64,000 nt of DNA, taken from NCBI GenBank assembly GCA_021789935.1, contig JAJYIR010000010.1, positions 3,065 through 67,064 of the forward strand, read 5' to 3'. The notes beneath the pieces are model-generated. The model saw only the letters and a list, made by a program, of their open reading frames with translations. It did not search any database and was not told where the DNA came from. The DNA is from Nitrospirota bacterium. GTDB taxonomy: Bacteria; Nitrospirota; Thermodesulfovibrionia; Thermodesulfovibrionales; JdFR-88. This document shows positions 1 through 64,000 of the stretch, in pieces. A program made the position numbers and the translations under genes. How positions within the stretch are numbered: the first letter of the stretch is position 1; the number at the start of each line of letters is the position of its first letter.

Positions 1-66
1 GATACTGAATTCTTTGAATCGTCGGTCACTCTAAGAGATGATAAAATATCAGAGTTAGGAGCGCCC

Positions 67-360
67 ATGAAAGAACTCAACAAAATAAAAGATATTCTAA
101 ATAAGCACCGGGATGAGCTGCGGGAAAAGTACAAGATTACGGAAATCGGTATATTTGGCTCTTATATAAGGGGCGAGCAAAAAAAAGAGAGCGATATAGA
201 TGTCCTGGTTGAATTCAGCGAGCCCATTAGCCTGATTGACCTTATCGGAGCAGAAAATTATATTTCCGATCTGATAGGGAGAAAGGTCGATCTCGTACCC
301 AGAGAGGATATCCGGCCTGAACTGAAACAGGTTATTCTTGACGAGGTGGTTTACATTTGA
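67..360 (+). CDS. mntA: MntA-like minimal nucleotidyltransferase (antitoxin of a HepT/MntA type VII TA pair)
   Basis: 97-aa ORF with the GS-x-RGE...DIDVLV nucleotidyltransferase signature (GSYIRGEQKKESDIDVLVEF). SD-like taggag lies just upstream. Its stop overlaps the TTG start of the downstream HEPN gene by 4 nt. Confidence 0.8.
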   Translation: MKELNKIKDILNKHRDELREKYKITEIGIFGSYIRGEQKKESDIDVLVEFSEPISLIDLIGAENYISDLIGRKVDLVPREDIRPELKQVILDEVVYI

Positions 361-719
361 AGCGCGATATATCGCTGTACGTGAAGGATATCCTGGAAGC
401 AATGGAAAAGGCCGAGGGCTTTATAGGCGCGATGGGCCAGCAGGATTTCCTTCTTGATGCGAAAACCAATTTTGCTGTTGTGCGGTGTCTTGAAATAATC
501 GGCGAGGCCACAAAAAATATCCCGGATGCTATCAGGGAAAAATACAAGGATATCCCGTGGCGTGACATGGCTGGCATGAGGGACAAAGTGAGCCATTTCT
601 ATTTTGGGACTGATTTCAATAAGGTCTGGCTCGCCGTCAAAAGGGATATTCCGATTTTGAAGCCCCGAATAAAAAAGGTTCTTACGGATCTCAGTGCACC
701 TCCTGAATCTGGCCGATAA
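357..719 (+). CDS. hepT: HepT-like HEPN/DUF86 toxin
   Basis: 120-aa ORF with an Rx4H HEPN motif (GMRDKVSHFYF). Translationally coupled to the upstream nucleotidyltransferase gene, the usual MntA/HepT arrangement. Confidence 0.75.
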   Translation: MKRDISLYVKDILEAMEKAEGFIGAMGQQDFLLDAKTNFAVVRCLEIIGEATKNIPDAIREKYKDIPWRDMAGMRDKVSHFYFGTDFNKVWLAVKRDIPILKPRIKKVLTDLSAPPESGR

Positions 720-1075
720 TTACGCTACTGTATTCTTTCGGAAACCCGCGTCGGTTCCGGGTTTCGAAACTATCATATAACGCCTGTAACCCGCGCCAAA
801 ACCTGGTCCCTGAAAAGTTGCCGTTACGAACATCTCGTCCTGGGAAACGGCCAAAAGAAGGCGGGTTTTTACCGGTAACTGTTATATCGCCAAAACGGCG
901 CGAGTGTGATATAGCGGGGTGAAGTTCGCACGGGAAGCCACCCCAGGCTTGCGCCAGAGTGTTGACGCCGGTGGTGGCCAGTTTGGATCGGAATAGGTGT
1001 CCGGATTCACCGGAATCTCCAGCACTTTATTTTCGCCCGCCCGCTTTCATTTATAAATCTATAAGAAAATTTTTT

Positions 1076-1104
1076 TTGAACTATTTCGTGAACTATGGTA
1101 TTTT
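1076..1104 (+). promoter_or_regulatory. Candidate sigma70-type promoter upstream of acsE
   Basis: TTGAAC (1076-1081), 17-nt spacer, TATTTT (1099-1104), about 65 nt upstream of the acsE ATG in an AT-rich stretch. Pattern match only. Confidence 0.25.
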
Positions 1105-1169
1105 CAATACTCTCTAACTTTAAGGTTTTTTGTAACCCGAGGGGAAAAATAAAGGCCAAGGAGTAACCG

Positions 1170-1952
1170 ATGCTTATTATAGGCGAGAAGCTGAGCATAA
1201 TAGCCAAAAGGGTCCGTGAAGCGATGTTCAAAAAGGACAAGGGCCCCATCCAGGAGATAGCAAAGGCGCAGTGGAACGCCGGCGCAAGGATGATAGATGC
1301 CAACATAGGCCCGGCGGAAGACGGGGGAGAGGAACTGATGCAATGGATGGTGAGGACCATCCAGGAGGCTGTCCCGTCCCCGATATGCCTGGATACGACA
1401 AACGCGAAGGCCATAGAGGCGGGCCTCCAGGTGCATGATAACCAGTGGGGCAGGGCGCTCATCAACTCGACTTCCAACGACCCGGAAAGGTTCCCGATTC
1501 TGGAGCTTGCGGCAAAGTACAACTGCCAGGTGATAGGGCTCACCGTGGGCAAGGGCGGGCTGCCAGCGGACGCTGAAGAGAGGTGCGGCATAGCCGCCGA
1601 GATAATGGCGAGGGCCATGGAATACGGGGTGCCGCTCGAAGACCTGTACCTGGACCCGCTTGTGCTCCAGATAGCGACTTCCCAGGACCACGCCATGCAT
1701 GTGATAAAGGCGATAAAAATGTTCCAGGAACTTAATGACCCGGCCATGAAGACCGTAGTGGGGTTAAGCAATATTTCAAACGGCTGTCCCAAGAACGTAA
1801 GGCCGCTGATGAACAGGCAGTACTTCGCGCTGCTTATGTACCACGGGCTTACCTCGGCCATAGCGGACGCGGCCGAACTCTCCGAGATAGCAAAGACCAT
1901 GGACGTAATCATGGGCAAGACGCTTTATGCCCATTCATATCTAGAGATGTAG
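1170..1952 (+). CDS. acsE: Methyltetrahydrofolate:corrinoid/iron-sulfur protein methyltransferase
   Basis: 260 aa. Pterin-binding MeTr-type sequence (DANIGP, INSTS, GLSNISNG blocks). SD aaggag upstream. First gene of an acs cluster. Confidence 0.85.
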   Translation: MLIIGEKLSIIAKRVREAMFKKDKGPIQEIAKAQWNAGARMIDANIGPAEDGGEELMQWMVRTIQEAVPSPICLDTTNAKAIEAGLQVHDNQWGRALINSTSNDPERFPILELAAKYNCQVIGLTVGKGGLPADAEERCGIAAEIMARAMEYGVPLEDLYLDPLVLQIATSQDHAMHVIKAIKMFQELNDPAMKTVVGLSNISNGCPKNVRPLMNRQYFALLMYHGLTSAIADAAELSEIAKTMDVIMGKTLYAHSYLEM

Positions 1953-1969
1953 GAGGGAAAGGAAAGAAC

Positions 1970-2914
1970 ATGCCATTTACACCGCCTAAAGAGAGCTATA
2001 ACGGAAAGATATTCGAACTTGCCCTTGGCAGCGGCGAAAAAGCGCTTGCGATAGGCGGCGAAAATGTCCTTTCGTTCCACGGATTTGAGGGAAGCACCCC
2101 GAGAAAGCCGGTAATCGCGATGGAGGTGCAGGACATCGCCCCCGCGGACTGGCCGCAGACCGTACAGGACGTATATAAGGATGTCTCCGGAGACCCGGTG
2201 GCGTGGGCTCTGCACTGCCAGGACAAACTTGGCGCGGAGGCCATCGCCCTGAGGCTTACTGGCACCCACCCGGACAAAGGCGATATCAGCGCGGAGCAGG
2301 CAGCGGCAACTGTTAAAAAAGTTCTTGAGGCCATAAAGGTACCCCTTATCATACTTGGTTCCAACCATGCGGAGAAGGACACGGCCGTGCTCGTGAAGGC
2401 AGCGGAGGCGGCCAAGGGGTCCAACTGCGTTATCGGAAAGGCCCAGGAGGCGAACTACAAGACGATAGCCGCTGCGGCGATGGCCAATGATCTGAAACTC
2501 ATAGCCATGAGCGAGCTGGACATAAACCTCTCAAAGCAGCTCAACATACTTATCACGCAGATGGGTTTCGACAGGGAGAAGCTGATAACCGACCCGATGT
2601 GTTCGGCCCTGAGCTATGGCCTGGAATACACTTATTCGGTCATGGAGAGGATAAAGCTGGCGGCCCTGGCCCAGAACGATCCCGTCCTTCAGCCCCCGAT
2701 GCTGGCGGACGCCGGCATGTACGTCTGGAAGGTAAAAGAGACCCAGGCCCCGGAAGCCGGCCTGCCGGAGTGGGGGAGCCTCGCCGAAAGAGGCATCGCA
2801 TGGGAAGCGGTCACGGCTTCGTCCTTTCTTGTCTCTGGGGCGGATATGCTCATTATGAGGCACCCAGCCGCCGTCGAAGCGGTCAAAAAGTTCATAGCCG
2901 AGATGGAGGTCTAG
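1970..2914 (+). CDS. acsD: Corrinoid iron-sulfur protein small subunit (CdhD/AcsD family)
   Basis: 314 aa, no Cys cluster, AcsD/CdhD-like sequence. Sits between acsE and acsC with gaps of 17 and 6 nt. Confidence 0.85.
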   Translation: MPFTPPKESYNGKIFELALGSGEKALAIGGENVLSFHGFEGSTPRKPVIAMEVQDIAPADWPQTVQDVYKDVSGDPVAWALHCQDKLGAEAIALRLTGTHPDKGDISAEQAAATVKKVLEAIKVPLIILGSNHAEKDTAVLVKAAEAAKGSNCVIGKAQEANYKTIAAAAMANDLKLIAMSELDINLSKQLNILITQMGFDREKLITDPMCSALSYGLEYTYSVMERIKLAALAQNDPVLQPPMLADAGMYVWKVKETQAPEAGLPEWGSLAERGIAWEAVTASSFLVSGADMLIMRHPAAVEAVKKFIAEMEV

Positions 2915-2920
2915 AGAAAA

Positions 2921-4261
2921 ATGGCGCTAACCGGAGTCGAAATTTTCAAGCTGTTGCCAAAAACCAACTGCAAGAAGTGCGGGCAGCCCACCTGCCTTGC
3001 CTTTGCCATGAAGCTTGCCCAGAGACAGGTTTCCCTCGATCAGTGCCCCGATGTCTCCGAGGAGTCGAAACAGAAGCTTGGCGAGGCCTCCGCGCCGCCT
3101 ATCAGGCCGGTAACGCTGGGCGCCGGAACCAGGGCTGTGAAGATGGGCGAGGAGACGGTCCTTTTCAGGCATGAAAAGAAGTTCGTGAACCCGTGCGCCT
3201 TCGCCGTCAAAATAGAGGATACGCTTTCCGAGGCTGATGCCGCAAAGAAGATAGACGAGGTGCTGGCTTCCGAGATAGACAGGGTCGGCCAGAAGCTGAG
3301 GGTGGACGCCATGTTCCTTTCAAACGATTCGGGAGATGCCGCAAAGCTTGAGGCGCTCGCCAAACTGGCTGCCCAAAAGGCCCCCGATGTGCCGGTAATA
3401 ATATCCACGGTGAACCCGGATGCGGCCGGGGCCGCCCTGGGCCATTTCAGCGGCAAGAACGCTGTGCTCTACGGCGCCAACGCCGGCAATCTGCCGGCGA
3501 TGGCTGAAAAAGCAAAGGCCGCGAAGGCCGCGCTGGGCATAGCCGCCAAAAACCTTGACGAGCTTTCGGATCTGACAGAGAAGGCCAAGGGCCTAGGCAT
3601 AGAGGATATGGTGATAGACTCCGGGGCGCGCAAGGCCGGAGAGATACTCAGGGACAACACCTACATAAGAAGGGCCGCCCTTAAAAAGGGAATCAAACAG
3701 GTTGGCTACCCCGTCATAAACTTTGCGGAGCGCGGGGACGAGATGCTGGAGAGCCTGGTTGCCGGGCTGGCAGTCAAAAAATACGGCTCCATTGTCGTGC
3801 TCGGCGCGGTCCGGAAATGGAAAGACCTTGTCCTCTTCTCGCTCAGGCAGAATATATACACGGACCCGCAGGTGCCTATGCAGGTCCAGCAGAAAGTATA
3901 CAAGATCGGGGAGCCGGGGCCGAAATCCCCCTTCCTTATTACGACGAACTTTTCTCTCACTTACTTTATAGTTTCCGGCGAGATAGAAAACTGCAAGGTG
4001 CCCTGCCGTCTTGCAGTAATGGACTCCGAGGGGCTTTCGGTCCTTACCGCATGGGCCGCGGGCAAGTTCACGGCTTCCAGGATATCCCAGTTTATAACCG
4101 AAAGCGGTATCGGGGAAGAGCTTGAACAGAAGGAGCTCATCATTCCGGGCTATGTTGCCATTCTTAGCGGAGCGATAGAGGACAAGCTGCCCGGCTGGAA
4201 GATAACTGTCGGCCCCAGGGAGGCAAACGGCTTGCCAGCGTTCCTGAAGGCCAGGGCGTAA
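2921..4261 (+). CDS. acsC: Corrinoid iron-sulfur protein large subunit (CdhE/AcsC family)
   Basis: 446 aa. N-terminal 4Fe-4S motif CKKCGQPTCLAF...QCP typical of AcsC, followed by a TIM-barrel/corrinoid-binding-like region. Confidence 0.85.
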   Translation: MALTGVEIFKLLPKTNCKKCGQPTCLAFAMKLAQRQVSLDQCPDVSEESKQKLGEASAPPIRPVTLGAGTRAVKMGEETVLFRHEKKFVNPCAFAVKIEDTLSEADAAKKIDEVLASEIDRVGQKLRVDAMFLSNDSGDAAKLEALAKLAAQKAPDVPVIISTVNPDAAGAALGHFSGKNAVLYGANAGNLPAMAEKAKAAKAALGIAAKNLDELSDLTEKAKGLGIEDMVIDSGARKAGEILRDNTYIRRAALKKGIKQVGYPVINFAERGDEMLESLVAGLAVKKYGSIVVLGAVRKWKDLVLFSLRQNIYTDPQVPMQVQQKVYKIGEPGPKSPFLITTNFSLTYFIVSGEIENCKVPCRLAVMDSEGLSVLTAWAAGKFTASRISQFITESGIGEELEQKELIIPGYVAILSGAIEDKLPGWKITVGPREANGLPAFLKARA

Positions 4262-4284
4262 TCCGTCTGATTTTCTGAAGGACA

Positions 4285-4301
4285 GTCCCCTTTTGGGGGA
4301 C
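4285..4301 (+). terminator. Stem-loop after acsC (possible attenuator/terminator, no U-tract)
   Basis: GTCCCC-TTTTG-GGGGAC hairpin 24 nt after the acsC stop, followed by about 290 nt of AT-rich non-coding DNA. Confidence 0.25.
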
Positions 4302-4590
4302 AAGTGAAGCCGGAACTGTTTGTATTTTTTATTTCAAGTTGTAGATTTGTTTATAAATTGGTAAATTATACGTTTAGCTTTAAGAATCTGTGGCGTAAAT
4401 CTTTAAAATAGTATCTCAGAAACCGAGCCGGAGACGGCGGTGCAGGCCTTTTTTGTTTTCGCATGAAAGAAAAAACTGCGGGGCCCGATCCGGCTTGCTT
4501 ATCCTGGAATCCATCAAACGCGTACAAAAAAACCTGACTAAATATTCCCTAGGTCATTTTTTTAAAGACGGAGGACAAAACAAAAAAATC

Positions 4591-5091
4591 ATGAAGATAG
4601 AAAATATTGACGTAGACGGCCATTACAGGGAAATAGGCGAAGTCCTCACGGACGAGCAGAAAAAAAGAGGGGTGCTCATTCATGCCCTTCAAAAGCTCCA
4701 GAAAGAGCATAATTACCTGCCTGAAGACAGGCTGAGGGCCCTTTCAAAGAAGCTGGACATCCCCCTTGCGGAAATATACAGCACAGCTTCCTTTTACAAG
4801 CATTTCTACTTCAAGCCCAGGGGCAAAAACATTGTCTGCGTTTGCACCGGAACGGCCTGCCACGTGCGGGGTGCCTCAAAGGTGCTCCAGCAGATAGAAG
4901 ACGAATTCGGGGTGAAAGAGGGGCAGACCACGGCCGACATGTCCCTGACGCTTGAGACCGTCGGATGTGTCGGGTGCTGCGGGCTGGCGCCGGTCGTGAC
5001 GGTAAACGATGAGGTAATCGGGGAGGCCGGCCCCAAAAAGGTAGGCGGGATAATAGATAAAGTCAGGGCCAGGGGCGGGGAGGACGAATAA
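4591..5091 (+). CDS. NuoE/HoxE/HndA-like thioredoxin-fold [2Fe-2S] subunit
   Basis: ATG at 4591 is preceded by the SD gacggagga; the track ORF from 4453 adds an implausible N-terminus. Motif CTGTAC...CVGCCGLAP (Cx4C...CxxxC) of the 24-kDa subunit family. Confidence 0.8.
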   Translation: MKIENIDVDGHYREIGEVLTDEQKKRGVLIHALQKLQKEHNYLPEDRLRALSKKLDIPLAEIYSTASFYKHFYFKPRGKNIVCVCTGTACHVRGASKVLQQIEDEFGVKEGQTTADMSLTLETVGCVGCCGLAPVVTVNDEVIGEAGPKKVGGIIDKVRARGGEDE

Positions 5092-5096
5092 AACCG

Positions 5097-7442
5097 ATGG
5101 GAACAAAAAGGCTGCAGAACATAGATGATTTAAAGGCGCTGAGGGCGAGGCTGGAGGCTGAGGTCTTCCAACCGGGACGGGCCAGGGCAAGGGTATGCTG
5201 CGGCACAGCCTGCACCGCCCTGGGCTCGCACAAGGTCATAAGCGCACTCGAAGAGGATGCCGGGAAAAGGGGCATTGATGTGGAGATAGTAAAGACCGGA
5301 TGCCAGGGCATGTGCCAGAAGGGCCCGGTCATGAAGGTGGAGCCGGAGGGCATCTTCTACCAGAGGGTTAAAGCCTGGCAGGTGCCGGACCTCGTAAGCT
5401 ATACGCTTGTGGGGAAGACGCCTTACAGGAACGCCCTTTACAGGAAGGACATACTCAGCGAGCCGATTGCTGACATGCTGGAGCTGCCTTTTTATAAAAA
5501 ACAGATGCGCATCGCGCTTCGCAACAATGACAAGATTGACCCCACGAACATCCTTCACTACATAGCGGTGGGCGGATACAAGGGGCTTGAAAAAGCGCTT
5601 TCCACCATGACCCCTGATGGCGTCATGGATGAGGTGGACGAGGCGAACCTGAGGGGCAGGGGCGGCGCCGGTTTCCCGGCGGGCAAAAAGTGGAGACACG
5701 CGAAAAGCGGCCCGGAGCACACGAAGTTTGTTATCGCAAACGGCGACGAGGGAGACCCGGGGGCCTTCATGGACCGCTCCATAATGGAGGGAGACCCGCA
5801 CAGCCTGTTTGAGGGGATGCTCCTTTGCGCCTACGCCATCGGCGCCAAATACGGGTTCGTGTACGTCAGGCACGAGTATCCGCTAGCGGTGAAGCACCTG
5901 AAGCACGCGATCTTCCAGGCTGAGGAACTTGGCCTGCTAGGCAACAATATCCTCGGCACGGCTTTCAGTTTTCATCTCGATGTGAGGGAAGGCGCCGGGG
6001 CCTTCGTATGCGGCGAATCAACTGCGCTTGTGGCCTCGATAGAGGGGGAGCGCGGGTTCCCGAGGCCTCGTCCCCCAAGGCTCTCTGAGCGGGGCGGCGG
6101 CGTGTGGGGTTACCCGAGCAACCTGAACAACATAGAGACATATGCATGCGTGGCGCCGATTATAGAGAAGGGGGCGGGCTGGTTCAGGAGCATAGGCACC
6201 GAGACCTCGCCGGGCACAAAAGTCTTCGCGCTTACCGGCAAGGTCAAGAACACAGGCCTCGTCGAGGTGCCGATGGGCATGACCCTGCGGGAGATAATAT
6301 ACGGCATCGGCGGGGGGATCATTGACGACAAGAAGTTGAAGGCAGTCCAGACCGGCGGGCCTTCCGGCGGCTGTCTGCCCGCGAGCTATCTGGACCTGAA
6401 GGTGGATTTTGACTCGCTCTGGAAGTCAGGCTCCATGATGGGCTCGGGCGGCATGGTCGTAATGGATGAGGACACCTGCATGGTGGACGTGGCCAAATAC
6501 TTTCTCTCCTTTACCCAGTCGGAATCCTGCGGCAAATGCCCTCCATGCAGGATCGGCACTTACCAGATGCTCCAGATACTGGAGAGGATAACGAAGGGGC
6601 AGGGAGAGATGGGCGACATAGAGAGGCTCATAAGCATAGGCCACATGGTACAGAAGGGCTCACTGTGCGGCCTTGGCCAGAGCGCGCCCAACCCGGTTTT
6701 AAGCACGATAAAGTATTTCAGGCAGGAATACGAGGAGCACATCTATGACAAATACTGCAGTGCCAAGGCCTGCAAGGGCATGGGCGTGTTCGCCATCAAC
6801 CTCACAGAGTGCATACGGTGCGGCCTGTGCAAGGAGGCCTGCGCCTATGGCGCCGTAAAAGAGGGCAAGGACAAGTTCTTCATAGACAGGGACGGCTGCC
6901 GGCAGTGCAAGGCCTGTTATGACGTCTGTCCCGTGGGCGCGGTCAAGATAAGGAAGCACAGCGTGGCCAGGCTGGAGGAACAGTTCAGGATCCCCGCGGA
7001 TAAGATAGAGATACTTGAAAGGAGGGTCAGCATGACGCTTAAAGACCTCGTAGAAGCAAAACCCGCCAAATTCGTTTCCTGCGGCGAAGATTGTCCCGTG
7101 ACCGATGCCGTCACGAAGATGGACGGCCAGAACGTCGGTTCCATACTGGTTTTCAATAACCGGCAGAAACTGGTGGGCATATTCACGGAGAGGGACATCA
7201 TGCACTGCTTTGCCAAGAACGTCCAGTTCAATCAGAAAACGATCAAGGACGTGATGTCGCAAAACCCTGTGACGCTCGATGCGGCCACGGACATAAGCGT
7301 GGCGGTCAGCCTCATGTCCGAAAGGAAGATAAGGCATCTTCCCGTGATGGAGAACGAAAAGATAATAGGCATCGTCTCCTACAGGGACCTGGTGTCCTAT
7401 ATGCTGCCTGAAATTATCTTCATGGCCGAAGACATCTACTAG
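5097..7442 (+). CDS. NuoF/HoxF/HydB-like FMN- and NAD(H)-binding flavoprotein, with N-terminal [2Fe-2S] domain, C-terminal 2x[4Fe-4S] ferredoxin domain and a terminal CBS pair
   Basis: 781 aa. GRGGAGFPAGKKW (FMN/NADH site); ESCGKCPPCRIG...LCGLGQSAPNP (N3 cluster); CIRCGLCKEAC and CRQCKACYDVCP (ferredoxin). Residues ~646-781 (nt 7032-7439) form two CBS-like repeats (VGIFTERDIMH..., IIGIVSYRDLVSY). Confidence 0.85.
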   Translation: MGTKRLQNIDDLKALRARLEAEVFQPGRARARVCCGTACTALGSHKVISALEEDAGKRGIDVEIVKTGCQGMCQKGPVMKVEPEGIFYQRVKAWQVPDLVSYTLVGKTPYRNALYRKDILSEPIADMLELPFYKKQMRIALRNNDKIDPTNILHYIAVGGYKGLEKALSTMTPDGVMDEVDEANLRGRGGAGFPAGKKWRHAKSGPEHTKFVIANGDEGDPGAFMDRSIMEGDPHSLFEGMLLCAYAIGAKYGFVYVRHEYPLAVKHLKHAIFQAEELGLLGNNILGTAFSFHLDVREGAGAFVCGESTALVASIEGERGFPRPRPPRLSERGGGVWGYPSNLNNIETYACVAPIIEKGAGWFRSIGTETSPGTKVFALTGKVKNTGLVEVPMGMTLREIIYGIGGGIIDDKKLKAVQTGGPSGGCLPASYLDLKVDFDSLWKSGSMMGSGGMVVMDEDTCMVDVAKYFLSFTQSESCGKCPPCRIGTYQMLQILERITKGQGEMGDIERLISIGHMVQKGSLCGLGQSAPNPVLSTIKYFRQEYEEHIYDKYCSAKACKGMGVFAINLTECIRCGLCKEACAYGAVKEGKDKFFIDRDGCRQCKACYDVCPVGAVKIRKHSVARLEEQFRIPADKIEILERRVSMTLKDLVEAKPAKFVSCGEDCPVTDAVTKMDGQNVGSILVFNNRQKLVGIFTERDIMHCFAKNVQFNQKTIKDVMSQNPVTLDAATDISVAVSLMSERKIRHLPVMENEKIIGIVSYRDLVSYMLPEIIFMAEDIY

Positions 7443-7454
7443 GGGTGATCTTTC

Positions 7455-8057
7455 ATGGATGAGAAGAAGGAACTGAAAGTTGAGGACATAAAGGCCGGCG
7501 CGCAGGCCCTGGGGTGCCCGGTGCAAAAGGCGCTCTATTACGTGGCGGGCTTTCTCGACGGCCCCATGTGCGGCAAGTGCTTCCCATGTTCCCTAGGGAT
7601 ATTCGAGGCCAAAAGAAGGCTGGAGAATATCGCGGAGGGGCGCGGCACCGGGGCGGACATAAGCGCACTTAAGCGGATAGCCGGACACATGCTTGAGGCC
7701 TCCATGTGCAGGAAGGGGAAGGACACGGCGCGTTTCATCATCGAGTGGATGGAGGACGGCGCGTTTTCCGCACACGCGTTTTTTTCTTCCGGCGCGGCGG
7801 GCAGGTGCCCGGGAAAGCAATGTTCGGGGCTCATAGAGTTCAGGGTCGTCCCGGAGAAATGCGAGAGGTGCGGCCTTTGCAAAGACGCATGCACGCATGG
7901 CTCCATATTCGGAGAGAAGAGAAAACCGTACCTCACGGGTTATCCGCCCTTTGAGATAAGGCAAAAAAGATGCGTGAAATGCGGCGTCTGCCTGCGGGCA
8001 TGTCCCGCCGGCGCGATAGAGATCGCGGACGCGGCCACTGAACTTTTAAAGGCCTGA
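7455..8057 (+). CDS. Small Fe-S protein: stand-alone NuoF-C-terminal (N3-type 4Fe-4S) domain fused to a 2x[4Fe-4S] ferredoxin domain
   Basis: 200 aa. MCGKCFPCSLG...SMCRKG mirrors the CGKCxPCRxG...LCGLG cluster-N3 motif of NuoF. Followed by CERCGLCKDAC and CVKCGVCLRACP. Confidence 0.7.
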   Translation: MDEKKELKVEDIKAGAQALGCPVQKALYYVAGFLDGPMCGKCFPCSLGIFEAKRRLENIAEGRGTGADISALKRIAGHMLEASMCRKGKDTARFIIEWMEDGAFSAHAFFSSGAAGRCPGKQCSGLIEFRVVPEKCERCGLCKDACTHGSIFGEKRKPYLTGYPPFEIRQKRCVKCGVCLRACPAGAIEIADAATELLKA

Positions 8058-8124
8058 AAAAGATTTTTTGATTTTTTTACCCGGTTTTTAAGGAAATCAA
8101 GCTCGAATCAGGAGGAGTCCGCTC

Positions 8125-10203
8125 ATGTCGGAAAAGATCGAGGAAAATATTACAGGAAAAAAGTCTGGAACCATAAAAGTAAAGATAAACGGCAGGGAGA
8201 CGGAGGTGCCGGAGGGCGCGAACCTTATCCAGGCCGCGGAGCTTGCCGGCGTGCACATACCGAACCTCTGCTATCTCAAGGGAATGAAGGGCATCGGCGC
8301 CTGCAGGCTCTGTCTGGTCGAGGTCGAGGGCATGAAGGCGCCCCTTACCGCCTGCACCACCAGAGCCAAAGACGGCATGGCGATTACCACGAGCAACGAA
8401 AAGATTGACGAGGTCAGGAAGTTCGTGATAGACCTTATCCTCTCGATGCACCCCCTGGACTGCATGACCTGCACCAAGGCCGGCGTGTGCAGCCTTCAGG
8501 AATATGCCTATGAAATGGGAATCAAAGAGTCCTCCTTCACCAGAAAGAAACAGGGCTATGCGGCGGACGATGCAAACCCGTTCATAAAAAGGGACCCCGA
8601 ATATTGCGTCCTTTGCGGCAAGTGCGTAAGGGTCTGCAAAAGCCAGGGCACAAACGTGCTGGAATTCATGGGCAGGGGTGTGGGCTCAAAGGTCATAACG
8701 GCTGAAGACAGGCCGCTGCAGGAGTCCGGATGCACGTTCTGCGGAAGCTGCGCGGATGTGTGCCCGGTAAACGCGCTTCTTGATGCCGGCATGTGGCGCA
8801 AGGGAAGAGAATGGGATTTTGAGGGCGTCAATTCGACATGCCTGCTTTGCGGCAACAGCTGCGATATAACTGTAAGCACAAAAGACGGCAGGGTCATGAA
8901 GGTAAACGCCGGCCCGAATTACGGCCCGGCGGAGCGGTACATCTGCGCGTACGGAAGATACGGGTTCGATTGCATCGAGGCGGACTCCAGGATAACCGCA
9001 CCCATGAAGCGCGTGGACGGTGAGCTTAAGGAGACAACATGGAAGGACGCCATCCAAACGGCCGCAGACAGGCTGAAGGCCGCTGGCAAGGACGCGGGCT
9101 TCATAGCCACCGCCGGTTTGCTCAATGAAGACGCCCTGGCGCTTAAAAGATTGGCGGAGGGGGCCGGTATATCCAATGCCGATACGACGGCAAGCCTGTA
9201 CTCCACCGCAGAGACGCTTATGTCGGACAGCGCGGACAGCCTTGAATCCGCCGATCTCTTCGTGGTCGTAGACCTGTATCCCGACCAATGGAAAAGGGTG
9301 CTGCCCGGAATTGACGCGGCGATAAGAAAGAGGCTGGAGGCGGGGGCCGGGCTCGTTGTCATCAACAGACGGGAGTCCTCGCTTTCCGCAGTCGCGGCGG
9401 TAAACCTGGCTGGCAGCGAGGCGGATTCCCTGAAATCCTTCGCGCAGGCACTGATCGGCACAGGTCTGAACGGGGCCAGGGAGCTTTTTTCCTCCGCAGT
9501 CTCCGGCGTGGCCGCAGACGAGGATGCAGGGAAGGCCGCGGACCTGTTTGCCAAGGCCAAAAACCCGGTCGTTCTGTCCTCACCGGGCATGTATTTTGCG
9601 GCCGCGAACCTGGGCCTGCTCAAGGGCACGGCCGTTTCGGTCCCGGCAGAGAGCAACGCAAAGGGCATTGCGGCCATAGGCCTGCGCGGGGCCGGAAAGT
9701 CTTATGAAGAGATGGTCTCCGGCGGCGTCATGGCGCTTTATGCCGTTGGCGAGGTGCCTGTCAATGAGCGCCCCCGGACTGGCTTCCTCATTGTCCAGGG
9801 CTCACATATGACGGAGCTTGCCAGGCAGGCGGATGTGGTGCTTCCCTCTGCGGCATACCTTGAGGCTGACGGGACCATAGTCGATTATCTTGGAAGGCCC
9901 AGAAAGGTTTGCAAAGCCGCTGAGCCCGCGGGCGTTGCGAAGCCCCACCGGACGATATTTGCACAGGTGGCGGAGGCAATGGGGCTGGATATAAAAGGGT
10001 CCTGCGCCGGACTTTCGGAGGCAGAGAAAAATCCCGCCTCCGCTGCCCGGACGGCCAAAAAATTCAGGCCCTTTGAGCGCATGGCCTTCGATCATATGGA
10101 GGGTTTCGATATGACGCCGAAGGAGATGATGGAGGCCATGAACGCCGCGGTAATAAACGGCTCCAGGCTCCTTTGGCTCAAGGAAGCGAAGACCAGGGCA
10201 TAA
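8125..10203 (+). CDS. NuoG/HoxU-like Fe-S subunit with a truncated, apparently non-catalytic molybdopterin-oxidoreductase-like domain
   Basis: 692 aa. N-terminal [2Fe-2S] (GACRLCLVEV), His-ligated cluster motif HPLDCMTCTKAGVC, CVLCGKCVRVC, CTFCGSCADVCP, MopB-type CLLCGNSCD. Where formate dehydrogenases carry (Sec/Cys)-His, the sequence reads ISNADTTASLYS. Confidence 0.75.
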   Translation: MSEKIEENITGKKSGTIKVKINGRETEVPEGANLIQAAELAGVHIPNLCYLKGMKGIGACRLCLVEVEGMKAPLTACTTRAKDGMAITTSNEKIDEVRKFVIDLILSMHPLDCMTCTKAGVCSLQEYAYEMGIKESSFTRKKQGYAADDANPFIKRDPEYCVLCGKCVRVCKSQGTNVLEFMGRGVGSKVITAEDRPLQESGCTFCGSCADVCPVNALLDAGMWRKGREWDFEGVNSTCLLCGNSCDITVSTKDGRVMKVNAGPNYGPAERYICAYGRYGFDCIEADSRITAPMKRVDGELKETTWKDAIQTAADRLKAAGKDAGFIATAGLLNEDALALKRLAEGAGISNADTTASLYSTAETLMSDSADSLESADLFVVVDLYPDQWKRVLPGIDAAIRKRLEAGAGLVVINRRESSLSAVAAVNLAGSEADSLKSFAQALIGTGLNGARELFSSAVSGVAADEDAGKAADLFAKAKNPVVLSSPGMYFAAANLGLLKGTAVSVPAESNAKGIAAIGLRGAGKSYEEMVSGGVMALYAVGEVPVNERPRTGFLIVQGSHMTELARQADVVLPSAAYLEADGTIVDYLGRPRKVCKAAEPAGVAKPHRTIFAQVAEAMGLDIKGSCAGLSEAEKNPASAARTAKKFRPFERMAFDHMEGFDMTPKEMMEAMNAAVINGSRLLWLKEAKTRA

Positions 10204-10219
10204 GAATTTTGATTTTTTT

Positions 10220-10249
10220 AATCCGCCCCCGTTTACCCGGGGGCGGATT
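10220..10249 (+). terminator. Strong GC-rich hairpin between the nuoG-like gene and acsB
   Basis: AATCCGCCCCC-(gtttaccc)-GGGGGCGGATT, an 11-bp perfect stem starting 17 nt after the stop. It is flanked by a T-run on the 5' side and an A-rich run on the 3' side, so it is not a textbook + strand intrinsic terminator. Confidence 0.45.
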
Positions 10250-10473
10250 AAATAAAAATCCCATTGAATTTTTCCCCGCCGCCCTCTCCGCGCGTGTGAA
10301 ATACTATTTTTTTTTCTTATTTGTCCATAAGCAGGAATTAGTCACTTTCTTTTTCTGTTATATAATAATAGCTTGGTAAAAAGTTGATTTAGAAAGAAAG
10401 GCTTTTGTAAAATAGATACAATCTGGATGTGGTATCTAATTCCTGTCGAGGATAGAAGGAGGTCGGGGGCAAT

Positions 10474-12672
10474 ATGTCCAAGATAATCGCCACAGCGGCG
10501 ATAAGAGGCGCCAACCGGTTATACAGAGAAGCCGAGGAGTTGCTTGAAAAGGCGATAGCTGAAAAAGGTGAGGGGCACCAGTTTGAATTTGTTGACACCG
10601 CTTTCTATCTTCCTATGATATACGCGATGACAGGCTTTCCGGTTAAGACGCTTGGGGACATGCGGACCGCCCTGGGGTTTGCACGGAAGCTTTTGCATGA
10701 GGAACCCTCGGACCATGTATGGAAGCCGTACCTGGGCGAGGCCCTGGATTCCGGAATGGCCAGCCTTTTTGCCGAGGAGATATGGCTTGCGGCAAGGACC
10801 GTCCTTGGGCTTGAGCCATCCGTTGATCCCGAAACGGGGTATGTCTACAACGGGTTTATAACCGACACCATACAGAGGAACCTGGGCATTCAGCTTGTTG
10901 ACGGCACGATGCCCGGTTTTGCGGCCATCATCGGCGCTGCGCCGGATGACGATACGGCCGTCAAGATAGTCTCCGAACTCCAGGAGAAGAACATCCTCAC
11001 ATTCCTTTCCGGCCATGTCAACGGAAACAGCGTAACCAAACAGCTTTTAAGGAAGGGCGTTGAGCTCGGCTGGGACACAAGGATCGTCCCTCTTGGGCCT
11101 GACACCCGGCACACCCTTTATGCGCTGGACTGGGCAATAAGGGCCTCCCTCATCTTCGGCGGCAAAAAGCCCGGGGATTACAAGGAGCACCTGAAATACC
11201 AGAAGGACAGGGTGTTTGCATTTGCCATGGTGCTTGGAGAGCTTGACGACATAATATGGACAACCGGGGCCGGGGCCATAAACATGGGCTTCCCGGCCGT
11301 TGCCGATACCGATATCCCGGTTGTGCATCCGACCGGCGTTTGCATCTATGAGGAAGTTGACAAGGAATTCGACCACAAGAAGATAGTCCAGAAGGCGATA
11401 GAGGTGAGGGGATTAAAGATCGTGGTTGAGAAGCCCCCGATACCGGTCTCTTACGGCCCGGCCTTCGAAGGAGAGAGGATACGCAAGGAGGACATGTTCA
11501 TAGAGTTCGGGGGCCAGAAGACCCCTGCCTTTGAATGGGTCCGCATGCGTGAGATGGAAGAGGTCGAGGACGGCAAGATCACCATCATCGGCGAAAACTG
11601 GAAAGAGCTCTATGAAAAGGGCGGCAGGATGCCCCTCGGGCTCGTGATAGATGTGGCCGGCAGGAAGATGCAGAAGGACTTCGAGTCTGTCATTGAAAGA
11701 AAAGTGCACCATAGCATAAACGAGGCACAGGGGCTCTGGCACATGGGCCAGAGGGACTTGAACTGGATAAGGATAAGCAACGCGGCAAAGGGAGCAGGCA
11801 TAACCCTGGAACACCTCGGGCAGATATTTTCCACCATGATGAGGCATACGTTCCGTTCCATCATAGACAAGGTGCAGGTCACCATCTATACGGATGAGAA
11901 GGAAGTCCTTGCGGTGAGGGACGAGGCCAGAAAGGCCTATACCGAGAGGGACAAGCGGCTTGGTTCGATGACTGACGAGTCGGTGGAGACTTTTTATTCC
12001 TGCCTTTTGTGCCAGAGCTTCGCCCCAAGCCACGTATGCATCATAACCGCGGAAAGGCTTGGCCTCTGCGGGGCGTACAACTGGCTGGACGCCAGGGCGG
12101 CCTTTGAGATAGACCCCACCGGCGGCAACCAGCCGGTTCCGAAAGGGCAGTTGCTGGACCCGAGATACGGCCGCTACACGGGCGTTGATGAATACCTTAA
12201 AAAATCCACCGGCGGCGCGGTGGAGTCCCTGAACCTGTACACGATAATGGAAAACCCGATGACTTCCTGCGGCTGCTTCGAGTGCATCATAGCCATAGTG
12301 CCGGAGGCAAACGGGGTCATGATAGTGCAAAGGGGGCACCAGGGAATGACGCCTGCCGGAATGAAGTTTTCCACCCTGGCCGGCTCCGTCGGAGGCGGCA
12401 TGCAGACCCCGGGTTTTATGGGCATAGGCAGGAACTTCATCACAAGTAAAAAGTTCCTTGCCGGAGACGGCGGCATAAAGAGGATAGTCTGGATGACCAA
12501 AAACCTCAAAGAAAGCCTGAAGGAGTCCTTCGATGCCAGGGCCGCCGAAGAGGGCGTGCCAGGGCTTCTGGACATGATAGCGGATGAGACCGCGGCTGAG
12601 GATTCCGAAAAGCTCTTGGAATATCTTTCAGGTACGGGGCATCCGGCGCTTGGGATGGACCCGATGATATAA
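10474..12672 (+). CDS. acsB: Acetyl-CoA synthase catalytic subunit (ACS, AcsB/CdhC)
   Basis: 732 aa, colinear by eye with Moorella ACS alpha (FYSCLLCQSFAPSHVCIITAERLGLCGA, LYTIMENPMTSCGCFECI, MQTPGFMGIGR, GHPALGMDPMI C-terminus). Confidence 0.9.
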   Translation: MSKIIATAAIRGANRLYREAEELLEKAIAEKGEGHQFEFVDTAFYLPMIYAMTGFPVKTLGDMRTALGFARKLLHEEPSDHVWKPYLGEALDSGMASLFAEEIWLAARTVLGLEPSVDPETGYVYNGFITDTIQRNLGIQLVDGTMPGFAAIIGAAPDDDTAVKIVSELQEKNILTFLSGHVNGNSVTKQLLRKGVELGWDTRIVPLGPDTRHTLYALDWAIRASLIFGGKKPGDYKEHLKYQKDRVFAFAMVLGELDDIIWTTGAGAINMGFPAVADTDIPVVHPTGVCIYEEVDKEFDHKKIVQKAIEVRGLKIVVEKPPIPVSYGPAFEGERIRKEDMFIEFGGQKTPAFEWVRMREMEEVEDGKITIIGENWKELYEKGGRMPLGLVIDVAGRKMQKDFESVIERKVHHSINEAQGLWHMGQRDLNWIRISNAAKGAGITLEHLGQIFSTMMRHTFRSIIDKVQVTIYTDEKEVLAVRDEARKAYTERDKRLGSMTDESVETFYSCLLCQSFAPSHVCIITAERLGLCGAYNWLDARAAFEIDPTGGNQPVPKGQLLDPRYGRYTGVDEYLKKSTGGAVESLNLYTIMENPMTSCGCFECIIAIVPEANGVMIVQRGHQGMTPAGMKFSTLAGSVGGGMQTPGFMGIGRNFITSKKFLAGDGGIKRIVWMTKNLKESLKESFDARAAEEGVPGLLDMIADETAAEDSEKLLEYLSGTGHPALGMDPMI

Positions 12673-12739
12673 GCGCGCCCGAGGGGCGTGTATAGCCAAA
12701 AACTGAAAAAGAAAAAAGGCACCGGAGGAAAATTTTTCT

Positions 12740-14728
12740 ATGGACCATAAAATAAAGAGCGCGAATGAAGCCGCAGAGAAGATAATCGAGTGGGGTGAAT
12801 CTCAGGGACTGGTCACCTGTTTTGAGAGGGCCGAGAAGATGAAGCCCTGCCCGATAGGCGAATCCGGGGCATGCTGCAAGGTTTGCCATATGGGGCCCTG
12901 CAGGCTTGTGGGCGCCAATGCCGAGGAAGAGGCCAGGGGTGTTTGCGGCGCAAACGTCTCAACGATAGCGGCCAGAAACTTCCTGAGGATGGTTGCGGCC
13001 GGGACGTCGGCCCATTCGGACCACGGAAGGAGCATGGCCCTTACCCTGCTTGCCGTGGGAGAAGGGAAGGCAACCGATTACGATATAAAGGACCCCGAAA
13101 AGCTCCTTCGCATGGCGTCCATACTGGAGATACCGGTTGACGGCAAGGAGATAAAGGAGGTCGCAAGAGTCGTTGCCCTGAAGCTGCTCGAGGATTTCAA
13201 CAGGATAGACGGACAGCTCAATTATGCCAAGCGCGCCCCCCGGAAGACCCGTGACAGGTGGAAGAAATGGGGGATAGAGCCCCGCTCCATAGACAGGGAA
13301 GTGGTGGAGGCCATGCACAGGACGAACATGGGCGTGGATCACGATCCCGATCATCTCCTGCTGCATGCCTTGAAGACCTCGCTTGCCGACGGGTGGGCGG
13401 GCTCAATGATATCCACCGATATTTCAGACGTGCTGTTCGGAACGCCCAGGCCCGTACGGGCCCAGGCGTCCTTCGGCATTTTCAAGGAAGACGAGGTAAA
13501 CGTCGTTGTGCACGGGCATGAGCCCACCCTTGCCGAATCCATTGTGGACGTTGTCTCCGAGCCTGAGCTCGTGGAGTACGCAAAATCCAAGGGGGCCAAG
13601 GGCATAAACCTCGGCGGTATGTGCTGCACGGCAAACGAGGTGCTAATGAGGCACGGGATACCGACCTCCGGCAGCTTCACGAACCAGGAGCTTGGCATAA
13701 TGACGGGGCTGGTGGACGCCATAACGGTAGACGTGCAGTGCATAATGCCGGCCATCGTGGAACTTTCAAAGAAGTTCCACACCAAGGTCATAAGCACATC
13801 GGAAAAAGCCATGACGCAGGGCGCGGTGCACATTCCCTTTGATGAGCACCATGCCAAGGAGTCGGCAAGAAAGATGGTGCGCATGGCCATAGACAACTTC
13901 CCGAACAGGACGAAAAAAGGCAAGTACGTGGAATCTGACAAGGCTCCGGTGATAGCCGGGTTCTCACATGAGTATATAGAATACATGCAGGGCGGAAAGT
14001 GGCGCGCCTCCTTCAGGCCGCTCAATGACGCTATAATGGCGGGCCGCGTACGCGGCATCGTGGGCCTTGTGGGATGCGACAATCCCAGGCTGCCCGCGAG
14101 CGGATATTTCAAGTCCCTTGCGATTGAGTTCATCAAGCAGGACGTCCTTGTGGTGACCACCGGATGCGGCGCTGGCGTTTACGGTGCGGCCGGGTACCTT
14201 ACCCCGGAGACCGCCCGTGAGCACGCGGGGCCCGGGCTCCAGGAAGTCTGTGAGGCCATAGGCATACCGCCGATACTTCACATGGGCTCCTGCGTCGACA
14301 ATTCAAGAATACTCACCGTCGCATCGGCCATGGCGGCCGAGGGCGGGCTTTCGGATGAGATAGGCGGGATGCCCGCCGTGGGTATCGCCCCGGAGTGGAT
14401 GAGCGAGAAGGCCATAGCCATAGCCTGCTACTTCGCGGCCTCAGGCGTTCCGGTTATATTCGGAGGCGGACAGTCCCCGGTGGCGGCCAGCAAGGAAGTT
14501 ACGAACATCATGACCAATGTGTGGTACGAAAGGTTCATGGGCAGCCTGCATTTCGAGAAGGACCCGGAAAAGGTGCTGTCCCTTGCCCTTGAGTACATAG
14601 ACAAGGCCAGGGCCGCCCTGAAGCTCAAAAAGTACGAGCCAGGCAGGTTCGGCACGGAGCGCGTGCTTATGGACATGGCAGCAAGAAGAGACATCGGGAA
14701 AGCCGCAAAACCGCACATAGGCCTTTAA
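12740..14728 (+). CDS. acsA: Ni-dependent carbon monoxide dehydrogenase catalytic subunit
   Basis: 662 aa. N-terminal Cys-rich cluster B/D motif (CPIGESGACCKVCHMGPCRL), HGHEP, GMCCTANE, VGCDNP, GSCVDNSR blocks typical of CooS/AcsA. Confidence 0.9.
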   Translation: MDHKIKSANEAAEKIIEWGESQGLVTCFERAEKMKPCPIGESGACCKVCHMGPCRLVGANAEEEARGVCGANVSTIAARNFLRMVAAGTSAHSDHGRSMALTLLAVGEGKATDYDIKDPEKLLRMASILEIPVDGKEIKEVARVVALKLLEDFNRIDGQLNYAKRAPRKTRDRWKKWGIEPRSIDREVVEAMHRTNMGVDHDPDHLLLHALKTSLADGWAGSMISTDISDVLFGTPRPVRAQASFGIFKEDEVNVVVHGHEPTLAESIVDVVSEPELVEYAKSKGAKGINLGGMCCTANEVLMRHGIPTSGSFTNQELGIMTGLVDAITVDVQCIMPAIVELSKKFHTKVISTSEKAMTQGAVHIPFDEHHAKESARKMVRMAIDNFPNRTKKGKYVESDKAPVIAGFSHEYIEYMQGGKWRASFRPLNDAIMAGRVRGIVGLVGCDNPRLPASGYFKSLAIEFIKQDVLVVTTGCGAGVYGAAGYLTPETAREHAGPGLQEVCEAIGIPPILHMGSCVDNSRILTVASAMAAEGGLSDEIGGMPAVGIAPEWMSEKAIAIACYFAASGVPVIFGGGQSPVAASKEVTNIMTNVWYERFMGSLHFEKDPEKVLSLALEYIDKARAALKLKKYEPGRFGTERVLMDMAARRDIGKAAKPHIGL

Positions 14729-14812
14729 AGCGTGGCTTTAAGAGCGCGGTTTTTGCTTTGGTAGGAGTTATTCGAGGTATGGAAAAACAGATGGGCCGGA
14801 GGAGGGCGAAAT

Positions 14813-15649
14813 ATGCATAAGATTATCGAAAAAAAGCTGCTTCGCCCCCCTGATGTATTTTTCTACAAAATCAGCGCCCCGCTTGTGGCCGCGAAGGCCA
14901 AGGCCGGGCAGTTCGTGATAATCAGGCTCCATGAGAAAGGCGAAAGGATACCCCTTTCCCTGGCCGGCATAGATGCGGCCGAAGGGACAATAAGCCTTAT
15001 AGTTATGGCTGTGGGCAAGACGACGGGCGAGATGGCAACCCTTGAGGAAGGCGGCGAGATAAGGGATGTCTGCGGTCCTTTGGGAAATCCCACGCATACG
15101 GAAAACGCGGGGAAGGTAATCCTCGCGGGGGGCGGGTTCGGGATAGCGCCGCTTTATCCCATAGGCAAGGCCTTCCGCGAGGCCGGAAGCAACGTGGCCG
15201 CGCTGATGGGAGCAAGGAGCAAAAGCCTTCTGATATACGAAAACGAGATGAGAGGCATAAGCGACAAGGTCCTGATAACTACCGATGACGGCAGCGCCGG
15301 CATGAAGGGCATAATCACCGACGCGCTCAAAGCGGAGCTTGAGGCCTATGGGGCGGACACGGTGATGGCGGTAGGCCCGGCCCCGATGATGAAGGCCGTG
15401 TGCGAGGCCACCAGGCCGTTTGGAGTGAGGACCATCGTGAGCCTGAACGCTATAATGATAGACGGCACCGGCATGTGCGGCGGCTGCCGCGTGCGTGTTG
15501 GCGATAAGACGAAATTCGCCTGCATTGACGGGCCGGACTTCGATGGGCATCTTGTGGACTGGGACTGCCTGATAAACAGGCAGAGGATGTACAAGACGGA
15601 AGAAAAGGAGTCGTTTGAGGACTGGAAAAAACGGCATAATCTGCCCTGA
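14813..15649 (+). CDS. nfnA: NfnA-like / sulfide dehydrogenase-type FAD and [2Fe-2S] subunit (PyrK-like)
   Basis: 278 aa. FNR-like fold sequence with C-terminal GTGMCGGCRV...C cluster motif. Immediately upstream of a GltD-like partner. Confidence 0.75.
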   Translation: MHKIIEKKLLRPPDVFFYKISAPLVAAKAKAGQFVIIRLHEKGERIPLSLAGIDAAEGTISLIVMAVGKTTGEMATLEEGGEIRDVCGPLGNPTHTENAGKVILAGGGFGIAPLYPIGKAFREAGSNVAALMGARSKSLLIYENEMRGISDKVLITTDDGSAGMKGIITDALKAELEAYGADTVMAVGPAPMMKAVCEATRPFGVRTIVSLNAIMIDGTGMCGGCRVRVGDKTKFACIDGPDFDGHLVDWDCLINRQRMYKTEEKESFEDWKKRHNLP

Positions 15650-15685
15650 GAGGGAGCAGAGGAACGAAAAATAAAAAATAAAAAT

Positions 15686-17098
15686 ATGGCTGAAGAGAAG
15701 AAGACCCCAAAGAAATTGAATCCGAAACGGACCCCGGTGCGGGAGCAGGACCCCGCGCTTCGCAGGCGCAACTTTGAGGAAGTGAGTTTCGGGTATGGCC
15801 CGGAAGAAGCGGCGCTTGAAGCCGGACGGTGCCTGGGATGCAAGAACAAACCATGCGTTGCCGGCTGCCCGGTGGGCGTGCCGATACCTGAGTTCATAGC
15901 TGCCATGGTGAATGGGGATTTTGCGGAGGCATACAGGATAATCAGGAGCGCAAATGTGATGCCGGCTGTCTGCGGCAGGGTATGCCCGCAGGAAAACCAG
16001 TGCGAAGGGGCCTGCACCCTCGGTAAAAAACATGAGCCGGTGGCAATCGGCAGGTTGGAGAGGTTTTGCGCTGGCTGGCAGATGGAAAAAGGCGGTGGAG
16101 CAAGTTCTGAGCCCGCGGCGTCCACCGGTATGAAGGTGGCGGTTGTGGGCAGCGGCCCCTCCGGTATAACATGCGCGTACGACCTTGCGCGACTGGGCCA
16201 CACGGTCACGGTGTTCGAGGCCCTGCACGAGCCTGGCGGGGTGCTTTTCTACGGTATTCCGGAATTCCGCCTTCCAAAAAAGATAGTGGCCGGGGAGATA
16301 GACACGCTCAGGCAGATGGGTGTCCGGATAAGGACGAACTCGGTGGCCGGCAAGCTTGTCTCCATGGAGGAGTTGATGAAAGAATTCGACGCCTGCTTCA
16401 TAGGCGTTGGCGCGGGACTTCCCAGGTTCATGGGCATCCCCGGGGAGGACTTGAACGGGGTCTATTCCGCCAACGAGTTCCTGACGCGCACCAACCTGAT
16501 GAGGGCCTACAGGTTTCCCGAGTATGATACGCCCATAAAGACGGGAAAGCGCGTGGCGGTAATAGGCGGCGGCAACGTGGCCATGGATTCCGCAAGGACA
16601 GCGATGAGGCTTGGCGCGCAAGAGGTCACGCTCGTTTACAGGCGCTCGGAGGCGGAGCTTCCCGCCCGCGCCGAGGAGGTCCATCACGGAAAAGAAGAGG
16701 GCCTGCGTTTCGAGATGTGCACACTTCCCACAAGGATAATAGGCGAGGGAGGATGGGTGAAGAGCATCGAGTGCGTACGCATGGAATTGTGCGAGATGGA
16801 CAAATCCGGGCGGAGACGCCCCAATCCGCTTGCGGGCTCTGAATTCGAGATCCCGGTGGATACTGTAATAATGGCTATCGGCACCGGCGCAAACCCTCTT
16901 CTGACCGGGACTGCCACGGGGCTTGCTTTAAACAGGGGGTATATTGTGGCGGACCCTGAAACCGGCAAGACGAGCGTTCAGGGCGTTTATGCCGGGGGGG
17001 ACATCGTAACCGGCGCGGCCACGGTGATCTCGGCAATGGGTGCCGGGAGAAAAGCCGCCCGGGCCATTCACGAGTACCTTTCCTGCATGAAGCGCTAA
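15686..17098 (+). CDS. nfnB: NfnB-like / glutamate synthase small-subunit-like NADPH-dependent oxidoreductase
   Basis: 470 aa. N-terminal CLGCKNKPCVAGCPVGV...C Fe-S motifs and two Rossmann motifs (VVGSGPSG, VIGGGNVAMD). Confidence 0.8.
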   Translation: MAEEKKTPKKLNPKRTPVREQDPALRRRNFEEVSFGYGPEEAALEAGRCLGCKNKPCVAGCPVGVPIPEFIAAMVNGDFAEAYRIIRSANVMPAVCGRVCPQENQCEGACTLGKKHEPVAIGRLERFCAGWQMEKGGGASSEPAASTGMKVAVVGSGPSGITCAYDLARLGHTVTVFEALHEPGGVLFYGIPEFRLPKKIVAGEIDTLRQMGVRIRTNSVAGKLVSMEELMKEFDACFIGVGAGLPRFMGIPGEDLNGVYSANEFLTRTNLMRAYRFPEYDTPIKTGKRVAVIGGGNVAMDSARTAMRLGAQEVTLVYRRSEAELPARAEEVHHGKEEGLRFEMCTLPTRIIGEGGWVKSIECVRMELCEMDKSGRRRPNPLAGSEFEIPVDTVIMAIGTGANPLLTGTATGLALNRGYIVADPETGKTSVQGVYAGGDIVTGAATVISAMGAGRKAARAIHEYLSCMKR

Positions 17099-17408
17099 AA
17101 CTTTTTTCCGGGTTTCAGCTTTTTATGCCAAAAAAAGGGACTTTAGTTCCATTCATCTTTTTTTTGCCTTTTTTGCCTTTTTTGCCCTTTTTGTCTTTCC
17201 CTGCCGGTCTTTTGCCCTGACCCGCAAGAAACCGCGGATCAATATATCGGAGCTGGAAAAAAGGGCCCATGAAATGATCAATGCTGAAAGACGGGATGCG
17301 GGCTTAAGGCCTCTTGCGCTGAACAAAAAACTGGCCGCCATTGCCCGGGAGCACAGCCGCGCTGCGCGCTTGTTTGCGGACGCGAAAGGTTCTTTTTTAA
17401 ATCAATAA
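17091..17408 (+). pseudogene. Decayed CAP/SCP (YkwD-like) domain gene remnant
   Basis: Open frame ...KKRDFSSIHLFFAFFAFFALFVFPCRSFALT...ELEKRAHEMINAERRDAGLRPLALNKKLAAIAREHS... has a signal-peptide-like start plus about the first third of a CAP domain, then stops. The only upstream ATG (17125) is one frame off across an A7 run (17130-17136). Confidence 0.35.
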
Positions 17409-17421
17409 GCTATAATTACCG

Positions 17422-17661
17422 ATGCCCAAAATTCTCTGGAAACAGCTCATGGACGCAAGCCAGGTTGGCCTGAACCTTGTGATTTCCACATTTATCGGCC
17501 TGGCGATAGGCTATTTCACAGACAAACATTTCCATACCTTGCCGTGGTTTACCCTGGTCTTTTTTTTTCTTGGCATGTCAGCAGGGTTCAGGGAAGTTTT
17601 TAAATATATAAGACGCAAAGACAAGGAAGAGGAAAAAGAACATGGAAAAAAGGATTTATAA
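17422..17661 (+). CDS. AtpZ/AtpR-like small membrane protein (putative F0F1-ATPase-associated subunit)
   Basis: 79 aa, two TM helices. GLAIGYFTDKHFHTLPWFTLVFFFLGMSAGF matches the AtpZ-family core. Confidence 0.6.
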   Translation: MPKILWKQLMDASQVGLNLVISTFIGLAIGYFTDKHFHTLPWFTLVFFFLGMSAGFREVFKYIRRKDKEEEKEHGKKDL

Positions 17662-17995
17662 GATTTCGGGATTGTCTGTGCTGGCCCTGACGGTCATTTC
17701 GGCATTTTTCATGCCAAAGGAGATACCGGCGGGAATCCTGGCCGGGGGCGTGCTCATGCTTGCGAACTTCAGGGGGCTTGCGTGGGGAGTGACCGGCTTT
17801 TTAGGGACAAAAAAAGCCACGGGCAAAATGGTTTTCTTCAGCGCGCTGCGGTTCATGATAATACTGTTGGTGCTGATTGCCCTTTTAAAACTGCACCTTG
17901 TGAACCTGCTTGGCGTCATTGTGGGCATGACGGCAGTTTTCACCGTGATCCTTGCGGCCGGGGCTAGGGAACTGCTGAACAAAGTTATGCCATAA
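17642..17995 (+). CDS. atpI: ATP synthase protein I-like membrane protein
   Basis: 117 aa, 4 predicted TM segments. Overlaps the atpZ-like gene by 20 nt. The usual atpZ-atpI pairing supports the call, but no atpB/E follows. Confidence 0.5.
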   Translation: MEKRIYKISGLSVLALTVISAFFMPKEIPAGILAGGVLMLANFRGLAWGVTGFLGTKKATGKMVFFSALRFMIILLVLIALLKLHLVNLLGVIVGMTAVFTVILAAGARELLNKVMP

Positions 17996-18147
17996 ACGAT
18001 TTATTTCTGAGACATATGTGGGGGAAGATGCTATAATGACCTCAAAATGGCCCCGTTTTCTATTTGCAAATGCAGGATACGCCTTCCTTTTCTTGGCAAA
18101 AAAAATCGTTTTGCTAATATAGTTATATTACGGAAGGAGGCCCGCAT

Positions 18148-19491
18148 ATGCTGGGTCTGAATTATTCCTTCATGATGGCCGAGACCATTGGCCAAAAAGG
18201 CATTACCGGGCGCAAGCTGGAGAGTTTCAGGGTGAAGGCCCTCGAGGCGCTGGAGGAAATAAAGCGCAAGCGCTACCCCGGTCTTGCTTTTACGGAGCTC
18301 CCATGGCAGGATGTCTCGTCGGTGAAGGAAGCCGCGAAAAGGCTGAAGGAGTTGGATTATTTTTTGCTCCTCGGTATCGGCGGCTCTGCCCTGGGGCCAA
18401 AGTGCATTCTTGAGTCCTTGAGCCCCTTTCATAACCAGAGGAGGGACGGCAAGGGCCCCAAGGTCTTCATCTATGAAAACGTAGACCCTTCAACGCTTCG
18501 CTCGATCCTGGCCAGCCTGGACATAAAAAAAACCGGCATAAACGTGATAAGCAAGTCCGGAGGGACCTCTGAGACCGTGGCATCATTCATGATCCTGTAT
18601 GAAATGCTGGAAAAGTCCATTGGGAGGGAGGCCGCAGGCAGGTTTGTCCTTACGACAGACCCTGAAAAGGGCGACCTGCGGAAACTTGCCTCGGAGGGCA
18701 TGAGCTCCCTGCCCATTCCGCCTGGTGTCGGAGGAAGGTACTCCGTTTTGTCCCCGGTGGGCCTTCTGACGGCTGAGGTCATCGGGGTGGACTCTGAAGA
18801 ACTCCTTGCGGGCGCGAAAGAGGCCCATGAGAAATGCCTGGCATGCAACTTCTGGGAAAACCCGGCCATAGTGGCCGCAACGCTCTATTATGTCATGCAG
18901 AGGGACGAGGGAAGATCAATAGATGTTTTGTTGCCTTATGCCGACCGGCTTAAATCCTTTTCCGATTGGTTTTGCCAGCTCTGGTCCGAAAGCCTTGGCA
19001 AACAGGGGAAGGGCCTTACGCCGTATCCATCCGTGGGGACTACTGACCAGCACTCCCAGGTGCAGCTCTGGATGGAGGGGCCGGAAGACAAGGTGGTTAC
19101 ATTTCTAAGGGTGGAGGATTACGAGGCGGACTTTGCCATTCCGGATGTGTTCGGGCAGTATGAGGGCATGTCTTTCCTCAGAGGGCAGACCCTGGCCGGG
19201 CTTATAAAGGCGGAGGAGGAAGCCACCGAGCTTGCCCTTGCAAAGGCCGGAAGGCCCAATATGGCTATAACTATTCCTAAGATTGACGCCTATCACCTGG
19301 GGCATCTTTTTTATTTCTTCGAAGTTGTGACAGTCCTTACGGGCCATTTTCTTGGTGTAAACCCCTTTGACCAGCCCTCTGTGGAGGAGGGGAAAAAGCT
19401 CACGTTCGGCCTCATGGGGAAAAAAGGGTTTGAGGACAAAAAAAGGGAAGTAGTCCAGGCCAGGGACAAAAAAAGCCAATTCACAATTTAA
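18148..19491 (+). CDS. pgi: Glucose-6-phosphate isomerase
   Basis: 447 aa. GIGGSALGP, SKSGGTSET and QHSQVQL motif blocks of bacterial PGI. SD ggaaggagg upstream. Confidence 0.85.
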   Translation: MLGLNYSFMMAETIGQKGITGRKLESFRVKALEALEEIKRKRYPGLAFTELPWQDVSSVKEAAKRLKELDYFLLLGIGGSALGPKCILESLSPFHNQRRDGKGPKVFIYENVDPSTLRSILASLDIKKTGINVISKSGGTSETVASFMILYEMLEKSIGREAAGRFVLTTDPEKGDLRKLASEGMSSLPIPPGVGGRYSVLSPVGLLTAEVIGVDSEELLAGAKEAHEKCLACNFWENPAIVAATLYYVMQRDEGRSIDVLLPYADRLKSFSDWFCQLWSESLGKQGKGLTPYPSVGTTDQHSQVQLWMEGPEDKVVTFLRVEDYEADFAIPDVFGQYEGMSFLRGQTLAGLIKAEEEATELALAKAGRPNMAITIPKIDAYHLGHLFYFFEVVTVLTGHFLGVNPFDQPSVEEGKKLTFGLMGKKGFEDKKREVVQARDKKSQFTI

Positions 19492-19532
19492 GATTGAGTT
19501 GCGAAACTTATTGATAAATATAAAAATTTTGG

Positions 19533-19561
19533 TTGAAATAAAAAATTATTTGAATTACTAT
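19533..19561 (+). promoter_or_regulatory. Candidate sigma70-type promoter of the hydrogenase operon
   Basis: TTGAAA (19533-19538), 17-nt spacer, TACTAT (19556-19561), 75 nt upstream of the small-subunit ATG. Pattern match only. Confidence 0.3.
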
Positions 19562-19636
19562 TTCTCAAAAAAGGGAGGTCTGCTTAATAGACAAGACGTA
19601 ACATTTGCATAGAGAGATACAGAAAGGGGGTTTTTC

Positions 19637-20719
19637 ATGGGGGAAGCAAGCGGGAGTATTTATGATTCCCTGAGGAAAAAAGGGGTATCAAGAAGAGACT
19701 TCATGAAGTTCTGCTCTCTGATGGCGGCGACCCTGGCCCTGCCGGTAGGCGGTGCGGCCAAGATTGCGGAGGCGCTCGAAAAGGCCCCGAAGCCCACACT
19801 CGTATGGCTTGAATTCCAGGACTGTTGCGGCAATACTGAATCCTTCCTGAGGGCAAATGATCCGACGGTCGCCCAGATCGTTCTCGATCTCTTGTCAGTG
19901 GACTACCACGAAACTATAATGGCTCCCGCCGGCAAGCAGGCGGAAAAATCTCTCTACGATGTTGTTAAAAACCAGAAAGGCAAATACCTTGTTGTTGTTG
20001 AGGGGGCAATTCCGCTTAAAGACGGCGGCGTTTACTGCACCGTGGGGGGCAGGGCGGCCATCGATATAGCCAAAGAGGTCTGCGGGAACGCCATGGCCAC
20101 CATAGCGATGGGGGCTTGCGCCTGGGACGGAGGTATACCCGGGGCTGCGCCGAATCCCACCGGCGCTGTCGGGGTAAAAGACGCTGTCAAGGACATCACC
20201 CTCATCAATCTTCCGGGGTGTCCGGCAAATGTCGTAAACCTCACCGGCACCATCGTGCATCTGCTCACCTTCGGGAGCCTTCCGCTTACGGATTCCATGG
20301 GCAGGCCGCTTTTTGCCTATGGCCACAGGATACACGACGACTGCGAACGCAGGGCCCACTATGATGCCGGCCGGTTCGTTCAGATATGGGGAGACGAGGG
20401 GCACAAAAAAGGATGGTGCCTTTACCAGATGGGCTGCAAGGGGCCGGAGACCTTCAAGAACTGCCCGGCCCAGAGGTGGAACCAGGGCACAAGCTGGCCC
20501 GTCGAGGCGGGGCATGGATGCATCGGGTGCGCGGCTCCGCATTTCTGGGACACGATGACCCCGTTTTACAAGAGGATCGAGCAAGTGCCGGGCTTTGGAG
20601 TCGAGGCCACCGCTGACAAGTTCGGGGCGGGTCTGGCCGCAGCCACCGCCGCCGGCCTTATAGTCCACAGGATAGCGAGGGCGTCCAAAAAGAAATCATC
20701 CGAAGAGGAGGAGAAATAA
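19637..20719 (+). CDS. [NiFe] hydrogenase small subunit, Tat-exported, membrane-anchored (group 1)
   Basis: 360 aa. Twin-arginine signal SRRDFMKF. Fe-S ligand blocks (GACAWDGGIPGAAPNPTGA, PGCPAN, HDDCERRAHYDAG, WCLYQMGCKGPETFKNCP, GHGCIGC). C-terminal TM anchor. The proximal-cluster motif is atypical (DCCGNTES). Confidence 0.9.
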   Translation: MGEASGSIYDSLRKKGVSRRDFMKFCSLMAATLALPVGGAAKIAEALEKAPKPTLVWLEFQDCCGNTESFLRANDPTVAQIVLDLLSVDYHETIMAPAGKQAEKSLYDVVKNQKGKYLVVVEGAIPLKDGGVYCTVGGRAAIDIAKEVCGNAMATIAMGACAWDGGIPGAAPNPTGAVGVKDAVKDITLINLPGCPANVVNLTGTIVHLLTFGSLPLTDSMGRPLFAYGHRIHDDCERRAHYDAGRFVQIWGDEGHKKGWCLYQMGCKGPETFKNCPAQRWNQGTSWPVEAGHGCIGCAAPHFWDTMTPFYKRIEQVPGFGVEATADKFGAGLAAATAAGLIVHRIARASKKKSSEEEEK

Positions 20720-20722
20720 TCC

Positions 20723-22432
20723 ATGCCTAAGATTGCGATTGATCCTATAACCAGGATCGAGGGACATCTGAGAATCGAAGCCCAGGTGGACGCGGGGCAG
20801 GTAAAGGACGCATGGGCTTCGGGCACCATGTTCAGGGGCATCGAGCTTATACTTAAAAACAGGGACCCAAGGGACGCCTGGGCATTTGCCCAGCGGATAT
20901 GAGGCGTTTGAACAACGGTTCACGCCACCAGCTCCGTGAGAGCTGTAGAAAACGCGCTTCAAATTACGATTCCGGACAACGCCAGGCTCATAAGGAACCT
21001 TATCACAGGCATACAGTATGTGCAGGACCATACCATTCATTTTTACCACCTGCACGCCCTGGACTGGGTTGATATTGTAAGCGCCCTGAAGGCGGACCCG
21101 GGCAAGACCTCGGACCTCGCCCAATCGATTTCGGACTGGCACAACTCCAGCAAGGTATATTTCGCAGGAGTGCAGGACAAGCTCAAATCATTTGTCGCCG
21201 GAGGACAGTTGGGCCTCTTCGCCAACGGCTACTGGGGACACCCTGCCTACAAGCTGCCGCCCGAGGCCAATCTCATGGCGGTGGCGCATTACCTTGAGGC
21301 CCTGGACTGGCAGAAGAACATCATACGCATCCATGCCATACTTGGCAGCAAAAACCCGCATGCGCAGACCTATCTGGTGGGCGGGATGGCGACGGCCATA
21401 AACCCCAATGACGAATCCACGCTAAATGCAAACAGCATCGCGCATATAATGCAGATGGCCCAGACCGCAAAGGAGTTCGTGGAGAAGGTCTATGTGCCGG
21501 ACCTTCTGGCCATAGCTTCTTTCTACAAGGACTGGGCAGGATACGGGGCGGGGGTCGGCAACTATCTGGCCTACGGCGAGTTCCCCAAGGACAATGTCTC
21601 CAATACGGACAACCTCTTTTTGCCCAGGGGTATGATCCTCGGCAAGGACCTGTCAAAAGTCCATCCGGTGGACCAGCAGAAGGTGGCCGAGTACATAGCG
21701 CATTCGTGGTACACCTACCCGGAGGGCAACAGCGCCTCCAAGCATCCGTGGAACGGCGTTACGGACTACGATTATACCGGGCCCAAGCCGCCGTTTGAGT
21801 TCCTTGAAACTGACAAGAAATACAGCTGGGTCAAGGCGCCGCGTTATGAGGACAAGCCCATGGAGGTGGGCCCGCTTGCAAGGATGCTCGTTGCCTACGC
21901 GTCCGGCCACGAAAGGGTGAAGGAAGTTGTGGACGGCGCCCTTAAGAAACTGGGAGTAGGGTCGGCCGCGCTCTTTTCAACCCTGGGCAGGACGGCAGCC
22001 AGGGGGATTGAAACCCTGATCGTGGCCGAGGCTATCCCGGGATGGGTAGGACAGCTCTCTGATAACATCAAGAAAGGGGACCTGCGCATACACGACAACT
22101 CCAAGTGGGAACCCTCCACCTGGCCGGCCGAGGCCAAGGGCTACGGCTTCCACGAGGCACCGAGGGGCGCCCTTTGCCACTGGGTAAGGATAAAAGACGG
22201 GAAGATCGCCAACTACCAGTGTGTAGTCCCCAGCACCTGGAACGCCTCGCCCAGAGACGCCAAGGGACAAAGGGGCCCATATGAGACGGCCCTCCTGGGC
22301 ACACCCGTGGCAAAACCGGAGGAGCCTCTGGAGATATTGAGGACGGTGCACTCGTTTGATCCCTGCCTCGCCTGCGCTGTCCACATAACGGACGTAAACA
22401 GGAAAGAGCTTCTCAAGGTAAAGGTATCTTGA
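20723..22432 (+). CDS. [NiFe] hydrogenase large subunit, read through two in-frame TGA codons (20900-20902 and 20909-20911; putative selenocysteines)
   Basis: ATG at 20723 follows the SD ggaggag. The N-terminal 71 codons ([22 protein letters not shown]...[29 protein letters not shown]) are in frame with the 498-aa track ORF 20936..22432. C-terminal DPCLACAVH plus a protease-cleaved extension. 569 codons in total, normal for group 1. Confidence 0.85.
20903..20945 (+). promoter_or_regulatory. Two tandem RNA stem-loops at or after the in-frame TGAs (candidate SECIS-like elements)
   Basis: H1 (20903-20926): GGCG-[UU bulge]-UGAAC-(AACG)-GUUCA-CGCC. It starts right after TGA-1 and contains TGA-2 in its stem. 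H2 (20929-20945): CAGCUC-(CGUGA)-GAGCUG, with its loop 23-35 nt after the two TGAs. Pairing was checked base by base; function not shown. Confidence 0.3.
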
Positions 22433-22447
22433 GGAAGGGAGGACGGC

Positions 22448-23110
22448 ATGGCCACTGAGCGGAAGAAGACTTATGTCTGGGAAATCCCGGTCCGGTTGAC
22501 CCATTGGGTCAATTTCTTCTCTATCATCTTCCTTTCGGTAACGGGGTTGTACATTGGCGGGCCTTTTATCCATCCCACCTCCAGTCAAAGCTACACAATG
22601 GGCTGGATGAGGTTTATCCACCTGCTTGCGGGCTATACATTTCTGATGATGGTTATCATCAGGGTTTATTGGGCTTTTGCCGGCAACAGGTACGCCAATT
22701 GGCGGGTGTTTTTGCCCCTTACCCGCAGACAGAGACACGACCTTGGAGACGCCACCAGGTATTACCTGTTCCTGAGCAAAAAACCCCCGTACGCGGCCGG
22801 GCACACCATGTGCGCGGGGGCCGCATATTTTGTGCTGTTTCTGCTGTTTCTGTTTCAGATATTCTCCGGGTTTGCGCTTTTTTCGTACAACAGCCCCGGG
22901 TTTTTCCATACGCTCCTGGGCGGATGGCTTACTGCGTTCATGAATATCCAGGCGATAAGGTTCTGGCACCATATGGTCATGTATTTCATATGGGTGATCG
23001 CCCTTATCCACGTGTATCTGGCTGTATGGCTGGACTCCGTTGAGGGCAACGGACTTATGGGCTCCATCTTCGGTGGGTATAAGTTCATAACCGGCAAGGA
23101 ATGGGAATAA
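22448..23110 (+). CDS. Ni/Fe-hydrogenase b-type cytochrome subunit (HyaC/HupC family)
   Basis: 220 aa, 4 TM helices. N-terminal VWEIPVRLTHWVNF and conserved His positions typical of the family. Directly follows the large subunit. Confidence 0.85.
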   Translation: MATERKKTYVWEIPVRLTHWVNFFSIIFLSVTGLYIGGPFIHPTSSQSYTMGWMRFIHLLAGYTFLMMVIIRVYWAFAGNRYANWRVFLPLTRRQRHDLGDATRYYLFLSKKPPYAAGHTMCAGAAYFVLFLLFLFQIFSGFALFSYNSPGFFHTLLGGWLTAFMNIQAIRFWHHMVMYFIWVIALIHVYLAVWLDSVEGNGLMGSIFGGYKFITGKEWE

Positions 23111-23146
23111 TGAAATTCGGGCGCGCCCTGAAGAGAGGCGGGCGGC

Positions 23147-23701
23147 TTGGATAAACCGGCGGACAGCCATGGCATTCGGTCCCCCCAGGGGGCAACAACC
23201 GTTCTGGGTATAGGCAACATCCTTATGGGCGATGAAGGGGCCGGGATCCGGGCGCTTGATGCCCTCCGGGAACAATATGAGTTCCCGGAGGGCGTGCGCT
23301 TTCTGGATGGCGGCACAATGGGCCTGGACCTTATTTATTATCTGGAGGGCACAGACAGGCTGCTCATGATAGATGCCGTCATCATGGGCGCGCCTCCAGG
23401 CACCGTCAAGGTCTTTGGCGGCCAGGACATACCTTCCGTGCTTGCCGGGAAATTTTCGGTCCACCAGATAGGGTTGCAGGACCTGTTCTTTGCGCTCGAC
23501 ATATTGGGCAGGAGGCCTTCTGACGCCTGCCTGGCGGGCATTGAGCCCAAAGAAGTGGAACTGGGGCTGGAGCTTTCCCCGGAGATAGAAAAAGCGCTTC
23601 CGGTCCTTGTCGATGCTGCTGTGAAAAGGCTTGATGGCTGGGGAATAAGAGTGAGGAAAAAGCAGGATGTGCCTGGCCATACCGTCCAAAATAATCAGTA
23701 A
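23147..23701 (+). CDS. Hydrogenase maturation endopeptidase (HyaD/HybD family)
   Basis: 184 aa. VLGIGNILMGDEGAG N-terminal motif and a ...HQIG... block. TTG start as in the track; the exact start is uncertain. Confidence 0.8.
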   Translation: MDKPADSHGIRSPQGATTVLGIGNILMGDEGAGIRALDALREQYEFPEGVRFLDGGTMGLDLIYYLEGTDRLLMIDAVIMGAPPGTVKVFGGQDIPSVLAGKFSVHQIGLQDLFFALDILGRRPSDACLAGIEPKEVELGLELSPEIEKALPVLVDAAVKRLDGWGIRVRKKQDVPGHTVQNNQ

Positions 23702-23915
23702 AAACGGATTCGAGGCGACCGTCGATCTCTACGGTGCCAGAAAAAAGGTGAGCCTGATGCTCCTTCCGGAAGACGCCTCGGTGGGGGAGTACGTGCTTGT
23801 GCATGCGGGGTTCGCTATCCAGAAAATAGACGAGGAAGCCGCCAAAGACGCCATAGGCCTCATCGATGAAATACTTAAGACCCTCGAACAGGAAGATGCT
23901 GACAGCCTGCAATAA
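23667..23915 (+). CDS. hypC: Hydrogenase assembly chaperone HypC/HupF
   Basis: 82 aa starting MCLAIP (essential N-terminal Cys). Overlaps the protease gene by 35 nt. Confidence 0.85.
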   Translation: MCLAIPSKIISKNGFEATVDLYGARKKVSLMLLPEDASVGEYVLVHAGFAIQKIDEEAAKDAIGLIDEILKTLEQEDADSLQ

Positions 23916-23990
23916 ATAGATAAAAAAATCGTCGGGGCCGCCTTCCCATTTCCCCCCTTTGGTTTTTATTTATGCTCAGATACAATCATT

Positions 23991-26393
23991 TCAGTGTGCC
24001 GTCGTGATGATCGAGAGTGGATACAGCCCGGCGCTGACAGTGGCGGGGTTCATGGGCGTTAGCGCCCCGCCGGCGCCTATAGTGTACTGAGATACGGTTT
24101 TATCGCCCTCGTTTGTCACGTAAACGAACTTGCCCGAAGGGTCCACCGTGACGGAAATGGGCTCGGACCCGGCAGGGACCGTCGCCGGGTTCATCGGGGT
24201 GAGCGCCCCGCCGGCGCCTATGGTGTACTGAGACACGGTGCCATCGCCCTTGTTCGCCACGTAAACGAACCTGCCGGAGGGATCGATCGCAACGGACCAT
24301 GGCTCCGATCCGGCCGCGACCGTTACCGGCGACATGGATGTGAGCTCCCCGTCCGGGCTTATCGTGAACTGCGATACAGTGTCATTGCCCAGGTTAGCGG
24401 CGTAGACATATCTGTCCGAGGGGCCGGCCGCAACGGATTCGGTCCCATCCACCAAGATTCTACCAACGGTCCCTTCCATCGAGATCGTTCCATTTGAATT
24501 CATTATTGGACGCACCCACCACGGTGACATCTGTGTGAGCGACCCGTCCGTGCCTATGGTGTATTGCGCTATGGTGCTGTCGCCCTCGTTCGCTACATAG
24601 GCGTACCTGTCCGAGGGATCTATCGCGATCGATTCCGGCTCATTCACGGCATTTGCCGTTGACCGGGACATCGGCGTGAGTGTCCCGTCCGTGCCTATAG
24701 TGTACTGTGATATGGTGGTAGCGGCCGTGTTTGACACGTAGGCGAACTTGCCCAAGGGGTCGACCGTGACCGCTTCGGGTCCCTGCCCGGCATAGACAAT
24801 TGCCTGGGACATCGGCGTGAGCGCTCCGTCTGCGCCTATAGTGTACTGCGATACAGTGCCATCGCTCTCGTTCGCCACATAGGCGTACTTGCCAGAGGGA
24901 CCGACCGTGACGGACCAGGGCCGTGACCCGTACGACTCCCCGGTGTTGACCGTTGGGTGGGACATCGGCGCCAGCTCCCCGCCGGTCACTATAGTGTACT
25001 GCGACACCGTGCCGTCGCCCTCATTCACCACGTATGCGTACTCGGATAAAGAACTTGCCCATTTGGCGTACAGGGTGACATTTGCCGGACCCATTGTAAA
25101 GGTCTGGCCCTGCGTATAGGTGGTCCCGCTGCCGTCCGCCTGAGTGTTCCAGCCCGTAAATACATAACTGGCGTTTGCGAGGCTGCCGGTATTGCCGGAC
25201 ACCGTAACGGTCTGTCCCTGCTGGTAACGATTTGTTCCGGCCGGGACGGAGCCGCCGGTGTTGCCGTTTCCGTTATACGTTACGGTGTAAGTGGGATTTG
25301 CAGTCCAAATCGCGTACAGCCTAATGTTTTCCGGACCCATTGTAAAGGTCTGCCCCGGGGTATAAACCGTTCCGGATCCATCAGTCCTCGTGTTCCACCC
25401 CGTGAAGGAATATCCGGCATTTACGAGATTGCCTGTATTGCCGGACACTGTAAAGGTCTGGCCCTGCTGATAGTTGGTTGTGTCTGGAACACCGCCTCCG
25501 GTGTTGCCGTTCCCGTTGTATGTCACGCTGTAAACAGGGGTCGCCCACATGGCATACAGGGTGACATTCTGAGTGTCCACAGTTAAGGTCTGCCCCGGGG
25601 CATATGTGGTCCCTCCGCCGTCGGCCCGGGTGTTCCATCCCGCAAAAGAAAAGCCTGTGTTTGACAGGTTGCCCGTGTTGCCTGGCACGGTAACGGTCTG
25701 CCCCTGCAGGTAATGGGTTGTGTCGGACGGAACGATACCGCCGGTGCTGCCATTGCCGTTATAAGTTACGGTGTACGCGGGGTCCGCGGTCCACACCGCG
25801 TACAAGGTGACATTTTCAGGACCCATTGTAAAGGTCCGCCCCTGGGCATAAGTCGTTCCTGAGCCATCAGCCGCTGTGTTCCAGCCTGTGAAGGAATATC
25901 CGGCATTTACGAAGCCGCCAGTATTGCCGGGCACTGTAACGGTTTGCCCCTGCTCGTAATTGGCCGGGCCGGACGGCATGTTTCCGCCTGTGTTGCCGTT
26001 CCCGTTATATATCACGGTGTAAGTTGGGTCGCTCGACCATTTCGCGTACAGATCGATGTTCTCCGTGCCCATCGTAAAGGTCTGGCCCTGGGTATAGGTG
26101 GATCCGCTGCCATCCGCAAGGGTGTTCCAGCCTACAAATGTATAGCCGTTTTTTACGAGATCGCCCGTATTGCCCGGCACCGTAACGGTCTGTCCCTGCT
26201 TGTAACCGGCCTGGGGGGCTGGGGTGCCGCCGGTGTAGCCGTTCCCGTTATATATGACTGTGTAAACTGCAGCGCTGCCCGGATCCGTGCTCCCGCCGCC
26301 TCCGCTGCCGCAGCCGGTCAGGGTCAGGCCGGAGACGGCCGCAATCATCATGAACCCGTAAAAGAAAGCCCTCGTCCATTTTAATATTTCCAT
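23991..26393 (-). CDS. Large surface lipoprotein: 5 tandem Listeria-Bacteroides (InlB B-repeat-like) repeats plus a 7-bladed lactonase-type beta-propeller
   Basis: Likely start at the internal ATG (26393), giving MEILKW...LTLTGCGSGGGG (lipobox). Five ~80-aa repeats (YTVxYNGNGNTGG...GYxFTGWNTxADGSGTxY...LYAxW), then seven YAYVANEGDGTVSQYTIGxDGxLTPMS blades. Confidence 0.75.
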   Translation of the reverse strand: MEILKWTRAFFYGFMMIAAVSGLTLTGCGSGGGGSTDPGSAAVYTVIYNGNGYTGGTPAPQAGYKQGQTVTVPGNTGDLVKNGYTFVGWNTLADGSGSTYTQGQTFTMGTENIDLYAKWSSDPTYTVIYNGNGNTGGNMPSGPANYEQGQTVTVPGNTGGFVNAGYSFTGWNTAADGSGTTYAQGRTFTMGPENVTLYAVWTADPAYTVTYNGNGSTGGIVPSDTTHYLQGQTVTVPGNTGNLSNTGFSFAGWNTRADGGGTTYAPGQTLTVDTQNVTLYAMWATPVYSVTYNGNGNTGGGVPDTTNYQQGQTFTVSGNTGNLVNAGYSFTGWNTRTDGSGTVYTPGQTFTMGPENIRLYAIWTANPTYTVTYNGNGNTGGSVPAGTNRYQQGQTVTVSGNTGSLANASYVFTGWNTQADGSGTTYTQGQTFTMGPANVTLYAKWASSLSEYAYVVNEGDGTVSQYTIVTGGELAPMSHPTVNTGESYGSRPWSVTVGPSGKYAYVANESDGTVSQYTIGADGALTPMSQAIVYAGQGPEAVTVDPLGKFAYVSNTAATTISQYTIGTDGTLTPMSRSTANAVNEPESIAIDPSDRYAYVANEGDSTIAQYTIGTDGSLTQMSPWWVRPIMNSNGTISMEGTVGRILVDGTESVAAGPSDRYVYAANLGNDTVSQFTISPDGELTSMSPVTVAAGSEPWSVAIDPSGRFVYVANKGDGTVSQYTIGAGGALTPMNPATVPAGSEPISVTVDPSGKFVYVTNEGDKTVSQYTIGAGGALTPMNPATVSAGLYPLSIITTAH
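25055..26267 (-). repeat. Five tandem ~240-nt coding repeats inside the lipoprotein gene
   Basis: The repeats are visible at protein level and largely at DNA level (recurrent ccggtattgccgg/ggacaccgtaacggtctg blocks). Confidence 0.7.
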
Positions 26394-26669
26394 GCTGTTC
26401 GCCAAAAAAAAAGATGTGTTGCGGGTTTTTTTTAAAAACCATTGCTGATGCAAAGGATTGAACTTTGACGTTAAAGGGGACTGCACTTTGGAGCTAAAAC
26501 TTCAATTCGGAGTCTTTGAGTCCATGCGCCGGAGAAACAACAAAAGTCCAACGATTTCCACTTTATCAAAAAATGAAAAAGTGGTCAAGATACATAACCG
26601 GGTGTTTTAAATCCCGGTGGCATTGGCTTCTTCCTTGTCTTTTTAGCCATTTTCTCATAAACTAATCAG

Positions 26670-27329
26670 ATGTTTGCCGTGGTCCTGGCCGGGGGGGAAA
26701 ACAGAAGGCTTCCCGTCACAAAAGGCCTTATCGATATAGGGGGCAGGAGGCTCATAGAGACCATCCTTGACCGCCTCGGCACCCATTTTGACGGGCTGGC
26801 CATAAGCACGAACGAGCCTGAAAAATATTTTTATCTGGGCGTCCCTCTGATAGGAGATGTTTATCCGGTGAGGGGCCCCATGACGGGCATCTTTTCCGCC
26901 CTGTCGTGGCTGAAGAATGTGGAGGGGGGGGCGAAGGACGCTTTTTTTGTTGCCTGCGACATGCCTTTCATAAACGTTGAACTTGCAGCCAGGCTGTATG
27001 TCGAGAGGGCCCCTGGATGGGATGTGCTGGCCCCCGTGTGGCAGGGGCGGCCGGAGCCACTTTTCTCATTTTACTCTACGGGGTGCCTGCCGCTGATGGA
27101 AAACAGCCTTCTGGCGGGCCAAAGCGGTCCGACTAAATTATCGCTCAGGCAATTTTTGGGGACGGCTTCCACCCGTTTCCTTGAGGAAAAAGTTGTGAAA
27201 GAGATTGACCCCTTGGGGCGCTCTTTTATTAACATAAACACGGAGGATGATCTGAAAAGAGCACTGAAGATTGTTTTTTCTGTTTCTCCCGGTGAAAAGC
27301 CTGCCAGGGTGCAGCCGGAGGGCTTCTAA
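26670..27329 (+). CDS. mobA: MobA-like molybdenum cofactor guanylyltransferase
   Basis: 219 aa. VVLAGGENRRL N-terminal NTP-transferase motif, GPMTGIFSAL, and the FFVACDMPFI block. Confidence 0.7.
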   Translation: MFAVVLAGGENRRLPVTKGLIDIGGRRLIETILDRLGTHFDGLAISTNEPEKYFYLGVPLIGDVYPVRGPMTGIFSALSWLKNVEGGAKDAFFVACDMPFINVELAARLYVERAPGWDVLAPVWQGRPEPLFSFYSTGCLPLMENSLLAGQSGPTKLSLRQFLGTASTRFLEEKVVKEIDPLGRSFININTEDDLKRALKIVFSVSPGEKPARVQPEGF

Positions 27330-27331
27330 AA

Positions 27332-27532
27332 ATCGGCGATCTCCTGATTATTCTTTTGATCATTCTGCCGGTCGCCGGGACATCGAGGCTCAAAAAGGTG
27401 GTGGGCGGACTTGCGGAGGCTTCGAGAAACTTCAGGCGCGAGGCCTCGGGGCATGTCGAGATCAATATTACCCCGGGCAGAGGGCCGGGCGGGGAAAAGA
27501 ATGCCAGGCGGCGGGAAAATAGCGGACGGTAA
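27332..27532 (+). CDS. TatA/E-like small membrane protein lacking a canonical start codon
   Basis: The frame is open from 27296 with no ATG/GTG/TTG. (K)IGDLLIILLIILPVAGTSRLKKVVGGLAEASRNFRRE resembles the TatA TM plus amphipathic helix. SD ggaggg at 27317-27322; ATC at 27332 is the most plausible initiator. Speculative. Confidence 0.3.
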   Translation: MGDLLIILLIILPVAGTSRLKKVVGGLAEASRNFRREASGHVEINITPGRGPGGEKNARRRENSGR

Positions 27533-27561
27533 GAAAAACAAATGAAGGGAAAAAATATCTC

Positions 27562-28665
27562 ATGTTGAGAGGGCAGGAGGCCAGGATAGATCTGGGCGCA
27601 CTGGCCGGCAATCTGAAAAAGATAAAATCCCTCCCCGGAAGGGTACGAGGCCAGGGTAAAGGCGTGGGCGTAATTGCCGTAGTGAAGGCGGACGCCTACG
27701 GGCACGGGGCGGTACGGATATCAAAAAGGCTCTGGAAAGAAGGCGTTTTGTCTCTTGCGGTGGCTTATGGTTCTGAGGCCCGGACATTGAGGGAAGAGGG
27801 CGTAAAAGCCCCCATACTTGTACTTTTTGACGAGGACCCGGGGCCTGCTTTCGACCTGGAGCTCACCCCGGTGCTCCATTCGCTGAAATCGGCCAGGCGC
27901 CTTTCCCGGGAGGCGCAAAAGCGGGGAAGGGAGATCGGCGTACACGTCAAAGTGGATACGGGCATGGGAAGAATGGGGCTTTTCGGCGACGATGCGGCAA
28001 ATGAGGTCGCGCTGATAGCGTCTCTGCCGGGCGTAAGGGTGGAGGGCCTGATGAGCCATTTTTCAGAAATCGGGCCGGGCAACCTGGGCTTCGCGCGGCT
28101 CCAACTGGAAAAATTCAACTCATTGAGAAATGAGCTTGCCGGCAAAGGGATCCGTCCTTTTGCGCATATCTCAAGCAGCGCAGGCGCACTACTTTTGCCG
28201 GAGGCCCATCTGGATGCGGTGCGGGTGGGGCTTGTTTTATACGGGTCTTCCCCGTTTGAAGCGGACAAGACCGGCCTTAAGCCGGTCATGAACATAAAAA
28301 CCAGGATCATCCTGCTTAAAAAGCTGCATAAAGGGCAGCCGGTAAGCTATGACAGGACCTTCATTACCGCGCGGGAGTCCCTTATAGCTGTCGTGCCGGT
28401 CGGGTACGCAGATGGATATTTAAGGGCTTTCTCCAACAAGGGATATGCCATGGTCGGGGGAAAGCATGCGCCTGTTGCCGGAAGGGTCTGCATGGACCTT
28501 ACAATGCTCGACGTGACCGGCATTAAAGGGGTGTCCGAGGGCGATGAGGCCGTGCTCCTTGGAGATGGGATTACGGGCGGGGAACTCGCCGGCCTGGCAG
28601 GGACCAACCCCTATGAAATAATGACCTCTCTCGGAGGCCGCGCAAGGAGGTACTTTTCTGTATAG
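27562..28665 (+). CDS. alr: Alanine racemase
   Basis: 367 aa. The VVKADAYGHG PLP-lysine motif and overall Alr colinearity. Confidence 0.9.
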   Translation: MLRGQEARIDLGALAGNLKKIKSLPGRVRGQGKGVGVIAVVKADAYGHGAVRISKRLWKEGVLSLAVAYGSEARTLREEGVKAPILVLFDEDPGPAFDLELTPVLHSLKSARRLSREAQKRGREIGVHVKVDTGMGRMGLFGDDAANEVALIASLPGVRVEGLMSHFSEIGPGNLGFARLQLEKFNSLRNELAGKGIRPFAHISSSAGALLLPEAHLDAVRVGLVLYGSSPFEADKTGLKPVMNIKTRIILLKKLHKGQPVSYDRTFITARESLIAVVPVGYADGYLRAFSNKGYAMVGGKHAPVAGRVCMDLTMLDVTGIKGVSEGDEAVLLGDGITGGELAGLAGTNPYEIMTSLGGRARRYFSV

Positions 28666-29431
28666 GCTGCTTGAGTTTCTGGGGTCTGCCTGCATCGGGT
28701 TCACCAGGGCGCTGGGGAGCGTGCTCATTCTCTTTGCGTCGACCCTGAAGGAGATGATTTTCCCTCCGTTTGAGATAAAAAACACCTTCAAGCAGATGCA
28801 GGAAGTCGGCGTAAAGAGCGTGCCCGTTGTCATTATTACTGCGGTGTTCACGGGGATGGTCCTGGCCTTTCAGACATTCACGGGTTTTAAAAGGTTCGGG
28901 GCCGAGGCCCTTGTAGGCACGGTCGTGGCCCTCTCCATGACAAGGGAGATGGGGCCCGTACTCACGGGGCTTGTCGTTGCGGGAAGGGCCGGGGCGGCCA
29001 TGGCCGCAGAACTGGGTACGATGCGTGTGACCGAGCAGATAGACGCCCTTGAGACACTTTCAACAAGCCCGGTTAAATACCTCATAGTCCCCAGGTTCGT
29101 TTCTTCCATGATAATGCTGCCATGCCTGACGATAATTGCGGACATGCTGGGCATATTGGGCGGCTATGCAATCGCGGTCTGGCTTTACGGCATGAGCTCA
29201 GCCCTGTACTGGCGAAGGGCCTGGAATTACCTGGAGATGAACGACATCTATGGCGGGCTCGCCAAGGCCTGTTTTTTTGGCGCAGCCATCGCGATTGTAT
29301 GCTGTTACAAGGGTTTTTATACCGAAGGAGGGGCGGAAGGCGTCGGGAAGGCAACAACCGGGGCCGTCGTTATCTCCTTCATGACCATATTGATATCGGA
29401 CTATTTCCTCGGGGCATGGCTGCTGAAATGA
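28658..29431 (+). CDS. mlaE: MlaE-family ABC transporter permease (probable CTG start; track ORF begins at GTG 28721)
   Basis: MlaE-like sequence (LEFLGSACIGFTRALGS...) extends upstream of the first canonical start. An in-frame CTG at 28658 lies 7 nt after the strong SD aaggagg (28644-28650). The remaining 236 aa are typical MlaE. Confidence 0.8.
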   Translation: MYRLLEFLGSACIGFTRALGSVLILFASTLKEMIFPPFEIKNTFKQMQEVGVKSVPVVIITAVFTGMVLAFQTFTGFKRFGAEALVGTVVALSMTREMGPVLTGLVVAGRAGAAMAAELGTMRVTEQIDALETLSTSPVKYLIVPRFVSSMIMLPCLTIIADMLGILGGYAIAVWLYGMSSALYWRRAWNYLEMNDIYGGLAKACFFGAAIAIVCCYKGFYTEGGAEGVGKATTGAVVISFMTILISDYFLGAWLLK

Positions 29432-29441
29432 AGGGAATGCA

Positions 29442-30206
29442 ATGATAGAGGTTTCAGGGTTGCACAAGTCCTTTGGCTCCCACCAAGTGTTGCGCGGGGT
29501 GGACCTTCAAGTGGGGGACGGCCAGAGTATGGTGGTCATCGGAGGCAGCGGTTCTGGAAAAAGCGTGCTTATTAAGCATATAATAGGTCTTCTTAAGCCG
29601 GACAAAGGCTCCGTATCCATTGACGGAGAGGACATAACGGGGCTTGACTCAAGGCACTTGTACGAGGTCAGGAAGAAATTCGGCATGCTTTTTCAGGGTG
29701 CGGCTTTGTTTGATTCCATGACGGTCTGGGAAAATGTGAGTTTTGCGCTCACGAGAAGCGGCATGAAACCTAAGGAGGCCAAGGAAGTGGCCGTGGAAAA
29801 ACTTCGTCTGGTAGGACTCTCCGGCGTTGAGGACCTTATGCCCTCAGAGCTTTCCGGCGGCATGCGCAAGCGTGTTGGCCTGGCCAGGGCCATAGCCCAC
29901 CAGCCGCGGATACTGCTTTATGACGAGCCGACCACGGGCATTGACCCGATTATGGCCGATGCCATTAACGACCTCATCATAAAGATGCGCGAGGAACTCC
30001 ATGTGACCAGCGTAGCGATAACTCACGACATGCAGAGCGCTTACAAGATAGCCGACCGCATAGCCTTTCTCTACGAGGGAAACATCATTGAGACGGGCAC
30101 CCCGGAGGAGATAAAGAGCACAGCTAACCCTTACACAAAACAGTTCATTACCGGGAGTGCGCAGGGACCTATCAAGATAGAGGGGGTTGAGTTAAAAGGG
30201 GCCTGA
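29442..30206 (+). CDS. mlaF: MlaF-family ABC transporter ATP-binding protein
   Basis: 254 aa. Walker A GGSGSGKS, signature LSGGMRKR, Walker B LLYDEPT. Confidence 0.85.
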   Translation: MIEVSGLHKSFGSHQVLRGVDLQVGDGQSMVVIGGSGSGKSVLIKHIIGLLKPDKGSVSIDGEDITGLDSRHLYEVRKKFGMLFQGAALFDSMTVWENVSFALTRSGMKPKEAKEVAVEKLRLVGLSGVEDLMPSELSGGMRKRVGLARAIAHQPRILLYDEPTTGIDPIMADAINDLIIKMREELHVTSVAITHDMQSAYKIADRIAFLYEGNIIETGTPEEIKSTANPYTKQFITGSAQGPIKIEGVELKGA

Positions 30207-31678
30207 TGAAAGCGACCACTGAAGTCAAAGTCGGCATATTCGCTCTTATCGTCATCGGGATTCTCTCTCTAATGACCTTCTGGGTGGGAGGGCTTGCATG
30301 GCTCAAAAAGCCGGGCTACAAAGTGTATGTGTATTTTAATAACGTAAGCGGGCTGGATAAGAAAAGCAAGATAAGAGTGGCCGGAGTAGAGTCCGGATAT
30401 ATAGAAGACATCTCTCTTGTGGACGGCAGGGCAAAGCTGACCCTGAGGGTGAACAAGGGTGTTACGCTTTATTCAAACGCGGAGGCCGGAATAAGCTCAA
30501 TGGGCTTGCTCGGCGAAAAATATCTGGAGTTGAAGCCGGGTTCGAAACCGCCTGTACTGGGGCCTGGAGGTAACATAACCAGTGTTATCCAGAGCGTGGA
30601 CATGGACCAGCTCTTCCGAAAGCTCTCCTCTCTTTCTGACAGCCTCGGAAAGATTACCGGCAAGATAAACGAAGTGCTGTCGCAGAAGCAGATAAATGCT
30701 CTCAAATCGGCCATAGACAATGTGAAACTGATCACTGAAAATGTGAATAGCGCGGTCGTGCAGGACAATGCCAAGGTGAGGACCACCCTGGACAACGTCA
30801 ATTCGCTCATAAGCAATTTAAACGGGACGGTCAAAAAGAACGACAGAAACATAACAGAGCTTCTTGCCAACCTGAAGGACCTTTCACGGACGCTGGACGA
30901 GGAAGCCCCTGGCGTGCTGGCCAACATAAGGGACACAAGCGGAGAGATCAAGAAACTTGTAGCGCAAAACCGGCCCGGCATAGAGTCCATCGTAAACAGC
31001 ACGAACCAGATAACCGCCAACCTGCGTGAGGGCAAAGGCACACTTGGCAAACTCCTGACGGACAAAACACTGTACAACAACTTAAACAGCAGCGTAAAGA
31101 ACCTGAATAAGACCTTCGGCGCCATAAACCGCTTCAAGGTTTACCTGGACTTCCAGGGAAATTACCTTACAAGGCAATCAAACGGGGAAGGCACGTTCCT
31201 GCTTACCCTGCAGCCCAATCCGGATAAATACTATATTCTGGGCGTGGTTTCCAATCCGATCTCAAGGATAGACGATATACAGGTCTATGACCCGCAGACC
31301 AACCAGCTCGTGACAACTTCGGAAAACGTCCACTCGACCGTAGAATTCATAGGGCAGTTCGCTCGAAGATTCAAGAATACCGCGCTTCGCATCGGTGTCA
31401 CAGACAACACCTTCGGCGCCGGCGCGGACCAGTTCTTCATGAACGACAGGCTGAAACTCTCTTTGGACGCATGGGATTTTAGCGCCAAGGAGGCTTTTGC
31501 CAGGCATGCCCATTTGAGGGCAGGCGCCCAATATTTCCTTTTCAAAAATATTTATCTTAATGCGGGTTGGGACAATCCGCTTAATGCCCATTGGAGCGGC
31601 CCGTACATTGGCGGCGGCCTCAGGTTCGAGGACGAGGATCTTAAGTATCTCTTCGGGGCGGCATCGATCAAACCCTGA
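30206..31678 (+). CDS. MCE/MlaD-domain protein with a long helical region and a beta-rich C-terminal domain
   Basis: 490 aa. N-terminal TM, MCE domain (aa ~40-125), ~170-aa Asn/Leu-rich helical stretch, ~190-aa C-terminal domain. Start overlaps the mlaF stop. Confidence 0.75.
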   Translation: MKATTEVKVGIFALIVIGILSLMTFWVGGLAWLKKPGYKVYVYFNNVSGLDKKSKIRVAGVESGYIEDISLVDGRAKLTLRVNKGVTLYSNAEAGISSMGLLGEKYLELKPGSKPPVLGPGGNITSVIQSVDMDQLFRKLSSLSDSLGKITGKINEVLSQKQINALKSAIDNVKLITENVNSAVVQDNAKVRTTLDNVNSLISNLNGTVKKNDRNITELLANLKDLSRTLDEEAPGVLANIRDTSGEIKKLVAQNRPGIESIVNSTNQITANLREGKGTLGKLLTDKTLYNNLNSSVKNLNKTFGAINRFKVYLDFQGNYLTRQSNGEGTFLLTLQPNPDKYYILGVVSNPISRIDDIQVYDPQTNQLVTTSENVHSTVEFIGQFARRFKNTALRIGVTDNTFGAGADQFFMNDRLKLSLDAWDFSAKEAFARHAHLRAGAQYFLFKNIYLNAGWDNPLNAHWSGPYIGGGLRFEDEDLKYLFGAASIKP

Positions 31679-31699
31679 CGGTCTTTTTGTTTTTTTCTT

Positions 31700-31816
31700 G
31701 GCCCTTCAGGGTCCAGTGCGGGTCAAAATAGTTTTCCCTGAGGAAGATGGCAGGGGCAAAAAGGGTTGAGAGGGCGGGGAAGGCTGTTATCTCCTCTGCC
31801 TTGAGGGGAGAGGCAG
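31700..31816 (+). repeat. Dispersed ~117-nt intergenic repeat, copy A
   Basis: About 90% identical by my hand alignment (8 mismatches plus a 4-nt indel) to 51256-51376, same orientation. Contains the hairpin CCTCTSCC-TTGAG-GGGAGAGG. Confidence 0.65.
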
Positions 31817-31985
31817 GGACTCCGGTTTCGGCTGGAAAGACATTCTGCAGAATATTCGCGTTTTAACCGTGTAGGGAAAAGCCAAAAAAAATATATTTCC
31901 GGCATTCAATTTTGAAACGATGCGCTGGAGAAATATGAGAACTGGCTAGACTCTGGTCCCTGCCAGAAAAAAACTCTTCTGTGCC

Positions 31986-32191
31986 CTAGTGTCCTGTCCC
32001 GTAAATAGCTTTACATAACAGCTTTCAAGTAAGGTTTAGAAACATAAGCATCTCTAAGGTCGTCATGCCCGAGTGTCTTAATCGGGCATCCATTTTGACG
32101 TTTTTGTAAATTGGATTCCCGCCTGCGCGGGAATGACGGCCCAAAACATTCCTGAGCCAAATGTAAAGAACTGTTAGGGACACTACACTAG
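31986..32191 (+). repeat. MITE-like 206-bp element with imperfect 31-nt terminal inverted repeats and two internal REP-like hairpins
   Basis: 31986-32016 (ctagtgtcctgtcccgtaaatagctttacat) matches the reverse complement of 32161-32191 (ctagtgtagtgtccctaacagttctttacat) at 23/31 positions. Internal 8-bp-stem hairpins at 32065-32089 (atgcccga...tcgggcat) and 32115-32134 (attcccgc-ctgc-gcgggaat). Confidence 0.35.
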
Positions 32192-32441
32192 TTGCTCAAA
32201 CATCTCCCCAGCGCTTTGGGATTCCCCCTCCCGTACTTTCAATGCAATTAATGTGCCCCGCTCCTGAACTTTAAAAATCCAATAAAAAACGGGTGTTATT
32301 TTTTACCGTGTTCCGAATGGCGCTTCAGCTGTGAAAAATGCCGCAATGGTGTGGGCTAAATCACTCCGGATTTGCGGGGGTGGTTCCGGAGGAAAGCGCT
32401 CCGGCCTGGTCCGCGGCAATATTTTCCGGAGTGGTAATTCT

Positions 32442-33800
32442 TTAATAAAGTTTGGGCAGGTATCCCGTACGGTCGTCAAAGTCCAGCACATGGCACTTGT
32501 TGCAAAGCTGCCTTTGATATGGGCCGAATGTTTTTTTAATGTCCCTGCCGTAGTATGGAGCGTTTACCACGTATGCGCCATAAGGGCTATACTCCGTATT
32601 AGGGTCGTACGTGGGGCCAGGGACCGAGTTTGCAAGGAACGTCGTCCTGGTGTCCCACCTGGTGGACCACTCGAAGGCAGAGGCGTGTGCCCTGTGGCAA
32701 GTAAGGCATGAGGGGAAACCGGGGATGGACGCTGTGGGGCCGTTAGTATTTTCTCCATTGAGCTGCGATGGCTTGGATATAATTCTTTCAAAAGGCACCA
32801 GCGACAGCCATGCGCCGGTTGCGTTTGAGGTCTTATTCAAGAGATTCCCGGTCGCTATGTAGGAGTTATATAACAGGGGGACCCCCTCAGCCGATGTTCC
32901 TGCGACGGGGTGATGGGTGAATTGGTTCCATGGGTGGCAATTTTCGCACCACAGGGACATGTCATTGTAAGGTTGATACATATGGGTGCCGTAATCCACA
33001 TGATGCCTGTTGTCGGCCGTTTCGGCAAAATTATAAGCCGGTGAACTGTCCGCCGCCGCCATCGGCGCACCGTAAGAGAAAGTGTAAGGGGCCAGGCTGT
33101 TGCCTTTGTAATGGGTGTCCCCAAGGAGCCTGTAGTTGCCGCAAATAGTGCCTGAATGAACATTCGAACAGCCATAGGAGCCCGACATGCTCACCGGCTT
33201 CTGTCCGCGGCCGGTCCCTCCGTTTACCTGTCCGTGGGGGTCATGACAGCTCGTGCACATGAGGGCGGCAGACGGATAGGTGCCACCCGGTGCGTTTGTG
33301 AAATTGGTGTCGGCAGCCATGTCAAAGTCCTTGGCGACCACGTTATGACCGTGGTCCTGACCATTTATCAAATATGAGACCCCGTTTTCCAGCGCCGTAT
33401 ACGTAACGGTAAGGCTCATCCAATAGAAGTCCCCTCCGGGATTGATATTGACGTTCCCGTCAACGCTGAGAACCCGGTAGGGCATTCCTTTTTGCGCGTG
33501 GCAATTAAGGCATGTGGAGCTGTCGTCTGATCCCCTTAGCAAAAACGGGCTTACCGCGTTGCTGACGCTGCCGTTTGGATTTACAGGCTTGCCGTACCAG
33601 TTTTTCACGCCATTTATGGAGGTCTGGTCCGGGGAGAATTTGGGTGTGGTACCCGAGGATATAGAATTGTGCATCGTGTGGCATCCCTCGCAAAAGCCTG
33701 CGCCGCCGTTGTGAAAGGCATGGACGCTGCCCGGTCGCGCAACTATCACGACAACCGCCGCGAGGACCGCAAAAACCGCATTGAGCAGATGTTTTTTCAT
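32442..33800 (-). CDS. OmcS-family hexaheme c-type cytochrome (secreted)
   Basis: 452 aa, signal peptide, six CXXCH motifs (CEGCH, CLNCH, CTSCH, CENCH, CLTCH, CNKCH). Colinear by eye with Geobacter sulfurreducens OmcS: FHNGGAGFCEGCHTMHNS, NPGGDFYW, APGGTYPSAALMCTSCHDPHG, LSLVPFE, CLTCHRAHASAFE, YYGR...FGPYQRQLCNKCH. Confidence 0.85.
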   Translation of the reverse strand: MKKHLLNAVFAVLAAVVVIVARPGSVHAFHNGGAGFCEGCHTMHNSISSGTTPKFSPDQTSINGVKNWYGKPVNPNGSVSNAVSPFLLRGSDDSSTCLNCHAQKGMPYRVLSVDGNVNINPGGDFYWMSLTVTYTALENGVSYLINGQDHGHNVVAKDFDMAADTNFTNAPGGTYPSAALMCTSCHDPHGQVNGGTGRGQKPVSMSGSYGCSNVHSGTICGNYRLLGDTHYKGNSLAPYTFSYGAPMAAADSSPAYNFAETADNRHHVDYGTHMYQPYNDMSLWCENCHPWNQFTHHPVAGTSAEGVPLLYNSYIATGNLLNKTSNATGAWLSLVPFERIISKPSQLNGENTNGPTASIPGFPSCLTCHRAHASAFEWSTRWDTRTTFLANSVPGPTYDPNTEYSPYGAYVVNAPYYGRDIKKTFGPYQRQLCNKCHVLDFDDRTGYLPKLY

Positions 33801-33986
33801 AAGGATTCCTTCCGGTTCTGACGTTTTAAATTAAATTAAATTGAAATTAACCATTCAGAGTCCCAAAGCGGGATGATTAAACTGTCTCATCGTATCCGCT
33901 TTAAAATCCGTTCCCGGCAAAGGATTTTATTTTTATTTGACATATCCGCCTTTTTTATCCTGGGATTCGCCCGATGTATTTTCCAT

Positions 33987-35291
33987 CTAATCCTGCGCGT
34001 GGCACTTGTTGCATAGCGACCTTTGTTCAGGGCCGAAAACGGTGCTTATGTTCCTCCCGTAATAGGGGGCGTTGGTGACATACGGCCTGATGAGGTCCTG
34101 GCCCACGTTATACACGGGCCCTGGGGATGAGTCGCTAAGAAAAGTGGCATAAGTGTCCCATCTTGTATCATGGTCGAAGGCCGAGGCATGTGCCCTGTGG
34201 CATGTGAGGCACATGACGTTTTCCTTACCCGTGGAGGGTCCGTCCGTCCTTTCCCCGTTTAGCTGCGTAATGTCCGTTACTCCCCGTTCAAAGGGGACGA
34301 GAGAGAGCCATGAGTGGGCTGCCGTTCCATCAAAAACCCCCGTAGCCACATAGGAGTTGTAGTTTTTCGTGACTGTTGCCATAAGCGCCTGGACGCCGTC
34401 CGGATGCCTGCGGGCATCATTGTGCGAGGTGTTTCCGCTGTTTGAAAAATCGCAGTGGCAGTTGGAGCACCACTCAGACATGCCGGAACCGTAATCCACG
34501 TGGTGCCTGTTGTCCGCCGTCTCAGCGAAATGATATGCGGGGTCGGAATCCGCGGCGGCGATAGGATCTCCGTAATCCCAGGTTGGAGAGCCCGATTGCA
34601 CGTTGTCCCAGTCTGTGCGGTTCAATAGTCTGTATTTTCCCAGGCTGGAGCCTCCCGGTGCGGTCCCGCCATAAGAGCCAGACCGGCTGATGGGCGGGAG
34701 AGAGGCGCCGCCGTTGCCGGCATAGGTGCTGTTTGGCAGCCTGCCGTGCGGGTCATGGCAGTTTATGCATGAGAAATCTGCGCTGGTGACGGTAAAGCCT
34801 GGAGAGTTGGAATCGCAGCTGCTGTTTCCCGGAGGCTCCTGCATAAAGGGACTGTTCGTAAGGCCGTAGTCCAGTGCCACTATGGCGTGGCCCTTGTTGA
34901 AACCGTTGTATTTCGCAATGGTTTTAGTGCCGTCCGGGTTTATTATTGTTACTGAACCGCTTTCGGTCAGCCAGAAGAAATCCCCCCCGGGAGAAAATAC
35001 GCTTCCGTCGGTGCTCAACACCTGGTATGGCTGGCCCTTCATTGCGTGGCAGTTAAGGCATGTGGAGCTCGGGTCTGATCCCCTGGTGTACCCGGGGCCG
35101 CCCATCGGTTCGCCCGGCCCGCCGGGGTGCATGACATGGCAGCCCTCGCAATATCCCACGCCGCCCGAATGGAACAGTGTGTCTCCATGACTATCGGTGG
35201 ATATTAAAAAAATAAGGGTGCTCGCAACGCAAAGCAGGATTAGGGCCTCGGCTATGCGTTCTTGCAACTTAGAATTGTGCCTTGTGAACAT
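33987..35291 (-). CDS. OmcS-family hexaheme c-type cytochrome (secreted), paralog
   Basis: 434 aa, signal peptide, six CXXCH motifs (CEGCH, CLNCH, CINCH, CSNCH, CLTCH, CNKCH). Ends ...CNKCHAQD, close to my recollection of the OmcS C-terminus. MSEWCSNCH and RHPDG blocks match OmcS. Confidence 0.85.
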   Translation of the reverse strand: MFTRHNSKLQERIAEALILLCVASTLIFLISTDSHGDTLFHSGGVGYCEGCHVMHPGGPGEPMGGPGYTRGSDPSSTCLNCHAMKGQPYQVLSTDGSVFSPGGDFFWLTESGSVTIINPDGTKTIAKYNGFNKGHAIVALDYGLTNSPFMQEPPGNSSCDSNSPGFTVTSADFSCINCHDPHGRLPNSTYAGNGGASLPPISRSGSYGGTAPGGSSLGKYRLLNRTDWDNVQSGSPTWDYGDPIAAADSDPAYHFAETADNRHHVDYGSGMSEWCSNCHCDFSNSGNTSHNDARRHPDGVQALMATVTKNYNSYVATGVFDGTAAHSWLSLVPFERGVTDITQLNGERTDGPSTGKENVMCLTCHRAHASAFDHDTRWDTYATFLSDSSPGPVYNVGQDLIRPYVTNAPYYGRNISTVFGPEQRSLCNKCHAQD

Positions 35292-35758
35292 CCTTCCTCC
35301 GGGGGATCAGTAAGCAATTAGTATGCCCCTGCGGCCATGCATTTTTAAAATCATTAGAAACAAATACTTACCTGTGGTTGTATAAGCAGCCAAAAAAGGA
35401 AATGGTTAAAACTGCGCAATTTGCCGCATAAACTGAGGTAAATCACGGATTTTGGAGGCTGAAGAGGGAGAAATAAAGGTTTATCTTCGGTTACTTTTTG
35501 TATTTTATTTTTTAAGTTAATATATCTTCGGTTGTGTGAGCACCCGGGTTGCATGTTCTTGAGAGGACCCGGGAACTTTTTTTAAAATTATTGCGGTATC
35601 GTGCATCCCATGGTTGTGTGTAGGGCATGGGGAGCTGAAAACTTCCATGCATCAAGATTTCCGGAGGCGGGGAAAATCTTCAATTCTTTCTCCGGGAAAT
35701 TCTATAATAACGGGACAGCCTTTTTTTTTGATTTTTTGAGGAGGTAATTCCATTTAAG

Positions 35759-38287
35759 GTGAAAAAAAGATACGAGCCCGGGGAGATCGAGCTTAAATGG
35801 CAGGAGATCTGGGCCCAAAAGGGAAAAAACATTTTTTCCAGCAGGGTTTCAAAGACAGCCCCCAAATTCTATTGCCTGGAAATGTTCCCTTATCCCTCGG
35901 GTAAGATACATATGGGCCATGTAAGGAATTACGCCATCGGTGATGTCATAGCCCGGTACAAGAGGATGCGCGGTTATAACGTGCTTCATCCAATGGGTTG
36001 GGATGCGTTCGGCCTGCCCGCCGAAAACGCCGCCATAAAAGAAGGTGTTCACCCGGCCCGCTGGACCCACGAAAATATCGCTTACATGAAAAAGCAGCTG
36101 GTAAGGCTTGGGCTTTCCTATGACTGGTCCAGGGAGTTGGCCACGTGTCTGCCGGAGTACTACAGGTGGAACCAGTGGTTTTTCATCAAAATGTATGAAA
36201 AAGGCATTGCCTACAGAAAGGCCTCCTTCGTAAACTGGTGTCCCTCCTGTTCCACAGTGCTCGCAAATGAGCAGGTGATAGAGGGCAAATGCTGGCGCTG
36301 TGACAGCACGGTGATACAGAAGGAACTGGAACAGTGGTTTTTAAGGATAACGGCTTATCAGCAGGAGCTTCTCGATGCCGCGGACAGCCTTGCCGGATGG
36401 CCTCAAAAGGTGGTCCTGATGCAGAAAAACTGGATCGGCCGCAGCGAGGGGCTTGAGGCAATGTTCCGGGTGGAGGGGAGCGATGAGAGCATAGTCGTAT
36501 TTACGACAAGGGCGGATACCCTTTTCGGGGCCAGGTTCATATGTCTGGCGCCGGCCCATCCGCTGGCGGAAAAATTCGCTGAACCGGGCGCTCTTGCGAA
36601 AATCAGGGAGCATTACGGCAAGGTGGACGAGAAGCATGGTCTTTTTACCGGGCGGTACGCCATCAACCCCGCCAACGGTGAAAAGATACCCATTTATGTG
36701 GCCAATTTCGTATTGATGGAATACGGCACCGGGGCGATAATGTCTGTCCCGGCCCACGACCAGCGTGATTTTGAGTTTGCGCAAAAATATGGCCTTCCGG
36801 TGAAGGTGGCGGTAAAACCTGAAGGGGGAGAGGAAATCCCGGAGGGTAAGGCCTTCGAGGAGGACGGTATTCTTGCAGACAGCGGGCCATTCACCGGATT
36901 AAAGAGCGCTGAGGCCCGCGCAAAGATAGCCGGGTTCATTGAAGGCAAGGGCATGGGCAGGCGCATGGTGAATTACCGGTTGAGGGACTGGGGGATATCC
37001 CGCCAGCGCTACTGGGGGACGCCTATCCCGATAATCTACTGCGAACACTGCGGGGCCGTGCCGGTGCCGGAGAAGGACCTTCCCGTTATTTTGCCTGAAG
37101 ATGTGAAATTCACCGGGACGGGCGCCTCTCCGCTTGCGGAGGCTGAGAACTTTGTAAATACGGTCTGTCCTTCGTGCGGCGGAAAGGCCCGGAGGGAAAC
37201 GGACACGATGGATACGTTTATGGACTCATCCTGGTACTATGTCCGCTATTGTTCGAGAAAAGACGAGCCTGCCCTGGATAAGGAAAACCTCAGGTATTAC
37301 ATGCCGGTGGACCAGTATGTTGGCGGTGTGGAGCACGCAGTCCTGCACCTGCTGTATTCCAGATTTTTCATGCGCGTGATAAGGGACCTCGGTCTGTCCG
37401 AGGTGCCGGAGCCTTTCCAGAGACTGCTTACCCAGGGTATGGTCTGCATGGAGACCACCCGCTGCCCGGAGCACGGATGGCTTTATCCCTCCGAAGCCGA
37501 GGGAGGGGTGTGCGCCAAATGCGGGAGGTCCGTGGAGCGTGGCCGGACCGAAAAGATGTCTAAATCGAAGAGAAACGTCGTTGACCCCGACCACCTGATT
37601 AAAACATACGGCGCGGACACCGCGAGGCTTTTCTCGCTTTTTGCCGCCCCCCCGGAAAACGATCTTCAATGGTCTGAAAAAGGGGTGGAGGGCGCTCAAA
37701 GGTTCATACTGAGGGTCTGGGCGTTCATACATGACAACATGGAAAGACTTGAGGCCGTGAAGGGGCAGCTCCCGGAGGGGAAATCGCCCCTTTTGAGGAA
37801 GACCCATCAGACCATAATGCGTGTCACAAGGGACATCGAGCGTGAATATCATTTCAATACCGCCATAGCCGCCATGATGGAACTGGTCAATACGCTTACG
37901 GCCTTTGAACCGGCTGAATCCGGACCCGAAAACCGGGAAGACCTCCGCCAGATGCGCTTTGCCGTGGAGAAGATGCTTCTTCTTTTGAGCCCATTTTGTC
38001 CGCATGTGGCGGAAGAGCTGTGGGAGGCCATCGGAATGCCCGCATCCATACGGCTTGAGTCCTGGCCCGGGTATGATGAGGAAGCGGCGAGGGAAGAGGA
38101 GATAGAGCTCGTAATACAGGTGAACGGGAAGGTCCGGACGAAGATAATGGTGCCTCATGGGCTGCCTGACGATGAGCTCAAGACCCGGGCCATGGCGCTT
38201 CCCAGGATACAGGACGCTGTCGCCGGCAGGCAGGTAATAAACATATTTGCCGTAAAGGGAAAGCTTGTAAACATAGTGATCAGATGA
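35759..38287 (+). CDS. leuS: Leucine--tRNA ligase
   Basis: 842 aa. HMGH and KMSKS class-I signatures and a CP1 editing domain. GTG start. Confidence 0.95.
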
Positions 38288-38832
38288 AGAAAAGTGATCA
38301 TATAAAAAAAACGGGCCGCTATGCGGTCTTCATTTTTATGCTAGTGTTTCTTGCCGCTCCGCTTGCGGGCTGCGGATACTCTATTGTGGGCAGGCGGGGC
38401 CTGGCCGCCACCAGCGTGAGCATCGGCCCGATAGAGAACAAGACCACTGAGCCCGGCCTTGAGGAGACTCTTTATTCCGCTCTTTCCGACGAGCTTATGA
38501 AACAGGGTATAAATGTGGACCAGGACTCACCCAGCAGGATATACGGCACCCTGAACACTTTCCAGTTCCTGGGGGTCTCGGAGACAAACCAGGTATTTAC
38601 CTCATATCAGATAACGATATCCGGGAGCTTTTTTTTCAGGGACGCCAACGGGAAACAAACCGTTCTTGCCAGTTCATCCCCTTTCATTATTTCCTTTTCC
38701 TCCCAGGGGGACTTGAACGATGTTTTCGCCCAAAGGCAGGAGGCCATCAAGGCCGGAATGCAGAGCTTCGCATCACAGATGGTCTCCGGTCTCATAACCG
38801 TGCCCGTAAAGGCGGCGGCCACCGCCAAATAG
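38284..38832 (+). CDS. lptE: LPS-assembly lipoprotein LptE-like
   Basis: 182 aa, lipobox LAGCGY. Conserved leuS-lptE-holA synteny; ATGA overlap with leuS. Confidence 0.6.
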
Positions 38833-38874
38833 GGAGTTTTTTTAAAAAAATGGCTAAAAAGCAAAAGCCTTAAA

Positions 38875-39732
38875 GTGAAAACATTTCTCGAAGAGCTTAA
38901 AAACGGATTGCCGGGGCCCATTTACATTGCCTATTGCGCCGACCTTTACCTGCTTTATGAGGCGAAACTCATGGTCAAAAAGACCGCTCCGCCTGAATCC
39001 GCCAGCCTGTCCGTGGAATGCCTTGATGCCGGAGGAGACGGGTTCTCCGTGGCCGGCATGCTGGAGGCGGTCCGCTCCATCCCTTTTTTTGGCGGCCGCA
39101 AGGTTGTAATAGTTGAAAACCTGGATTCTCTCAAGGCGGATGCCCTTAAAAAGATACAGGCCTACGCAAGGGACCCTGAGCCCCTGAGCCTTCTTTTCAT
39201 GCTCATGAAGTCCAAGAAAGAGCCGCAAGGTTTCCCGGCGGAGGTGAGGCTTCTTCCTCTGTCCATGAAGCCATGGGAAGTCCCGGTCTGGATTAAAAAG
39301 AAGGCGAAGGATGAGGGGTTCGAGCTTTCAGAGGAAGTGGCCTCATGGCTTAACGAAAATTATTCATCCGAGCCCGGCCTTATAGCCTCGGAACTGAAAA
39401 AGCTCTCCCTGGCGGGCAAACCAAGAATAGAGATGGAGGACGTGCGGCAGCTTATCCTGGACATGTCCGAGCATAACGCCTTCGATCTGATCAGGGCGCT
39501 TCTGGCAAAAAACCATGCAAAACTTTTCAGGCTGGCCCGGGAGTTGAGGGGGCAACAGGATATCGTGATGCTCATGGGCGCCCTGAACAAGGAGTTTTCC
39601 AAGCCGGGGACCCCGCCCGGCGTTCATGAAAAAGCGATAGAGCTTCTCCGGGAGGCGGATATGAAATCAAAGGCCCTCTACGGGATTTACCCGGTAGAGG
39701 ACCTTCTTGCCAGACTGCTAAAGCTGGTCTGA
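38875..39732 (+). CDS. holA: DNA polymerase III delta subunit-like
   Basis: 285 aa. Position after leuS-lptE and weak HolA-like N-terminal sequence. Shorter than typical HolA. Confidence 0.55.
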   Translation: MKTFLEELKNGLPGPIYIAYCADLYLLYEAKLMVKKTAPPESASLSVECLDAGGDGFSVAGMLEAVRSIPFFGGRKVVIVENLDSLKADALKKIQAYARDPEPLSLLFMLMKSKKEPQGFPAEVRLLPLSMKPWEVPVWIKKKAKDEGFELSEEVASWLNENYSSEPGLIASELKKLSLAGKPRIEMEDVRQLILDMSEHNAFDLIRALLAKNHAKLFRLARELRGQQDIVMLMGALNKEFSKPGTPPGVHEKAIELLREADMKSKALYGIYPVEDLLARLLKLV

Positions 39733-39777
39733 TTGATTTTATCCGGTTAGGAAAAGCTCTTTTTTTAAAAGAAAGAA

Positions 39778-40065
39778 CTACTCTTTATCTTTTGCCTTGT
39801 TGGCCATTTTGGCCAGCCTGGAGATCTTCCGGGAAGCCGTTTTCTTGTGCAATATCCCTTTGGACGCTGCCTTGGAGTAGGCCTTTACCGCTTCCTTGAG
39901 AGTGCCGGAGGCAGCCTCCGCATTCTTTTCTGATACCACCTTGGCTAGCTTTTTTGAAACCGTCTTCAGCGCGCTTTTGGCGGCTATGTTCTTCGAATGG
40001 TTCTTTTCCGCCTGCCTGACTCTTTTTTCGGCAGACGGGTTCTTTTTCTTTTTTGGTGCCGGCAA
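39778..40065 (-). CDS. rpsT: 30S ribosomal protein S20
   Basis: 95 aa, very basic. N-terminal ...SAEKRVRQAEKNHSKN... is typical of bS20. Confidence 0.9.
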   Translation of the reverse strand: MPAPKKKKNPSAEKRVRQAEKNHSKNIAAKSALKTVSKKLAKVVSEKNAEAASGTLKEAVKAYSKAASKGILHKKTASRKISRLAKMANKAKDKE

Positions 40066-40236
40066 TCTAATCCTCCTCTTAGGGGCTATTGTTTAGCTTA
40101 TAAACTATCATATCTTTCCTCATGAAATCAATACCCGCGTTTTGTCAGCCCGTACCTTGATATGTTACATTATAATTTGCCGTATAAGTGCCGCTTTAAG
40201 ATTTTTTTTTTATTCAGAGGGAAACGGAGAAAAATC

Positions 40237-42189
40237 ATGGGCAGGAACATAGCGGAGAAGATACTGGATGCTCATCTGGTCTATGGGGATGTAAAGACCG
40301 GCTCGCGCGCCGGGCTCAAGATAGACCATGTTTACACGCAGGACGCAACCGGCACGATGGCATGGCTGCAGTTCGAGGCCATAGGAGTGGACAGGGTCAA
40401 GGTGCCCCTGTCGGTCTCTTATGTGGACCACAACATGCTTCAGTCAAATTTCATGAACGCCGACGACCATGAGTTTCTGCGGACCGCCGCGCAAAAATTC
40501 GGGGCCTGGTTTTCCAGGCCTGGCAACGGGATATCCCACCAGATACATCTGGAGAGATTCTCCGCCCCGGGCAAAATAGCTCTGGGCACGGACAGCCATA
40601 CTCCGACCGGAGGCGGTATCGGCATGATGGCCATAGGCGTGGGCGGGCTTGACGCCGCAACGGTGATGGCCGGTGCGCCTTTTGAGCTAAGGGTCCCTGA
40701 GGTGCTGAGGGTAAGACTAACAGGCAAGCTGAAAAGGCCCTGGGTAATGGCCATGGATGTAATCCTGGAACTCCTCAGGAGGTTGAGCGTAAAAGGCGGA
40801 GTGGGGAAGATAATCGAATATTCCGGGCCGGGTGTAAAGCAGCTAAGCGTGCCTGAGCGCGCTACCATCACCAACATGGGCGCGGAACTCGGGGCCACGA
40901 CCTCAATATTTCCCAGCGACGAGCGGACCCTTGTTTTCATGAAGGCCCAGAACCGCGAAAAGGACTGGGTGGAACTCAAGGCCGATGAAGACGCCTCTTA
41001 TTCAGACACTATAAGCATAAACCTTTCGGAACTCGAGCCCATGATGGCGGCGCCCCACAGCCCGGACAAGGTGGTCCCGGCAAGGGAGCTGGCGGGAATG
41101 AAGATAGACCAGGCCTGCATAGGCAGCTGCACGAACTCTTCTTTTGTGGCGCTCAAGGAGGTTGCCTCGGCCTTGAAGGGGAGGGTGGTTTCCCCCGGAG
41201 TGGGCCTCCTTGTAAATACAGGCAGCCGCCAGGTAGCGCTGATGCTGGCCAAAGACGGCACCGCCTCCGATTTCCTGGGCGCGGGCGCACGGATGCTGGA
41301 GTCTTCCTGCGGGCCGTGCATAGGAATGGGCGGTGCGCCCGGCAGCGGGCAGGTCTCTATCCGGACCTATAACAGGAACTTCATGGGCAGGAGCGGCACG
41401 AAGGACGCCAAGGTATATCTGGCAAACCCCCTCTTGTGCGCCCTTTTTGCGTTGAAAGGGGAGGTGGTTGATCCCATGAAGGAAGAGGAGATAAAAGTGA
41501 AGCGTATCAAGGAGCCCGCAAGCTTCCTGATCGACGACAAGATGCTCATCCCGCCCTCTGGCGATGAAAGCTCCGTTATTAAAAAAGGGCCAAATATCAA
41601 GGAAGTCCCCCTGAAGAAAGCATTGGATGACGTCATACGCGCCCAGGCCCTTCTTGTGGTGGGTGACAACATAACGACAGACGATATAATGCCCGCGGGC
41701 TCCCAGATACTCCCCCTTCGCTCCAACATCCCGGCCATTTCTCAATATGTCTACAGGGGGATTGACGCCGATTTCAGCAAGCGGGCGCTTGAAGCGAAGG
41801 AAAAAGGCGGGGGGGCGATCATAGGCGGGGAAAATTACGGGCAGGGCTCATCCAGGGAGCATGCGGCGTTGGCCCCCATGTATCTTGGCGTAAAGGTGGT
41901 CATCGCAAGGTCCTTTGCGCGCATACACAGGGCGAACCTTATCAACTTTGGCATCCTGCCCCTTGCGTTCAAAGACCAGGGGGGCCATGATAAAATAAAA
42001 CCTGGTGACATGCTTCTGATAGAAAACGTAAGGGCGGCGGTCAAGGGAGGCCAGTCCTGCACCGTGCAGAACCTCACCAGCGGCCTTACCTTTGAGGTTG
42101 TGTCCAACCTGACGGAACGTGAGGCCGATCTCATTTTGTCCGGCGGGCTTTTGTCTTACATCCGGGCACGTTTTGCGGACCGGAACTGA
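40237..42189 (+). CDS. Aconitate hydratase (about 650-aa short aconitase type)
   Basis: ATG at 40237 is preceded by the SD ggaga; the track ORF from 40162 adds an implausible leader. Cluster-ligand blocks IGSCTNS and SCGPCIGMG, and a swivel domain with GENYGQGSSREHAA. Confidence 0.85.
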   Translation: MGRNIAEKILDAHLVYGDVKTGSRAGLKIDHVYTQDATGTMAWLQFEAIGVDRVKVPLSVSYVDHNMLQSNFMNADDHEFLRTAAQKFGAWFSRPGNGISHQIHLERFSAPGKIALGTDSHTPTGGGIGMMAIGVGGLDAATVMAGAPFELRVPEVLRVRLTGKLKRPWVMAMDVILELLRRLSVKGGVGKIIEYSGPGVKQLSVPERATITNMGAELGATTSIFPSDERTLVFMKAQNREKDWVELKADEDASYSDTISINLSELEPMMAAPHSPDKVVPARELAGMKIDQACIGSCTNSSFVALKEVASALKGRVVSPGVGLLVNTGSRQVALMLAKDGTASDFLGAGARMLESSCGPCIGMGGAPGSGQVSIRTYNRNFMGRSGTKDAKVYLANPLLCALFALKGEVVDPMKEEEIKVKRIKEPASFLIDDKMLIPPSGDESSVIKKGPNIKEVPLKKALDDVIRAQALLVVGDNITTDDIMPAGSQILPLRSNIPAISQYVYRGIDADFSKRALEAKEKGGGAIIGGENYGQGSSREHAALAPMYLGVKVVIARSFARIHRANLINFGILPLAFKDQGGHDKIKPGDMLLIENVRAAVKGGQSCTVQNLTSGLTFEVVSNLTEREADLILSGGLLSYIRARFADRN

Positions 42190-42264
42190 AGGGGAAAAAA
42201 GATCAAAATCAAAGTCAAAATCAAAAAGTCTGTTTGATTCTATTCTGCAGCAAGGAGGCGGTTT

Positions 42265-42774
42265 GTGAACATTAGAAAGGCAGTGGTTTTTTGTTTTTGC
42301 ATCATGTTCCTTTTTGGCGTCGCATCGATAGCGGCTGGGGCCCAGGCGGCGGCAATAGTATCAGAGGGAAAGGTGGTCAAGGTGAATTACACCCTCACGG
42401 TTGACGGAAAGGTTGTTGACACCTCAAAGGGCCGCGGACCACTCGTCGTTGCGATCGGGAAGCACCAGGTGATACCCGGATTTGAAAAGGGTCTCATGGG
42501 CATGAAAGTGGGGCAGAAGAAGTCTTTTACGGTTTCCCCTAAAGACGGCTACGGAGAGGTCAACCCGAAAGCTATCGTCGAGATACCCAAAAGCAAACTG
42601 CCCGCGGGCGTAAAGATCACGCCGGGCATGACGCTTTACGGCCGGGGGCCGAGCGGGCAGCCCGTCCCTGTAAAGGTCGTAAAGGTCAAGAAGGACACCG
42701 CGGTTGTCGATCTTAACAACCCCATGGCGGGCAAGACGCTGAATTTTGCTGTGCAGGTGATGGACATAAAGTAA
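42265..42774 (+). CDS. FKBP-type peptidyl-prolyl cis-trans isomerase (secreted)
   Basis: 169 aa, signal peptide. VKVNYTLTVDGKVVDTS...VIPGFEKGLMGMKVGQKK FKBP core. Confidence 0.8.
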   Translation: MNIRKAVVFCFCIMFLFGVASIAAGAQAAAIVSEGKVVKVNYTLTVDGKVVDTSKGRGPLVVAIGKHQVIPGFEKGLMGMKVGQKKSFTVSPKDGYGEVNPKAIVEIPKSKLPAGVKITPGMTLYGRGPSGQPVPVKVVKVKKDTAVVDLNNPMAGKTLNFAVQVMDIK

Positions 42775-43006
42775 AAGGCCGTTGTTTGCAGTAAAAAATC
42801 AAAAAATCCCGTCGCCCTTTACGCGAAGTAAAACTGGCCGCACTCCGGGGATCCGGAAGGGTCCCCGGCCAAGCCGGAAACGGCGAATTTGTTTTAAGCT
42901 TGAATGCCGGATATCAGGGGTGGCATCAGGCCAGGGGCATCGGATCGGGTGGCATAGGGCCGTCAGGATGCAGGGGGGGTTAAAAATAAAAAATCCGGCC
43001 GGAGGT

Positions 43007-43279
43007 TCAGGCTTTTTTCTCTCTTTTCCGGATGGCCCAGACTTCTATCGCCACCTCGGGGCACATCCTTGCACAGATGGCGCACCCTGAGCAATCCTCC
43101 ATCCTTACGGCCTGTGCAGTGTAAAAACCCGACGGATGGAGTTTCTTGTCCATCTCAATGACGTTTTTGGGGCATGCCAGCGCACAGTATTTGCAGCCTT
43201 TGCAAAGCTCGGTCCTGATGCGTATCTTGCCCCGTGCGGGGCTGTTGGAAAAAACTCCTTTTTTTCCCGTTGTCATCAT
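43007..43279 (-). CDS. 2x[4Fe-4S] ferredoxin
   Basis: 90 aa with CKGCKYCALACP and CSGCAICARMCP. Overlaps the recN stop by 4 nt. Confidence 0.8.
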   Translation of the reverse strand: MMTTGKKGVFSNSPARGKIRIRTELCKGCKYCALACPKNVIEMDKKLHPSGFYTAQAVRMEDCSGCAICARMCPEVAIEVWAIRKREKKA

Positions 43280-44931
43280 GATGAAAGCCCTCTTTCAATG
43301 AGTTCTTTTGCGTGCCTTAAAGACGCGTCAGTAAGTTTGCCGCCGAGCATCCTTGCCACCTCTTCCTGCCTGGCGCTGCCCTTGACCTCCGTTATTATAA
43401 CTTTTGTGCCATCCGGGACGGCCTCTTTTTCTATAATGAAATGGATGTCGGCCGCGCCCGCTATCTGGGGCTCGTGCGTAATGCAGAGCACCTGGTGAGA
43501 GGCGGCAAGCTCTTTTAGTTTCTTCGCCACATTCCAGGCCGTTTTCCCCCCGATGCCGGCATCTACCTCATCGAATACCAGCACTGGCACCCCCTTGCTC
43601 CTGAGGGCGCTTTTGATGGCGAGCATCAGCCTGGACAGCTCTCCGCCGGATGCCACCTTATGGAGCGGTCTTAATCCCTCCCCGGGATTGGCGTTAAAGA
43701 GGAACTCTATCCTGTCCGCCCCTCCGGGCCCTGTCTCGCAACTGGAAAATTCTATCATGAACTGGGCCTTTTCAAGGGCCAGCTCCTTCATGTTACGCAT
43801 TATGGCCTTTTCAGCCTCGAGAGCGAATTTTTTCCTTTTGGAAGAAAGGGCCTCCGCTGCGCAGGCCAGTTTTTTCTCTGCCTCTTTCAGTTCTTTTTCA
43901 ATCTTGCCCGCGTTTTCCCCTTCCTCAAGCAGGCCGGCAAGCTCCGACTGGGCCCGTTCCATCCGCCTTATCGCCTCTTCGATCGTGCCGCCGTATTTTT
44001 TCTTCAGCTTTTTTATGACCTCAAGCCTATCTTCCACGTGGGTGAGCCTGTCCGGGTCCGGCTCATAGGAGTCTTTTTTCGATCTCAGGAACATGGCCGC
44101 CTCCTCAAGAAAGGGCAGGGCCTGGGAGATGAATTCAAGTGGCTGCCCGGCGCCGGGATCGATCGAGGCGGCCTCCTCAAGTGATTTTTTCGCGTTGGAG
44201 AGGCCTTCAATGGCCGAGCCGTCGGCCCCGTAAATGAGCGCGTATGCGGACTCCATCAGCTCTCTGAGCCGGACAAGATGAAGGAGTATGTTTTTTTCCT
44301 CTTCAAGCTTCAAGTCTTCACCCTCAATGAGTGAGGCGGAGCCTATTTCTTCTGCCTGGAATGAAAGCAGCTCGCGCCTCCTGTTTTTTTCCTCGGAGCC
44401 GGAGCTGATACCGGAGAGTTTTTCCCTTGCCTCCGCCACCTGGTCGAAAAGAGATGTTACCAGCTTTCTCTCCGCAGCCAGCCCGGCCGCTTCGTCGAGC
44501 ATCTTTAGCTGGTTCTGAGGGGACAGGAGGCTCTGGTGCTCGTGCTGCCCGTGGATGTCCACCAGGTCTCCGCCCAGCTCGGACAGCGTCTGGACTCCTA
44601 TCATGGTGTCGTTCAAAAAGGCCCTGTTCCGGACGGAGGAAGTGGATATGACGCGTCTTAGAACCATTCCACCGCTGTCGCTTTCGATCCCGAGATCTTC
44701 CAGCAGGCGAGGGCTGTCTTCCGTCTCGAAATAGACCTGGACCGTTGCAGATTCGCATCCGGACCTTATCAGCCCGGAGGAGGCCCTGCCGCCAAGGGCA
44801 ATTCCCAGCGCGTCCACTATTATCGATTTCCCGGCGCCTGTCTCGCCGGTAAGCACGGTCAGGCCCCCGGAAAAACAGACCTCCAGGTCTTTGATGATGG
44901 CGAAATCCTTGATCCTGAGTTCACGGATCAT
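43276..44931 (-). CDS. recN: DNA repair protein RecN
   Basis: 551 aa. Walker A GETGAGKS, long coiled coil, and a C-terminal SGGELSR...DEVD SMC-like signature. Confidence 0.9.
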   Translation of the reverse strand: MIRELRIKDFAIIKDLEVCFSGGLTVLTGETGAGKSIIVDALGIALGGRASSGLIRSGCESATVQVYFETEDSPRLLEDLGIESDSGGMVLRRVISTSSVRNRAFLNDTMIGVQTLSELGGDLVDIHGQHEHQSLLSPQNQLKMLDEAAGLAAERKLVTSLFDQVAEAREKLSGISSGSEEKNRRRELLSFQAEEIGSASLIEGEDLKLEEEKNILLHLVRLRELMESAYALIYGADGSAIEGLSNAKKSLEEAASIDPGAGQPLEFISQALPFLEEAAMFLRSKKDSYEPDPDRLTHVEDRLEVIKKLKKKYGGTIEEAIRRMERAQSELAGLLEEGENAGKIEKELKEAEKKLACAAEALSSKRKKFALEAEKAIMRNMKELALEKAQFMIEFSSCETGPGGADRIEFLFNANPGEGLRPLHKVASGGELSRLMLAIKSALRSKGVPVLVFDEVDAGIGGKTAWNVAKKLKELAASHQVLCITHEPQIAGAADIHFIIEKEAVPDGTKVIITEVKGSARQEEVARMLGGKLTDASLRHAKELIERGLSS

Positions 44932-45422
44932 AAAGGCAGTCCGTTAAACACGGGGTGCAGTTTATCATAGGCGGCCAGCAGGTGCTCAGGTATCACGCGG
45001 ACCTCATCCAGGACGGCCATGAAGCTGGAGTCCCCGGTCCAGCGGGGCACTATGTGCATGTGAAGGTGCTCTTCTATGCCTGCCCCCGCGGCCCTGCCCA
45101 TATTGAACCCCGTGTTGAACCCCTCGGGACGCATCACTTTGGACAGGCAGGATATGGAGAGCCTCGTCAGGCGGAACATATCGCAAAGCTCATCGTCCTT
45201 AAGTTCCTCGATATGGGAGGTATGCTTGTAGGGGGCCACCAACAGGTGCCCGCCGTTATAAGGATATTTGTTCATCATGACGAAACACGTGCTTCCGCGG
45301 TAAAGGACGAGGTTCTGCCTGTCATCATTTTTGTTTTTTTTGGGGTATTCGCAAAATATGCACTCTCCCTTTTCAGGTGACAGGATGTACTCGATGCGCC
45401 AGGGTGCCCATAGCTGTTTCAT
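44928..45422 (-). CDS. HIT-family nucleotide hydrolase/phosphorylase
   Basis: 164 aa with the histidine triad HLHMHIVPR and N-terminal LWAPWRIEYI. Confidence 0.8.
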   Translation of the reverse strand: MKQLWAPWRIEYILSPEKGECIFCEYPKKNKNDDRQNLVLYRGSTCFVMMNKYPYNGGHLLVAPYKHTSHIEELKDDELCDMFRLTRLSISCLSKVMRPEGFNTGFNMGRAAGAGIEEHLHMHIVPRWTGDSSFMAVLDEVRVIPEHLLAAYDKLHPVFNGLPL

Positions 45423-46120
45423 GGGGCCTTCATACCCAGAAGCAATAGCACCTGCAAGGCGTCCTCCCAGGTAAGTTTCTTGTCTCCGGGGTTCCTGAGC
45501 AGGTAAGATGGATGAAACGTGGGCATAACCGGAATGCCTTCGAAACTGGAAAACGTGCCGCGGAGTCTGCTTATCTGCACCGTGGTCCCCAGCAGAGTTT
45601 GTGCGGACACCCTTCCAAGGGCCATTATCGCTTCCGGGGAGATTATTCCTATCTGTTTTTTAAGGAAGGGAATGCAGGCGCTTATCTCGTCCTCTTCCGG
45701 GTCCCTGTTGCCCTCCGGCCTGCACTTGGCGATGTTGGCTATGAAGACATCCTCTCTTTTAAGGCCCAGTTTGATTATAAGGTTCGTAAGCAGCTGTCCG
45801 GCCCTGCCGACGAACGGCCGTCCCAGTTTGTCCTCCTCCCCGCCTGGGGCCTCACCTATGAACATGAGTCTTGCCGAGGGGTTTCCCTCACCGAAGACTA
45901 TGTTTGTCCTGCCAGCCGAAAGCTTGCACCCGGTGCAGCCCTCTATTTCCTCACGGAACAGTTTTTCAAGCGCGGCGCCCTTTTCCCCCGCGGACAATTC
46001 CTGTTTTTTTGATGGCCTCTTTATTTCAGCGCCCGCCTTTAGCGGGACCTCCAAAATGCCCATCGCCCTGTAAAATTCAAACACATGTTTTATGTCAACC
46101 TTGCTTACCGGCTCCCCCAT
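45419..46120 (-). CDS. Uracil-DNA glycosylase, family 4
   Basis: 233 aa. GEAPGGEED motif, CxxC region and C-terminal HPSYLLRN. Confidence 0.85.
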   Translation of the reverse strand: MGEPVSKVDIKHVFEFYRAMGILEVPLKAGAEIKRPSKKQELSAGEKGAALEKLFREEIEGCTGCKLSAGRTNIVFGEGNPSARLMFIGEAPGGEEDKLGRPFVGRAGQLLTNLIIKLGLKREDVFIANIAKCRPEGNRDPEEDEISACIPFLKKQIGIISPEAIMALGRVSAQTLLGTTVQISRLRGTFSSFEGIPVMPTFHPSYLLRNPGDKKLTWEDALQVLLLLGMKAP

Positions 46121-46956
46121 CTCAATTTCTCCCTTAATACCTGAAAATAATTCCGCTCAAAAGGCATAAGCAGCTTTGTTTTATATGGGGACTTCATTAC
46201 CTTTACCACGTCCTGTTCCCTCAGGGTAATGCCAACTTGCCCATCCATCGTGAGAAATACCTCGGCGTTCCTTGTCACCGGTATGATCTCTATCTCAACC
46301 TCCTGGGGCAGCACTATCGGCCTCATGGTAAGAGAGTGAGAGCAGATGGGGGTAAGCACAATGCCGGGGACGGCCGGATGGAGCACCGGCCCCCCCGCAG
46401 ACAGGCAATAGGCGGTGGAACCCGTGGGTGTCGAGGCGATAAGTCCGTCGGCCCTGAACGTGGTCAGATGCGCCTTGTTGACGTATGCCTCTATGTCTAT
46501 TATTCTTGAGGTTGATCCCTTGTTTACGACCACGTCGTTTAAAACCGTGTATTCCGCTATGACCTCGCCGTACCTGTGAACGCTGGTCCCGAGCATCATA
46601 CGCTCTTCGTATGGGCAGTCTTCCGATAAGGCTTTCCCAATCGCCTCATACAGCCGGTCTCCGCCTGCTTCAGTTATGAACCCCAGCCCGCCCATGTTAA
46701 TGCCGAGTATGGGCACTCCCTTTGCGCAGACCAGCCTCGCGACCGATAGTATCGTCCCGTCCCCGCCCAGGGTCACGATGAGGTCTGCGGCCTGTGCGAT
46801 GTCCGCCCGCGGATGACCGGGCATCTTCAGCGCCTTTGCCGGCCCCGACTCCACCAAAGGCTCAAACCCTTTCTCAATGAGCCATGGAACGAGCCCTTCA
46901 ATTACCTCTACGGGCCCGCTGATTCCGTCTTTGGCTATTATTCCAATCTTTCTCAT
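46105..46956 (-). CDS. nadK: NAD kinase
   Basis: 283 aa with GGDGT (TLGGDGTILS) and the NAD-kinase C-terminal beta domain. Confidence 0.85.
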   Translation of the reverse strand: MRKIGIIAKDGISGPVEVIEGLVPWLIEKGFEPLVESGPAKALKMPGHPRADIAQAADLIVTLGGDGTILSVARLVCAKGVPILGINMGGLGFITEAGGDRLYEAIGKALSEDCPYEERMMLGTSVHRYGEVIAEYTVLNDVVVNKGSTSRIIDIEAYVNKAHLTTFRADGLIASTPTGSTAYCLSAGGPVLHPAVPGIVLTPICSHSLTMRPIVLPQEVEIEIIPVTRNAEVFLTMDGQVGITLREQDVVKVMKSPYKTKLLMPFERNYFQVLREKLRWGSR

Positions 46957-47359
46957 CGATGCCCTCTATTATAATCTCTCTTGGCCCTTCCCGGGCAACG
47001 GGAGTCCCGCGGGTCACCGTAATGCTCACCCGGATGCCTATATGATCATGGGGCTCCAGTCTTTCCGCCCACTCCATGACCGCGATGCCGTCCCTGCCGG
47101 GGTACTCCTCTATGCCGATATCTTCCGCGTCACCGGCGTTCTCCAGCCTGTAGAGGTCTATATGATAAAATGGGATTTTACCCGCGCTTTCGTGCTCCGC
47201 GACGATAGTGAAGCTTGCGCTTGTAATATCGCCGGCCGGTATTCCCAGCGCCAGGGCCACGCCCTTTACGAAAACGGTCTTGCCGCTTCCGAGCTCACCG
47301 TGCAAATACACGGTGTCGCCGGGTTTAAGAAGGCCTCCAAGCCTTCTGCCGGCGGCCAT
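46898..47359 (-). CDS. tsaE: tRNA t6A biosynthesis ATPase TsaE
   Basis: 153 aa with the P-loop GELGSGKT and a HIDLYRL block. The 3' end overlaps nadK by 59 nt. Confidence 0.8.
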   Translation of the reverse strand: MAAGRRLGGLLKPGDTVYLHGELGSGKTVFVKGVALALGIPAGDITSASFTIVAEHESAGKIPFYHIDLYRLENAGDAEDIGIEEYPGRDGIAVMEWAERLEPHDHIGIRVSITVTRGTPVAREGPREIIIEGIDEKDWNNSQRRNQRARRGN

Positions 47360-47482
47360 TGTCTCATTTGGAGATCCGGATATGAGCCTTATGATGACGG
47401 CCTCCGATCACTTGCACGCTGCCGGAAAGAAAAAATAAAAATCCCCATCCGTCCACCCCGCCAGCCCCTTTTTTATTTTATT

Positions 47483-47941
47483 TTATTCGCCGGCGGGCAG
47501 CGCGGCTTTTATTATCTCATGCCTGCCTATGATGCCAAGGAGTTTTTTCCCCTTGACGACCGGAACGATATGGACCCTTTTTTCGGTCATTATCGTGGCC
47601 ACATCCTCCATCTGGGCCTCTCCACCGACGGAGATCACTTCCCTGGTGCATATTTCGTCGACCGTGCGGGCGGACATCTTCCTCAGCTCCTCTTTTATCA
47701 GCGAAGGCGGCTCCAGGGCTATGTAGGCGTCGAAGAGCCTGAGGAGGGTGGGTATATGGAGCCTCTTGTCCTGGGCAACCAGATCATTTTCAGTCACCAT
47801 GCCGCGGATATCTCCGCTTTCATTAACAACAGGGGCCCCGCTTATGTTTTTTTCGATAAAAAGCCTTCCAAGCTCCTCCACCGTCATATCCGGCGAGACC
47901 GAGATAACGTCACGTTTCATTATGTCCCTGGCCAGAGGCAT
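47483..47941 (-). CDS. Stand-alone CBS-pair protein
   Basis: 152 aa, two CBS repeats (ISGAPVVNESGDIRGMVTENDLV; VHIVPVVKGKKLLGIIGRHEII). Confidence 0.75.
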   Translation of the reverse strand: MPLARDIMKRDVISVSPDMTVEELGRLFIEKNISGAPVVNESGDIRGMVTENDLVAQDKRLHIPTLLRLFDAYIALEPPSLIKEELRKMSARTVDEICTREVISVGGEAQMEDVATIMTEKRVHIVPVVKGKKLLGIIGRHEIIKAALPAGE

Positions 47942-48008
47942 TTCTTTTTTGTCCCTTCTGGAGAAATTTTTCTCTGTTTTTCTTATTTTTATTTTATTTG
48001 ACCTTTTT

Positions 48009-48779
48009 TCAGGAATGCCTGATTATGAAGCCCCCCTGTCTTCCAGGCGCTTTTGAGCCTAAACGAAACTCCCTTCTGTAGGAATTGAACTTTTCGGGCA
48101 GGCAGGAGGTGCACATCCCGGAAAGCCATATATTTTCCGCCTTTACGCCGCAGGCCATGGCCTGCTGCCTGTTTGCCTCCGGGAGGTCTATGTATGCCTT
48201 CGGTCCCTTTACCGGGTGCTCCAGAAAAATTCCGCCGGTCATGTTTTTTTTATTTTTACCGGCCCCTGTCGAGGCCTCTATCTGTTTCAGGACGTCCAGG
48301 TCCACCTCATAACAGCACTTCCTGATTGCCGGGCCGATGGCAATCCTTATATCCCGGGAGCGGCTCCCGAATGCAGCTATCATCTTTTCAATTGTATTTG
48401 CAAGAATGCCTTTTGCCGTCCCCCTCCAACCTGCGTGGACCGCCCCTATTACGCCTGTTTTTTCATCGTAAAGAAGTGCCGGGACGCAGTCTGCCACCAT
48501 GATGCCCAGCGCCACGCCGGTTTTGGCAGTGATGACCGCATCGGCCTCCGGAGGGGGGGGGATTGCGGCCTCATCGTCCGTGCAGTCCTCATAGACAATA
48601 ACATCGCTTGTGTGCTTTTGCACGGGCATGAACAGCTTGCAAGGGGATGCCTCAAGCTCGCGGCAGACCGCCTCCCTGTCCACGCCGGGTATTTTCCCCG
48701 TGAAAAAGGCGCGGACCTTCCCGCCTGGGAAAGGGAAAAATATTTCGGGATATAGAAACAGGCCCTCTCTCTCTGTCAT
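48009..48779 (-). CDS. pgeF: PgeF/YfiH-family (polyphenol oxidase-like / purine nucleoside enzyme) protein
   Basis: 256 aa. QKHTSDV, ADCVP and HAGWRG motif blocks of the YfiH/DUF152 family. Confidence 0.8.
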   Translation of the reverse strand: MTEREGLFLYPEIFFPFPGGKVRAFFTGKIPGVDREAVCRELEASPCKLFMPVQKHTSDVIVYEDCTDDEAAIPPPPEADAVITAKTGVALGIMVADCVPALLYDEKTGVIGAVHAGWRGTAKGILANTIEKMIAAFGSRSRDIRIAIGPAIRKCCYEVDLDVLKQIEASTGAGKNKKNMTGGIFLEHPVKGPKAYIDLPEANRQQAMACGVKAENIWLSGMCTSCLPEKFNSYRREFRLGSKAPGRQGGFIIRHS

Positions 48780-50353
48780 TCCCCGGATTTTTCCCCCTCA
48801 CTCTTTAAGCTGAGCAAGGCTTCTCCAATCGTATTGTGCATGTCGGAGGCGAGCATGGAGTGAAGACCGTAACGGACCCCGGCCAATTCGCCTGCAAGCC
48901 CGTGTACGTAAACGCCAAGCACGGCAGCCTCTTCCGGAGGAAGTCCCTGCGCAAGGAGCCCCGCTATCATCCCGGTCAGCACGTCCCCGGTCCCGGCCTT
49001 TGCCATTCCAGGCGTGCCTGTGGGATTTATGAAGGTTTTGCCTTCTGGAGAGGCTATTACGGTGCGCGCGCCTTTCAGTACGACGCATGCCCCGGTTTCC
49101 GTTGAGAGGGAAAGGGCCGCTCCGAGCCTGTCTTTTTCGATATCGGCCGCTTTTTTGCCGATAAGCCTTCCCATCTCGCCCGGATGAGGTGTTATGATTA
49201 CGGGCGACTTTGCCTGGGCCAACGGACGGCAGTCTCCATTCAAAGAGTTAAGGGCATCCGCATCCAGCACCATCGGCGCGGGGCAGGCCCTGATAATGTC
49301 CGGCAAAAGTTTTTTGGTGTCCCCGGTGACGCCAAGACCCGGGCCGGCGGCAAGCACGTCCGCATGCTCATGTATGAAAGAAAATATCAGTTCCCCGGCC
49401 TTGACCGAAAGAGAACCTGAATTTGAGGGAAGCGGGAGCGTCATCTCATCGGTTACCCTTGACTGGAAAACATCCGCAACCTCACCTGGGATGCCAAGGG
49501 TCACAAGCCCTGCTCCTGTTTTAAGAGCTGCCCTTGCGCAAAGGATGGCGGCCCCGGTTTTACCCCTGGAGCCGGCCAGGGCAAGTACATGGCCGAACGT
49601 CTGTTTATACGAAAAGGCCGGCCTTTCGGGGATAAGCTGCGCCGCCTGCCTTTTTTCAATGAGCTCGCATAAAAGGTCATCTCCGGTCAAAAGCTCAATA
49701 GGAAAACCTATGTCCTCGACGAAAAGCCTCCCCGAATACTCTGCCCCCGGATATAAAATATGCCCCCTTTTAGGCAGGCCGAATGTCACCGTATAGCCGG
49801 CCCTTACGGCAATGCCCATCACGCGGCCATCATCGGAGGATATGCCCGTTGGTATGTCCACTGCCACTACTTCTTCGCCAAAGCGGTTGACGTCCTCCAC
49901 AACCTGGTTTAATTTCCCAGAAACTTCTTTGCTCAGGCCTGTGCCCAGGATGGCGTCCACCACGATGGCGGCATGAAAATCCGCACGCGAGGGAGGGGTG
50001 CTGACTATGGTCACGCCGAACTTTTTTGCGGTCTCAAGCTGCGCCTTGCAATCAGGACTGGCCTTTTGCGGCGCCTGCAGAAAATGGACTTTTACATTCC
50101 AGCCCTCATTTTTAAGCAGTCTTGCGACCACAAGGCCGTCTCCGCCGTTATTGCCCCCTCCGGCAAGGACGATGGTTTTCTGTTTTCTTTGATTTCCTTG
50201 ATTTTTTTGATTTTTTGGCGACTGGACCAGCTCTTTTATCCTGCGGACAACCGAAAGCCCGGCCCGCTCCATAAGCACGGGGCCTGACAGGCCATATTGG
50301 GTTATAGTGCGCGCGTCTATGGCGCGCATCTGGCTGGAGTCCACCACTTTCAT
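48776..50353 (-). CDS. nnr: Bifunctional NAD(P)H-hydrate repair enzyme Nnr (epimerase/dehydratase)
   Basis: 525 aa. YjeF_N GGGNNGGDG motif plus a C-terminal carbohydrate-kinase-like domain (GTGDVLTG). Contains an N/Q/K low-complexity insertion (SPKNQKNQGNQRKQK). Confidence 0.85.
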   Translation of the reverse strand: MKVVDSSQMRAIDARTITQYGLSGPVLMERAGLSVVRRIKELVQSPKNQKNQGNQRKQKTIVLAGGGNNGGDGLVVARLLKNEGWNVKVHFLQAPQKASPDCKAQLETAKKFGVTIVSTPPSRADFHAAIVVDAILGTGLSKEVSGKLNQVVEDVNRFGEEVVAVDIPTGISSDDGRVMGIAVRAGYTVTFGLPKRGHILYPGAEYSGRLFVEDIGFPIELLTGDDLLCELIEKRQAAQLIPERPAFSYKQTFGHVLALAGSRGKTGAAILCARAALKTGAGLVTLGIPGEVADVFQSRVTDEMTLPLPSNSGSLSVKAGELIFSFIHEHADVLAAGPGLGVTGDTKKLLPDIIRACPAPMVLDADALNSLNGDCRPLAQAKSPVIITPHPGEMGRLIGKKAADIEKDRLGAALSLSTETGACVVLKGARTVIASPEGKTFINPTGTPGMAKAGTGDVLTGMIAGLLAQGLPPEEAAVLGVYVHGLAGELAGVRYGLHSMLASDMHNTIGEALLSLKSEGEKSGE

Positions 50354-50430
50354 GGCTTAGATTATACCATTAGTGGAATTCCGGACCCCCGCCCCTTTTT
50401 GTTCATACGGGCCTCGCCAGCTTGAGTGTT

Positions 50431-51198
50431 TTACGGGATATGTAATTCGTCCAGCATGCCGTAAAACGCTTTAAGGGAGACCGAACCGGCGGGCAGTTCC
50501 AGCACCGCCTTTCCCTGCATATCGTACTGTAAAAGTGTTTTGTCCTCGGGGACCATTCCTGATACCCTCACCCCAAGCTCGCTTGCCGCGGCCATAATAC
50601 TTTCTTCCTGGCCCTCAGGCGCCCTGTTTATGATGAAAAGCCTTTTGTCCACGTCAAGCTTTAGCTCATCCACCAGGGCGTCGATCCTCTTTGCCGTGAG
50701 GATGCCCTTCTTTGAAGCGTCGCTTATAACAAGCAGCAAGTCCACTTTATGCGTGGTCTTCCTGCTTAGATGCTCCATCCCCGCCTCGTTGTCTATTACA
50801 ACGTACGGGTAGTCATCGGAGAGCTTGTCGGTGTATTTCCTGATTATATTGTTGGCGGCGCAATAACAGCCGGGGCCCTCCGGGCGGCCCATCACGAGCA
50901 GGTCAAACCCCTTGGCCTCGATGATGGACTGATTCACCTGGTAATCGAAAAGCTCCTCCATGCTCATGCCGCCGGGCCTTGAGCCCCCGCTCCGGACTGC
51001 CGAAAGGGATTCTTCCCTCAGCTTTCCGATTGTGGCGTGCGCCTCCACCCCAAGGGCCTCGTTAAGGCAGGAGTTGCTGTCCGCGTCCACGGCAAGGACG
51101 GGGCCCTTCTTTTTTTCAATGAGGTAGCGGATCGCCATTCCGGCCAGGCTGGTCTTTCCTGTGCCGCCTTTTCCCGCAAAACCGATGACATATGACAT
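50431..51198 (-). CDS. cooC: CooC/AcsF-type nickel-insertion ATPase for CODH/ACS
   Basis: 255 aa. Deviant Walker A GKGGTGKT and the Ni-binding CxC motif (GPGCYCAANN). Confidence 0.75.
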   Translation of the reverse strand: MSYVIGFAGKGGTGKTSLAGMAIRYLIEKKKGPVLAVDADSNSCLNEALGVEAHATIGKLREESLSAVRSGGSRPGGMSMEELFDYQVNQSIIEAKGFDLLVMGRPEGPGCYCAANNIIRKYTDKLSDDYPYVVIDNEAGMEHLSRKTTHKVDLLLVISDASKKGILTAKRIDALVDELKLDVDKRLFIINRAPEGQEESIMAAASELGVRVSGMVPEDKTLLQYDMQGKAVLELPAGSVSLKAFYGMLDELHIP

Positions 51199-51255
51199 CT
51201 ATTTACATGCTCCTTTTTTCCGTGAGTTGATCTTTTTTATTGTATCACTTTTTTC

Positions 51256-51376
51256 GGCCCTTCATGGTTCAGTGTGGGTCAAAATAGTTTTTCCTCCCTG
51301 AGGAAGATGGCAGGGGCAAAAAGGTTTGAGAGGGCGTGGATGGCTGTTATCTCCTCTCCCTTGAGGGGAGAGGCAG
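51256..51376 (+). repeat. Dispersed ~117-nt intergenic repeat, copy B
   Basis: See copy A (31700-31816). Lies between the cooC start and the thyX stop. Confidence 0.65.
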
Positions 51377-51495
51377 TACAGCAATGCGTAAGTAAAGTCG
51401 TGATGCTCTGCGGCGCTATGCGGCCATAATGCTAAGCTAATTGAGCACCCATGAGTTTCTCTGTTTGTATTTCAAAAATCAGGGAAGTCAGGTCC

Positions 51496-52221
51496 TCAAA
51501 TTCTTTTGAAATATTCCCGGACTTCTTCGATTTTTCCGCAACTATATTCTCCTTCCGGGCAGGTTCCCTTCAGGCAGCCCGGTCCTGCTTTTGAGAATAT
51601 TGTTGGAGCTATGCCTTTTACGAGTTTGAGCATCTCAATGGCCATGGCCCTGATTTCCCACTGTGCCCGATTGCAGCATCTTTGTCTGAAGAAATGAAGC
51701 AGCTCACGGGCATTCATGGAAATCATAATTTTTGTCTCGCAGGCATTGGGGAGAACAAACCTGGCATCCTGGTTGGCAGCTTCCCCTTTAACGCCCTTTT
51801 CATTTAATTTCTTAACCATGTGGTTATAGGCTTGCTGGGCCTTCGACATAAAATCTTCGAAATATCGCTCCAGCTCTCTATCGCCTTTAATCGTTGGCGG
51901 GATCACATAATCAAAACCCGTTTCTTCGCTCACATATCTCTGAGACTGCTGAGAGAAACTGGCTAATCGATGCCTGACCAACTGATGGGAGCAAGCTCTT
52001 GAAATGCCTTCCGCAACAAAGGTAAAAGAAGCATGTTCGATAGGGCTCATGTGTCCCATATTAGCCAATTTCTGTACGAATGCCTTTTGGTCCCTGGCCT
52101 CGATTTTTTCCTTAAGAGATTCGATATCCGAAGGGCTGTAACACAACTTTGCGGCCATTGCGACGGTTTCTTCCGGATCGGGGGTATGTTTTAACAGTAT
52201 GACTTTCAGTTTTGATTCCAT
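51496..52221 (-). CDS. thyX: FAD-dependent thymidylate synthase ThyX
   Basis: 241 aa with the ThyX motif RHRLASFSQQSQRY. Confidence 0.85.
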   Translation of the reverse strand: MESKLKVILLKHTPDPEETVAMAAKLCYSPSDIESLKEKIEARDQKAFVQKLANMGHMSPIEHASFTFVAEGISRACSHQLVRHRLASFSQQSQRYVSEETGFDYVIPPTIKGDRELERYFEDFMSKAQQAYNHMVKKLNEKGVKGEAANQDARFVLPNACETKIMISMNARELLHFFRQRCCNRAQWEIRAMAIEMLKLVKGIAPTIFSKAGPGCLKGTCPEGEYSCGKIEEVREYFKRI

Positions 52222-52388
52222 GTCTGATGCTCTCCTTTTACAGCAAGCATGATGGCCATAACATGATTAATTAGCCATTGAATTTTAGCATAATTGATTG
52301 ATCAGTAAGAATGGATACCAGGGCCTCCTTGACTTCCGCCCCGCTTTTTTTTATTTTTATTCATCATATTTGACCACTGGAGGAGAGG

Positions 52389-52922
52389 ATGCCCATAAAA
52401 TCAAGGATCAGGACCATACCCGATTATCCCAAAAAGGGGATAATGTTCAGGGACATAACCACGCTGATAAAAGATCCGGTGGGCTTCAAGCTGGTAATAG
52501 ACGGACTTACCCAGAGATATATAGGGCAAACCGGCAAGTTTGACCTCGTTGCCGGCATTGAATCCAGGGGGTTTATATTAGGGGGCGCTCTGGCCTACAC
52601 CCTGGGCAAGGGTTTTGTCCCCATAAGGAAGAAGGGAAAACTTCCGGGCGAAAAGGTCTGCCAGGAGTACCAGCTTGAATACGGCTCGGACAGCATGGAG
52701 ATCCACAAGGACGCCATAGTAAAAGCCCAGAAGGTCCTTCTTATAGACGACCTTCTGGCCACTGGAGGAACGGCCCTGGCCGCGGCCGCCCTTATAGAGA
52801 AGCTGGGGGGCGAAGTCTTTGAAACGGCCTTTATAGTGAACCTGCCGGACGTGGGCGGGGAAAAGCGCCTGAAGGCAAGGCATTATGGCGTGTTTGCCCT
52901 TACCGGCTTCGAAGGTGATTAG
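52389..52922 (+). CDS. apt: Adenine phosphoribosyltransferase
   Basis: 177 aa. PRPP-binding motif VLLIDDLLATGGT and N-terminal IPDYPKKGIMFRDIT. Confidence 0.9.
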   Translation: MPIKSRIRTIPDYPKKGIMFRDITTLIKDPVGFKLVIDGLTQRYIGQTGKFDLVAGIESRGFILGGALAYTLGKGFVPIRKKGKLPGEKVCQEYQLEYGSDSMEIHKDAIVKAQKVLLIDDLLATGGTALAAAALIEKLGGEVFETAFIVNLPDVGGEKRLKARHYGVFALTGFEGD

Positions 52923-52926
52923 AAAA

Positions 52927-52969
52927 AACCTGTCTCAAAACCGCTTGAAAATCGATTTTGAGACAGGTT
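52927..52969. terminator. Bidirectional intrinsic terminator between convergent apt and a lipoprotein gene
   Basis: Perfect 14-bp stem AACCTGTCTCAAAA / TTTTGAGACAGGTT with a 15-nt loop. A-run on the 5' side and T-rich sequence on the 3' side. Confidence 0.65.
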
Positions 52970-52980
52970 CCGGTATATTT

Positions 52981-53802
52981 TTACTCCGAGTTTGATACGG
53001 GAGCCCCTCTTCTTTCATCCGGACTGTTCCCTGCCGTGCTCCTTCCGGCAGAATTTCTTTCAGACTTGATCTTGCCAAGTGAGCGCGGCTGGCTGTGCAC
53101 GCTTCTTTTTGCTTGCACTGAAGCCCCTCTGGCCAGCCCCGCCAACAGGCTTTGCAGGCCGAAGCGTACCTGTAAATCCGCGAACGCCGGCGGGACCAGC
53201 GCTTCCCGCATGAGCCCGGTAACGTCAATATCGACGAAGTTCCCGGAATCGGAGTAATAGAAGTCTAACGCCCTGTACGAGTTAGACGTAACAAGGGGAT
53301 CATCAAAATCCGCCGCGGACAGGGCGCCGACTGGATACTGTATCATGTCTACGAACGTTGGGATGGTGTCCGCAAAATCCGCCTCGTCAACGTAAACCTC
53401 GAGGGTCGCGGAATCTATAGTTGCATCGGCCGGGATACTACTGGCCAAAGGGAATGTAAGGAAAGCCCGGTATTCCGGGAGATCGGCGGCCGAACTGTCC
53501 TCCCCGAAAAAAACCTCGAAGGGGCTCTGGGTAACGGTATAAATATTGGTGGACGGATCGAACGCGATATCCCCGTCCGATGAGCGGGCGCTCAGGATAT
53601 TTACTGTGACTGTACCGCTTGAATCCGTATATGTTACGGACAGCAGGGGCGCGGTATTGGTGGCTGTGTCATCCAGACCCACGAACCCCGGGCCGGTTAT
53701 CGGAGCAGGACCGCCGCCCCCTCCTCCGCAGGAGGCCAGTGCCAAAAGGAACAGGCACGAGGCCAAAATCTTCGCGATCCGCAAAACCGGATATTTTTTC
53801 AT
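52981..53802 (-). CDS. Hypothetical lipoprotein
   Basis: Internal ATG at 53802 follows the SD aggaga and gives MKKYPVLRIAKILASCLFLLALASCGGGGGG (lipobox). Acidic beta-rich body with no family recognised; the last ~70 aa are low-complexity. Confidence 0.5.
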   Translation of the reverse strand: MKKYPVLRIAKILASCLFLLALASCGGGGGGPAPITGPGFVGLDDTATNTAPLLSVTYTDSSGTVTVNILSARSSDGDIAFDPSTNIYTVTQSPFEVFFGEDSSAADLPEYRAFLTFPLASSIPADATIDSATLEVYVDEADFADTIPTFVDMIQYPVGALSAADFDDPLVTSNSYRALDFYYSDSGNFVDIDVTGLMREALVPPAFADLQVRFGLQSLLAGLARGASVQAKRSVHSQPRSLGKIKSERNSAGRSTAGNSPDERRGAPVSNSE

Positions 53803-53938
53803 AAAAAAATTTCTCCTGTGAAAATCCTGAAAATATATATCTAGATTTATATCACATATCGGGCTGGCATTCCAGTGGTGAAAAAACAAAAAAAGGCAGG
53901 TGATGCAGGCGGAAACAGAGGAGAGGAGGGAGATTTTT

Positions 53939-54739
53939 CTATTTGAAACTCTGGTCTTCAGAAGGGAATATGCCTTTTTCAACCTCGTCCCTGAACTGAA
54001 TTATCGCCTTTACCCCTTCTTCCTTCATGTGGGCGTATCTTTTGGCGAATTTCGGCAGGAACCTTTCAAAGATGCCAAGCAGGTCATAAAGCACCAGCAC
54101 CTGCCCGTCCACGTGCGGCCCCGCCCCTATGCCGATTGTTGGAATTGAGACGCTTTTGGTTATGCGTTTTGCAAGCTCCATCGGCACAGCCTCCAGGACG
54201 ATGGCAAATGCCCCGGCGTTCTCCAATTCCCTGGCCTCCTCGATGAGCCTGTTTGCCGCCTCTTCGGTCCTGCCCTGGATTTTAAAGCCGCCCATGCGGT
54301 GGACCGCCTGGGGGGTAAGCCCTATGTGGCACATGACGGGTATCTCCGCGCGAGTAAGTGCCTCCACGGTTTGTATTACCTCAAGCCCGCCCTCCAGCTT
54401 TACCGCCTCCGCTCCGCCTTCCTTCAGGAACCTGCCCGCATTCCTCAGGGCATCAGATACGCCTGCCTGGTAAGACATGAAAGGCATATCGCCCACCAAA
54501 AGGGCGTTGGTTACACCTCTTTTGGCCATTTTCGTATGATAGACCATCTCATCCATGGTGACGGGAAGGGTGTTTTCAATCCCCTGTACCACCATGGCAA
54601 CGGAGTCCCCGACAAGCACCATATCAACACCAGCCTCATCCACCATCCGGGCGAAAGGATAGTCATAGGCTGTAAGCATGGTGATCTTCCGGCCCTCCGG
54701 CTTCTTTTTCAGGATGTCCTGTACGGTAATCTTCTTCAT
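53939..54739 (-). CDS. panB: 3-methyl-2-oxobutanoate hydroxymethyltransferase
   Basis: Start at ATG 54739 ([13 protein letters not shown]...). The track ORF start at 54805 reads through a poly-K/Q/N artefact of a (TTTTTTG)n tract. Typical PanB blocks: MLTAYDY, VGDS, and VKLEGG. Confidence 0.9.
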
Positions 54740-54931
54740 GGGTTTTTTGTTTTTTGTTTTTTGTTTTTTGTTCGTTTTGCATTTTATCATAAAGCGGCCC
54801 GGCAATGTTTCCCGGCTTAAGCTATGCCGGGAAAAATGACAAATAAAAAGGCGCTGCGCCGTTTTGTTCCGGAATGCCTCTGGGGTGATACAATATAAAG
54901 AGGGAACGGGGAATGAAGGGGTGGTTTACCT

Positions 54932-56053
54932 ATGAAAGCACCATTTTTCAGGATAGCCGTATTTGCTTTACTGTCTGTTTTTGTATCAGGCCCGGCCTTT
55001 GCACAGGCAGGGACGGCCGAAGCGCCTATTGCCCAAACCCTTGTCCGTGAAGGCGATTTCGCCGTAAAACTTGCGAATGCCCTGAAATTGAGCACGACCA
55101 GCGATGATTCCACAGCGGAGAGCACGCTTGCAGCCGTGGGCATCGCTCCAAAAAACGGGTGGATCGCTGATTATCCGGTCACTCCTGATATTTCGGGGGA
55201 ACTGCAGGCTTCCATCAGTTCCGCGGCGGATTCGGGCAAACTGCCCATGTCCCGGGACGCTGCGCTGGCATCTTTACAGGACGTGCTTTCCGGATATGAT
55301 CTACCCGTGAAAGCCGGCGGCGCTCAGGAGTCTGTTGAGCCCTCTGAAGAGAACTATCCCGATGCCACGGTAATAAACAATTATTACTATAACGAGGGGC
55401 CGCCCGTGGTGACGTATTATGCCCCTCCCCCGGACTATGCCTATCTTTATACCTGGGTGCCATATCCCTTCTGGTGGGCGAATTTCTGGTATCCCGGCTA
55501 TTACTGCCTTGCGGATTTTGATGTGGTTGTTTACCATCATCACCACAGGGAGTTCGTGAGCAACCATTACCGTGAGCCGGGAACGGACAGGTTTGTGCGC
55601 GTGGACCCGACAAGCAGGGCTGAGGGCAGGTATTTTACCCGCGGCGAGAGGAATTTAAGCCCTTCAGCCACAAGGGGGGCACAGTCTATACTTAGAAGGA
55701 GCGTAAGCCGGGCCGGGACTTCCAGTGAGTACAGGGGTTACGGTGTGACACGGCCTGCGACAGGGACGCGTTCCAGCGCGTTTCAGCGCTGGGGCAGCAG
55801 CCGGTTTGAAGGGGATGCAAGCACGCGGGGGTTCCAGAGCCGTTCCTCGGCGGGCCAGATTCCCTCAAGGAACATTGCGCCGCAAAGGTCCGCACCCCGC
55901 AGCTTTACACCTCAAACCCGCGGGGGCTTTTCAGGGTTCCACGGCAGCGGGGGGTTCATACGCGGCGGAGGGGGTTTTGGCGGCGGTGCGCCCCGGGGTG
56001 GCGGCGGTGGTGCGCCGCGCGGAGGAGGCGGGGGCGGAGGTTTCCGGCGTTAG
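54932..56053 (+). CDS. Secreted protein of unknown function with an aromatic/Pro-rich core and an Arg/Gly-rich tail
   Basis: 373 aa. Signal peptide ...GPAFAQAG; core PPVVTYYAPPPDYAYLYTWVPYPFWWANFWYPGYY; C-terminus ...GGFIRGGGGFGGGAPRGGGGGAPRGGGGGGGFRR. Confidence 0.6.
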   Translation: MKAPFFRIAVFALLSVFVSGPAFAQAGTAEAPIAQTLVREGDFAVKLANALKLSTTSDDSTAESTLAAVGIAPKNGWIADYPVTPDISGELQASISSAADSGKLPMSRDAALASLQDVLSGYDLPVKAGGAQESVEPSEENYPDATVINNYYYNEGPPVVTYYAPPPDYAYLYTWVPYPFWWANFWYPGYYCLADFDVVVYHHHHREFVSNHYREPGTDRFVRVDPTSRAEGRYFTRGERNLSPSATRGAQSILRRSVSRAGTSSEYRGYGVTRPATGTRSSAFQRWGSSRFEGDASTRGFQSRSSAGQIPSRNIAPQRSAPRSFTPQTRGGFSGFHGSGGFIRGGGGFGGGAPRGGGGGAPRGGGGGGGFRR

Positions 56054-56104
56054 AGGCGGCGGAAGTTGAAAATGTGGAGGATGTTTATGTTTATAGATAA
56101 GACA

Positions 56105-57097
56105 ATGGCAAAAAGGAAAAATTTTCTTCTGCGGAGATATTTGCCGGCCTTCCTTGCCGCGGCCGTCGCGGCGTTTTACGGGTATCCTGTTTATGCCCAG
56201 GCTGGGGCCGCCGCCCGCGCTGCCGCGGCCGGCGCGCAGCAAATGGAGTTTGGGTCCCCCCGGCAGGCATTCGGTGCGCTTGTGAATGCCGCCGCAAGCA
56301 ATGACACAAAGGAGATGCTGGCCATCTTCGGCCCGGATGGAAAAGACATCATATCCTCGGGCGATCCCATTGCCGATACGAATGCCCGCGCGCGGTTCGC
56401 CAAGTCCGCGAAACAAGGGGTCTCATTCAAGCAACTGGATAAAAACACTTTTCTGGCCCTTGTCGGGAAGGACGGATGGACTTTTCCGATCCCGATAATA
56501 AAAAAAGGAAAATCCTGGATATTCTATACCGAAGAAGGAAAACAGGAGATACTGGACCGCAGAATAGGGAGGAACGAACTAAGCGCCATCCGTGCATCGC
56601 TTTCCTATGTGGAGGCGCAGCGAGAGTATGCCCGGAAGGTCCTTGGCGAGGGCGGCCATTTTCAGTATGCGCAAAGCTTCGTCAACCAAGCGAACGTGCG
56701 GGACGGCCTGTACTGGCCAGGCGAGGGGGACAGTCCCCTGGGGCCGCTTTTTGCCCGGGCCTCCTGCCAAAGGAATGCCGCCGGTCAGGAAGCCGGGAAA
56801 CAGGTGCCATACTATGGCTATTATTTCAATATACTTAAAGGCCAGGGCAAACATGCCCCGGGCGGCGCGATGGATTATGTGATGGGCAAAAGGATGACGG
56901 GCGGTTTCGGCCTCGTTGCGCACCCCGCAAAATACGGGGTTTCAGGCGTCATGACCTTCATTGTGAACCAGCAGGGGATCTTGTATGAGAAAGACCTTGG
57001 GCCGCACACCGAAGCGATGGCAGGAAAGATCACAGTGTACGATCCGGATGATACATGGAAAAGGGTGGACATGACGCAGGCCTCTTTGTCCAAATAG
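56105..57097 (+). CDS. DUF2950-family periplasmic protein
   Basis: Probable ATG at 56105 (MAKRKNFLL..., signal peptide). Blocks as I recall for DUF2950: ILDRRIGRNELSAI, YVEAQREYA, DGLYWPGEGDSPLGPL, YYGYYFNIL, GGFGLVAHPAKYGVSGVMTFIVNQQGILYEKDLGP. Confidence 0.7.
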   Translation: MAKRKNFLLRRYLPAFLAAAVAAFYGYPVYAQAGAAARAAAAGAQQMEFGSPRQAFGALVNAAASNDTKEMLAIFGPDGKDIISSGDPIADTNARARFAKSAKQGVSFKQLDKNTFLALVGKDGWTFPIPIIKKGKSWIFYTEEGKQEILDRRIGRNELSAIRASLSYVEAQREYARKVLGEGGHFQYAQSFVNQANVRDGLYWPGEGDSPLGPLFARASCQRNAAGQEAGKQVPYYGYYFNILKGQGKHAPGGAMDYVMGKRMTGGFGLVAHPAKYGVSGVMTFIVNQQGILYEKDLGPHTEAMAGKITVYDPDDTWKRVDMTQASLSK

Positions 57098-57181
57098 GAG
57101 ATGCGGGAAATCAGTAAAACAAAAAACAAAAAATAAAAAAACATTCCTGGCGCTTTTTCTTTTTTAGCACTTACGGCAGGA

Positions 57182-58270
57182 ATGACAGGGAGGATGAAAA
57201 GTTATATGAGGCTATTGCTGCGGACTCACAGGACCGGGTTTGACGCCGTGCACGTTGGCCGTCCGGTAAGGTTTTTTGCCGGGCGGCTCATTATTTTCTC
57301 TGTTTGTTCTCTTTTGCTTGCCGCGTTCATGTTTGCCGCTCCGGCGGCTTCTTCCGCTTACGTGGCCGTGTCGGTTACGATTGCTCCGCCGGCCATTCCT
57401 ATTTACGTTCAGCCTGCTTGCCCTGGCCCCGGCTATATGTGGACGCCGGGCTACTGGGCCTGGGACCCGGCCTACGGATATTACTGGGTGCCGGGCACCT
57501 GGGTGCTGGCGCCGTTTCAAGGCGCGTTATGGACCCCCGGCTATTGGGGCTGGACAAACGGCGTGTATATCTGGCACGGAGGCTATTGGGGGCCGGTGGT
57601 CGGCTTCTACGGAGGCATTAACTACGGCTTTGGGTATACCGGTTATGGCTACTGGGGCGGCTATTGGAGAGGCCGCGCGTTCTATTACAACCGCGCGGTC
57701 ACCAATATCAACGTCAGGAGAATAACTACCGTTTATGACAGGCGTGTCACCCGCTACAATGCTCGCAGGACGGGCTACAACGGCGGGCCAGGCGGCATCA
57801 GGCTTCGCCCAACTGCCGCGCAGTTGGCAGCGGAGCGTCAGCGGCGGTTTGCGCCCATTGCCGTTCAACGGCAGCATGAACTGAAGGCACGATCTAATCC
57901 CAGGCTTCGCGCGGCTGTGAACCATGGCCGTCCAGCCATTGCCGCCACAAGCAGGCCAGGCGTTTTCACAGGCCGCGGCGTCGTACGGGCCAGCAGGGCA
58001 GGGGCGCAATACAGGGCCGCGCCACGCACCCGGGCTGTCAGACCGAACACCCGGGCGCGGACTCCAAATACGGGGCGTTATGAAAGACGTCAACGGACGG
58101 GCGTACCCGGAGGCGGAGCGCCAGGGGGAACTATCATGCGGCGTCAGGGTTCATCCGGAAGGCCGGCGGGGCGCGGTGCCTCGCCACGCGGCGGAGGCGG
58201 ACGCCGCTTGCCTTCAGGGGGCAATCATAAAAGAGGCGGGGACAGGTCGCGTCAACAAAGGGGCCGCTAA
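57182..58270 (+). CDS. YXWGXW-repeat membrane/secreted protein with an Arg-rich tail
   Basis: 362 aa. N-terminal hydrophobic segment, then repeated PGYWAW / GYYWVPGTW / TPGYWGW / GGYWGP / YWGGYW units, then ~170 aa of R/G/A/P-rich low complexity. Confidence 0.6.
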   Translation: MTGRMKSYMRLLLRTHRTGFDAVHVGRPVRFFAGRLIIFSVCSLLLAAFMFAAPAASSAYVAVSVTIAPPAIPIYVQPACPGPGYMWTPGYWAWDPAYGYYWVPGTWVLAPFQGALWTPGYWGWTNGVYIWHGGYWGPVVGFYGGINYGFGYTGYGYWGGYWRGRAFYYNRAVTNINVRRITTVYDRRVTRYNARRTGYNGGPGGIRLRPTAAQLAAERQRRFAPIAVQRQHELKARSNPRLRAAVNHGRPAIAATSRPGVFTGRGVVRASRAGAQYRAAPRTRAVRPNTRARTPNTGRYERRQRTGVPGGGAPGGTIMRRQGSSGRPAGRGASPRGGGGRRLPSGGNHKRGGDRSRQQRGR

Positions 58271-58311
58271 AAAAACGGGGGGCGGGGATGGTTTTTCTCC
58301 ATTCCCGCTCC
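58268..58311 (-). terminator. Intrinsic terminator for the minus-strand NMO-like gene (shares the stop-codon region of the + strand gene)
   Basis: 13-bp stem (58279-58291 / 58299-58311, including two G-U pairs) with a 7-nt loop. On the minus strand it is followed by GTTTTTTTA (complement of 58268-58276). Confidence 0.55.
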
Positions 58312-58477
58312 ACCGGCATAATGGGAAAAAGATATGCGGCAATGGCGGCATAATGTCCGGACTATTTTGATATTGTTAATAAATAAGATGTATCAGGAAA
58401 CGAGGGAGTTTTTTTTGATTTTTGATTTTTTGATTTTTGGGTCAGGGGACATTCATACACGCTTCAGCTTCAAAACA

Positions 58478-59560
58478 TCAATGTTTCAGCTCCTCCATAA
58501 GATCGTGTACTGAGAGTATCTTGTCCATCCTGCATGCGCTGGTACCGGCCGTGAAAAGCGGTTCCTCCGAGGGATCATATCCGGCAGAGCTCAACAGACC
58601 GTTACAGATGCAAAAAAAGCCTTCGTTGTCCTGTTTGGCCTGGCACCTGGTGAACCTGCCCTCGGTGTCCTTTTGAAGGACGTAACCCTTGTCGCATTTT
58701 GGCGCTCTAAGCCTTTTGAGCGCAGAGACAAACATCGGGGATTGCCTGATTACCCTGAAAGGCAGGCCGCACGGGGAACCGGGGCTATGCGCCACCACTA
58801 TGTCTTCCTCTTTGGCATTGACCACCGCCTGTTTGTATTCGTCCGACGCGCCGCTCTCAATCGTGGCAAGAAACCTTGTCCCCATTTGTACCCCGTCCGC
58901 TCCCAATAGCAAAAATCTTGCTATGTCGGAGTGCGAATATATCCCTCCGGCAACGATAACCGGGAAGTCCCCATGCTTGCGCGCGGTATCCTTTACCGCA
59001 GGCAGAAGATTTTCAAGCCTGTTGGATTCCATGTCCAGTTCGTTAATTTTAAATCCAAGATGCCCGCCGGCCAGAGGGCCTTCAAGCACCGCGGCGTCTG
59101 GTCTGCGGCCCGCTTTTTCCCATTTCCGGCACACTATTTCAAGCGCCCTGGCTGAGGAGACTATCGGTATCAGGGCCGTATCTTTGGAAGGATGGATAAG
59201 CGGCAGTTCCAGCGGCAATCCCGCGCCGGAGAAAATCGCGTCTGCGCCGGCCTCAATAGCGCCTTTTACGGATTCGGCGTAATCCCGCGCAAGGGCCACC
59301 ATTATGTTTATCCCGACATGCACGCCGCCCGATTCCCGTGCAAGAGAGACCTCCTCATAGGCCGCCTCATAGGAATTGACTCTTTTGCCTTTCCTTTTGG
59401 AAACGATACGGTCCAGGCCGGCGCTGGAAATGAGTCCAAGTCCCCCTTCTGCCGCAACCGCGGCCGCGAGCGGGAACAGGGAAATCCCAACACCCATGCC
59501 CCCCTGCACGATGGGGACATCGATTTTCTTTCCTCTTATTATCAGAGCTGGAAGAAGTAT
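58478..59560 (-). CDS. NAD(P)H-dependent flavin oxidoreductase (nitronate monooxygenase / FabK-like), probable ATA start (track ORF starts at GTG 59509)
   Basis: The family-typical N-terminus ...LPALIIRGKKIDVPIVQGGMGVGIS extends upstream of the first canonical start. An in-frame ATA at 59560-59558 lies 7 nt after AGGAG (59572-59568). TIM-barrel FMN blocks follow (GADAIFSGAG, VIVAGGI). Confidence 0.75.
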   Translation of the reverse strand: MLLPALIIRGKKIDVPIVQGGMGVGISLFPLAAAVAAEGGLGLISSAGLDRIVSKRKGKRVNSYEAAYEEVSLARESGGVHVGINIMVALARDYAESVKGAIEAGADAIFSGAGLPLELPLIHPSKDTALIPIVSSARALEIVCRKWEKAGRRPDAAVLEGPLAGGHLGFKINELDMESNRLENLLPAVKDTARKHGDFPVIVAGGIYSHSDIARFLLLGADGVQMGTRFLATIESGASDEYKQAVVNAKEEDIVVAHSPGSPCGLPFRVIRQSPMFVSALKRLRAPKCDKGYVLQKDTEGRFTRCQAKQDNEGFFCICNGLLSSAGYDPSEEPLFTAGTSACRMDKILSVHDLMEELKH

Positions 59561-59915
59561 GCCCGAACTCCTGTGGAAAAAATCGTGAGAAGAAGCCTTA
59601 TAAGTCTAAGACCACTGTTAAGTATAACAAAAACCTTCAAAAAGATTCTGGATAAAATCCAGGACAGGTAAAAAACCGGATATTCGTCCATTGAAAGAAT
59701 ATAAGGCCGGTAGACGGGACAGCGCATACCGGTTTTTTTGCTTGTGACGCGATAGGTCAAATTTATTGACGTTTTTTGTCACATTATTCGCCAATACTTT
59801 TGTAACTCATAGTAAATCCGTTATTTCATCCTGGCATAAATTATGCAATTCTTGATGCCCAGAGTGGTTTATGTGAACCAGCCGCCTGACGGCCGTCCGT
59901 CTTGCGAGAGGAGAA

Positions 59916-60509
59916 GTGCCGTTAAATTTTTTCCGGTTAACGCATGAAGTAAAATTGAGAATTAAAATAATTTGTTTCTCATCTGTGTCCGTAATCCTGT
60001 TTTTCTGCTGTTTTGTCCCAACAGCCCTGCCTGCCCCATCTGACCCGTCTGCCTTATCTGCATCAGCTCATTATTGCGCCGCGGGACCAGGACCCTGCTA
60101 TGGGCAGAGGAGCGGCATAATCGTGGAAACTTCCCGGCATCTTTTATGGATATGCCAGGATGGCAGGGACATTATCAAATTCAGGGTATCTCTTGGCCGG
60201 GGCGGCATAAACAAAACAACGCGTGGAGATGATAAGACCCCTCTTGGCAAGTATCATCTCGGATACCCCAGGTCCTCGGCCCGTTTCGGCACATTCATCC
60301 CGATCGAATATCCAACGCCTGTACAGCGGGCAGAGGGCTATTCAGGCGGCGATGTGGGTGTGCATGGGCCCTCTCACATGTATACATGGTTTGAAAATAT
60401 AGATTTCGACTGGACCCTGGGATGTATTGCTGTCGGCTCCGGTCACGAAATATCCGAGATTGCCAAGTGGGTCAAAAAGCATCATGGGTGCAGGATAATC
60501 ATCAGATAG
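59916..60509 (+). CDS. L,D-transpeptidase (YkuD domain) protein
   Basis: 197 aa, signal/TM segment. GDDKTPLGKYHLG...VGVHGP...TLGCIAV catalytic His/Cys motif. Confidence 0.75.
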   Translation: MPLNFFRLTHEVKLRIKIICFSSVSVILFFCCFVPTALPAPSDPSALSASAHYCAAGPGPCYGQRSGIIVETSRHLLWICQDGRDIIKFRVSLGRGGINKTTRGDDKTPLGKYHLGYPRSSARFGTFIPIEYPTPVQRAEGYSGGDVGVHGPSHMYTWFENIDFDWTLGCIAVGSGHEISEIAKWVKKHHGCRIIIR

Positions 60510-60592
60510 GAAATAAAAGCGGCAGTGTCTTCCATGAGGGAGATACCATTTTTCCACAAAAGAAAAAGTGAATATCAAGGAGGAGAGCGGGG

Positions 60593-61369
60593 ATGAGGCG
60601 CAGGATTGCGTTTATTTTGTTTTTGGTAGTAGTGGCTGTTTGGGCGGAAAGCGGGGCCGCATGGGCCGGTTCACCTGCAGTAGAGCTGGAAGGCCGCTAC
60701 TGGATAACCAGCATAAGCGGCAACCTCCAGGTGTATGATTCGTCATCCGTGGCAACGGACATAGATATAAAAAATGACCTAAAGGTGGGCAACAAGGACG
60801 TCCCGGACGTGCGGCTCATCTGGCATACGGGAGAAAGCAGCTGGCTCAGGCTGGCCTATACGCATCTGTCTTATAGCGGGGATAATCCGTCGCTGGTTAC
60901 GCCAATTGTTTTCAATGGCCATACGTATAGCACCAGCAGTCATGTTTTAAGCTCCCTTAAAGTGGATTATGTGAGCCTGGACTGGGCCTGGCAGTTCATA
61001 AATATAAAAAATGTCGTGAGACTGGGCACACTTATGTCCGCAAAAGGTTTCTGGACAAGCGCCTCGCTTGATGACGCCACCGCCGGAGTGAGTGAATCAA
61101 AGAGTATCGATTTCGGTCTTCCCACCGTTGGCGCCCGCCTGGATATAAACCCGCTCAGGTTAGTGGACATATTCGGGGAATTCTCATGGATGACAGCCGG
61201 AAAGTACGGCCATCTCTATGATACCGAAGGCGGCGTGAAGTTAACTCCCGTTAAATATTTAAGCATCCTCGGCGGATACAGGATATTCGACCTGACCGCC
61301 AAGGACAATTCGAATTTCGCCGGCCTGAAGATACAGGGGCCTTTTTTGGGGGCGGCCTTAAGGTTTTAA
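60593..61369 (+). CDS. Putative outer-membrane beta-barrel protein
   Basis: 258 aa. Signal peptide ...AAWAGS, alternating-hydrophobic beta-strand pattern, C-terminal ...GAALRF (aromatic terminus typical of OMPs). No specific family recognised. Confidence 0.55.
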   Translation: MRRRIAFILFLVVVAVWAESGAAWAGSPAVELEGRYWITSISGNLQVYDSSSVATDIDIKNDLKVGNKDVPDVRLIWHTGESSWLRLAYTHLSYSGDNPSLVTPIVFNGHTYSTSSHVLSSLKVDYVSLDWAWQFINIKNVVRLGTLMSAKGFWTSASLDDATAGVSESKSIDFGLPTVGARLDINPLRLVDIFGEFSWMTAGKYGHLYDTEGGVKLTPVKYLSILGGYRIFDLTAKDNSNFAGLKIQGPFLGAALRF

Positions 61370-61480
61370 TTAAATTAAATTAAGGATTGCCGGCCGATGA
61401 CTGCCCCGATACGCAAAAGCGGTCTGTTCCGCGTGTTAAGCGAGGAAGGTTTTTTAAAAAAGGCATATCCGCGGAAGGGC

Positions 61481-61912
61481 TCAAAGGACCAGTCTCAGGA
61501 CCTTGGCCACGATCTCTTCCAGGGGGAAGGATATCAGGACAAGCGGGAGCATCGGGACAACGGCCCCTGCGATAAGGGGCACGAAGGTTTCCAGGTCTAA
61601 GGGAATAAGCCTCATTTTCCGGACTACCTGGAAGCTGTTGGCCAGGTCGGAGAGGGACTGTATGTCTGCGCTCCCAAGCGCAGAGCCGCCCTCTTTCAAT
61701 TTGATCCATTTTTGGGCGAAGTCCCGTGTATAGGCGGAGGCAAACGCGCCATACTCAAAGAGTCCATTTTTCTTTAAACGGTAGAGCTTACCCGTAAAGA
61801 GAAAAAGCGGGGCCAGGAAGACAATGAGCGAGAGGAGTATGTAACCTATGATCAGGGCCTTGAAAGAAAGAAGGGAGGCCCCTTCGAATATGATTTGCCG
61901 GGCCAGAACGTG
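61481..61912 (-). CDS. Hypothetical membrane protein ORF without a canonical start (possible truncated gene)
   Basis: The frame is open from 61912 to the TGA at 61481 (143 codons). The first ATG/GTG/TTG is the TTG of the 72-aa track ORF (61699), but TM-like sequence (LIIGYILLSLIVFLAPLFLF) lies upstream of it. No convincing SD found. Confidence 0.3.
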   Translation of the reverse strand, partial: HVLARQIIFEGASLLSFKALIIGYILLSLIVFLAPLFLFTGKLYRLKKNGLFEYGAFASAYTRDFAQKWIKLKEGGSALGSADIQSLSDLANSFQVVRKMRLIPLDLETFVPLIAGAVVPMLPLVLISFPLEEIVAKVLRLVL

Positions 61913-62060
61913 TTATATAATGGCGAATGCGAGGCCGGCATGACGAATAAAAGATGAAATCTGTAAAAAAAAATTGTGATATATCTCGTTATATAAAGGA
62001 GCGGGTCAGGATGTGCCATCAGAAGATAAAAGTAATCGCAAACTTGAAAAGTAGGCGGCA

Positions 62061-62726
62061 ATGACCATTTGGGACAAGGATTTTTTCTATACTCTGCCGC
62101 GCAATATCCTGCGGACCTTTTGGGGCCGCAATCTGTTATGGCATGCCCTTGCTATCGGCATAACGTATGTCATAGTAGTTTCAGGGTTTGACTGGAAATA
62201 TTATGAGGCTACAAGGCCTTTTTCCAGATATCTCTTTCCGGCCGTCATTTTGGGCTGGTTTGTCCCGATGATATTTCCGGTCCTTTTATTTGTGGCCGCC
62301 ATTGTCCGTAAAAACCAGAGGGCCATCTGCGCGGCATATGCTTCAGCGCAGGCGGTAATAATTGGCCTACTTATCGCTTCGTTTTACAAGGCGTTCACGG
62401 GAAGGCCGGGGCCAAGACATTTTTTTGTGAACACACTGGTGGATACCAGCAGGGAGTTTCGTTTCGGCTTCCTGAGAGGAGGGGTCTTTTTCGGCTGGCC
62501 GTCTTCACACACCACTATAGCATTCGCAATGGCAATGGCCATGCGGACGCTATATCCCGGCAGTAAAATAACAAGAAGTGTTGCCTTGATCTATGCCCTT
62601 TACATAGGCGTGGGAGTTTCGATGACGATCCACTGGTTTTCAGATTTTGCTGCCGGAGTGATCATCGGAACCGTGGTCGGGACCACGGTCGGAAACGCCT
62701 TTAAAAAAAATAAAATAACCCTTTAA
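62061..62726 (+). CDS. PAP2-family phosphatase (membrane)
   Basis: 221 aa. All three PAP2 motifs present: KAFTGRPGP (KxxxxxxRP), WPSSHT (PSGH-like), MTIHWFSD (HxxxD). Confidence 0.8.
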   Translation: MTIWDKDFFYTLPRNILRTFWGRNLLWHALAIGITYVIVVSGFDWKYYEATRPFSRYLFPAVILGWFVPMIFPVLLFVAAIVRKNQRAICAAYASAQAVIIGLLIASFYKAFTGRPGPRHFFVNTLVDTSREFRFGFLRGGVFFGWPSSHTTIAFAMAMAMRTLYPGSKITRSVALIYALYIGVGVSMTIHWFSDFAAGVIIGTVVGTTVGNAFKKNKITL

Positions 62727-62754
62727 ATCTCTTTCCTCTACCTCCGGCCGCCTG

Positions 62755-63162
62755 TCAATGGTGTTGCAGTTCCTTAAATCCGGCCATGACTTCCTGAACA
62801 TCAGCGGGGAAATCCTCGAATTCCACCATTTGGCGGATTTCGACAATTGCGTCTTCCGGGGCAGGGCAGCGTTTGGCCCATTCGATCGCTTCGTCCCTTG
62901 AATTCACCTTTATCGTCCAGTAGCCGCCAAGGGTTTCCTTCGATCCGGCAAAAGGGCCCTTGGCCACCCTTGGCCTGCCCCCAGGGAATGTTACACGCGC
63001 GCCCATTGAGGGCGGATGCAGCCCATCAAGCGTCAATAGCACGCCTGCATCCCGAAGCGATTTGTTATACTGCATCATCGCTTCAACAGACCTGGCATCC
63101 GGCATAGTGCCTGGCGCAGCATCCTCATATCCTTTGGGTATCATTAACATCATGAATCGCAT
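62755..63162 (-). CDS. YciI-like / DGPF-domain protein
   Basis: 135 aa. MRFMMLM... start and a GPF...GGYWTIKVNSRDEAIEWAKRCP block typical of YCII-related proteins. Confidence 0.7.
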   Translation of the reverse strand: MRFMMLMIPKGYEDAAPGTMPDARSVEAMMQYNKSLRDAGVLLTLDGLHPPSMGARVTFPGGRPRVAKGPFAGSKETLGGYWTIKVNSRDEAIEWAKRCPAPEDAIVEIRQMVEFEDFPADVQEVMAGFKELQHH

Positions 63163-63411
63163 CTGGGCACCTCCTTATGATTTTGGTCCGGGTAAGAAAC
63201 GCGCGGATTTACTCAATAAACTTAAAGGATTCATCCAAGGGAGGTTATTGCTCCCTCCCTGGATATCATCCTATCACGTATTGGTCTTGGGCGAAAAAGG
63301 ATTTTTAGTTTTAGTTTAGTCTCAGTTTTACCGGGTTTGTTTAGTGCTTCAGGCTTCTGTGTTGCTCTTTGCAGGCTTTCTCCAGGTATTTGGAACTGGT
63401 TGGAAATGTAT

Positions 63412-64000
63412 TCAGGGCTTTTTAGTCTGGCCTTGGCCCGGATTTTTGCAGTTGGCCCCGCAGCCGCACGATTCGCCTTTTGCCTTCTTAAACGCCTCGC
63501 GTCCTTCTTTTAAAGAGAAGATGGCAATGCCTATCGCGCCCAATGAATCCATCAGGCCGATGCCGGTTACTTCATAACCAATGCTCGCAATTAAAAGGAC
63601 TATGGAAAGATACAAGCATGTCTTTGAACAGGCCGCGTCGGTAAGCAAAGCGCGGGAGGAAAACTGTTTTCCGATTTTGACTTTGTAATGGATGAGCACT
63701 TGCATCGAGAGAATCGAAATGGCGGCTACGATTATACCCCACAAGGTAGTCTCGGGCTTATAGCCTTTGTAAATGTCTATAAGAGCGGTGAGCGTCAGGC
63801 CGAAGGTGAGGATATAAAAGGAAGCCCCGGTAACCCGGAGTGCATTTTTTTCGAATTCATCCTGGTTCCCGGAACCGTTTTGTCTCATCCTCCTGATCAT
63901 ATGCCATATTCCGGCGCCGGATATTACCTCAACAAAAGAATCCACCCCAAAACCCAGTAGAGTTACCGTGCCCCCTTTGACACCAAAAAAGACGGAAATC
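63412..64000 (-). CDS. Cation-efflux-like membrane protein, 5' end outside the window
   Basis: The ORF runs off the window edge. Multiple TM helices with D/H-containing motifs (GFGVDSFVEVISG, LLTDAACSK, GLMDSLGAIG) and a C-terminal Cys-rich tail CGCGANC. Family assignment is tentative. Confidence 0.5.
   Translation of the reverse strand, partial: ISVFFGVKGGTVTLLGFGVDSFVEVISGAGIWHMIRRMRQNGSGNQDEFEKNALRVTGASFYILTFGLTLTALIDIYKGYKPETTLWGIIVAAISILSMQVLIHYKVKIGKQFSSRALLTDAACSKTCLYLSIVLLIASIGYEVTGIGLMDSLGAIGIAIFSLKEGREAFKKAKGESCGCGANCKNPGQGQTKKP

Follow-up and report, generated by a model that had tools for sequence, protein, structure and literature searches.

What is a set of genes resembling the NuoE, NuoF and NuoG subunits of complex I doing inside the CODH/ACS gene cluster of a Nitrospirota bacterium? 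The question is raised by a 64-kb stretch of DNA (64,000 nucleotides; "the window"), in which four co-oriented genes, separated by gaps of 5, 12 and 67 bp, lie between acsC and acsB. The sequence-only reading of the window had described this module as splitting the acs genes in the order acsE-acsD-acsC-[module]-acsB-acsA-nfnAB. All four genes are present, and domain and family assignments bear out the order, with acsB, then acsA, directly 3' of bfuA and nfnA preceding nfnB. The features are:

1170-1952, + strand: acsE, methyl-THF:corrinoid methyltransferase (PF00809 Pterin_bind)
1970-2914, + strand: acsD, CFeSP small subunit (PF03599 CdhD)
2921-4261, + strand: acsC, CFeSP large subunit (PF04060 FeS and PF03599 CdhD)
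4262-4590, + strand: AT-rich spacer upstream of the module (329 bp, GC 0.40)
4591-5091, + strand: bfuC, NuoE/HydC-like [2Fe-2S] subunit, 166 aa from the ATG at 4591 (PF01257)
5097-7442, + strand: bfuB, HydB-type FMN/NAD(H) flavoprotein, 781 aa (Pfam domains, PDB matches)
7029-7439, + strand: CBS pair (Bateman domain) at the C-terminus of BfuB (PF00571, two stretches, E = 2e-25)
7455-8057, + strand: X, small Fe-S protein, 200 aa (NADH_4Fe-4S and 2x[4Fe-4S])
8125-10203, + strand: bfuA, NuoG-like Fe-S subunit, 692 aa (Pfam)
10220-10249, + strand: strong GC hairpin directly 3' of bfuA (dG -31 kcal/mol, z -5.75)
10339-10413, + strand: promoter-like hexamer pairs upstream of acsB (10/12 and 9/12; consensus matches only)
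10474-12672, + strand: acsB, acetyl-CoA synthase (PF18537, PF03598, PF19436)
12740-14728, + strand: acsA, Ni-CODH, proposed redox partner (PF03063 Prismane/CODH, E = 2e-157)
14813-15649 and 15686-17098, + strand: nfnA and nfnB (NCBIfam PRK06222 and TIGR01316, above cut-offs)
50431-51198, - strand: cooC/acsF-type Ni-insertion ATPase (PF01656 CbiA)

Orthologs of acsE occupy the same position in relatives and are 72-97% identical. The earlier statement that the cluster contains neither a cooC/acsF-type gene nor RACo also stands. No cooC is found inside the acs cluster of the window; the cooC-type ATPase lies ~36 kb away and is 65-69% identical to the gene directly upstream of acsE in four other loci (L003, L006, L163 and L166). 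RACo was not found anywhere in the 64-kb window by tblastn with the RACo of locus L040, and Pfam gave no RACo domains ([2Fe-2S], linker, middle, ASKHA) in any module protein.

BfuC, whose ATG is preceded by the RBS GGAGGA, is a NuoE/HoxE-like protein with a thioredoxin-like [2Fe-2S] domain (E = 5e-46); the NuoE and HoxE models match it with scores under the NCBIfam cut-offs. Its cysteine pattern, numbered from the ATG at 4591, is C85/C90/C126/C130 (C131/C136/C172/C176 when residues are counted along the TTG-started ORF). BfuB has the core domains Complex1_51K FMN (PF01512), SLBB and NADH_4Fe-4S (PF10589), including the motifs GRGGAGFP and DEGDPGAF, and three extra domains: an N-terminal [2Fe-2S], a C-terminal 2x[4Fe-4S] and the fused CBS pair. 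The following ligands are invariant in 30 orthologs: i) C478, C481, C484 and C524 of the N3-type [4Fe-4S]; ii) C34/C39/C69/C73 of the N-terminal [2Fe-2S]; iii) the His/Cys site H548/C554/C559; and iv) C572-C582 and C601-C611 of the 2x[4Fe-4S]. The last three sets align with chain 7t2r_B, and the CBS-pair motifs GxFTERD and SYRD are likewise invariant in the orthologs. The top PDB matches to BfuB are 7t2r_B (733 bits), HydB (7q4v/8a6t), StnB (8oh5) and NfnB (9n5u). Alignments with HydB, StnB and NfnB score 587-703 bits and run end to end, whereas plain NuoF or FdsB score ~350 bits or less. BfuB therefore differs from the plain 51-kDa flavoprotein of the earlier description, which had not noted the extra domains; it carries all the extra clusters that mark bifurcating HydB/BfuB proteins, with the CBS pair in addition.

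The small protein, X, is a paralog of the last third of BfuB encoded as a gene of its own, and shares 32% identity with residues 461-618 of the flavoprotein. An N3-like CxxCxxC...C motif is accompanied in X by a CPxxxC site and 2x[4Fe-4S], and the best PDB matches of X are HydB C-termini. Its family is small: among 1.84 billion representatives, 14 clusters match at E <= 1e-30.

BfuA consists of Fer2_4, NADH-G_4Fe-4S_3, Fer4, Molybdop_Fe4S4 and Molybdopterin domains, with five Fe-S sites (a [2Fe-2S], a His-ligated [4Fe-4S], 2x[4Fe-4S] and an N7-type [4Fe-4S]) whose 20 ligands are all invariant. In fold comparisons BfuA matched the 75-kDa subunits of complex I, FdsA, and the HydA of the NiFe-HydABCSL enzyme. 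Of the features of the Bfu family, the four genes show FMN/NAD(H) and N3 sites in BfuB, the extra BfuB clusters, a NuoE-like BfuC and a NuoG-like BfuA, and the module has the full cofactor complement of the bifurcating HydB/HydC/HydA-N-terminal (Bfu) enzymes.

The complex I N-module NuoEFG (e.g. Nqo1-3 of Thermus thermophilus) has several features in common with the four proteins: an FMN/NADH site, clusters of the N3, N1a and N1b/N4/N5/N7 types, and the overall 75-kDa fold. A complex I (Nuo) role for the module would explain why BfuA folds like, and is as long as, the 75-kDa/NuoG subunit and why the top NCBIfam names are the NuoE, NuoF and NuoG models; moreover, Schut et al. assigned the Nitrospirae/Planctomycetes BfuB clade to Nuo-Bfu (PMC9304861). 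However, the NCBIfam scores fall under the curated cut-offs (451 vs 559, 341 vs 470 and 137 vs 141; models TIGR01959, TIGR01973 and NF005722), and NuoF lacks the N-terminal [2Fe-2S], C-terminal 2x[4Fe-4S] and CBS pair of BfuB. No nuo gene, membrane genes included, is found in the 64-kb window or in any orthologous locus, whereas the described Nuo-Bfu operons hold the BfuABC genes inside the nuo operon. Candidatus Sulfobium mesophilum encodes the whole nuoA-N set in one operon, canonical nuoEFG included, as well as Rnf; between its cooS and nfn lie a further four loci, unlisted and covering 5.3 kb, that are presumably the module (PMC5812927 Table S2). A complex I role is improbable: the sub-cut-off scores, the lack of linked nuo genes and the extra BfuB domains speak against a respiratory N-module, although a membrane arm might be encoded at another place in the genome.

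Does the module have a catalytic site of its own? The earlier reading had seen no hydrogenase or formate dehydrogenase (FDH) catalytic subunit attached to it, and this was upheld. The top sequence match for the N-terminal 420 residues of BfuA is FdsA of Rhodobacter capsulatus FdsABG (PDB 6TG9), which has the same Fe-S domain order. Unlike FdsA, BfuA lacks the region of the Mo-ligand Cys386/His387, a gap in the alignment, and the C-terminal dinucleotide-binding domain (Molydop_binding, PF01568), which is also missing in 120 of the 120 orthologs listed; the FDH-type locus L009, a positive control, shows the domain. The molybdopterin-like domain of BfuA is predicted to be cofactor-less and non-catalytic. 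Pfam detected no H-cluster domain (PF02906) in any module protein, and the H-cluster motifs TSCCP, MPCxxKxxE and ExMxCxxGCxxGxG occur in none of 23 clade loci, a set that includes duplicates and short contigs, vs 44 of 150 distant loci. No NiFe motif was found in any orthologous locus scanned. BfuA has no Fer4_20 or Pyr_redox domains by Pfam, nfnAB being separate genes. Three known enzyme types were rejected on this basis: an NAD-dependent FDH of the FdsA/FdhA type (Cys/Sec-His gap, PF01568 missing), an [FeFe]-hydrogenase HydABC (no H-cluster domain or motifs) and a StnABC/NfnABC transhydrogenase (no GltD/NfnB-like FAD/NADPH domain fused to BfuA). The module has no third-substrate catalytic site of its own. 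That it is a cryptic FDH or hydrogenase, with BfuA catalytic or a nearby hydrogenase as partner, could be argued from the Molybdopterin-family domain and from a [NiFe] hydrogenase operon 9.4 kb downstream. This is extremely improbable given that the active site and motifs just described are missing; in addition, the downstream hydrogenase is unlinked to the module in relatives, and its Tat signal and cytochrome b indicate a periplasmic, membrane-bound enzyme.

A gene-neighbourhood survey, as the sequence-only reading had suggested, found orthologous modules on at least 14 distinct Nitrospirota contigs (BfuB identity 66-92%), and on 11 of the 14 the module has acs genes as its neighbors. The usual order is acsEDCBA-module-nfnAB, with acsA directly 5' of bfuC, on eight contigs. 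On three (the window, L169 and L170) the module lies between acsC and acsB, an order that thus occurs in two lineages beyond the window. The insertion described earlier is therefore correct for these three, the commoner position being after acsA and before nfnAB. Three contigs carry the module with no acs gene within 10 kb (L167/L001/L168, L005 and L173), and a solo BfuB-CBS is found in L164. In L167 the module occupies the hisG/scpA site where relatives carry acs and nfn; it can therefore be retained where no acs genes adjoin it. Three metatranscriptomes of the same study contained no matching contigs.

A second phylum shows similar linkage. In a Planctomycetota clade (L040 Pirellulales, L138 and L147) a different Bfu module, composed of NuoE, a HydB-type BfuB and a short HoxU-like BfuA, is embedded among acsA, acsB, acsC, RACo, cooC, acsD and acsE; in the BfuB tree this clade is separate from the CBS clade. 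Because of the 11 of 14 contigs and this independent linkage, the association of module and acs genes exceeds chance. It is conserved and recurrent, and survives rearrangement.

An acs-linked module of this type, which characterised acs operons such as that of Moorella are not known to contain, has been foreshadowed. NuoEFG-like COGs were recorded in the Wood-Ljungdahl context of CODHs (PMC6344411), nuoEF adjoins CODH/ACS in NPL-UPA2 (PMC6305446), and Schut et al. (2022, PMC9304861) predicted a "Codh-Bfu" class from loci in which cooS is flanked by bfuB and bfuA. The uncharacterised Codh-Bfu enzymes have been described for just four sequences, all from Firmicutes, in which a monofunctional cooS is joined by extra Fe-S subunits and BfuA is short (Type 2; PMC9304861). 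In both cases Ni-CODH genes are adjacent to bfuABC and the same CO/CO2-linked third reaction is inferred. Here, in contrast, the proposed partner is a bifunctional CODH/ACS with corrinoid protein genes, BfuA is of the long NuoG type with five clusters, and X and the CBS pair are added. As defined, Codh-Bfu has Type 2 BfuA, Firmicutes hosts and BfuB clade 49, and the present module, from Nitrospirota, is set apart by BfuA type and phylum.

Among solved structures, the nearest analogue is HydABCSL, the electron-bifurcating [NiFe]-hydrogenase of Acetomicrobium mobile (PDB 7T2R/7T30, "Type 3" Bfu), which gave the best PDB matches to BfuB (residues 28-616) as well as to X (89 bits, to the C-terminus of HydB). 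Its HydA, like BfuA, is a 692-aa NuoG-like protein with a non-catalytic C-terminal domain, and its catalytic module, the product of separate genes, binds to the BfuABC core. The present module differs in having CODH/ACS genes rather than hydrogenase subunits linked to it, and in its BfuB CBS pair and X. The BfuB subunits of StnABC/NfnABC (PDB 8OH5, 9BOV, 9N5U) are also close (637-656 bits), and StnA, to which BfuA residues 112-621 align, shares the inactive molybdopterin-like domain; unlike the arrangement here, with classical nfnAB encoded separately, those enzymes have a GltD/NfnB-like NADPH domain fused to BfuA.

The reading we favor, tentatively and at a little under an even chance, is a Bfu-family module coupled to CODH/ACS that links CO2/CO chemistry to NAD(H) and ferredoxin. 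The four genes would form one soluble Bfu (HydABC-type) complex of BfuC, BfuB, X and BfuA. In it, BfuB would provide the FMN, the NAD(H) site, the bifurcation-marking clusters and the CBS pair; X, a duplicated Fe-S arm from the BfuB C-terminus, may serve as an adaptor; and BfuA would be an Fe-S wire of the NuoG type whose molybdopterin-like domain is non-catalytic. CODH/ACS, through its CODH subunit AcsA, would take the place of the third-substrate site. In the CO2-fixing direction, NADH and reduced ferredoxin would jointly donate electrons that reach CODH via BfuB, BfuA and X; during acetyl-CoA oxidation, electrons from CO would be shared out between NAD+ and ferredoxin. The CBS pair, with a putative adenine-nucleotide ligand, could gate this flow by adenine-nucleotide status. 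Of the earlier proposals, electron supply or withdrawal between NAD(H), ferredoxin and CODH/ACS fared best, since the module has the full Bfu cofactors, no catalytic domain of its own and conserved acs linkage; it probably supplies or removes CODH/ACS electrons. Physical coupling and bifurcating or confurcating chemistry we infer. The CO2/CO couple (-520 mV) lies below ferredoxin at standard conditions, so bifurcation is not obviously needed, and the coupling requires very low CO activity. Low CO activity, the Codh-Bfu authors argued, makes the couple mid-potential (PMC9304861).

A bolder form of the idea, rather doubtful, makes CODH/ACS the catalytic module of a large Bfu-type super-complex in Wood-Ljungdahl-pathway Nitrospirota and, independently, in some Planctomycetota, and not a purely ferredoxin-dependent enzyme. 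CO2 would then be reduced to enzyme-bound CO with NADH and reduced ferredoxin, and the reverse would occur in acetyl-CoA oxidation. X would adapt the complex to CODH, carbon fixation would be throttled through the CBS pair in response to energy charge, and the low-potential electron demand of the carbonyl branch would be halved.

Two features of the survey weigh against coupling to CODH/ACS. Linkage of nfnAB to the acs/module cluster, seen on seven contigs, is almost as frequent and offers another partner, and the module stands without acs genes on the three contigs above. The main rival builds on these: BfuABC-X would be an autonomous soluble NADH/ferredoxin redox balancer that uses diffusible carriers, perhaps with NfnAB, and makes no direct contact with CODH/ACS, while acs, nfn and module would form one regulon for the ferredoxin, NADH and NADPH pools of the Wood-Ljungdahl pathway. 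As it occurs alone on those contigs, the module is a self-contained unit of four or five genes. In Aminicenantes, Bfu genes adjoin nfnAB in five loci without acs (L008, L009, L020, L026 and L048), but their BfuA is a full FDH-type subunit, so that a third site exists there. Lacking a third redox partner, a Bfu core has nothing to bifurcate, and plain Fd:NAD+ exchange would waste energy and duplicate the Rnf of related genomes (PMC5812927). Recruitment of two unrelated Bfu modules into acs clusters is also left unexplained. The balancer is a substantial alternative, albeit on the unlikely side.

The earlier reading had also offered reductive reactivation of the corrinoid protein. In this scheme the module would deliver the low-potential electron that returns the corrinoid Fe-S protein from its inactive Co(II) state to Co(I), replacing the ATP-dependent RACo. 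RACo was not found in the window or in any Nitrospirota locus examined, the module lies directly 3' of acsC in the window, and the CBS pair could give the nucleotide link. The scheme gained no support from the comparison, as the Planctomycetota clusters have both a Bfu module and a bona fide, full RACo, so that Bfu is no RACo alternative there. The commoner arrangement puts the module after acsA rather than acsC, a RACo gene may simply lie at another genomic locus, and a five-cluster NuoG-like wire would be excessive for an occasional one-electron repair. We consider it highly improbable.

Finally, hairpins had been proposed to bracket the module as a separately regulated sub-unit. The hairpin at 10220-10249 is strong (0 of 200 shuffles as good) and is followed by no U-tract, whereas that at 4285-4301 is weak and no better than shuffled sequence (z -1.0). 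The upstream spacer also contains a promoter-like site at 4380-4409, and the spacer between module and acsB is 270 bp long and AT-rich (GC 0.38). The long AT-rich spacers, which allow separate transcription as the redox-balancer reading would have it, and the strong hairpin mean that co-transcription with acs is not assured. Together with the hexamers upstream of acsB they make separate regulation possible in the window; in L170, by contrast, the same two junctions are only 79 and 119 bp.

Between acsC and acsB of the CODH/ACS cluster, the window carries a module of four genes, bfuC, bfuB, X and bfuA. The source organism is an uncultured Thermodesulfovibrionia-type Nitrospirota from a mine-drainage metagenome. 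The sequence-only reading had described four co-oriented, tightly spaced genes splitting the acs cluster, and its coordinates and order are correct; the gaps within the module are 5, 12, and 67 bp.

Genes of the cluster and other genes discussed (window coordinates, strand, description)
67-360, +, MntA-like nucleotidyltransferase antitoxin
357-719, +, HepT-like RNase
1170-1952, +, acsE
1970-2914, +, acsD
2921-4261, +, acsC
4591-5091, +, module gene 1 (bfuC); ATG at 4591, preceded by a GGAGGA ribosome-binding site
5097-7442, +, module gene 2 (bfuB), 781 aa
7455-8057, +, module gene 3 (X), 200 aa
8125-10203, +, module gene 4 (bfuA), 692 aa
10474-12672, +, acsB
12740-14728, +, acsA
14813-15649, +, nfnA
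15686-17098, +, nfnB
19637-23701, [NiFe] hydrogenase genes

Judged by sequence, the module is a variant of the Bfu family of electron-bifurcating enzymes, conceptually closest to the predicted CODH-linked class, Codh-Bfu. BfuC is a NuoE/HydC-type thioredoxin-like [2Fe-2S] protein (PF01257, E = 5e-46). BfuB had been labeled a 51-kDa-type flavoprotein; it has the FMN, SLBB and N3-cluster domains, but it is not a plain 51-kDa subunit: a [2Fe-2S] domain is present at the N-terminus, and a 2x[4Fe-4S] domain and a CBS pair at the C-terminus. In a PDB comparison, residues 28-616 align with the B subunits of proven bifurcating enzymes. The match to NiFe-HydABCSL (7t2r_B) scores 733 bits, whereas plain NuoF and FdsB score ~350 bits or less; HydB of A. 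woodii and T. kivui, StnB and NfnB are further matches. The cluster ligands and the H548/C554/C559 site are all invariant across 30 orthologs, as are the CBS ribose-phosphate motifs GxFTERD and SYRD. A metagenome scan for BfuB gave only three matches, all short close relatives; both collection scans used exact peptide patterns, so that a sequence missing from their lists is not necessarily absent.

The small Fe-S protein X is paralogous to BfuB residues 461-618 (32% identical), and its best PDB matches are HydB C-termini. It retains the N3-like CxxCxxC...C motif, the CPxxxC site and both ferredoxin-type clusters. The family of stand-alone relatives of X is small: a search of 1.84 billion representatives gave only 14 clusters at E <= 1e-30. 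This free-standing HydB arm and the CBS fusion on BfuB are structural features new to the Bfu family.

BfuA is NuoG-like, with a [2Fe-2S], a His-ligated [4Fe-4S], two more [4Fe-4S] and an N7-type [4Fe-4S] cluster followed by a molybdopterin-family domain; all 20 cluster ligands are invariant, and a C-terminal motif, NGSRLLWLKE, is conserved. Its predicted structure matches complex I 75-kDa subunits, FdsA and HydA of NiFe-HydABCSL, with moderate model confidence (pLDDT 66.7, below 50 in the Fe-S region) and Foldseek TM-scores of 0.4-0.5 that support the fold class only, not detailed similarity. A formate dehydrogenase identity was rejected on an alignment gap in the FdsA Cys386/His387 region. 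The dinucleotide-binding domain PF01568 was found neither in the window BfuA nor in any of the 120 orthologs listed; the same scan finds it in an FDH-type homolog (L009). No H-cluster was found in the four module proteins, and no [FeFe] or [NiFe] motifs in any related locus scanned. That the module is a cryptic formate dehydrogenase or hydrogenase is, on these counts, extremely improbable, and the earlier statement that it has no such catalytic subunit is confirmed. The module consists of a BfuABC-type core and X, and itself has no site for a third substrate.

The nearby [NiFe] hydrogenase was rejected as a partner of the module. Its Tat signal and cytochrome b place it in the periplasm, and in relatives it is unlinked to the module.

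At least 14 distinct contigs carry an orthologous module; the arrangements are of four kinds, the last being the solo BfuB-CBS gene of L164 described below. On eight contigs (L002, L003, L004, L006, L007, L163, L165 and L166) the module follows acsA in the order (cooC)-acsE-D-C-B-A-module, often with nfnAB next; it does so directly except on L002, where an inverted nfnBA lies between acsA and the module. The acsC-module-acsB arrangement occurs in three lineages, the window, L169 (BfuB 92% identical to the window's) and L170/171/172 (78%). Two gene orders at 66-92% BfuB identity imply that the linkage to acs survives rearrangement. It is not obligatory, since three contigs (L167, L005 and L173) have the module with no acs genes within 10 kb. 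On L167 the module occupies a hisG/scpA site where relatives have acs and nfn. Each subunit has more than 120 protein clusters, and the module is thus widespread in Thermodesulfovibrionia-type Nitrospirota. JZK55_05520 of Dissulfurispira thermophila falls in the same 90%-identity cluster as the X subunit of L163; the module thus appears to be present in this cultured strain, where it could probably be tested.

The stand-alone occurrences and the frequent nfnAB linkage would suit an autonomous NADH/ferredoxin balancer that is co-regulated with acs and nfnAB. This is a possible but rather doubtful reading: bifurcation would have no place in a Bfu core that lacks a third partner, and a balancer would duplicate Rnf.

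Several variants were seen among the relatives. In L173 (9956-15917) the order is BfuB-CBS, BfuC, a separate 136-aa CBS-only protein, X, and BfuA; the locus adjoins dsrEFH/tusA and has no acs genes. L007 (Nitrospiraceae MAG UBA665, 8121-11869) has two tandem BfuB paralogs between bfuC and X, downstream of acsDCBA; no CBS pair was seen there, the tblastn matches stopping at about query residue 629. L164 (10001-12334) has a solo BfuB-CBS gene, 71% identical, without BfuC, X or BfuA. On one side of it is a LysR regulator with pyruvate carboxylase subunits and on the other a beta-carbonic anhydrase with an archaeal-type PEP carboxylase, a CO2/bicarbonate-related context.

A second, unrelated acs-Bfu association exists in the Planctomycetota loci L040 (Pirellulales), L138 and L147. 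There, clusters of acsA, acsB, acsC, RACo, cooC, acsD and acsE enclose genes for a NuoE, a 622-aa BfuB of the HydB type and a short BfuA resembling HoxU; in L138 the Bfu genes lie between acsA and acsB. A neighbor-joining tree of BfuB separates this clade from the CBS clade (18 loci). A functional link is best supported by the fact that acs clusters have recruited two different Bfu modules. The Planctomycetota clusters also bear on whether the module replaces RACo, the ATP-dependent corrinoid activator. No RACo was found in the window or in the relatives' loci, yet here RACo and a Bfu module occur together, which makes replacement very unlikely.

The biology of the module is foreshadowed in the literature. 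Schut et al. (2022), who defined the Bfu family, predicted "Codh-Bfu" from four Firmicutes clusters in which cooS lies between bfuB and bfuA, proposed that bifurcation by a CODH is sensible at very low CO activity, and assigned a Nitrospirae/Planctomycetes clade to "Nuo-Bfu" (PMC9304861). Inoue et al. (2019) listed the NuoG/F/E-like COG1034, COG1894 and COG1905 in the WLP-type genomic context of CODHs (PMC6344411), and in NPL-UPA2 nuoEF adjoins CODH/ACS (Suzuki et al., 2018; PMC6305446). The Nitrospirota module, the CBS fusion and X are not described in these three papers, and a 2026 eLife paper on CODH context does not mention Nuo or Bfu neighbors. The module was evidently overlooked in published reconstructions, such as that of Ca. 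Sulfobium mesophilum. Its Table S2 gives acsE-acsD-acsC-acsB-cooS as loci 170011-170015 and Nfn as 170020-21, leaving four unlisted loci and 5.3 kb between cooS and Nfn (PMC5812927). The gap agrees with the size of the module, and we infer that these loci are the module. This genome also encodes Rnf and a complete nuoA-N operon that includes a canonical nuoEFG of its own (PMC5812927). If the assignment is right, the module is neither the N-module of complex I nor the cell's only Fd:NAD+ link. An N-module identity, which the fold resemblance favors, is unlikely also from the sub-threshold NCBIfam scores and the lack of nuo neighbors.

The module has the Bfu cofactor inventory, no catalytic site, and a conserved and recurrent linkage to acs. 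To this extent the earlier idea that it supplies electrons to CODH/ACS or withdraws them stands; its coupling and bifurcation parts are proposals. On the model of NiFe-HydABCSL, BfuA, which is long and non-catalytic, would conduct electrons and dock a catalytic module encoded by other genes, here putatively CODH/ACS. If the stoichiometry follows that of HydABC, 2 CO for the A-cluster would be formed from NADH, 2 reduced ferredoxin and 2 CO2, and the reaction would be reversed during acetyl-CoA oxidation. The scheme would require an effective CO2/CO potential near -400 mV, plausible only because CO would be channeled and kept very low. The window acs cluster has no cooF or ferredoxin gene, which makes X, an extra HydB arm carrying three clusters, a candidate for the adaptor. 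The CBS pair is predicted to bind an adenine nucleotide and probably gates the enzyme.

Four features are new relative to the predicted Codh-Bfu class: a CBS pair fused to BfuB, X as an extra subunit, a long BfuA, and linkage to a bifunctional CODH/ACS. If true, this would be the first concrete example of Codh-Bfu, so far a prediction only. The biology concerns the source of low-potential electrons in Wood-Ljungdahl organisms living at the energetic limit. Non-acetogenic autotrophs and acetate oxidizers using this pathway (sulfate reducers, sulfur disproportionators, planctomycetes) must pay for the very low-potential CO2/CO step, and their energy balance sheets would change if the load is shared between NADH and ferredoxin.

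The spacers flanking the module (329 and 270 bp) are AT-rich (GC 0.40 and 0.38), with promoter-like hexamers at 4380-4409 and 10339-10413, and separate promoters for the module are possible in the window. Two hairpins had been thought to bracket the module. One of them, at 10220-10249, has a dG of -31 kcal/mol and a z of -5.75 and is strong; the other, at 4285-4301, is no better than shuffled sequence and not significant. The strong hairpin was rejected as a canonical intrinsic terminator: it has no downstream U-tract, and on both strands a U-tract precedes it and an A-tract follows. In L170 the acsC-module and module-acsB junctions are short (79 and 119 bp), which argues that genes in this order can also form an operon. 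A comparison of the spacers that precede acsE, bfuC and acsB gave only short shared AT-rich k-mers and no convincing common operator site. The 11-mer TTCCGGGTTTC, at 755-765 upstream of acsE and 17106-17116 just downstream of nfnB, brackets the entire acs/module/nfn cluster (chance expectation ~0.07 matches). Also downstream of nfnB, at 17160-17186, are three tandem copies of a 9-bp unit, TTTTTTGCC. Directly upstream of the acs cluster is a type VII toxin-antitoxin pair (67-719, +). A cooC/acsF-type MinD-family ATPase gene lies 36 kb away from the cluster (50431-51198, -); in relatives, cooC is the gene just before acsE and shares 65-69% identity with it, indicating that cooC was displaced in the window lineage, not lost.

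The large-subunit gene of the [NiFe] hydrogenase (20723-22432, +; true start ATG at 20723) has two in-frame TGA codons, 20900-20902 and 20909-20911, which coincide exactly with both cysteine positions in the N-terminal Ni-binding motif RxCGxCxxxH (R-I-TGA-G-V-TGA-T-T-V-H). The C-terminal motif is DPCLAC, with Cys; the selenocysteine of known [NiFeSe] enzymes is in the C-terminal motif. Both TGAs are kept in an independent assembly and in a contig of a ~10% diverged strain (21 differences, 0 in the TGAs), which suggests a double selenocysteine rather than a pseudogene. Elsewhere in the window are two adjacent multihaem cytochromes (Paired_CXXCH; 32442-35291, -) and an 831-aa protein (23991-26486, -) combining Listeria-Bacteroides repeats with a lactonase-type beta-propeller.

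What the first reader, a model, noticed from the sequence alone, without database searches (positions are those of the whole stretch)
7032..7442. CBS-domain pair fused to the C-terminus of the NuoF-like flavoprotein
After the NuoF core and a 2x[4Fe-4S] ferredoxin domain, the last ~136 residues form two CBS-type repeats: ...VTDAVTKMDGQNVGSILVFNNRQKLVGIFTERDIMH... and ...VAVSLMSERKIRHLPVMENEKIIGIVSYRDLVSY....

CBS pairs usually bind adenosyl ligands (AMP/ATP/SAM and similar) and act as allosteric sensors. I do not know of this fusion on NADH-dehydrogenase-type flavoproteins. It would couple the energy or adenylate state directly to an electron-input module sitting inside a Wood-Ljungdahl cluster.
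Basis: partly seen in the sequence, partly recalled or inferred. Interest (0 to 1): 0.55.

Follow-up and report, generated by a model that had tools for sequence, protein, structure and literature searches.

The report
CBS sensor tail on bifurcating-type flavoprotein
The NADH-binding subunit of an iron-sulfur enzyme module inside this bacterium's CO2-fixation (Wood-Ljungdahl) gene cluster really does carry a built-in CBS "ligand sensor" tail, a conserved but unstudied design that may let a small metabolite switch the module's electron flow.

Summary
ORF 5097-7442 (781 aa) is one open frame. It holds a HydB/BfuB-type flavoprotein: an N-terminal [2Fe-2S] domain, the FMN/NADH core, the N3 cluster and a 2x[4Fe-4S] ferredoxin-like domain. 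A 25-residue helical linker and a CBS pair (residues 646-781; Pfam E 2e-25) follow. Independent contigs from four metagenome runs cross the junction without indels.

The fusion is not unique. An open frame continuous with NuoF holds the tail in 59 of 201 sampled genomes of the class (titles of related records: Nitrospirota, Thermodesulfovibrionia). Elsewhere the same CBS gene is absent, split off, or moved within the module. In seven loci it is the free first gene of a paralogous NuoEFG-type operon; the one read in full is a selenocysteine formate dehydrogenase.

The CBS1 ribose-binding motif (GIFTERD) is invariant; the CBS2 counterpart is nearly so. The nearest solved structures are free CBS pairs, two of them reported with bound NAD+. 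A Shine-Dalgarno sequence plus ATG at the junction is conserved at synonymous sites, so a free CBS protein may also be made.

Most likely this is an adenosyl-ligand sensor tethered behind the ferredoxin-docking domain. The ligand and its effect are untested. I found no paper on it. This scan noted the same fusion earlier in other genomes.

The parts
5097..7442 (+). Whole gene: BfuB/HydB-type flavoprotein with a C-terminal CBS pair (781 aa, P0001)
   Evidence: Single ORF. Pfam domains. 45-63% identity over the aligned stretch to solved BfuB chains, which cover query residues 28-619 only.
5172..5396 (+). N-terminal thioredoxin-like [2Fe-2S] domain (residues 26-100), with Cys34, Cys39, Cys69 and Cys73
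   Evidence: PF01257, partial match. The four Cys are invariant in 59 fused homologues.
5634..6740 (+). NuoF core: FMN/NADH domain (180-353), SLBB (376-425) and the N3 [4Fe-4S] helical domain (464-548)
   Evidence: PF01512 E 6.6e-40, PF10531, PF10589 E 1.4e-33.
6795..6947 (+). C-terminal ferredoxin-like 2x[4Fe-4S] domain (residues 567-617). This is the ferredoxin-reducing domain in solved Bfu enzymes.
   Evidence: Fer4 families. Eight invariant Cys: 572, 575, 578, 582, 601, 604, 607, 611. Role of this domain in NfnB: PMC12018979.
6954..7031 (+). Conserved two-helix linker (residues 620-645, consensus ..LEEQF.IP..KIE.LERRA.)
   Evidence: AF2 helices 621-630 and 634-643, pLDDT about 68-77. Conserved in fused forms; orthologues without CBS end 3-17 codons after the ferredoxin domain.
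7017..7034 (+). Internal Shine-Dalgarno-like GAA AGG AGG (AGGAGG at 7020-7025), a 6-nt spacer, and the in-frame ATG of Met646 (7032-7034)
   Evidence: RGGAG-N5-9-ATG stands at this site in 36 of 37 distinct fused ORFs. Third-position entropy is 0.53 and 0.00 bits for GAA and AGG, against 1.1-1.97 bits in neighbouring codons.
7059..7214 (+). CBS motif 1 (about residues 655-706), with the invariant G694-I-F-T-E-R-D700
   Evidence: Pfam CBS, two stretches. AF2 secondary structure. Invariant columns.
7242..7403 (+). CBS motif 2 (residues 716-769), with R746-H747-L-P749 and G758-I-V-S-Y-R-D764
   Evidence: Best Pfam CBS stretch 716-769. Invariant R746, H747, P749, Y762, R763.
4453..5091 (+). Upstream partner: NuoE/BfuC-like [2Fe-2S] subunit. 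The start is uncertain; homology begins near codon 47.
   Evidence: PF01257 E 5e-46. Adjacent to the NuoF orthologue in nearly all fetched loci of the CODH/ACS-linked module; exceptions are one contig without module neighbours, L041, and one with a CBS gene between them, L077.
7455..8057 (+). Downstream partner: small Fe-S protein (N3-like domain plus 2x[4Fe-4S])
   Evidence: Pfam. Conserved position in the module.
8125..10203 (+). Downstream partner: NuoG/BfuA-like Fe-S subunit with a molybdopterin-type domain
   Evidence: Pfam and NCBIfam. Conserved position.

Best explanation
The gene encodes the B subunit (HydB/BfuB type) of a NuoE/NuoF/NuoG-like, Bfu-family NADH/ferredoxin module that belongs to the CODH/ACS cluster. 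This subunit has acquired a regulatory CBS pair (Bateman module). The pair is tethered by a short helical linker directly behind the C-terminal 2x[4Fe-4S] domain. In solved Bfu enzymes that domain is where ferredoxin docks and where conformational gating takes place.

The CBS pair most likely binds an adenosyl compound (AMP/ADP/ATP or NAD(H)) in the cleft lined by the invariant GIFTERD and RH.P motifs. By changing conformation or pairing with a second CBS pair, it would then open or restrict the low-potential (ferredoxin) branch. That would tie electron flow into or out of the Wood-Ljungdahl enzymes to the cell's energy or redox state.

Shown here: the architecture, its conservation, the constraint on the ligand-site motifs, and the repeated genetic linkage of this CBS subfamily to NuoEFG-type modules. 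Inferred: ligand binding, ligand identity, and the gating effect.
For: The frame is continuous, and Pfam CBS scores E 2.1e-25. Both AF2 models are confident (mean pLDDT 84 and 89). The nearest folds are free CBS pairs 3FHM, 2RC3 and 4FRY, at TM 0.81-0.92 and rmsd 1.4-2.4 A.

The fused frame occurs in 59 of 201 sampled genomes of the class (my count), and more than 120 database clusters hold it.

Invariant residues fall in the canonical ribose/phosphate-binding positions: G694, T697, E698, R699, D700, R746, H747, P749, Y762, R763. This holds in 59 fused sequences, and the core motifs are also invariant in 36 further database CBS sequences, mostly 136 aa.

The same CBS subfamily stays with NuoEFG-type modules in every arrangement seen:
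- fused to NuoF;
- split by a stop codon (L049);
- an adjacent gene (L051);
- after the nuoG-like gene (L052);
- between nuoE and nuoF (L077);
- a free gene 59-64% identical lying directly upstream of a paralogous NuoE-NuoF-NuoG-like operon (co-oriented first gene in six loci: L067, L068, L087-L089, L091; divergent neighbour in L066). Read in full only in L067, where it is a selenocysteine formate dehydrogenase followed by a cNMP-binding gene and fhs.

The core is 45-63% identical over the aligned stretch to solved bifurcating BfuB chains. [quoted passage not shown] PDB 2RC3 and 4FRY are reported to hold NAD+ (preprint 10.1101/2020.07.07.192161).
Against: No ligand binding or activity has been measured for this protein or for any close relative. 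Many close orthologues (70-80% identical cores) lack the tail, and their genomes have no close free copy. The tail is therefore dispensable for the module's basic function.

On the NuoF-core tree the fused state needs at least 7 well-supported changes, so it is gained or lost easily. Some CBS pairs serve mainly for dimerisation. The AF2 monomer model says nothing about where the tail sits in the complex, and linker confidence is only moderate (pLDDT 68-77). Whether this module bifurcates at all is itself unproven.
Confidence: 0.6

Rival explanations
1. The gene has two products. The conserved internal Shine-Dalgarno sequence and ATG at Met646 drive separate translation of a free 136-aa CBS protein alongside the full-length fusion. 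The free copy would pair with the tethered CBS pair, or act in trans on other NuoEFG-type modules. This extends the best explanation rather than excluding it.
For: AGGAGG-N6-ATG lies at 7020-7034. RGGAG-N5-9-ATG, in frame, stands at this position in 36 of 37 distinct fused ORFs and recurs in only a few of them at any other single position. The first Arg codon is AGG in all 35 ORFs that have Arg there, and GGG (Gly) in two more, so the GGAG core is kept in 36 of 37; AGG is only about 50% of Arg codons in these ORFs. Where the residue changes (ERS, EGR) the GGAG core is kept. Third-position entropy is 0.00 and 0.53 bits here, against 1.1-1.97 bits in flanking codons. Genes in this cluster use GGAGG-type ribosome-binding sites. 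Free CBS genes whose product aligns from Met646 exist: the split and relocated forms L049, L051, L052 and L077, and the free genes next to a paralogous NuoEFG operon, L066-L068 and L087-L091. Free copies nest among fused tails in the CBS tree.
Against: There are no proteomic or ribosome-profiling data. The sequences are related, so counts overstate independence. E-R-R is itself a conserved peptide, and AGG is the commonest Arg codon. Many of the 136-aa database entries sit on very short contigs and may be truncated gene calls rather than real free genes. Internal SD-like sequences could instead be a relic of the ancestral gene boundary or a site of translational pausing.
Confidence: 0.4
2. The CBS pair is purely structural. 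It would be a dimerisation or docking domain that holds two BfuB protomers together, or holds the module to CODH/ACS, with no ligand sensing.
For: CBS pairs commonly form dimers (established knowledge of Bateman modules). Bfu enzymes are oligomers of ABC units (PMC12018979, discusses the oligomer interfaces). The tail is dispensable in many orthologues.
Against: The invariant residues are those of the canonical ligand-binding motifs (GIFTERD, RH.P, SYRD), not a surface patch. The closest solved homologues were crystallised with nucleotides. The free paralogue beside the FDH operon keeps the same motifs.
Confidence: 0.2
3. The fusion is an artefact: a missed stop or frameshift, so that the CBS pair is really a separate gene in this genome.
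For: Split forms do exist in relatives: an in-frame TAA in G138/L049 and a separate frame in G155/L051. A strong ribosome-binding site precedes Met646.
Against: The window has no stop in frame. Contigs from four runs cross the junction with no indel. The continuous frame stands in 59 of 201 sampled genomes, and in database clusters drawn from several sources.
Confidence: 0.02

Closest known systems
BfuB/HydB subunits of electron-bifurcating Bfu-family enzymes. Solved examples: NiFe-HydABCSL 7T2R/7T30; HydABC 7Q4V, 8A6T, 7P5H; NfnABC/StnABC 9BP5, 9N5U, 8OH5; WorABCSL 9MQX.
   Same: Same domain order: an N-terminal [2Fe-2S] domain, the FMN/NADH core, the N3 cluster and a C-terminal 2x[4Fe-4S] domain. 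Identity over the aligned stretch is 45-63%, with E down to 4e-219 and TM (target-normalised) 0.84-0.94. NuoE-like and NuoG-like partner genes lie alongside.
   Different: All solved chains end at query residue about 616-619; none has the linker plus CBS pair. The 2022 survey of the family does not mention CBS (PMC9304861, 0 occurrences). This module also has an extra small Fe-S subunit, and its NuoG-like subunit has no obvious catalytic partner domain.
Free two-CBS proteins NE2398 (PDB 2RC3), Atu1752 (3FHM) and the Burkholderia ambifaria protein (4FRY)
   Same: Same size and a co-linear CBS pair. Identity is 26-33%, TM 0.81-0.92 and rmsd 1.4-2.4 A. They share the G-h-h-T-E-R-D and R-H-L-P-V motifs (alignment). 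2RC3 and 4FRY are reported with NAD+ bound.
   Different: They are stand-alone structural-genomics targets of unknown function from Proteobacteria, not attached to or encoded beside a redox enzyme. The window's subfamily (at least 52% identity) was found only in records titled Nitrospirae/Nitrospirota, Thermodesulfovibrio or its order and class, or 'Bacterium'.
Predicted 'Codh-Bfu' enzymes (Schut et al. 2022, PMC9304861)
   Same: A BfuABC-type module encoded together with a Ni-CODH. The authors propose that it couples CO/CO2 to NAD and ferredoxin.
   Different: They are described only in Firmicutes (BfuB clade 49), with CODH genes between bfuB and bfuA and no ACS or CBS. Here the module belongs to a full acs cluster in Nitrospirota and carries the CBS tail. 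Whether it falls in that clade was not tested.
Classical CBS-regulated enzymes and transporters (IMP dehydrogenase, CBS-pyrophosphatase, KpsF/GutQ isomerases, OpuA/ProV, MgtE)
   Same: A Bateman module appended to a catalytic or transport core. The NCBIfam and PDB hits to the tail are the CBS parts of these proteins.
   Different: None of them is an Fe-S flavoprotein of the NuoF family. The similarity is confined to the CBS pair.

Membership tests
CBS pair / Bateman module (Pfam PF00571 x2) | Two tandem CBS motifs that pass the curated profile threshold | tested here: met
   PF00571 scores 89.2 bits against a cut-off of 24, E 2.1e-25, two stretches. The tail alone gives the same kind of hits in NCBIfam.
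CBS pair / Bateman module (Pfam PF00571 x2) | The beta-alpha-beta-beta-alpha fold repeated twice, superposable on solved CBS pairs | tested here: met
   AF2 pLDDT is 88.9 for the tail and gives the expected secondary structure. Foldseek matches 2RC3, 3FHM and 4FRY at E 1e-11 to 1e-14 and TM 0.81-0.92.
CBS pair / Bateman module (Pfam PF00571 x2) | Ribose-binding motif G-h-h-(S/T)-x-x-(D/N) at the beta3/alpha2 junction of each motif | tested here: met
   G694-I-F-T-E-R-D700 is invariant. In G758-I-V-S-Y-R-D764, Y762 and R763 are invariant and G758 and D764 are at least 90% conserved.
CBS pair / Bateman module (Pfam PF00571 x2) | Binding of an adenosyl ligand and a resulting change in the attached protein | not testable with these tools
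   This needs ITC or thermal shift on the tail, and activity assays of the module.
BfuB/HydB subunit of the Bfu (HydABC-type) electron-bifurcating family | NuoF-type FMN/NADH domain plus the N3 [4Fe-4S] cluster | tested here: met
   PF01512, PF10531 and PF10589. C478, C481, C484 and C524 are invariant.
BfuB/HydB subunit of the Bfu (HydABC-type) electron-bifurcating family | Extra N-terminal [2Fe-2S] domain and extra C-terminal 2x[4Fe-4S] ferredoxin-like domain, both absent from respiratory NuoF | tested here: met
   PF01257 at residues 26-100, with four invariant Cys. Fer4 x2 at residues 567-617, with eight invariant Cys. Full-length alignment to solved BfuB chains covers residues 28-619.
BfuB/HydB subunit of the Bfu (HydABC-type) electron-bifurcating family | Encoded with BfuC (NuoE-like) and BfuA (NuoG-like) partners | tested here: met
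   The nuoE-like gene lies at 4453-5091 and the nuoG-like gene at 8125-10203. The order is conserved in nearly all fetched loci of the CODH/ACS-linked module that reach both flanks.
BfuB/HydB subunit of the Bfu (HydABC-type) electron-bifurcating family | Flavin-based electron bifurcation between NAD(H), ferredoxin and a third substrate | not testable with these tools
   This needs biochemistry. The third substrate of this module is unknown.
Respiratory complex I subunit NuoF (TIGR01959 equivalog) | Score above NCBI's equivalog cut-off, and membership of a nuoA-N operon | tested here: not met
   TIGR01959 scores 451.3 bits against a cut-off of 558.65. The neighbours are acs and CODH genes, not membrane nuo genes. 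Four other NuoF-like paralogues lie elsewhere in the genome.
Predicted Codh-Bfu type (Schut et al. 2022) | BfuB in clade 49, CODH genes between bfuB and bfuA, found in Firmicutes | not tested
   Only the shared proximity to CODH was seen. Gene order and phylum differ. No tree with the paper's clades was built.

The most novel reading that the evidence does not exclude
One gene makes two proteins: a BfuB-CBS fusion and, from a selectively maintained internal ribosome-binding site, a free CBS-pair protein. Together they would form a nucleotide-sensing (NAD(H) or adenylate) switch that gates ferredoxin access in the Bfu-type redox modules of the Wood-Ljungdahl pathway. In relatives that carry the free copy, the switch would act on both the CODH/ACS-linked module and the selenocysteine formate dehydrogenase. 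To my knowledge no allosteric control device has been described for this enzyme family, so this would be the first.
Probability: 0.25. Interest if true: 0.7.

Novelty: new variant of a known kind. Interest (0 to 1): 0.5.

Why it matters
Bfu-type flavoproteins set the balance between NADH and low-potential ferredoxin in anaerobes. Their gating is currently explained only by substrate-induced movements around the ferredoxin-docking domain. A ligand-sensing CBS module attached exactly there, or encoded as a separate subunit of a second Wood-Ljungdahl redox module, would be a simple, testable case of metabolite control of such an enzyme. It would also show how uncultured sulfate-reducer-type Nitrospirota tune carbon fixation or acetate oxidation.

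Nature has already supplied the comparison set. Closely related genomes carry the tail fused, split, relocated or absent, which makes comparative biochemistry straightforward. The conserved internal start site is also a clean candidate for a two-product bacterial gene.

Tried and rejected
I obtained the contexts of the 136-aa database proteins through the genome search, the fetch from genomes and the search for related loci instead.

- Literature searches for CBS together with NuoF, Wood-Ljungdahl, bifurcation or NADH dehydrogenase found nothing relevant. The Bfu family survey has no mention of CBS. This covers open-access papers and preprints only.

- I looked for the fusion outside the clade. 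At the 50%-identity representative level, I Pfam-scanned ten of the longer proteins among the 150 best NuoF relatives and none carries CBS; only the clade's own representative (P0018) does. Others carry GltD-like, response-regulator, extra-N3 or NuoE extensions. Among 80 genome loci found with the CBS profile, CBS homologues outside Nitrospirota (29-42% identity) have no NuoF neighbour. These are samples, not proof of absence.

- NCBIfam has no model above its cut-off for the protein or the tail.

- The ESM Atlas returned only the protein's own cluster and ordinary NuoF clusters, and holds no structure for it.

- No RNA holder is listed among the sequencing runs, so nothing can be said about expression.

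- An assembly artefact or frameshift is rejected.

- I could not determine where the tail docks in the complex.

- I did not resolve whether fused or free is the ancestral state. The trees show many changes but no direction.
Full report
**1. What is in the sequence**

ORF 5097..7442 on the + strand is one uninterrupted frame of 781 codons. Pfam finds these domains, in order:
- a partial thioredoxin-like [2Fe-2S] domain (residues 26-100);
- the NuoF FMN/NADH domain (180-353);
- SLBB (376-425);
- the NuoF N3 [4Fe-4S] domain (464-548);
- a 2x[4Fe-4S] ferredoxin domain (567-617);
- two CBS stretches (89.2 bits against a cut-off of 24, E 2.1e-25; best stretch 716-769).

Met646 is encoded at 7032-7034 and the stop codon is at 7440-7442.

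AlphaFold2 with 59 homologues gives mean pLDDT 84 and pTM 0.81. The tail forms two beta-alpha-beta-beta-alpha units, preceded by two linker helices (621-630 and 634-643) of moderate confidence. The tail modelled alone reaches pLDDT 88.9. Its best structural matches are free CBS pairs 3FHM, 2RC3 and 4FRY, at TM 0.81-0.92 and rmsd 1.4-2.4 A.

Contigs assembled independently from four metagenome runs cross the junction with no insertion or deletion. The runs come from one study of mine drainage and tailings and may include the source sample.

**2. What the core is**

The core is not a respiratory NuoF. The respiratory equivalog model TIGR01959 scores below its cut-off (451 against 559 bits). The neighbours are acsE, acsD, acsC, a nuoE-like gene, this gene, a small Fe-S protein, a nuoG-like gene, acsB and CODH.

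By sequence and fold, the best matches are B subunits of solved electron-bifurcating Bfu enzymes: NiFe-HydABCSL, three HydABC hydrogenases, NfnABC/StnABC and the tungsten aldehyde oxidoreductase. E-values reach 4e-219 and identity over the aligned stretch is 45-63%. All alignments stop at query residue 616-619, so no solved relative has the tail.

The genome holds four other NuoF-like paralogues. None of them has a CBS tail.

**3. How widespread the fusion is**

A search with residues 560-781 returned 387 proteins. The best 120 are almost all about 779 aa, all carry PF00571 together with the NuoF families, and where named they come from Nitrospirae, Nitrospiraceae or Thermodesulfovibrionales MAGs. 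NCBI often names them simply 'CBS domain-containing protein'.

In a sample of 201 genomes of the window's class, 69 have a close homologue of the tail. By my count of the listed matches, 59 genomes (the window's included) hold it in an open frame of at least 640 codons continuous with NuoF.

Many other genomes of the class have an orthologue whose core is 70-80% identical but which ends 3-17 codons after the ferredoxin domain. Those genomes have no close CBS copy anywhere.

At the 50%-identity representative level, I Pfam-scanned ten of the longer proteins among the 150 best NuoF relatives, and none carries CBS; only the clade's own representative (P0018) does. Other long relatives carry GltD-like, response-regulator, duplicated-N3 or NuoE extensions instead.

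**4. Gene context and the many states of the CBS gene**

I fetched 40 loci and mapped the window's proteins onto them. The nuoE/nuoF/small-FeS/nuoG-like module is a regular part of the acs cluster across the class. It usually lies after CODH. In the window and in G046 it lies between acsC and acsB.

The CBS pair occurs in these states:
- fused to NuoF (most loci);
- absent;
- separated by an in-frame TAA (G138, L049);
- an adjacent gene in another frame (G155, L051);
- after the nuoG-like gene (G124, L052);
- between nuoE and nuoF (G164, L077);
- duplicated (G186, L050);
- within a triplicated nuoF array (G092, L065).

In seven loci (L066-L068, L087-L089, L091) a free CBS gene 55-64% identical to the window's tail lies directly upstream of a different NuoE-NuoF-NuoG operon, as its co-oriented first gene in six loci and as a divergent neighbour in L066. 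The NuoF there is 50-52% identical to the window's. I read the alpha subunit in full only in L067. There it is a complete Mo/W formate dehydrogenase with an in-frame TGA at the catalytic position, followed by a cNMP-binding protein and formate-THF ligase.

This CBS subfamily is therefore tied again and again to NuoEFG-type redox modules, two of them belonging to the Wood-Ljungdahl pathway in the loci I read. It is covalently attached in one and a separate subunit in the other.

A tree of 64 NuoF cores needs 11 changes of the fused state, at least 7 of them forced by well-supported branches. The sample was chosen to include unfused forms, so these are not frequencies. In the CBS tree, free copies nest among fused tails and two CBS clades are visible. 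Some pairs are mosaic: G082's tail is 85% identical to the window's, while its core is only 75% identical and sits elsewhere in the core tree.

Beyond this clade, the nearest homologues (29-42% identity) are the widespread free ~140-aa CBS-pair proteins of many phyla. None of those fetched has a NuoF neighbour.

**5. Signs of function in the tail**

Across 59 fused sequences the invariant tail residues are M675, G694, T697, E698, R699, D700, M720, A736, R746, H747, P749, Y762, R763 and P771. The motifs G-I-F-T-E-R-D, H-x-P (R nearly invariant) and Y-R are also invariant or nearly so in 36 further database CBS sequences, mostly 136 aa.

These are the positions of the canonical CBS ribose/phosphate-binding motif G-h-h-S/T-x-x-D/N and of the basic beta-2 strand (established knowledge of CBS domains). 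That pattern argues for a ligand site under selection rather than a mere spacer.

The closest solved, co-linear homologues are 2RC3 (E 5.5e-17), 3FHM and 4FRY. A preprint that surveyed NAD+ conformers in the PDB lists 2RC3 and 4FRY among CBS proteins holding NAD+ (10.1101/2020.07.07.192161). A pyridine-nucleotide ligand is therefore as plausible as AMP/ATP. I could not test either.

**6. Where the tail is attached**

[quoted passage not shown] Ferredoxin is reduced at the NfnB C-terminal (ferredoxin-like) domain (PMC12018979). PDB titles for Thermotoga HydABC also record 'bridge' up and closed states.

In the window's protein the CBS pair follows that very domain after a 25-residue conserved helical linker. 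The linker is present only in fused forms.

The simplest mechanism is that ligand-dependent rearrangement or pairing of the CBS module restrains or frees the ferredoxin-docking region, and so tunes the low-potential branch. This step is inference.

**7. An internal start site**

The codons before Met646 read GAA AGG AGG GTC AGC ATG. That is AGGAGG, a 6-nt spacer and then ATG (7020-7034).

- In 36 of 37 distinct fused ORFs an RGGAG core lies 5-9 nt upstream of this in-frame ATG. No other position in these ~780-codon ORFs shows the pattern in more than a few of them.
- The first Arg codon is AGG in all 35 ORFs with Arg at that position, and GGG (Gly) in two more, so the GGAG core is kept in 36 of 37. 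AGG makes up only about half of the Arg codons in these genes. Where the second residue changes to Ser, or the first to Gly, the GGAG core is kept.
- Third-position entropy is 0.53 and 0.00 bits for GAA and AGG, against 1.1-1.97 bits for flanking codons.
- Cluster genes in the window use GGAGG-type ribosome-binding sites.
- The products of the free CBS genes I checked in fetched loci align from this Met. Many 136-aa database entries do too, but those on very short contigs may be truncated gene calls.

I read this as nucleotide-level selection for an internal ribosome-binding site, so a free CBS protein is probably made as well. The alternatives are a relic of the former gene boundary, or codon bias on a conserved E-R-R peptide. 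These cannot be excluded without protein data, and the sequences are related, so the counts are not independent.

**8. Comparison with what is known, and novelty**

CBS pairs as regulatory modules on enzymes are textbook. The Bfu family is well described. The combination is annotated in databases, but I found no discussion of it in the open literature searched. The family survey by Schut et al. does not mention CBS, and it describes a predicted 'Codh-Bfu' only in Firmicutes, with a different gene order. No NCBIfam model covers the architecture.

This scan noted the same fusion earlier in other genomes (e1-2077366, e1-2572545, e1-5026355). I found those notes after my own analysis, and they agree with it.

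I class the finding as a new variant of a known kind. It is real and conserved in one class, with a plausible but untested regulatory role and an interesting, testable internal start site.

**9. Limits**

No ligand, activity or expression data exist; no RNA holder is listed. The position of the tail in the complex is unknown.

Noticed in passing
window 7017-7034, and the same site in L009-L048: An internal Shine-Dalgarno sequence (AGGAGG) plus an in-frame ATG sits at the NuoF/CBS junction. It is conserved at synonymous positions in 36 of 37 fused orthologues. This suggests a second, free CBS product from the same gene.
   Followed up: yes
L067:8075-16088 (G160); also L066, L068, L087-L089, L091: A free CBS-pair gene, 55-64% identical to the window's tail, lies directly upstream of a paralogous nuoE-nuoF-nuoG-like operon in seven loci (divergent in L066, co-oriented in the rest). 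Read in full only in L067: the alpha subunit has an in-frame TGA at L067:12042-12044 in the ..CARY-U-HS.. context (selenocysteine formate dehydrogenase), a cNMP-binding protein and formate-THF ligase follow, and a CHASE2-adenylate/guanylate cyclase gene lies upstream.
   Followed up: partly
L065:5123-11591 (G092): Three tandem nuoF paralogues lie inside one acs cluster. The first has a full CBS tail, the second has a partial CBS remnant after it, and the third has none.
   Followed up: no
P0151, P0122, P0196: Other NuoF/HydB relatives carry different C-terminal additions: a response-regulator receiver domain (P0151), a second copy of the N3 [4Fe-4S] domain (P0122) and a fused NuoE-type 2Fe-2S domain (P0196). 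The C-terminus of this subunit seems to be a hot spot for accessory domains.
   Followed up: no
window 7083-7097 (residues 663-667), and alignments A1 and A2: A C-x3-C pair (SCGEDC here; TCKTTC or TCKKDC in relatives) stands at the start of CBS motif 1 in one of the two CBS clades and is missing in the other. Cys704 (MHCFAK) is at least 90% conserved. A thiol or redox role is conceivable but was not examined.
   Followed up: no
window 2921-12672, compared with L039, L053 and others: The position of the nuoE-F-smFeS-G module differs among relatives. It lies between acsC and acsB in the window and in G046 (L054), but after the CODH gene in most other genomes. The cluster has therefore been rearranged.
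   Followed up: partly
L016/L053 (G082) compared with the window: Mosaic history. G082's CBS tail is 85% identical to the window's, although its NuoF core is only 75% identical and branches elsewhere in the core tree. This suggests the tail was exchanged or converted independently of the core.
   Followed up: partly
P0320 compared with L012/L054 (G046:C10): A 136-aa protein named by NCBI as coming from an 'Actinomycetota bacterium' sits on a contig of 123,874 bases and begins with the same residues as the tail of G046's continuous 790-codon frame; G046:C10 is also 123,874 bases long. The record may have a gene call from the internal start, and possibly a wrong taxonomic label.
   Followed up: no
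window 4453-5091: The nuoE-like ORF is listed from a TTG at 4453, but homology to relatives starts near codon 47 (MKIENID...). The true start is probably the ATG near 4588.
   Followed up: no

Follow-up and report, generated by a model that had tools for sequence, protein, structure and literature searches.

The locus described here raises the question of how a [NiFe] hydrogenase can be made from a large-subunit gene that carries in-frame TGA codons at both cysteine positions of its N-terminal metal-binding motif (L1). [NiFeSe] hydrogenases have been studied intensively because one selenium ligand alters activity, catalytic bias and the behaviour towards O2, and in all characterised cases that we know of it is the C-terminal motif that supplies the selenium, as a terminal ligand. 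A preliminary description of the locus had noticed the two TGAs and proposed that they are decoded as selenocysteine (Sec). We have followed up this proposal in the window, the whole 64-kb stretch of DNA that was analysed, and in related loci from other assemblies. The two TGA codons are confirmed as real and are no artefact, and the Sec interpretation is supported. Two conserved UGAs at metal-ligand cysteines, together with a SECIS-type hairpin downstream, most likely mean a hydrogenase with two selenium ligands. We consider it probable that both L1 UGAs are read as Sec under one SECIS, the hairpin H2, giving a complete Group 1 uptake hydrogenase.

Re-translation agrees with the earlier claim of one frame that is uninterrupted save for two TGAs: from ATG 20723 it stays open to the TGA at 22430-22432 and holds 569 sense positions, with UGA-1 and UGA-2 as sole interruptions (Table 1). 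The large-subunit motifs are all present, namely RIEGH, L1 as R-I-U-G-V-U, the canopy APRG and L2 as DPC548-L-A-C551-A-V-H554, so that the C-terminal motif is all-Cys as described before. Fifteen residues beyond H554 (22385-22429) form the C-terminal extension for protease cleavage. The best structure match of the large subunit is the Allochromatium vinosum enzyme (3MYR_B, 742 bits), and the top matches are all Group 1 structures or models. With its L1 and L2 motifs, the former with UGA at both Cys positions, and its C-terminal extension, 20723..22432 encodes the large subunit of a Group 1 membrane-bound, periplasmic [NiFe] uptake hydrogenase. The mechanically listed ORF of 498 aa (20936..22432) lies in the same frame as both TGAs and starts with GTG at 20936; no Shine-Dalgarno sequence was found before this GTG, and an exact-protein look-up of the 498-aa product returned no record.

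The operon is complete, with a TAT small subunit, a cytochrome b and a HyaD/HybD protease, and this arrangement is kept in most relatives; the cytochrome b anchor gene is found at 28/30 UxxU and 3/4 CxxU loci. The small subunit retains the standard medial-cluster motif GCKGP, which had been noted earlier. Its proximal-cluster motif reads C63-C64-G65-N66 (19823-19834) in place of the standard CxGC (alignment to 1H2A_S and 8POU_S), and CxGN/CxGD is the proximal-cluster motif in small subunits of this hydrogenase family.

Table 1. Features of the hydrogenase operon and of the L1 region (positions in the window).
Feature	Positions	Strand	Basis
Small subunit, twin-arginine signal	19637..20719	+	TIGR00391, 445 bits; TIGR01409
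Shine-Dalgarno GAGGAGGAG	20705..20713	+	9 nt upstream of ATG 20723
Large subunit, full-length, 569 codons including two UGAs	20723..22432	+	translation, profile and structure-sequence matches
UGA-1, codon 60, aligned with Cys76 of E. coli Hyd-1 (terminal Ni ligand)	20900..20902	+	BLASTP alignment
H1: 4-bp lower stem, UU bulge, 5-bp upper stem holding UGA-2, loop AACG	20903..20926	+	MFE fold
UGA-2, codon 63, aligned with Cys79 of E. coli Hyd-1 (Ni-Fe bridging ligand)	20909..20911	+	BLASTP alignment
Sec-type genes: reduced synonymous variation at codons +5 to +14, counted from UGA-1	20915..20944	+	third-position entropy
H2, candidate SECIS core: stem CAGCUC/GAGCUG, loop CGUGA (20935-20939)	20929..20945	+	MFE fold, covariation
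b-type cytochrome membrane anchor subunit	22448..23110	+	TIGR02125, 154 bits
HyaD/HybD-type maturation endopeptidase	23147..23701	+	TIGR00072, 154 bits

That the TGAs replace both L1 cysteines is borne out by BLASTP against E. coli HyaB (49% identity), in which codons 60 and 63 fall on Cys76 and Cys79 with no gaps across the L1 stretch. Among related loci of other assemblies in which the motif is readable (n=157), 30 have TGA at both positions and 123 carry a Cys codon at each; the mixed form TGC/TGA occurs in four and TGA/TGC in none. With the window counted in, TGA stands at the UGA-1 site in 31/158 and at the UGA-2 site in 35/158 readable loci. Random decay had been called unlikely, and both codons are indeed TGA in 30 further independent assemblies, with the second alone in 4. 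The TGA-bearing loci come from assemblies labelled Nitrospirota/Thermodesulfovibrionales, 'Deltaproteobacteria', Thermodesulfobacteriota, Methylomirabilota and Chloroflexota; their proteins share 68-95% identity, and the accessory genes have diverged to about 36-45%. Orthologues have either TGA or TGC/TGT at precisely these two codons, and their flanking sequence is conserved. The 120 closest protein clusters comprise 115 truncated calls, 113 of them of exactly 498 aa, and 5 genuine 569-aa CxxC proteins. The gene therefore has the properties expected of a bacterial selenoprotein gene, that is, an in-frame UGA aligned with Cys of close homologues in an ORF that is otherwise intact and under purifying selection.

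If the UGAs are recoded, a signal is expected in the mRNA downstream of them. The MFE fold of 20897-20960 reproduces the hairpin H2 as described before, with a fold energy of -7.4 kcal/mol and a G at loop position 2, while the MFE z-score of this region is only -1.4. H2 starts 17 nt past UGA-2 and 26 nt past UGA-1, and its apical loop lies 26 nt and 35 nt, respectively, from the U of these codons. Three of its six pairs show compensatory double changes (AU/UA/GC, GC/CG and UA/UG/GC), and the covariation score was reached by 0/500 shuffles, with slid controls all far lower. These pairs were counted on the named structure, RNAalifold on 35 Sec-type sequences having given no consensus beyond a trivial 2-pair structure. 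All six pairs of the register can form in 27/33 distinct Sec-type sequences and in 0/100 distinct Cys-type sequences; in one Sec-type subclade a hairpin is retained, but its register is shifted (CGGCCUC-GGU-GAGGUCG). All Sec-type sequences (33/33) have GUG in the loop, and the residue at this site is Val in Sec-type and Ile in Cys-type proteins; apart from this residue, Val72, nothing informative separates the two types of protein. Over 20915..20944 the mean third-position entropy is ~0.49 bits in Sec-type genes against ~1.2 bits for the same codons in Cys-type genes, and in the flanks it is 1.5-1.9 bits at most four-fold sites. These comparisons show H2 to be a hairpin specific to the Sec type and under selection at the RNA level.

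A search against Rfam gave no match, either for the whole window at gathering thresholds or for 20850-21050 at a permissive E-value; we are aware of no Rfam family that models bacterial SECIS elements in general. The UGA-to-loop distance used by bSECISearch is about 16-37 nt. From UGA to hairpin the distance in E. coli fdhF is 11 nt; the 17 and 26 nt found here exceed it, which counts against a SECIS. H2 is a stem-loop shortly 3' of a UGA with a G within the first two positions of the apical loop, as the rule for SECIS elements has it (PMC13582414). Its covariation, its restriction to TGA-bearing genes and the distances of 26 and 35 nt bear out the earlier SECIS-like label, and H2 fits a bacterial SECIS that would serve both UGAs. 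Two larger structures were considered and rejected. H2 might have been the tip of a longer hairpin, but the synonymous constraint stops abruptly past codon +14; a pseudoknot of the H2 loop with UCACG (20920-20924) would have one zero-length loop and shows no covariation.

The second hairpin that had been described, H1, is confirmed by the MFE fold (-8.0 kcal/mol), but it is not Sec-specific, its upper stem being kept in Cys-type relatives. Its sequence is mostly invariant by pair counts. In the upper stem TGA pairs with GTT in 27/33 Sec-type sequences (synonymous background 16%) and TGC with GTG in 70/92 TGC Cys-type sequences (background 36%), and this stem is found even in E. coli hyaB. H1 is thus real, with an upper stem that is family-wide.

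Taken together, we propose the following sequence of events. Translation would begin at ATG 20723, and SelB-GTP-Sec-tRNASec would read through both L1 UGAs, with the single SECIS-type hairpin H2 directing both insertions. The upper stem of H1 would lie at the ribosome entrance, ~6 nt past UGA-1, and may slow the ribosome and so aid recoding. Sec60 would then be the terminal Ni ligand and Sec63 the Ni-Fe bridge; as C548 and C551 remain Cys, the active site would have two Se and two S. Maturation would follow the standard route, with the TAT small subunit, the cytochrome b, the HyaD protease and C-terminal cleavage after H554, to yield the large subunit of a periplasmic, membrane-anchored Group 1 uptake hydrogenase. 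We infer both that Sec is the residue inserted at the two UGAs and that one SECIS suffices for them. To our knowledge, decoding of two UGAs 9 nt apart via one SECIS has no experimental demonstration in any hydrogenase.

The alternative that survives best is that both UGAs, or UGA-1 alone, are recoded as Cys, through a SelB-dependent tRNA-ReC (selC*) or through Cys-tRNASec under scarce selenium, so that the product would be a normal [NiFe] hydrogenase with four Cys, or a mixed population. Since the tRNA-ReC route would use the same SECIS, H2 does not separate Sec from Cys recoding. Genes of the tRNA-ReC type occur in about 56% of UxxU Group 4 genomes and in about 2% of other Sec-type genomes (PMC13582414), and the nesting of CxxU variants within UxxU clades shows that the first position switches easily between Cys and UGA. 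However, a single change from TGA to TGC/TGT would then be neutral or beneficial, and yet the TGAs and the SECIS persist over more than 30 deeply diverged lineages with synonymous sites near saturation, while the second position stays TGA in all members of the Sec clades. We therefore regard recoding as Cys as unlikely, though it deserves to be kept in mind.

Far less credible is a pseudogene, or a locus from which only a 59-residue peptide and/or the truncated 498-aa protein from GTG 20936 is made. Gene callers and NCBI models do list the 498-aa product, and TGA is a normal stop in the source genome. RIEGH and both metal ligands of L1 would be missing from such a product, and its GTG has no Shine-Dalgarno sequence. 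The 59 codons 5' of UGA-1 are free of stops in 35/35 Sec-type sequences, the aligned start position is ATG in 33/35, and in these 59 codons the differences per site amount to 0.19, 0.09 and 0.54 for the first, second and third codon position. GV between the two stops and TTVHATSS after them are conserved in frame. This pattern in the aligned sequences shows the 59 N-terminal codons to be under purifying selection, with the frame selected on both sides of the UGAs. The Sec-type genes recovered full-length (22 from a genome scan, and others) have 569-572 codons and an intact DPCxxC; DPC(L/M)AC is the C-terminal motif in every Sec-type relative checked. Further lesions, which would mark a true pseudogene, are absent from the 35 Sec-type orthologues within the sequence recovered, and the partner genes of the operon are intact. 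Errors of sequencing or assembly, or a genetic code in which UGA means Trp or Gly throughout the genome, have only the prior in their favour and can practically be dismissed: the same TGAs recur in 34 further contigs, which stem from various studies and assemblers and differ in their synonymous flanks, UGA ends 17/42 window genes, and Ni is not ligated by Trp or Gly.

That TGA is an ordinary stop elsewhere had been pointed out before. It is the commonest terminator in the window, ending among others the gene at 7455..8057, leuS (35759..38287) and the large-subunit gene itself, and the only 2 in-frame TGAs among the 42 genes are those of the large subunit. Genes for selA, selB, selD and tRNA-Sec were found neither in the 64-kb window nor in 1.36 Mb of related loci, and ARAGORN reported zero tRNA and zero tRNA-Sec in the window and 34 Sec-type loci. 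When E. coli SelA, SelB and SelD were used as tblastn queries for the window and all loci, the only matches were weak SelD-like ones in Cys-type loci, which we read as probable HypE. A scan of TGA-interrupted ORFs in the rest of the window gave no convincing second selenoprotein: the FdhA-type Cys/Sec-His catalytic motif is absent on visual inspection from a NuoG/Fdh-like 692-aa protein, and neither of the two multihaem cytochromes has a G-U-P type site. In the class Thermodesulfovibrionia, selenoproteins are a common finding (MccSep family; PMC13510729), and UxxU motifs are present in other predicted selenoproteins (PMC13188914).

Beyond the single locus, we lean towards a widespread natural Group 1 lineage with a [NiFeSe2] centre, with two Sec three codons apart, one SECIS and an assisting H1. 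This lineage would span Nitrospirota, Methylomirabilota, Chloroflexota and Thermodesulfobacteriota, hidden by annotation as truncated 498-aa proteins, and H1 would be an older, family-wide mRNA hairpin. Selenium at the other terminal position and at the bridging position would constitute a new first coordination sphere, and in anoxic habitats the benefit may lie in a tuned reactivity or affinity for H2. The genes would also offer a tractable case of two UGAs spaced by only 9 nt, in which decoding by SelB in bacteria can be studied. As they are miscalled as proteins without the L1 motif, hydrogenase surveys and classifiers probably drop or misclassify them, and would so have missed abundant H2-oxidising bacteria of anoxic groundwater and sediment.

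The preliminary description had suggested a new architecture. This holds for Group 1, for which we found no report of N-terminal UxxU in the literature, but in the energy-converting [NiFe] hydrogenases of Group 4, N-terminal CxxU, UxxC and UxxU have already been predicted in silico (Takano et al. 2026, Sept; PMC13582414); according to that paper, Group 1 had shown C-terminal UxxC and, beyond it, just two CxxU sequences. The Group 4 Sec-type genes resemble ours in several ways (PMC13582414): the C-terminal motif is Cys, a downstream SECIS-like hairpin carries a G as the first or second base of its loop, one SECIS is proposed for both UGAs, and the genes are truncated in public annotation. In Group 4e the loop G is likewise the first base of a Val GUG codon, with Ile in Cys-type relatives. 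In contrast to the Hyc/Ech-like, cytoplasmic-facing multisubunit complexes of Group 4, the window enzyme is a periplasmic Group 1 enzyme whose operon is of the TAT-exported heterodimer type, with a cytochrome b and a HyaD protease. Among the TGA-bearing loci UxxU prevails, with CxxU rare and UxxC absent.

With the classical Group 1a [NiFeSe] enzymes of Desulfomicrobium baculatum (1CC1) and D. vulgaris Hildenborough (2WPN) it shares the periplasmic Group 1 heterodimer, UGA with SECIS and a Sec Ni ligand, the latter predicted here. It is nevertheless not of this type, as had been recognised: the classical Sec is the terminal ligand in the C-terminal DPUxxC, whereas the window has DPCLAC, and the large subunit scores only 318-339 bits against these enzymes. 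The NCBIfam models agree, with 304 bits (498-aa fragment) and 81 bits (59-aa fragment) for HysA (NF045518, cutoff 780) and 229 bits for the small subunit (NF045520, cutoff 470). The closest solved structures are A. vinosum MBH (PDB 3MYR) and the E. coli/Salmonella Hyd-1/Hyd-5 type (742, 686 and 631 bits), which share the operon logic of cytochrome b and specific protease; these are four-Cys enzymes with proximal CxGC or CxCC, unlike the CxGN/CxGD of the window family. In the engineered E. coli Hyd-1 variants C76U and C79U, Sec occupies one or the other of the two positions homologous to those where we predict it here, again in a Group 1 membrane-bound enzyme. They are active, with 3% and 13% of native activity, and have a lower KM for H2 but less O2 tolerance than the native enzyme (Evans et al. 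2021, PMC8020662), which makes Sec at these sites chemically plausible. These are single, artificial, UAG-programmed changes in an O2-tolerant enzyme, whereas in the window family both sites would be Sec, naturally and in a conserved manner. Since this is the best-understood group of hydrogenases, a direct comparison with Hyd-1 C76U and C79U is possible.

The hydrogenase large subunit is encoded by a single frame of 569 codons, and translation meets only two internal stops, both TGA, at codons 60 and 63. In the mechanical ORF list this gene appears as two pieces, one of 59 aa (20723..20902) and one of 498 aa with its start at GTG 20936, both of which NCBIfam assigns to the [NiFe] hydrogenase large-subunit family. 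In an ungapped stretch of the BLASTP alignment with E. coli HyaB (49% identity), codon 60 aligns with Cys76, the terminal Ni ligand, and codon 63 with Cys79, the Ni-Fe bridge. The preliminary description had placed the TGAs at the cysteine positions of the N-terminal L1 motif and had read the C-terminal motif as all-Cys, unlike classical [NiFeSe] enzymes. Both statements are borne out. The C-terminal ligands C548 and C551 are plain cysteines, and H554 and then a 15-residue extension come after them. Upstream of ATG 20723 lies a strong Shine-Dalgarno sequence (GAGGAGGAG), and none comparable precedes GTG 20936. A product of 498 aa would be missing the RIEGH proton-relay motif as well as two of its four metal ligands, hence translation must cross both UGAs. 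That the UGAs are recoded and not terminating is nearly certain.

Positions of the features discussed in the text
Feature	Position	Strand	Details
Wood-Ljungdahl / acetyl-CoA synthase cluster	1170-17098		
Pterin-binding methyltransferase; two CdhD-family subunits; ACS beta; CODH	within 1170-17098		
NuoE-like, NuoF-like (with CBS domains) and ferredoxin-like genes	within 1170-17098		
PyrK-like and GltD-like pair	within 1170-17098		
NuoG/formate-dehydrogenase-like protein	within 1170-17098		692 aa
Small subunit	19637..20719		TAT signal; NCBIfam
Proximal Fe-S cluster motif of small subunit	19823-19834		residues 63-66
Large subunit	20723-22432	+	
Ile codon before UGA-1	20897-20899		
UGA-1	20900-20902		codon 60
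H1	20903-20926		MFE fold
UGA-2	20909-20911		codon 63
5-bp L1 hairpin	20909-20922		
H2	20929-20945		stem CAGCUC/GAGCUG, loop CGUGA
Large-subunit residue 485	22175-22177		Cys
b-type cytochrome	22448..23110		NCBIfam
HyaD/HybD maturation protease	23147..23701		NCBIfam
Two adjacent paralogous multihaem cytochromes	32442-35291	-	452 and 434 aa, six CxxCH each; Paired_CXXCH_1

The same truncation is found in many different sources. When the 498-aa fragment was searched against 5.8 billion proteins, 115 of the 120 closest clusters were truncated calls with the same cut point, 113 having exactly 498 aa, while the five 569-aa matches (73-74% identity) are genuine CxxC proteins. Public protein sets, NCBI annotation of MAGs among them, carry a 498-aa 'nickel-dependent hydrogenase large subunit' with the internal GTG start and without the L1 motif. 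Owing to such models, surveys of predicted proteins will overlook or misclassify the Sec-type lineage. We inspected the DNA of 160 related loci, 80 of them from species-representative genomes and 80 from metagenomes, and the motif was readable in 157. TGA/TGA (UxxU) was present in 30 and TGC/TGA (CxxU) in four (L017, L084, L092, L149), TGA/TGC (UxxC) in none, and 123 had TGC or TGT at both positions (Cys-type), so that both L1 codons vary among orthologues in the way for which a check had been proposed. Labels on the Sec-type loci are Nitrospirae/Thermodesulfovibrionales, 'Deltaproteobacteria', Thermodesulfobacteriota, Methylomirabilia/Rokubacteria and Chloroflexota/Anaerolineae. Their large subunits share 68-95% identity with the window protein, while identity is down to ~36-45% for their cytochrome b and protease genes. 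Full-length Sec-type genes have 569-572 codons and an intact DPCxxC. Additional disruptions, a sign of pseudogenes, were sought in the 59 codons upstream of UGA-1, which are free of stops in all 35 Sec-type sequences (33 of them with ATG at the aligned start). Differences per site in this region amount to 0.19, 0.09 and 0.54 at codon positions 1, 2 and 3, a pattern that indicates purifying selection on a translated region.

The two stem-loops that had been drawn behind the TGAs, H1 and H2, are both present in the MFE fold of 20897-20960. In the alignment of the 35 Sec-type sequences three of the six H2 pairs are altered on both sides yet still paired (AU/UA/GC, GC/CG and UA/UG/GC); the covariation score was matched by none of 500 shuffles, and every slid control scored far lower. 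The few unpaired cells are confined to one subclade (L009, L010, L081-L083), in which the hairpin is retained with its register shifted by one nucleotide (CGGCCUC-GGU-GAGGUCG). Certain compensations even change amino acids, Ser to Cys or Ala in one arm and Ala to Gly in the other. The register is fully paired in 27/33 distinct Sec-type sequences versus 0/100 distinct Cys-type sequences, and the Sec-type folds locally at lower energy (Mann-Whitney p = 4e-10). Synonymous-site entropy at codons +5 to +14 (20915-20944) averages ~0.49 bits in Sec-type and ~1.2 bits in Cys-type genes, with 1.5-1.9 bits at most flanking four-fold sites, and the constraint in Sec-type genes ends abruptly past H2. Bacterial SECIS elements consist of a short apical hairpin with a G at loop position 1 or 2, and the UGA-to-loop range of bSECISearch is 16-37 nt; the start of the H2 loop is 26 nt away from the U of UGA-2 and 35 nt away from that of UGA-1, both inside this range. 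The loop GUG is invariant and forms the Val72 codon (GTG in 33/33 distinct Sec-type sequences), a position occupied by Ile in the Cys-type, and Group 4e Sec-type hydrogenases were reported to show the same relation of loop G and Val versus Ile (PMC13582414). Covariation, Sec-type specificity, loop and spacing thus support the proposal that H2 is a SECIS; judged from sequence, its properties match those described for bacterial elements.

We predict that both UGAs are read as Sec, and consider this likely. The principal alternative is decoding of one or both as Cys through a SelB-dependent tRNA-ReC, a tRNA enriched in the UxxU genomes of Group 4 hydrogenases (PMC13582414). This is less likely, because a Cys-identical product would abolish the selection that retains two TGAs and a SECIS, and these are kept across lineages in which synonymous sites are otherwise near saturation. 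Neither a tRNA nor a sel gene was found in the 64-kb window or in 1.36 Mb of related loci; MccSep, a validated selenoprotein family, is reported to be common in class Thermodesulfovibrionia (PMC13510729). Other readings are excluded: a pseudogene by the recurrence in independent assemblies, the kept frame and the purifying selection on the upstream codons, a sequencing or assembly error by that recurrence, and a reassigned code by the use of TGA as an ordinary stop, already pointed out in the preliminary description, which is the commonest in the window and terminates 17 of 42 genes (in-frame TGAs in these genes: two, both in the hydrogenase large subunit).

In a neighbour-joining tree without support values, Sec-type genes form three groups interleaved with Cys-type clades, namely a large clade with the window, a Methylomirabilota group and a Chloroflexota group. 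All three CxxU sequences included are nested within UxxU clades, and the second, bridging position is TGA in every Sec-type locus (30 UxxU and four CxxU). This suggests that the first, terminal-ligand Sec reverted to Cys while the bridging Sec was always retained. In the Sec-type subclade with L009, L010 and L082 the tblastn match of the small subunit stops ~300-600 bp upstream of the large-subunit start (the spacing in the window is 3 bp), and the longer gap may hold an additional small gene or a C-terminal extension.

H1 is almost invariant in the Sec-type set, one pair being broken in six sequences. Across the whole family the third bases of codon 63 and of the Val66 codon covary: TGA is paired with GTT in 27/33 Sec-type sequences (GTT background 16%), TGC with GTG in 70/92 of the Cys-type sequences that have TGC (GTG background 36%), and at the equivalent positions of E. 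coli hyaB TGT is matched by GTA. The L1 codons Cys-Thr-x-Val-His (TGN-AC...GT-N-CA) form a 5-bp mRNA hairpin, which looks like a conserved structure at the Ni-binding motif of Group 1 hydrogenase genes. Because the wobble covariation spans Cys-type and Sec-type genes, the upper stem of H1 is an older, family-wide hairpin, and its role as a Sec device is rejected. It might have been co-opted in Sec-type genes; with UGA-1 in the A site, the upper stem would start ~6 nt downstream, the usual place of recoding-stimulating structures. The Ile codon before UGA-1 is AUA in 22/30 UxxU genes (AUA makes up 29% of all Ile codons in the same genes), and AUC in 97/115 Cys-type genes. A context effect on recoding may underlie the AUA bias.

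Several further observations concern the protein and its neighbors. Residue 485, adjoining the canopy Arg, is Cys in the window protein and Gly in E. coli HyaB, A. vinosum and the five close CxxC homologues. The proximal motif of the small subunit is C-C-G-N, compared with C-x-G-C in standard Group 1 and C-x-C-C in O2-tolerant enzymes, Asn replacing the canonical Cys20. Relatives have CAGN, CAGD or CAGC, and as Asn/Asp is also the rule among Cys-type loci (84 CAGN), this is by sequence comparison a family trait unlinked to Sec. The FdhA-type Cys/Sec catalytic motif was not seen in the NuoG/formate-dehydrogenase-like protein, and neither multihaem cytochrome contains an in-frame TGA or a MccSep-family G-U-P site.

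Among solved structures the large subunit matches best the membrane-bound hydrogenase of Allochromatium vinosum (3MYR_B, 742 bits), with Salmonella Hyd-5 and E. coli Hyd-1 next, whereas classical [NiFeSe] enzymes are far more distant (318-339 bits). The latter carry one Sec in the C-terminal DPUxxC; lacking this, the window enzyme stands outside that family. The nearest precedent comes from a report that described, in silico, Group 4 hydrogenases with CxxU, UxxC and UxxU as N-terminal motifs (PMC13582414, Sept 2026), while the window enzyme is of the Group 1 uptake type. That report calls UxxC and UxxU previously unrecognised and, citing Baltazar 2011, gives Group 1 and 3 Sec variants as C-terminal, save listed CxxU sequences (two Group 1, one Group 3). 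Two recent prokaryotic selenoprotein catalogues contain no N-terminal UxxU hydrogenase, and full-text literature searches turned up no account of a UxxU enzyme in Group 1. The data confirm the earlier observation and support its interpretation. The enzyme would be a new form of Group 1 uptake [NiFe] hydrogenase, with a predicted Sec-x-x-Sec L1 motif, and it is widespread but concealed by truncated annotation. The engineered Hyd-1 variants C76U and C79U are each active, with a lowered KM for H2 and poorer O2 tolerance (PMC8020662), and a natural double variant in presumably anaerobic lineages would fit these properties.
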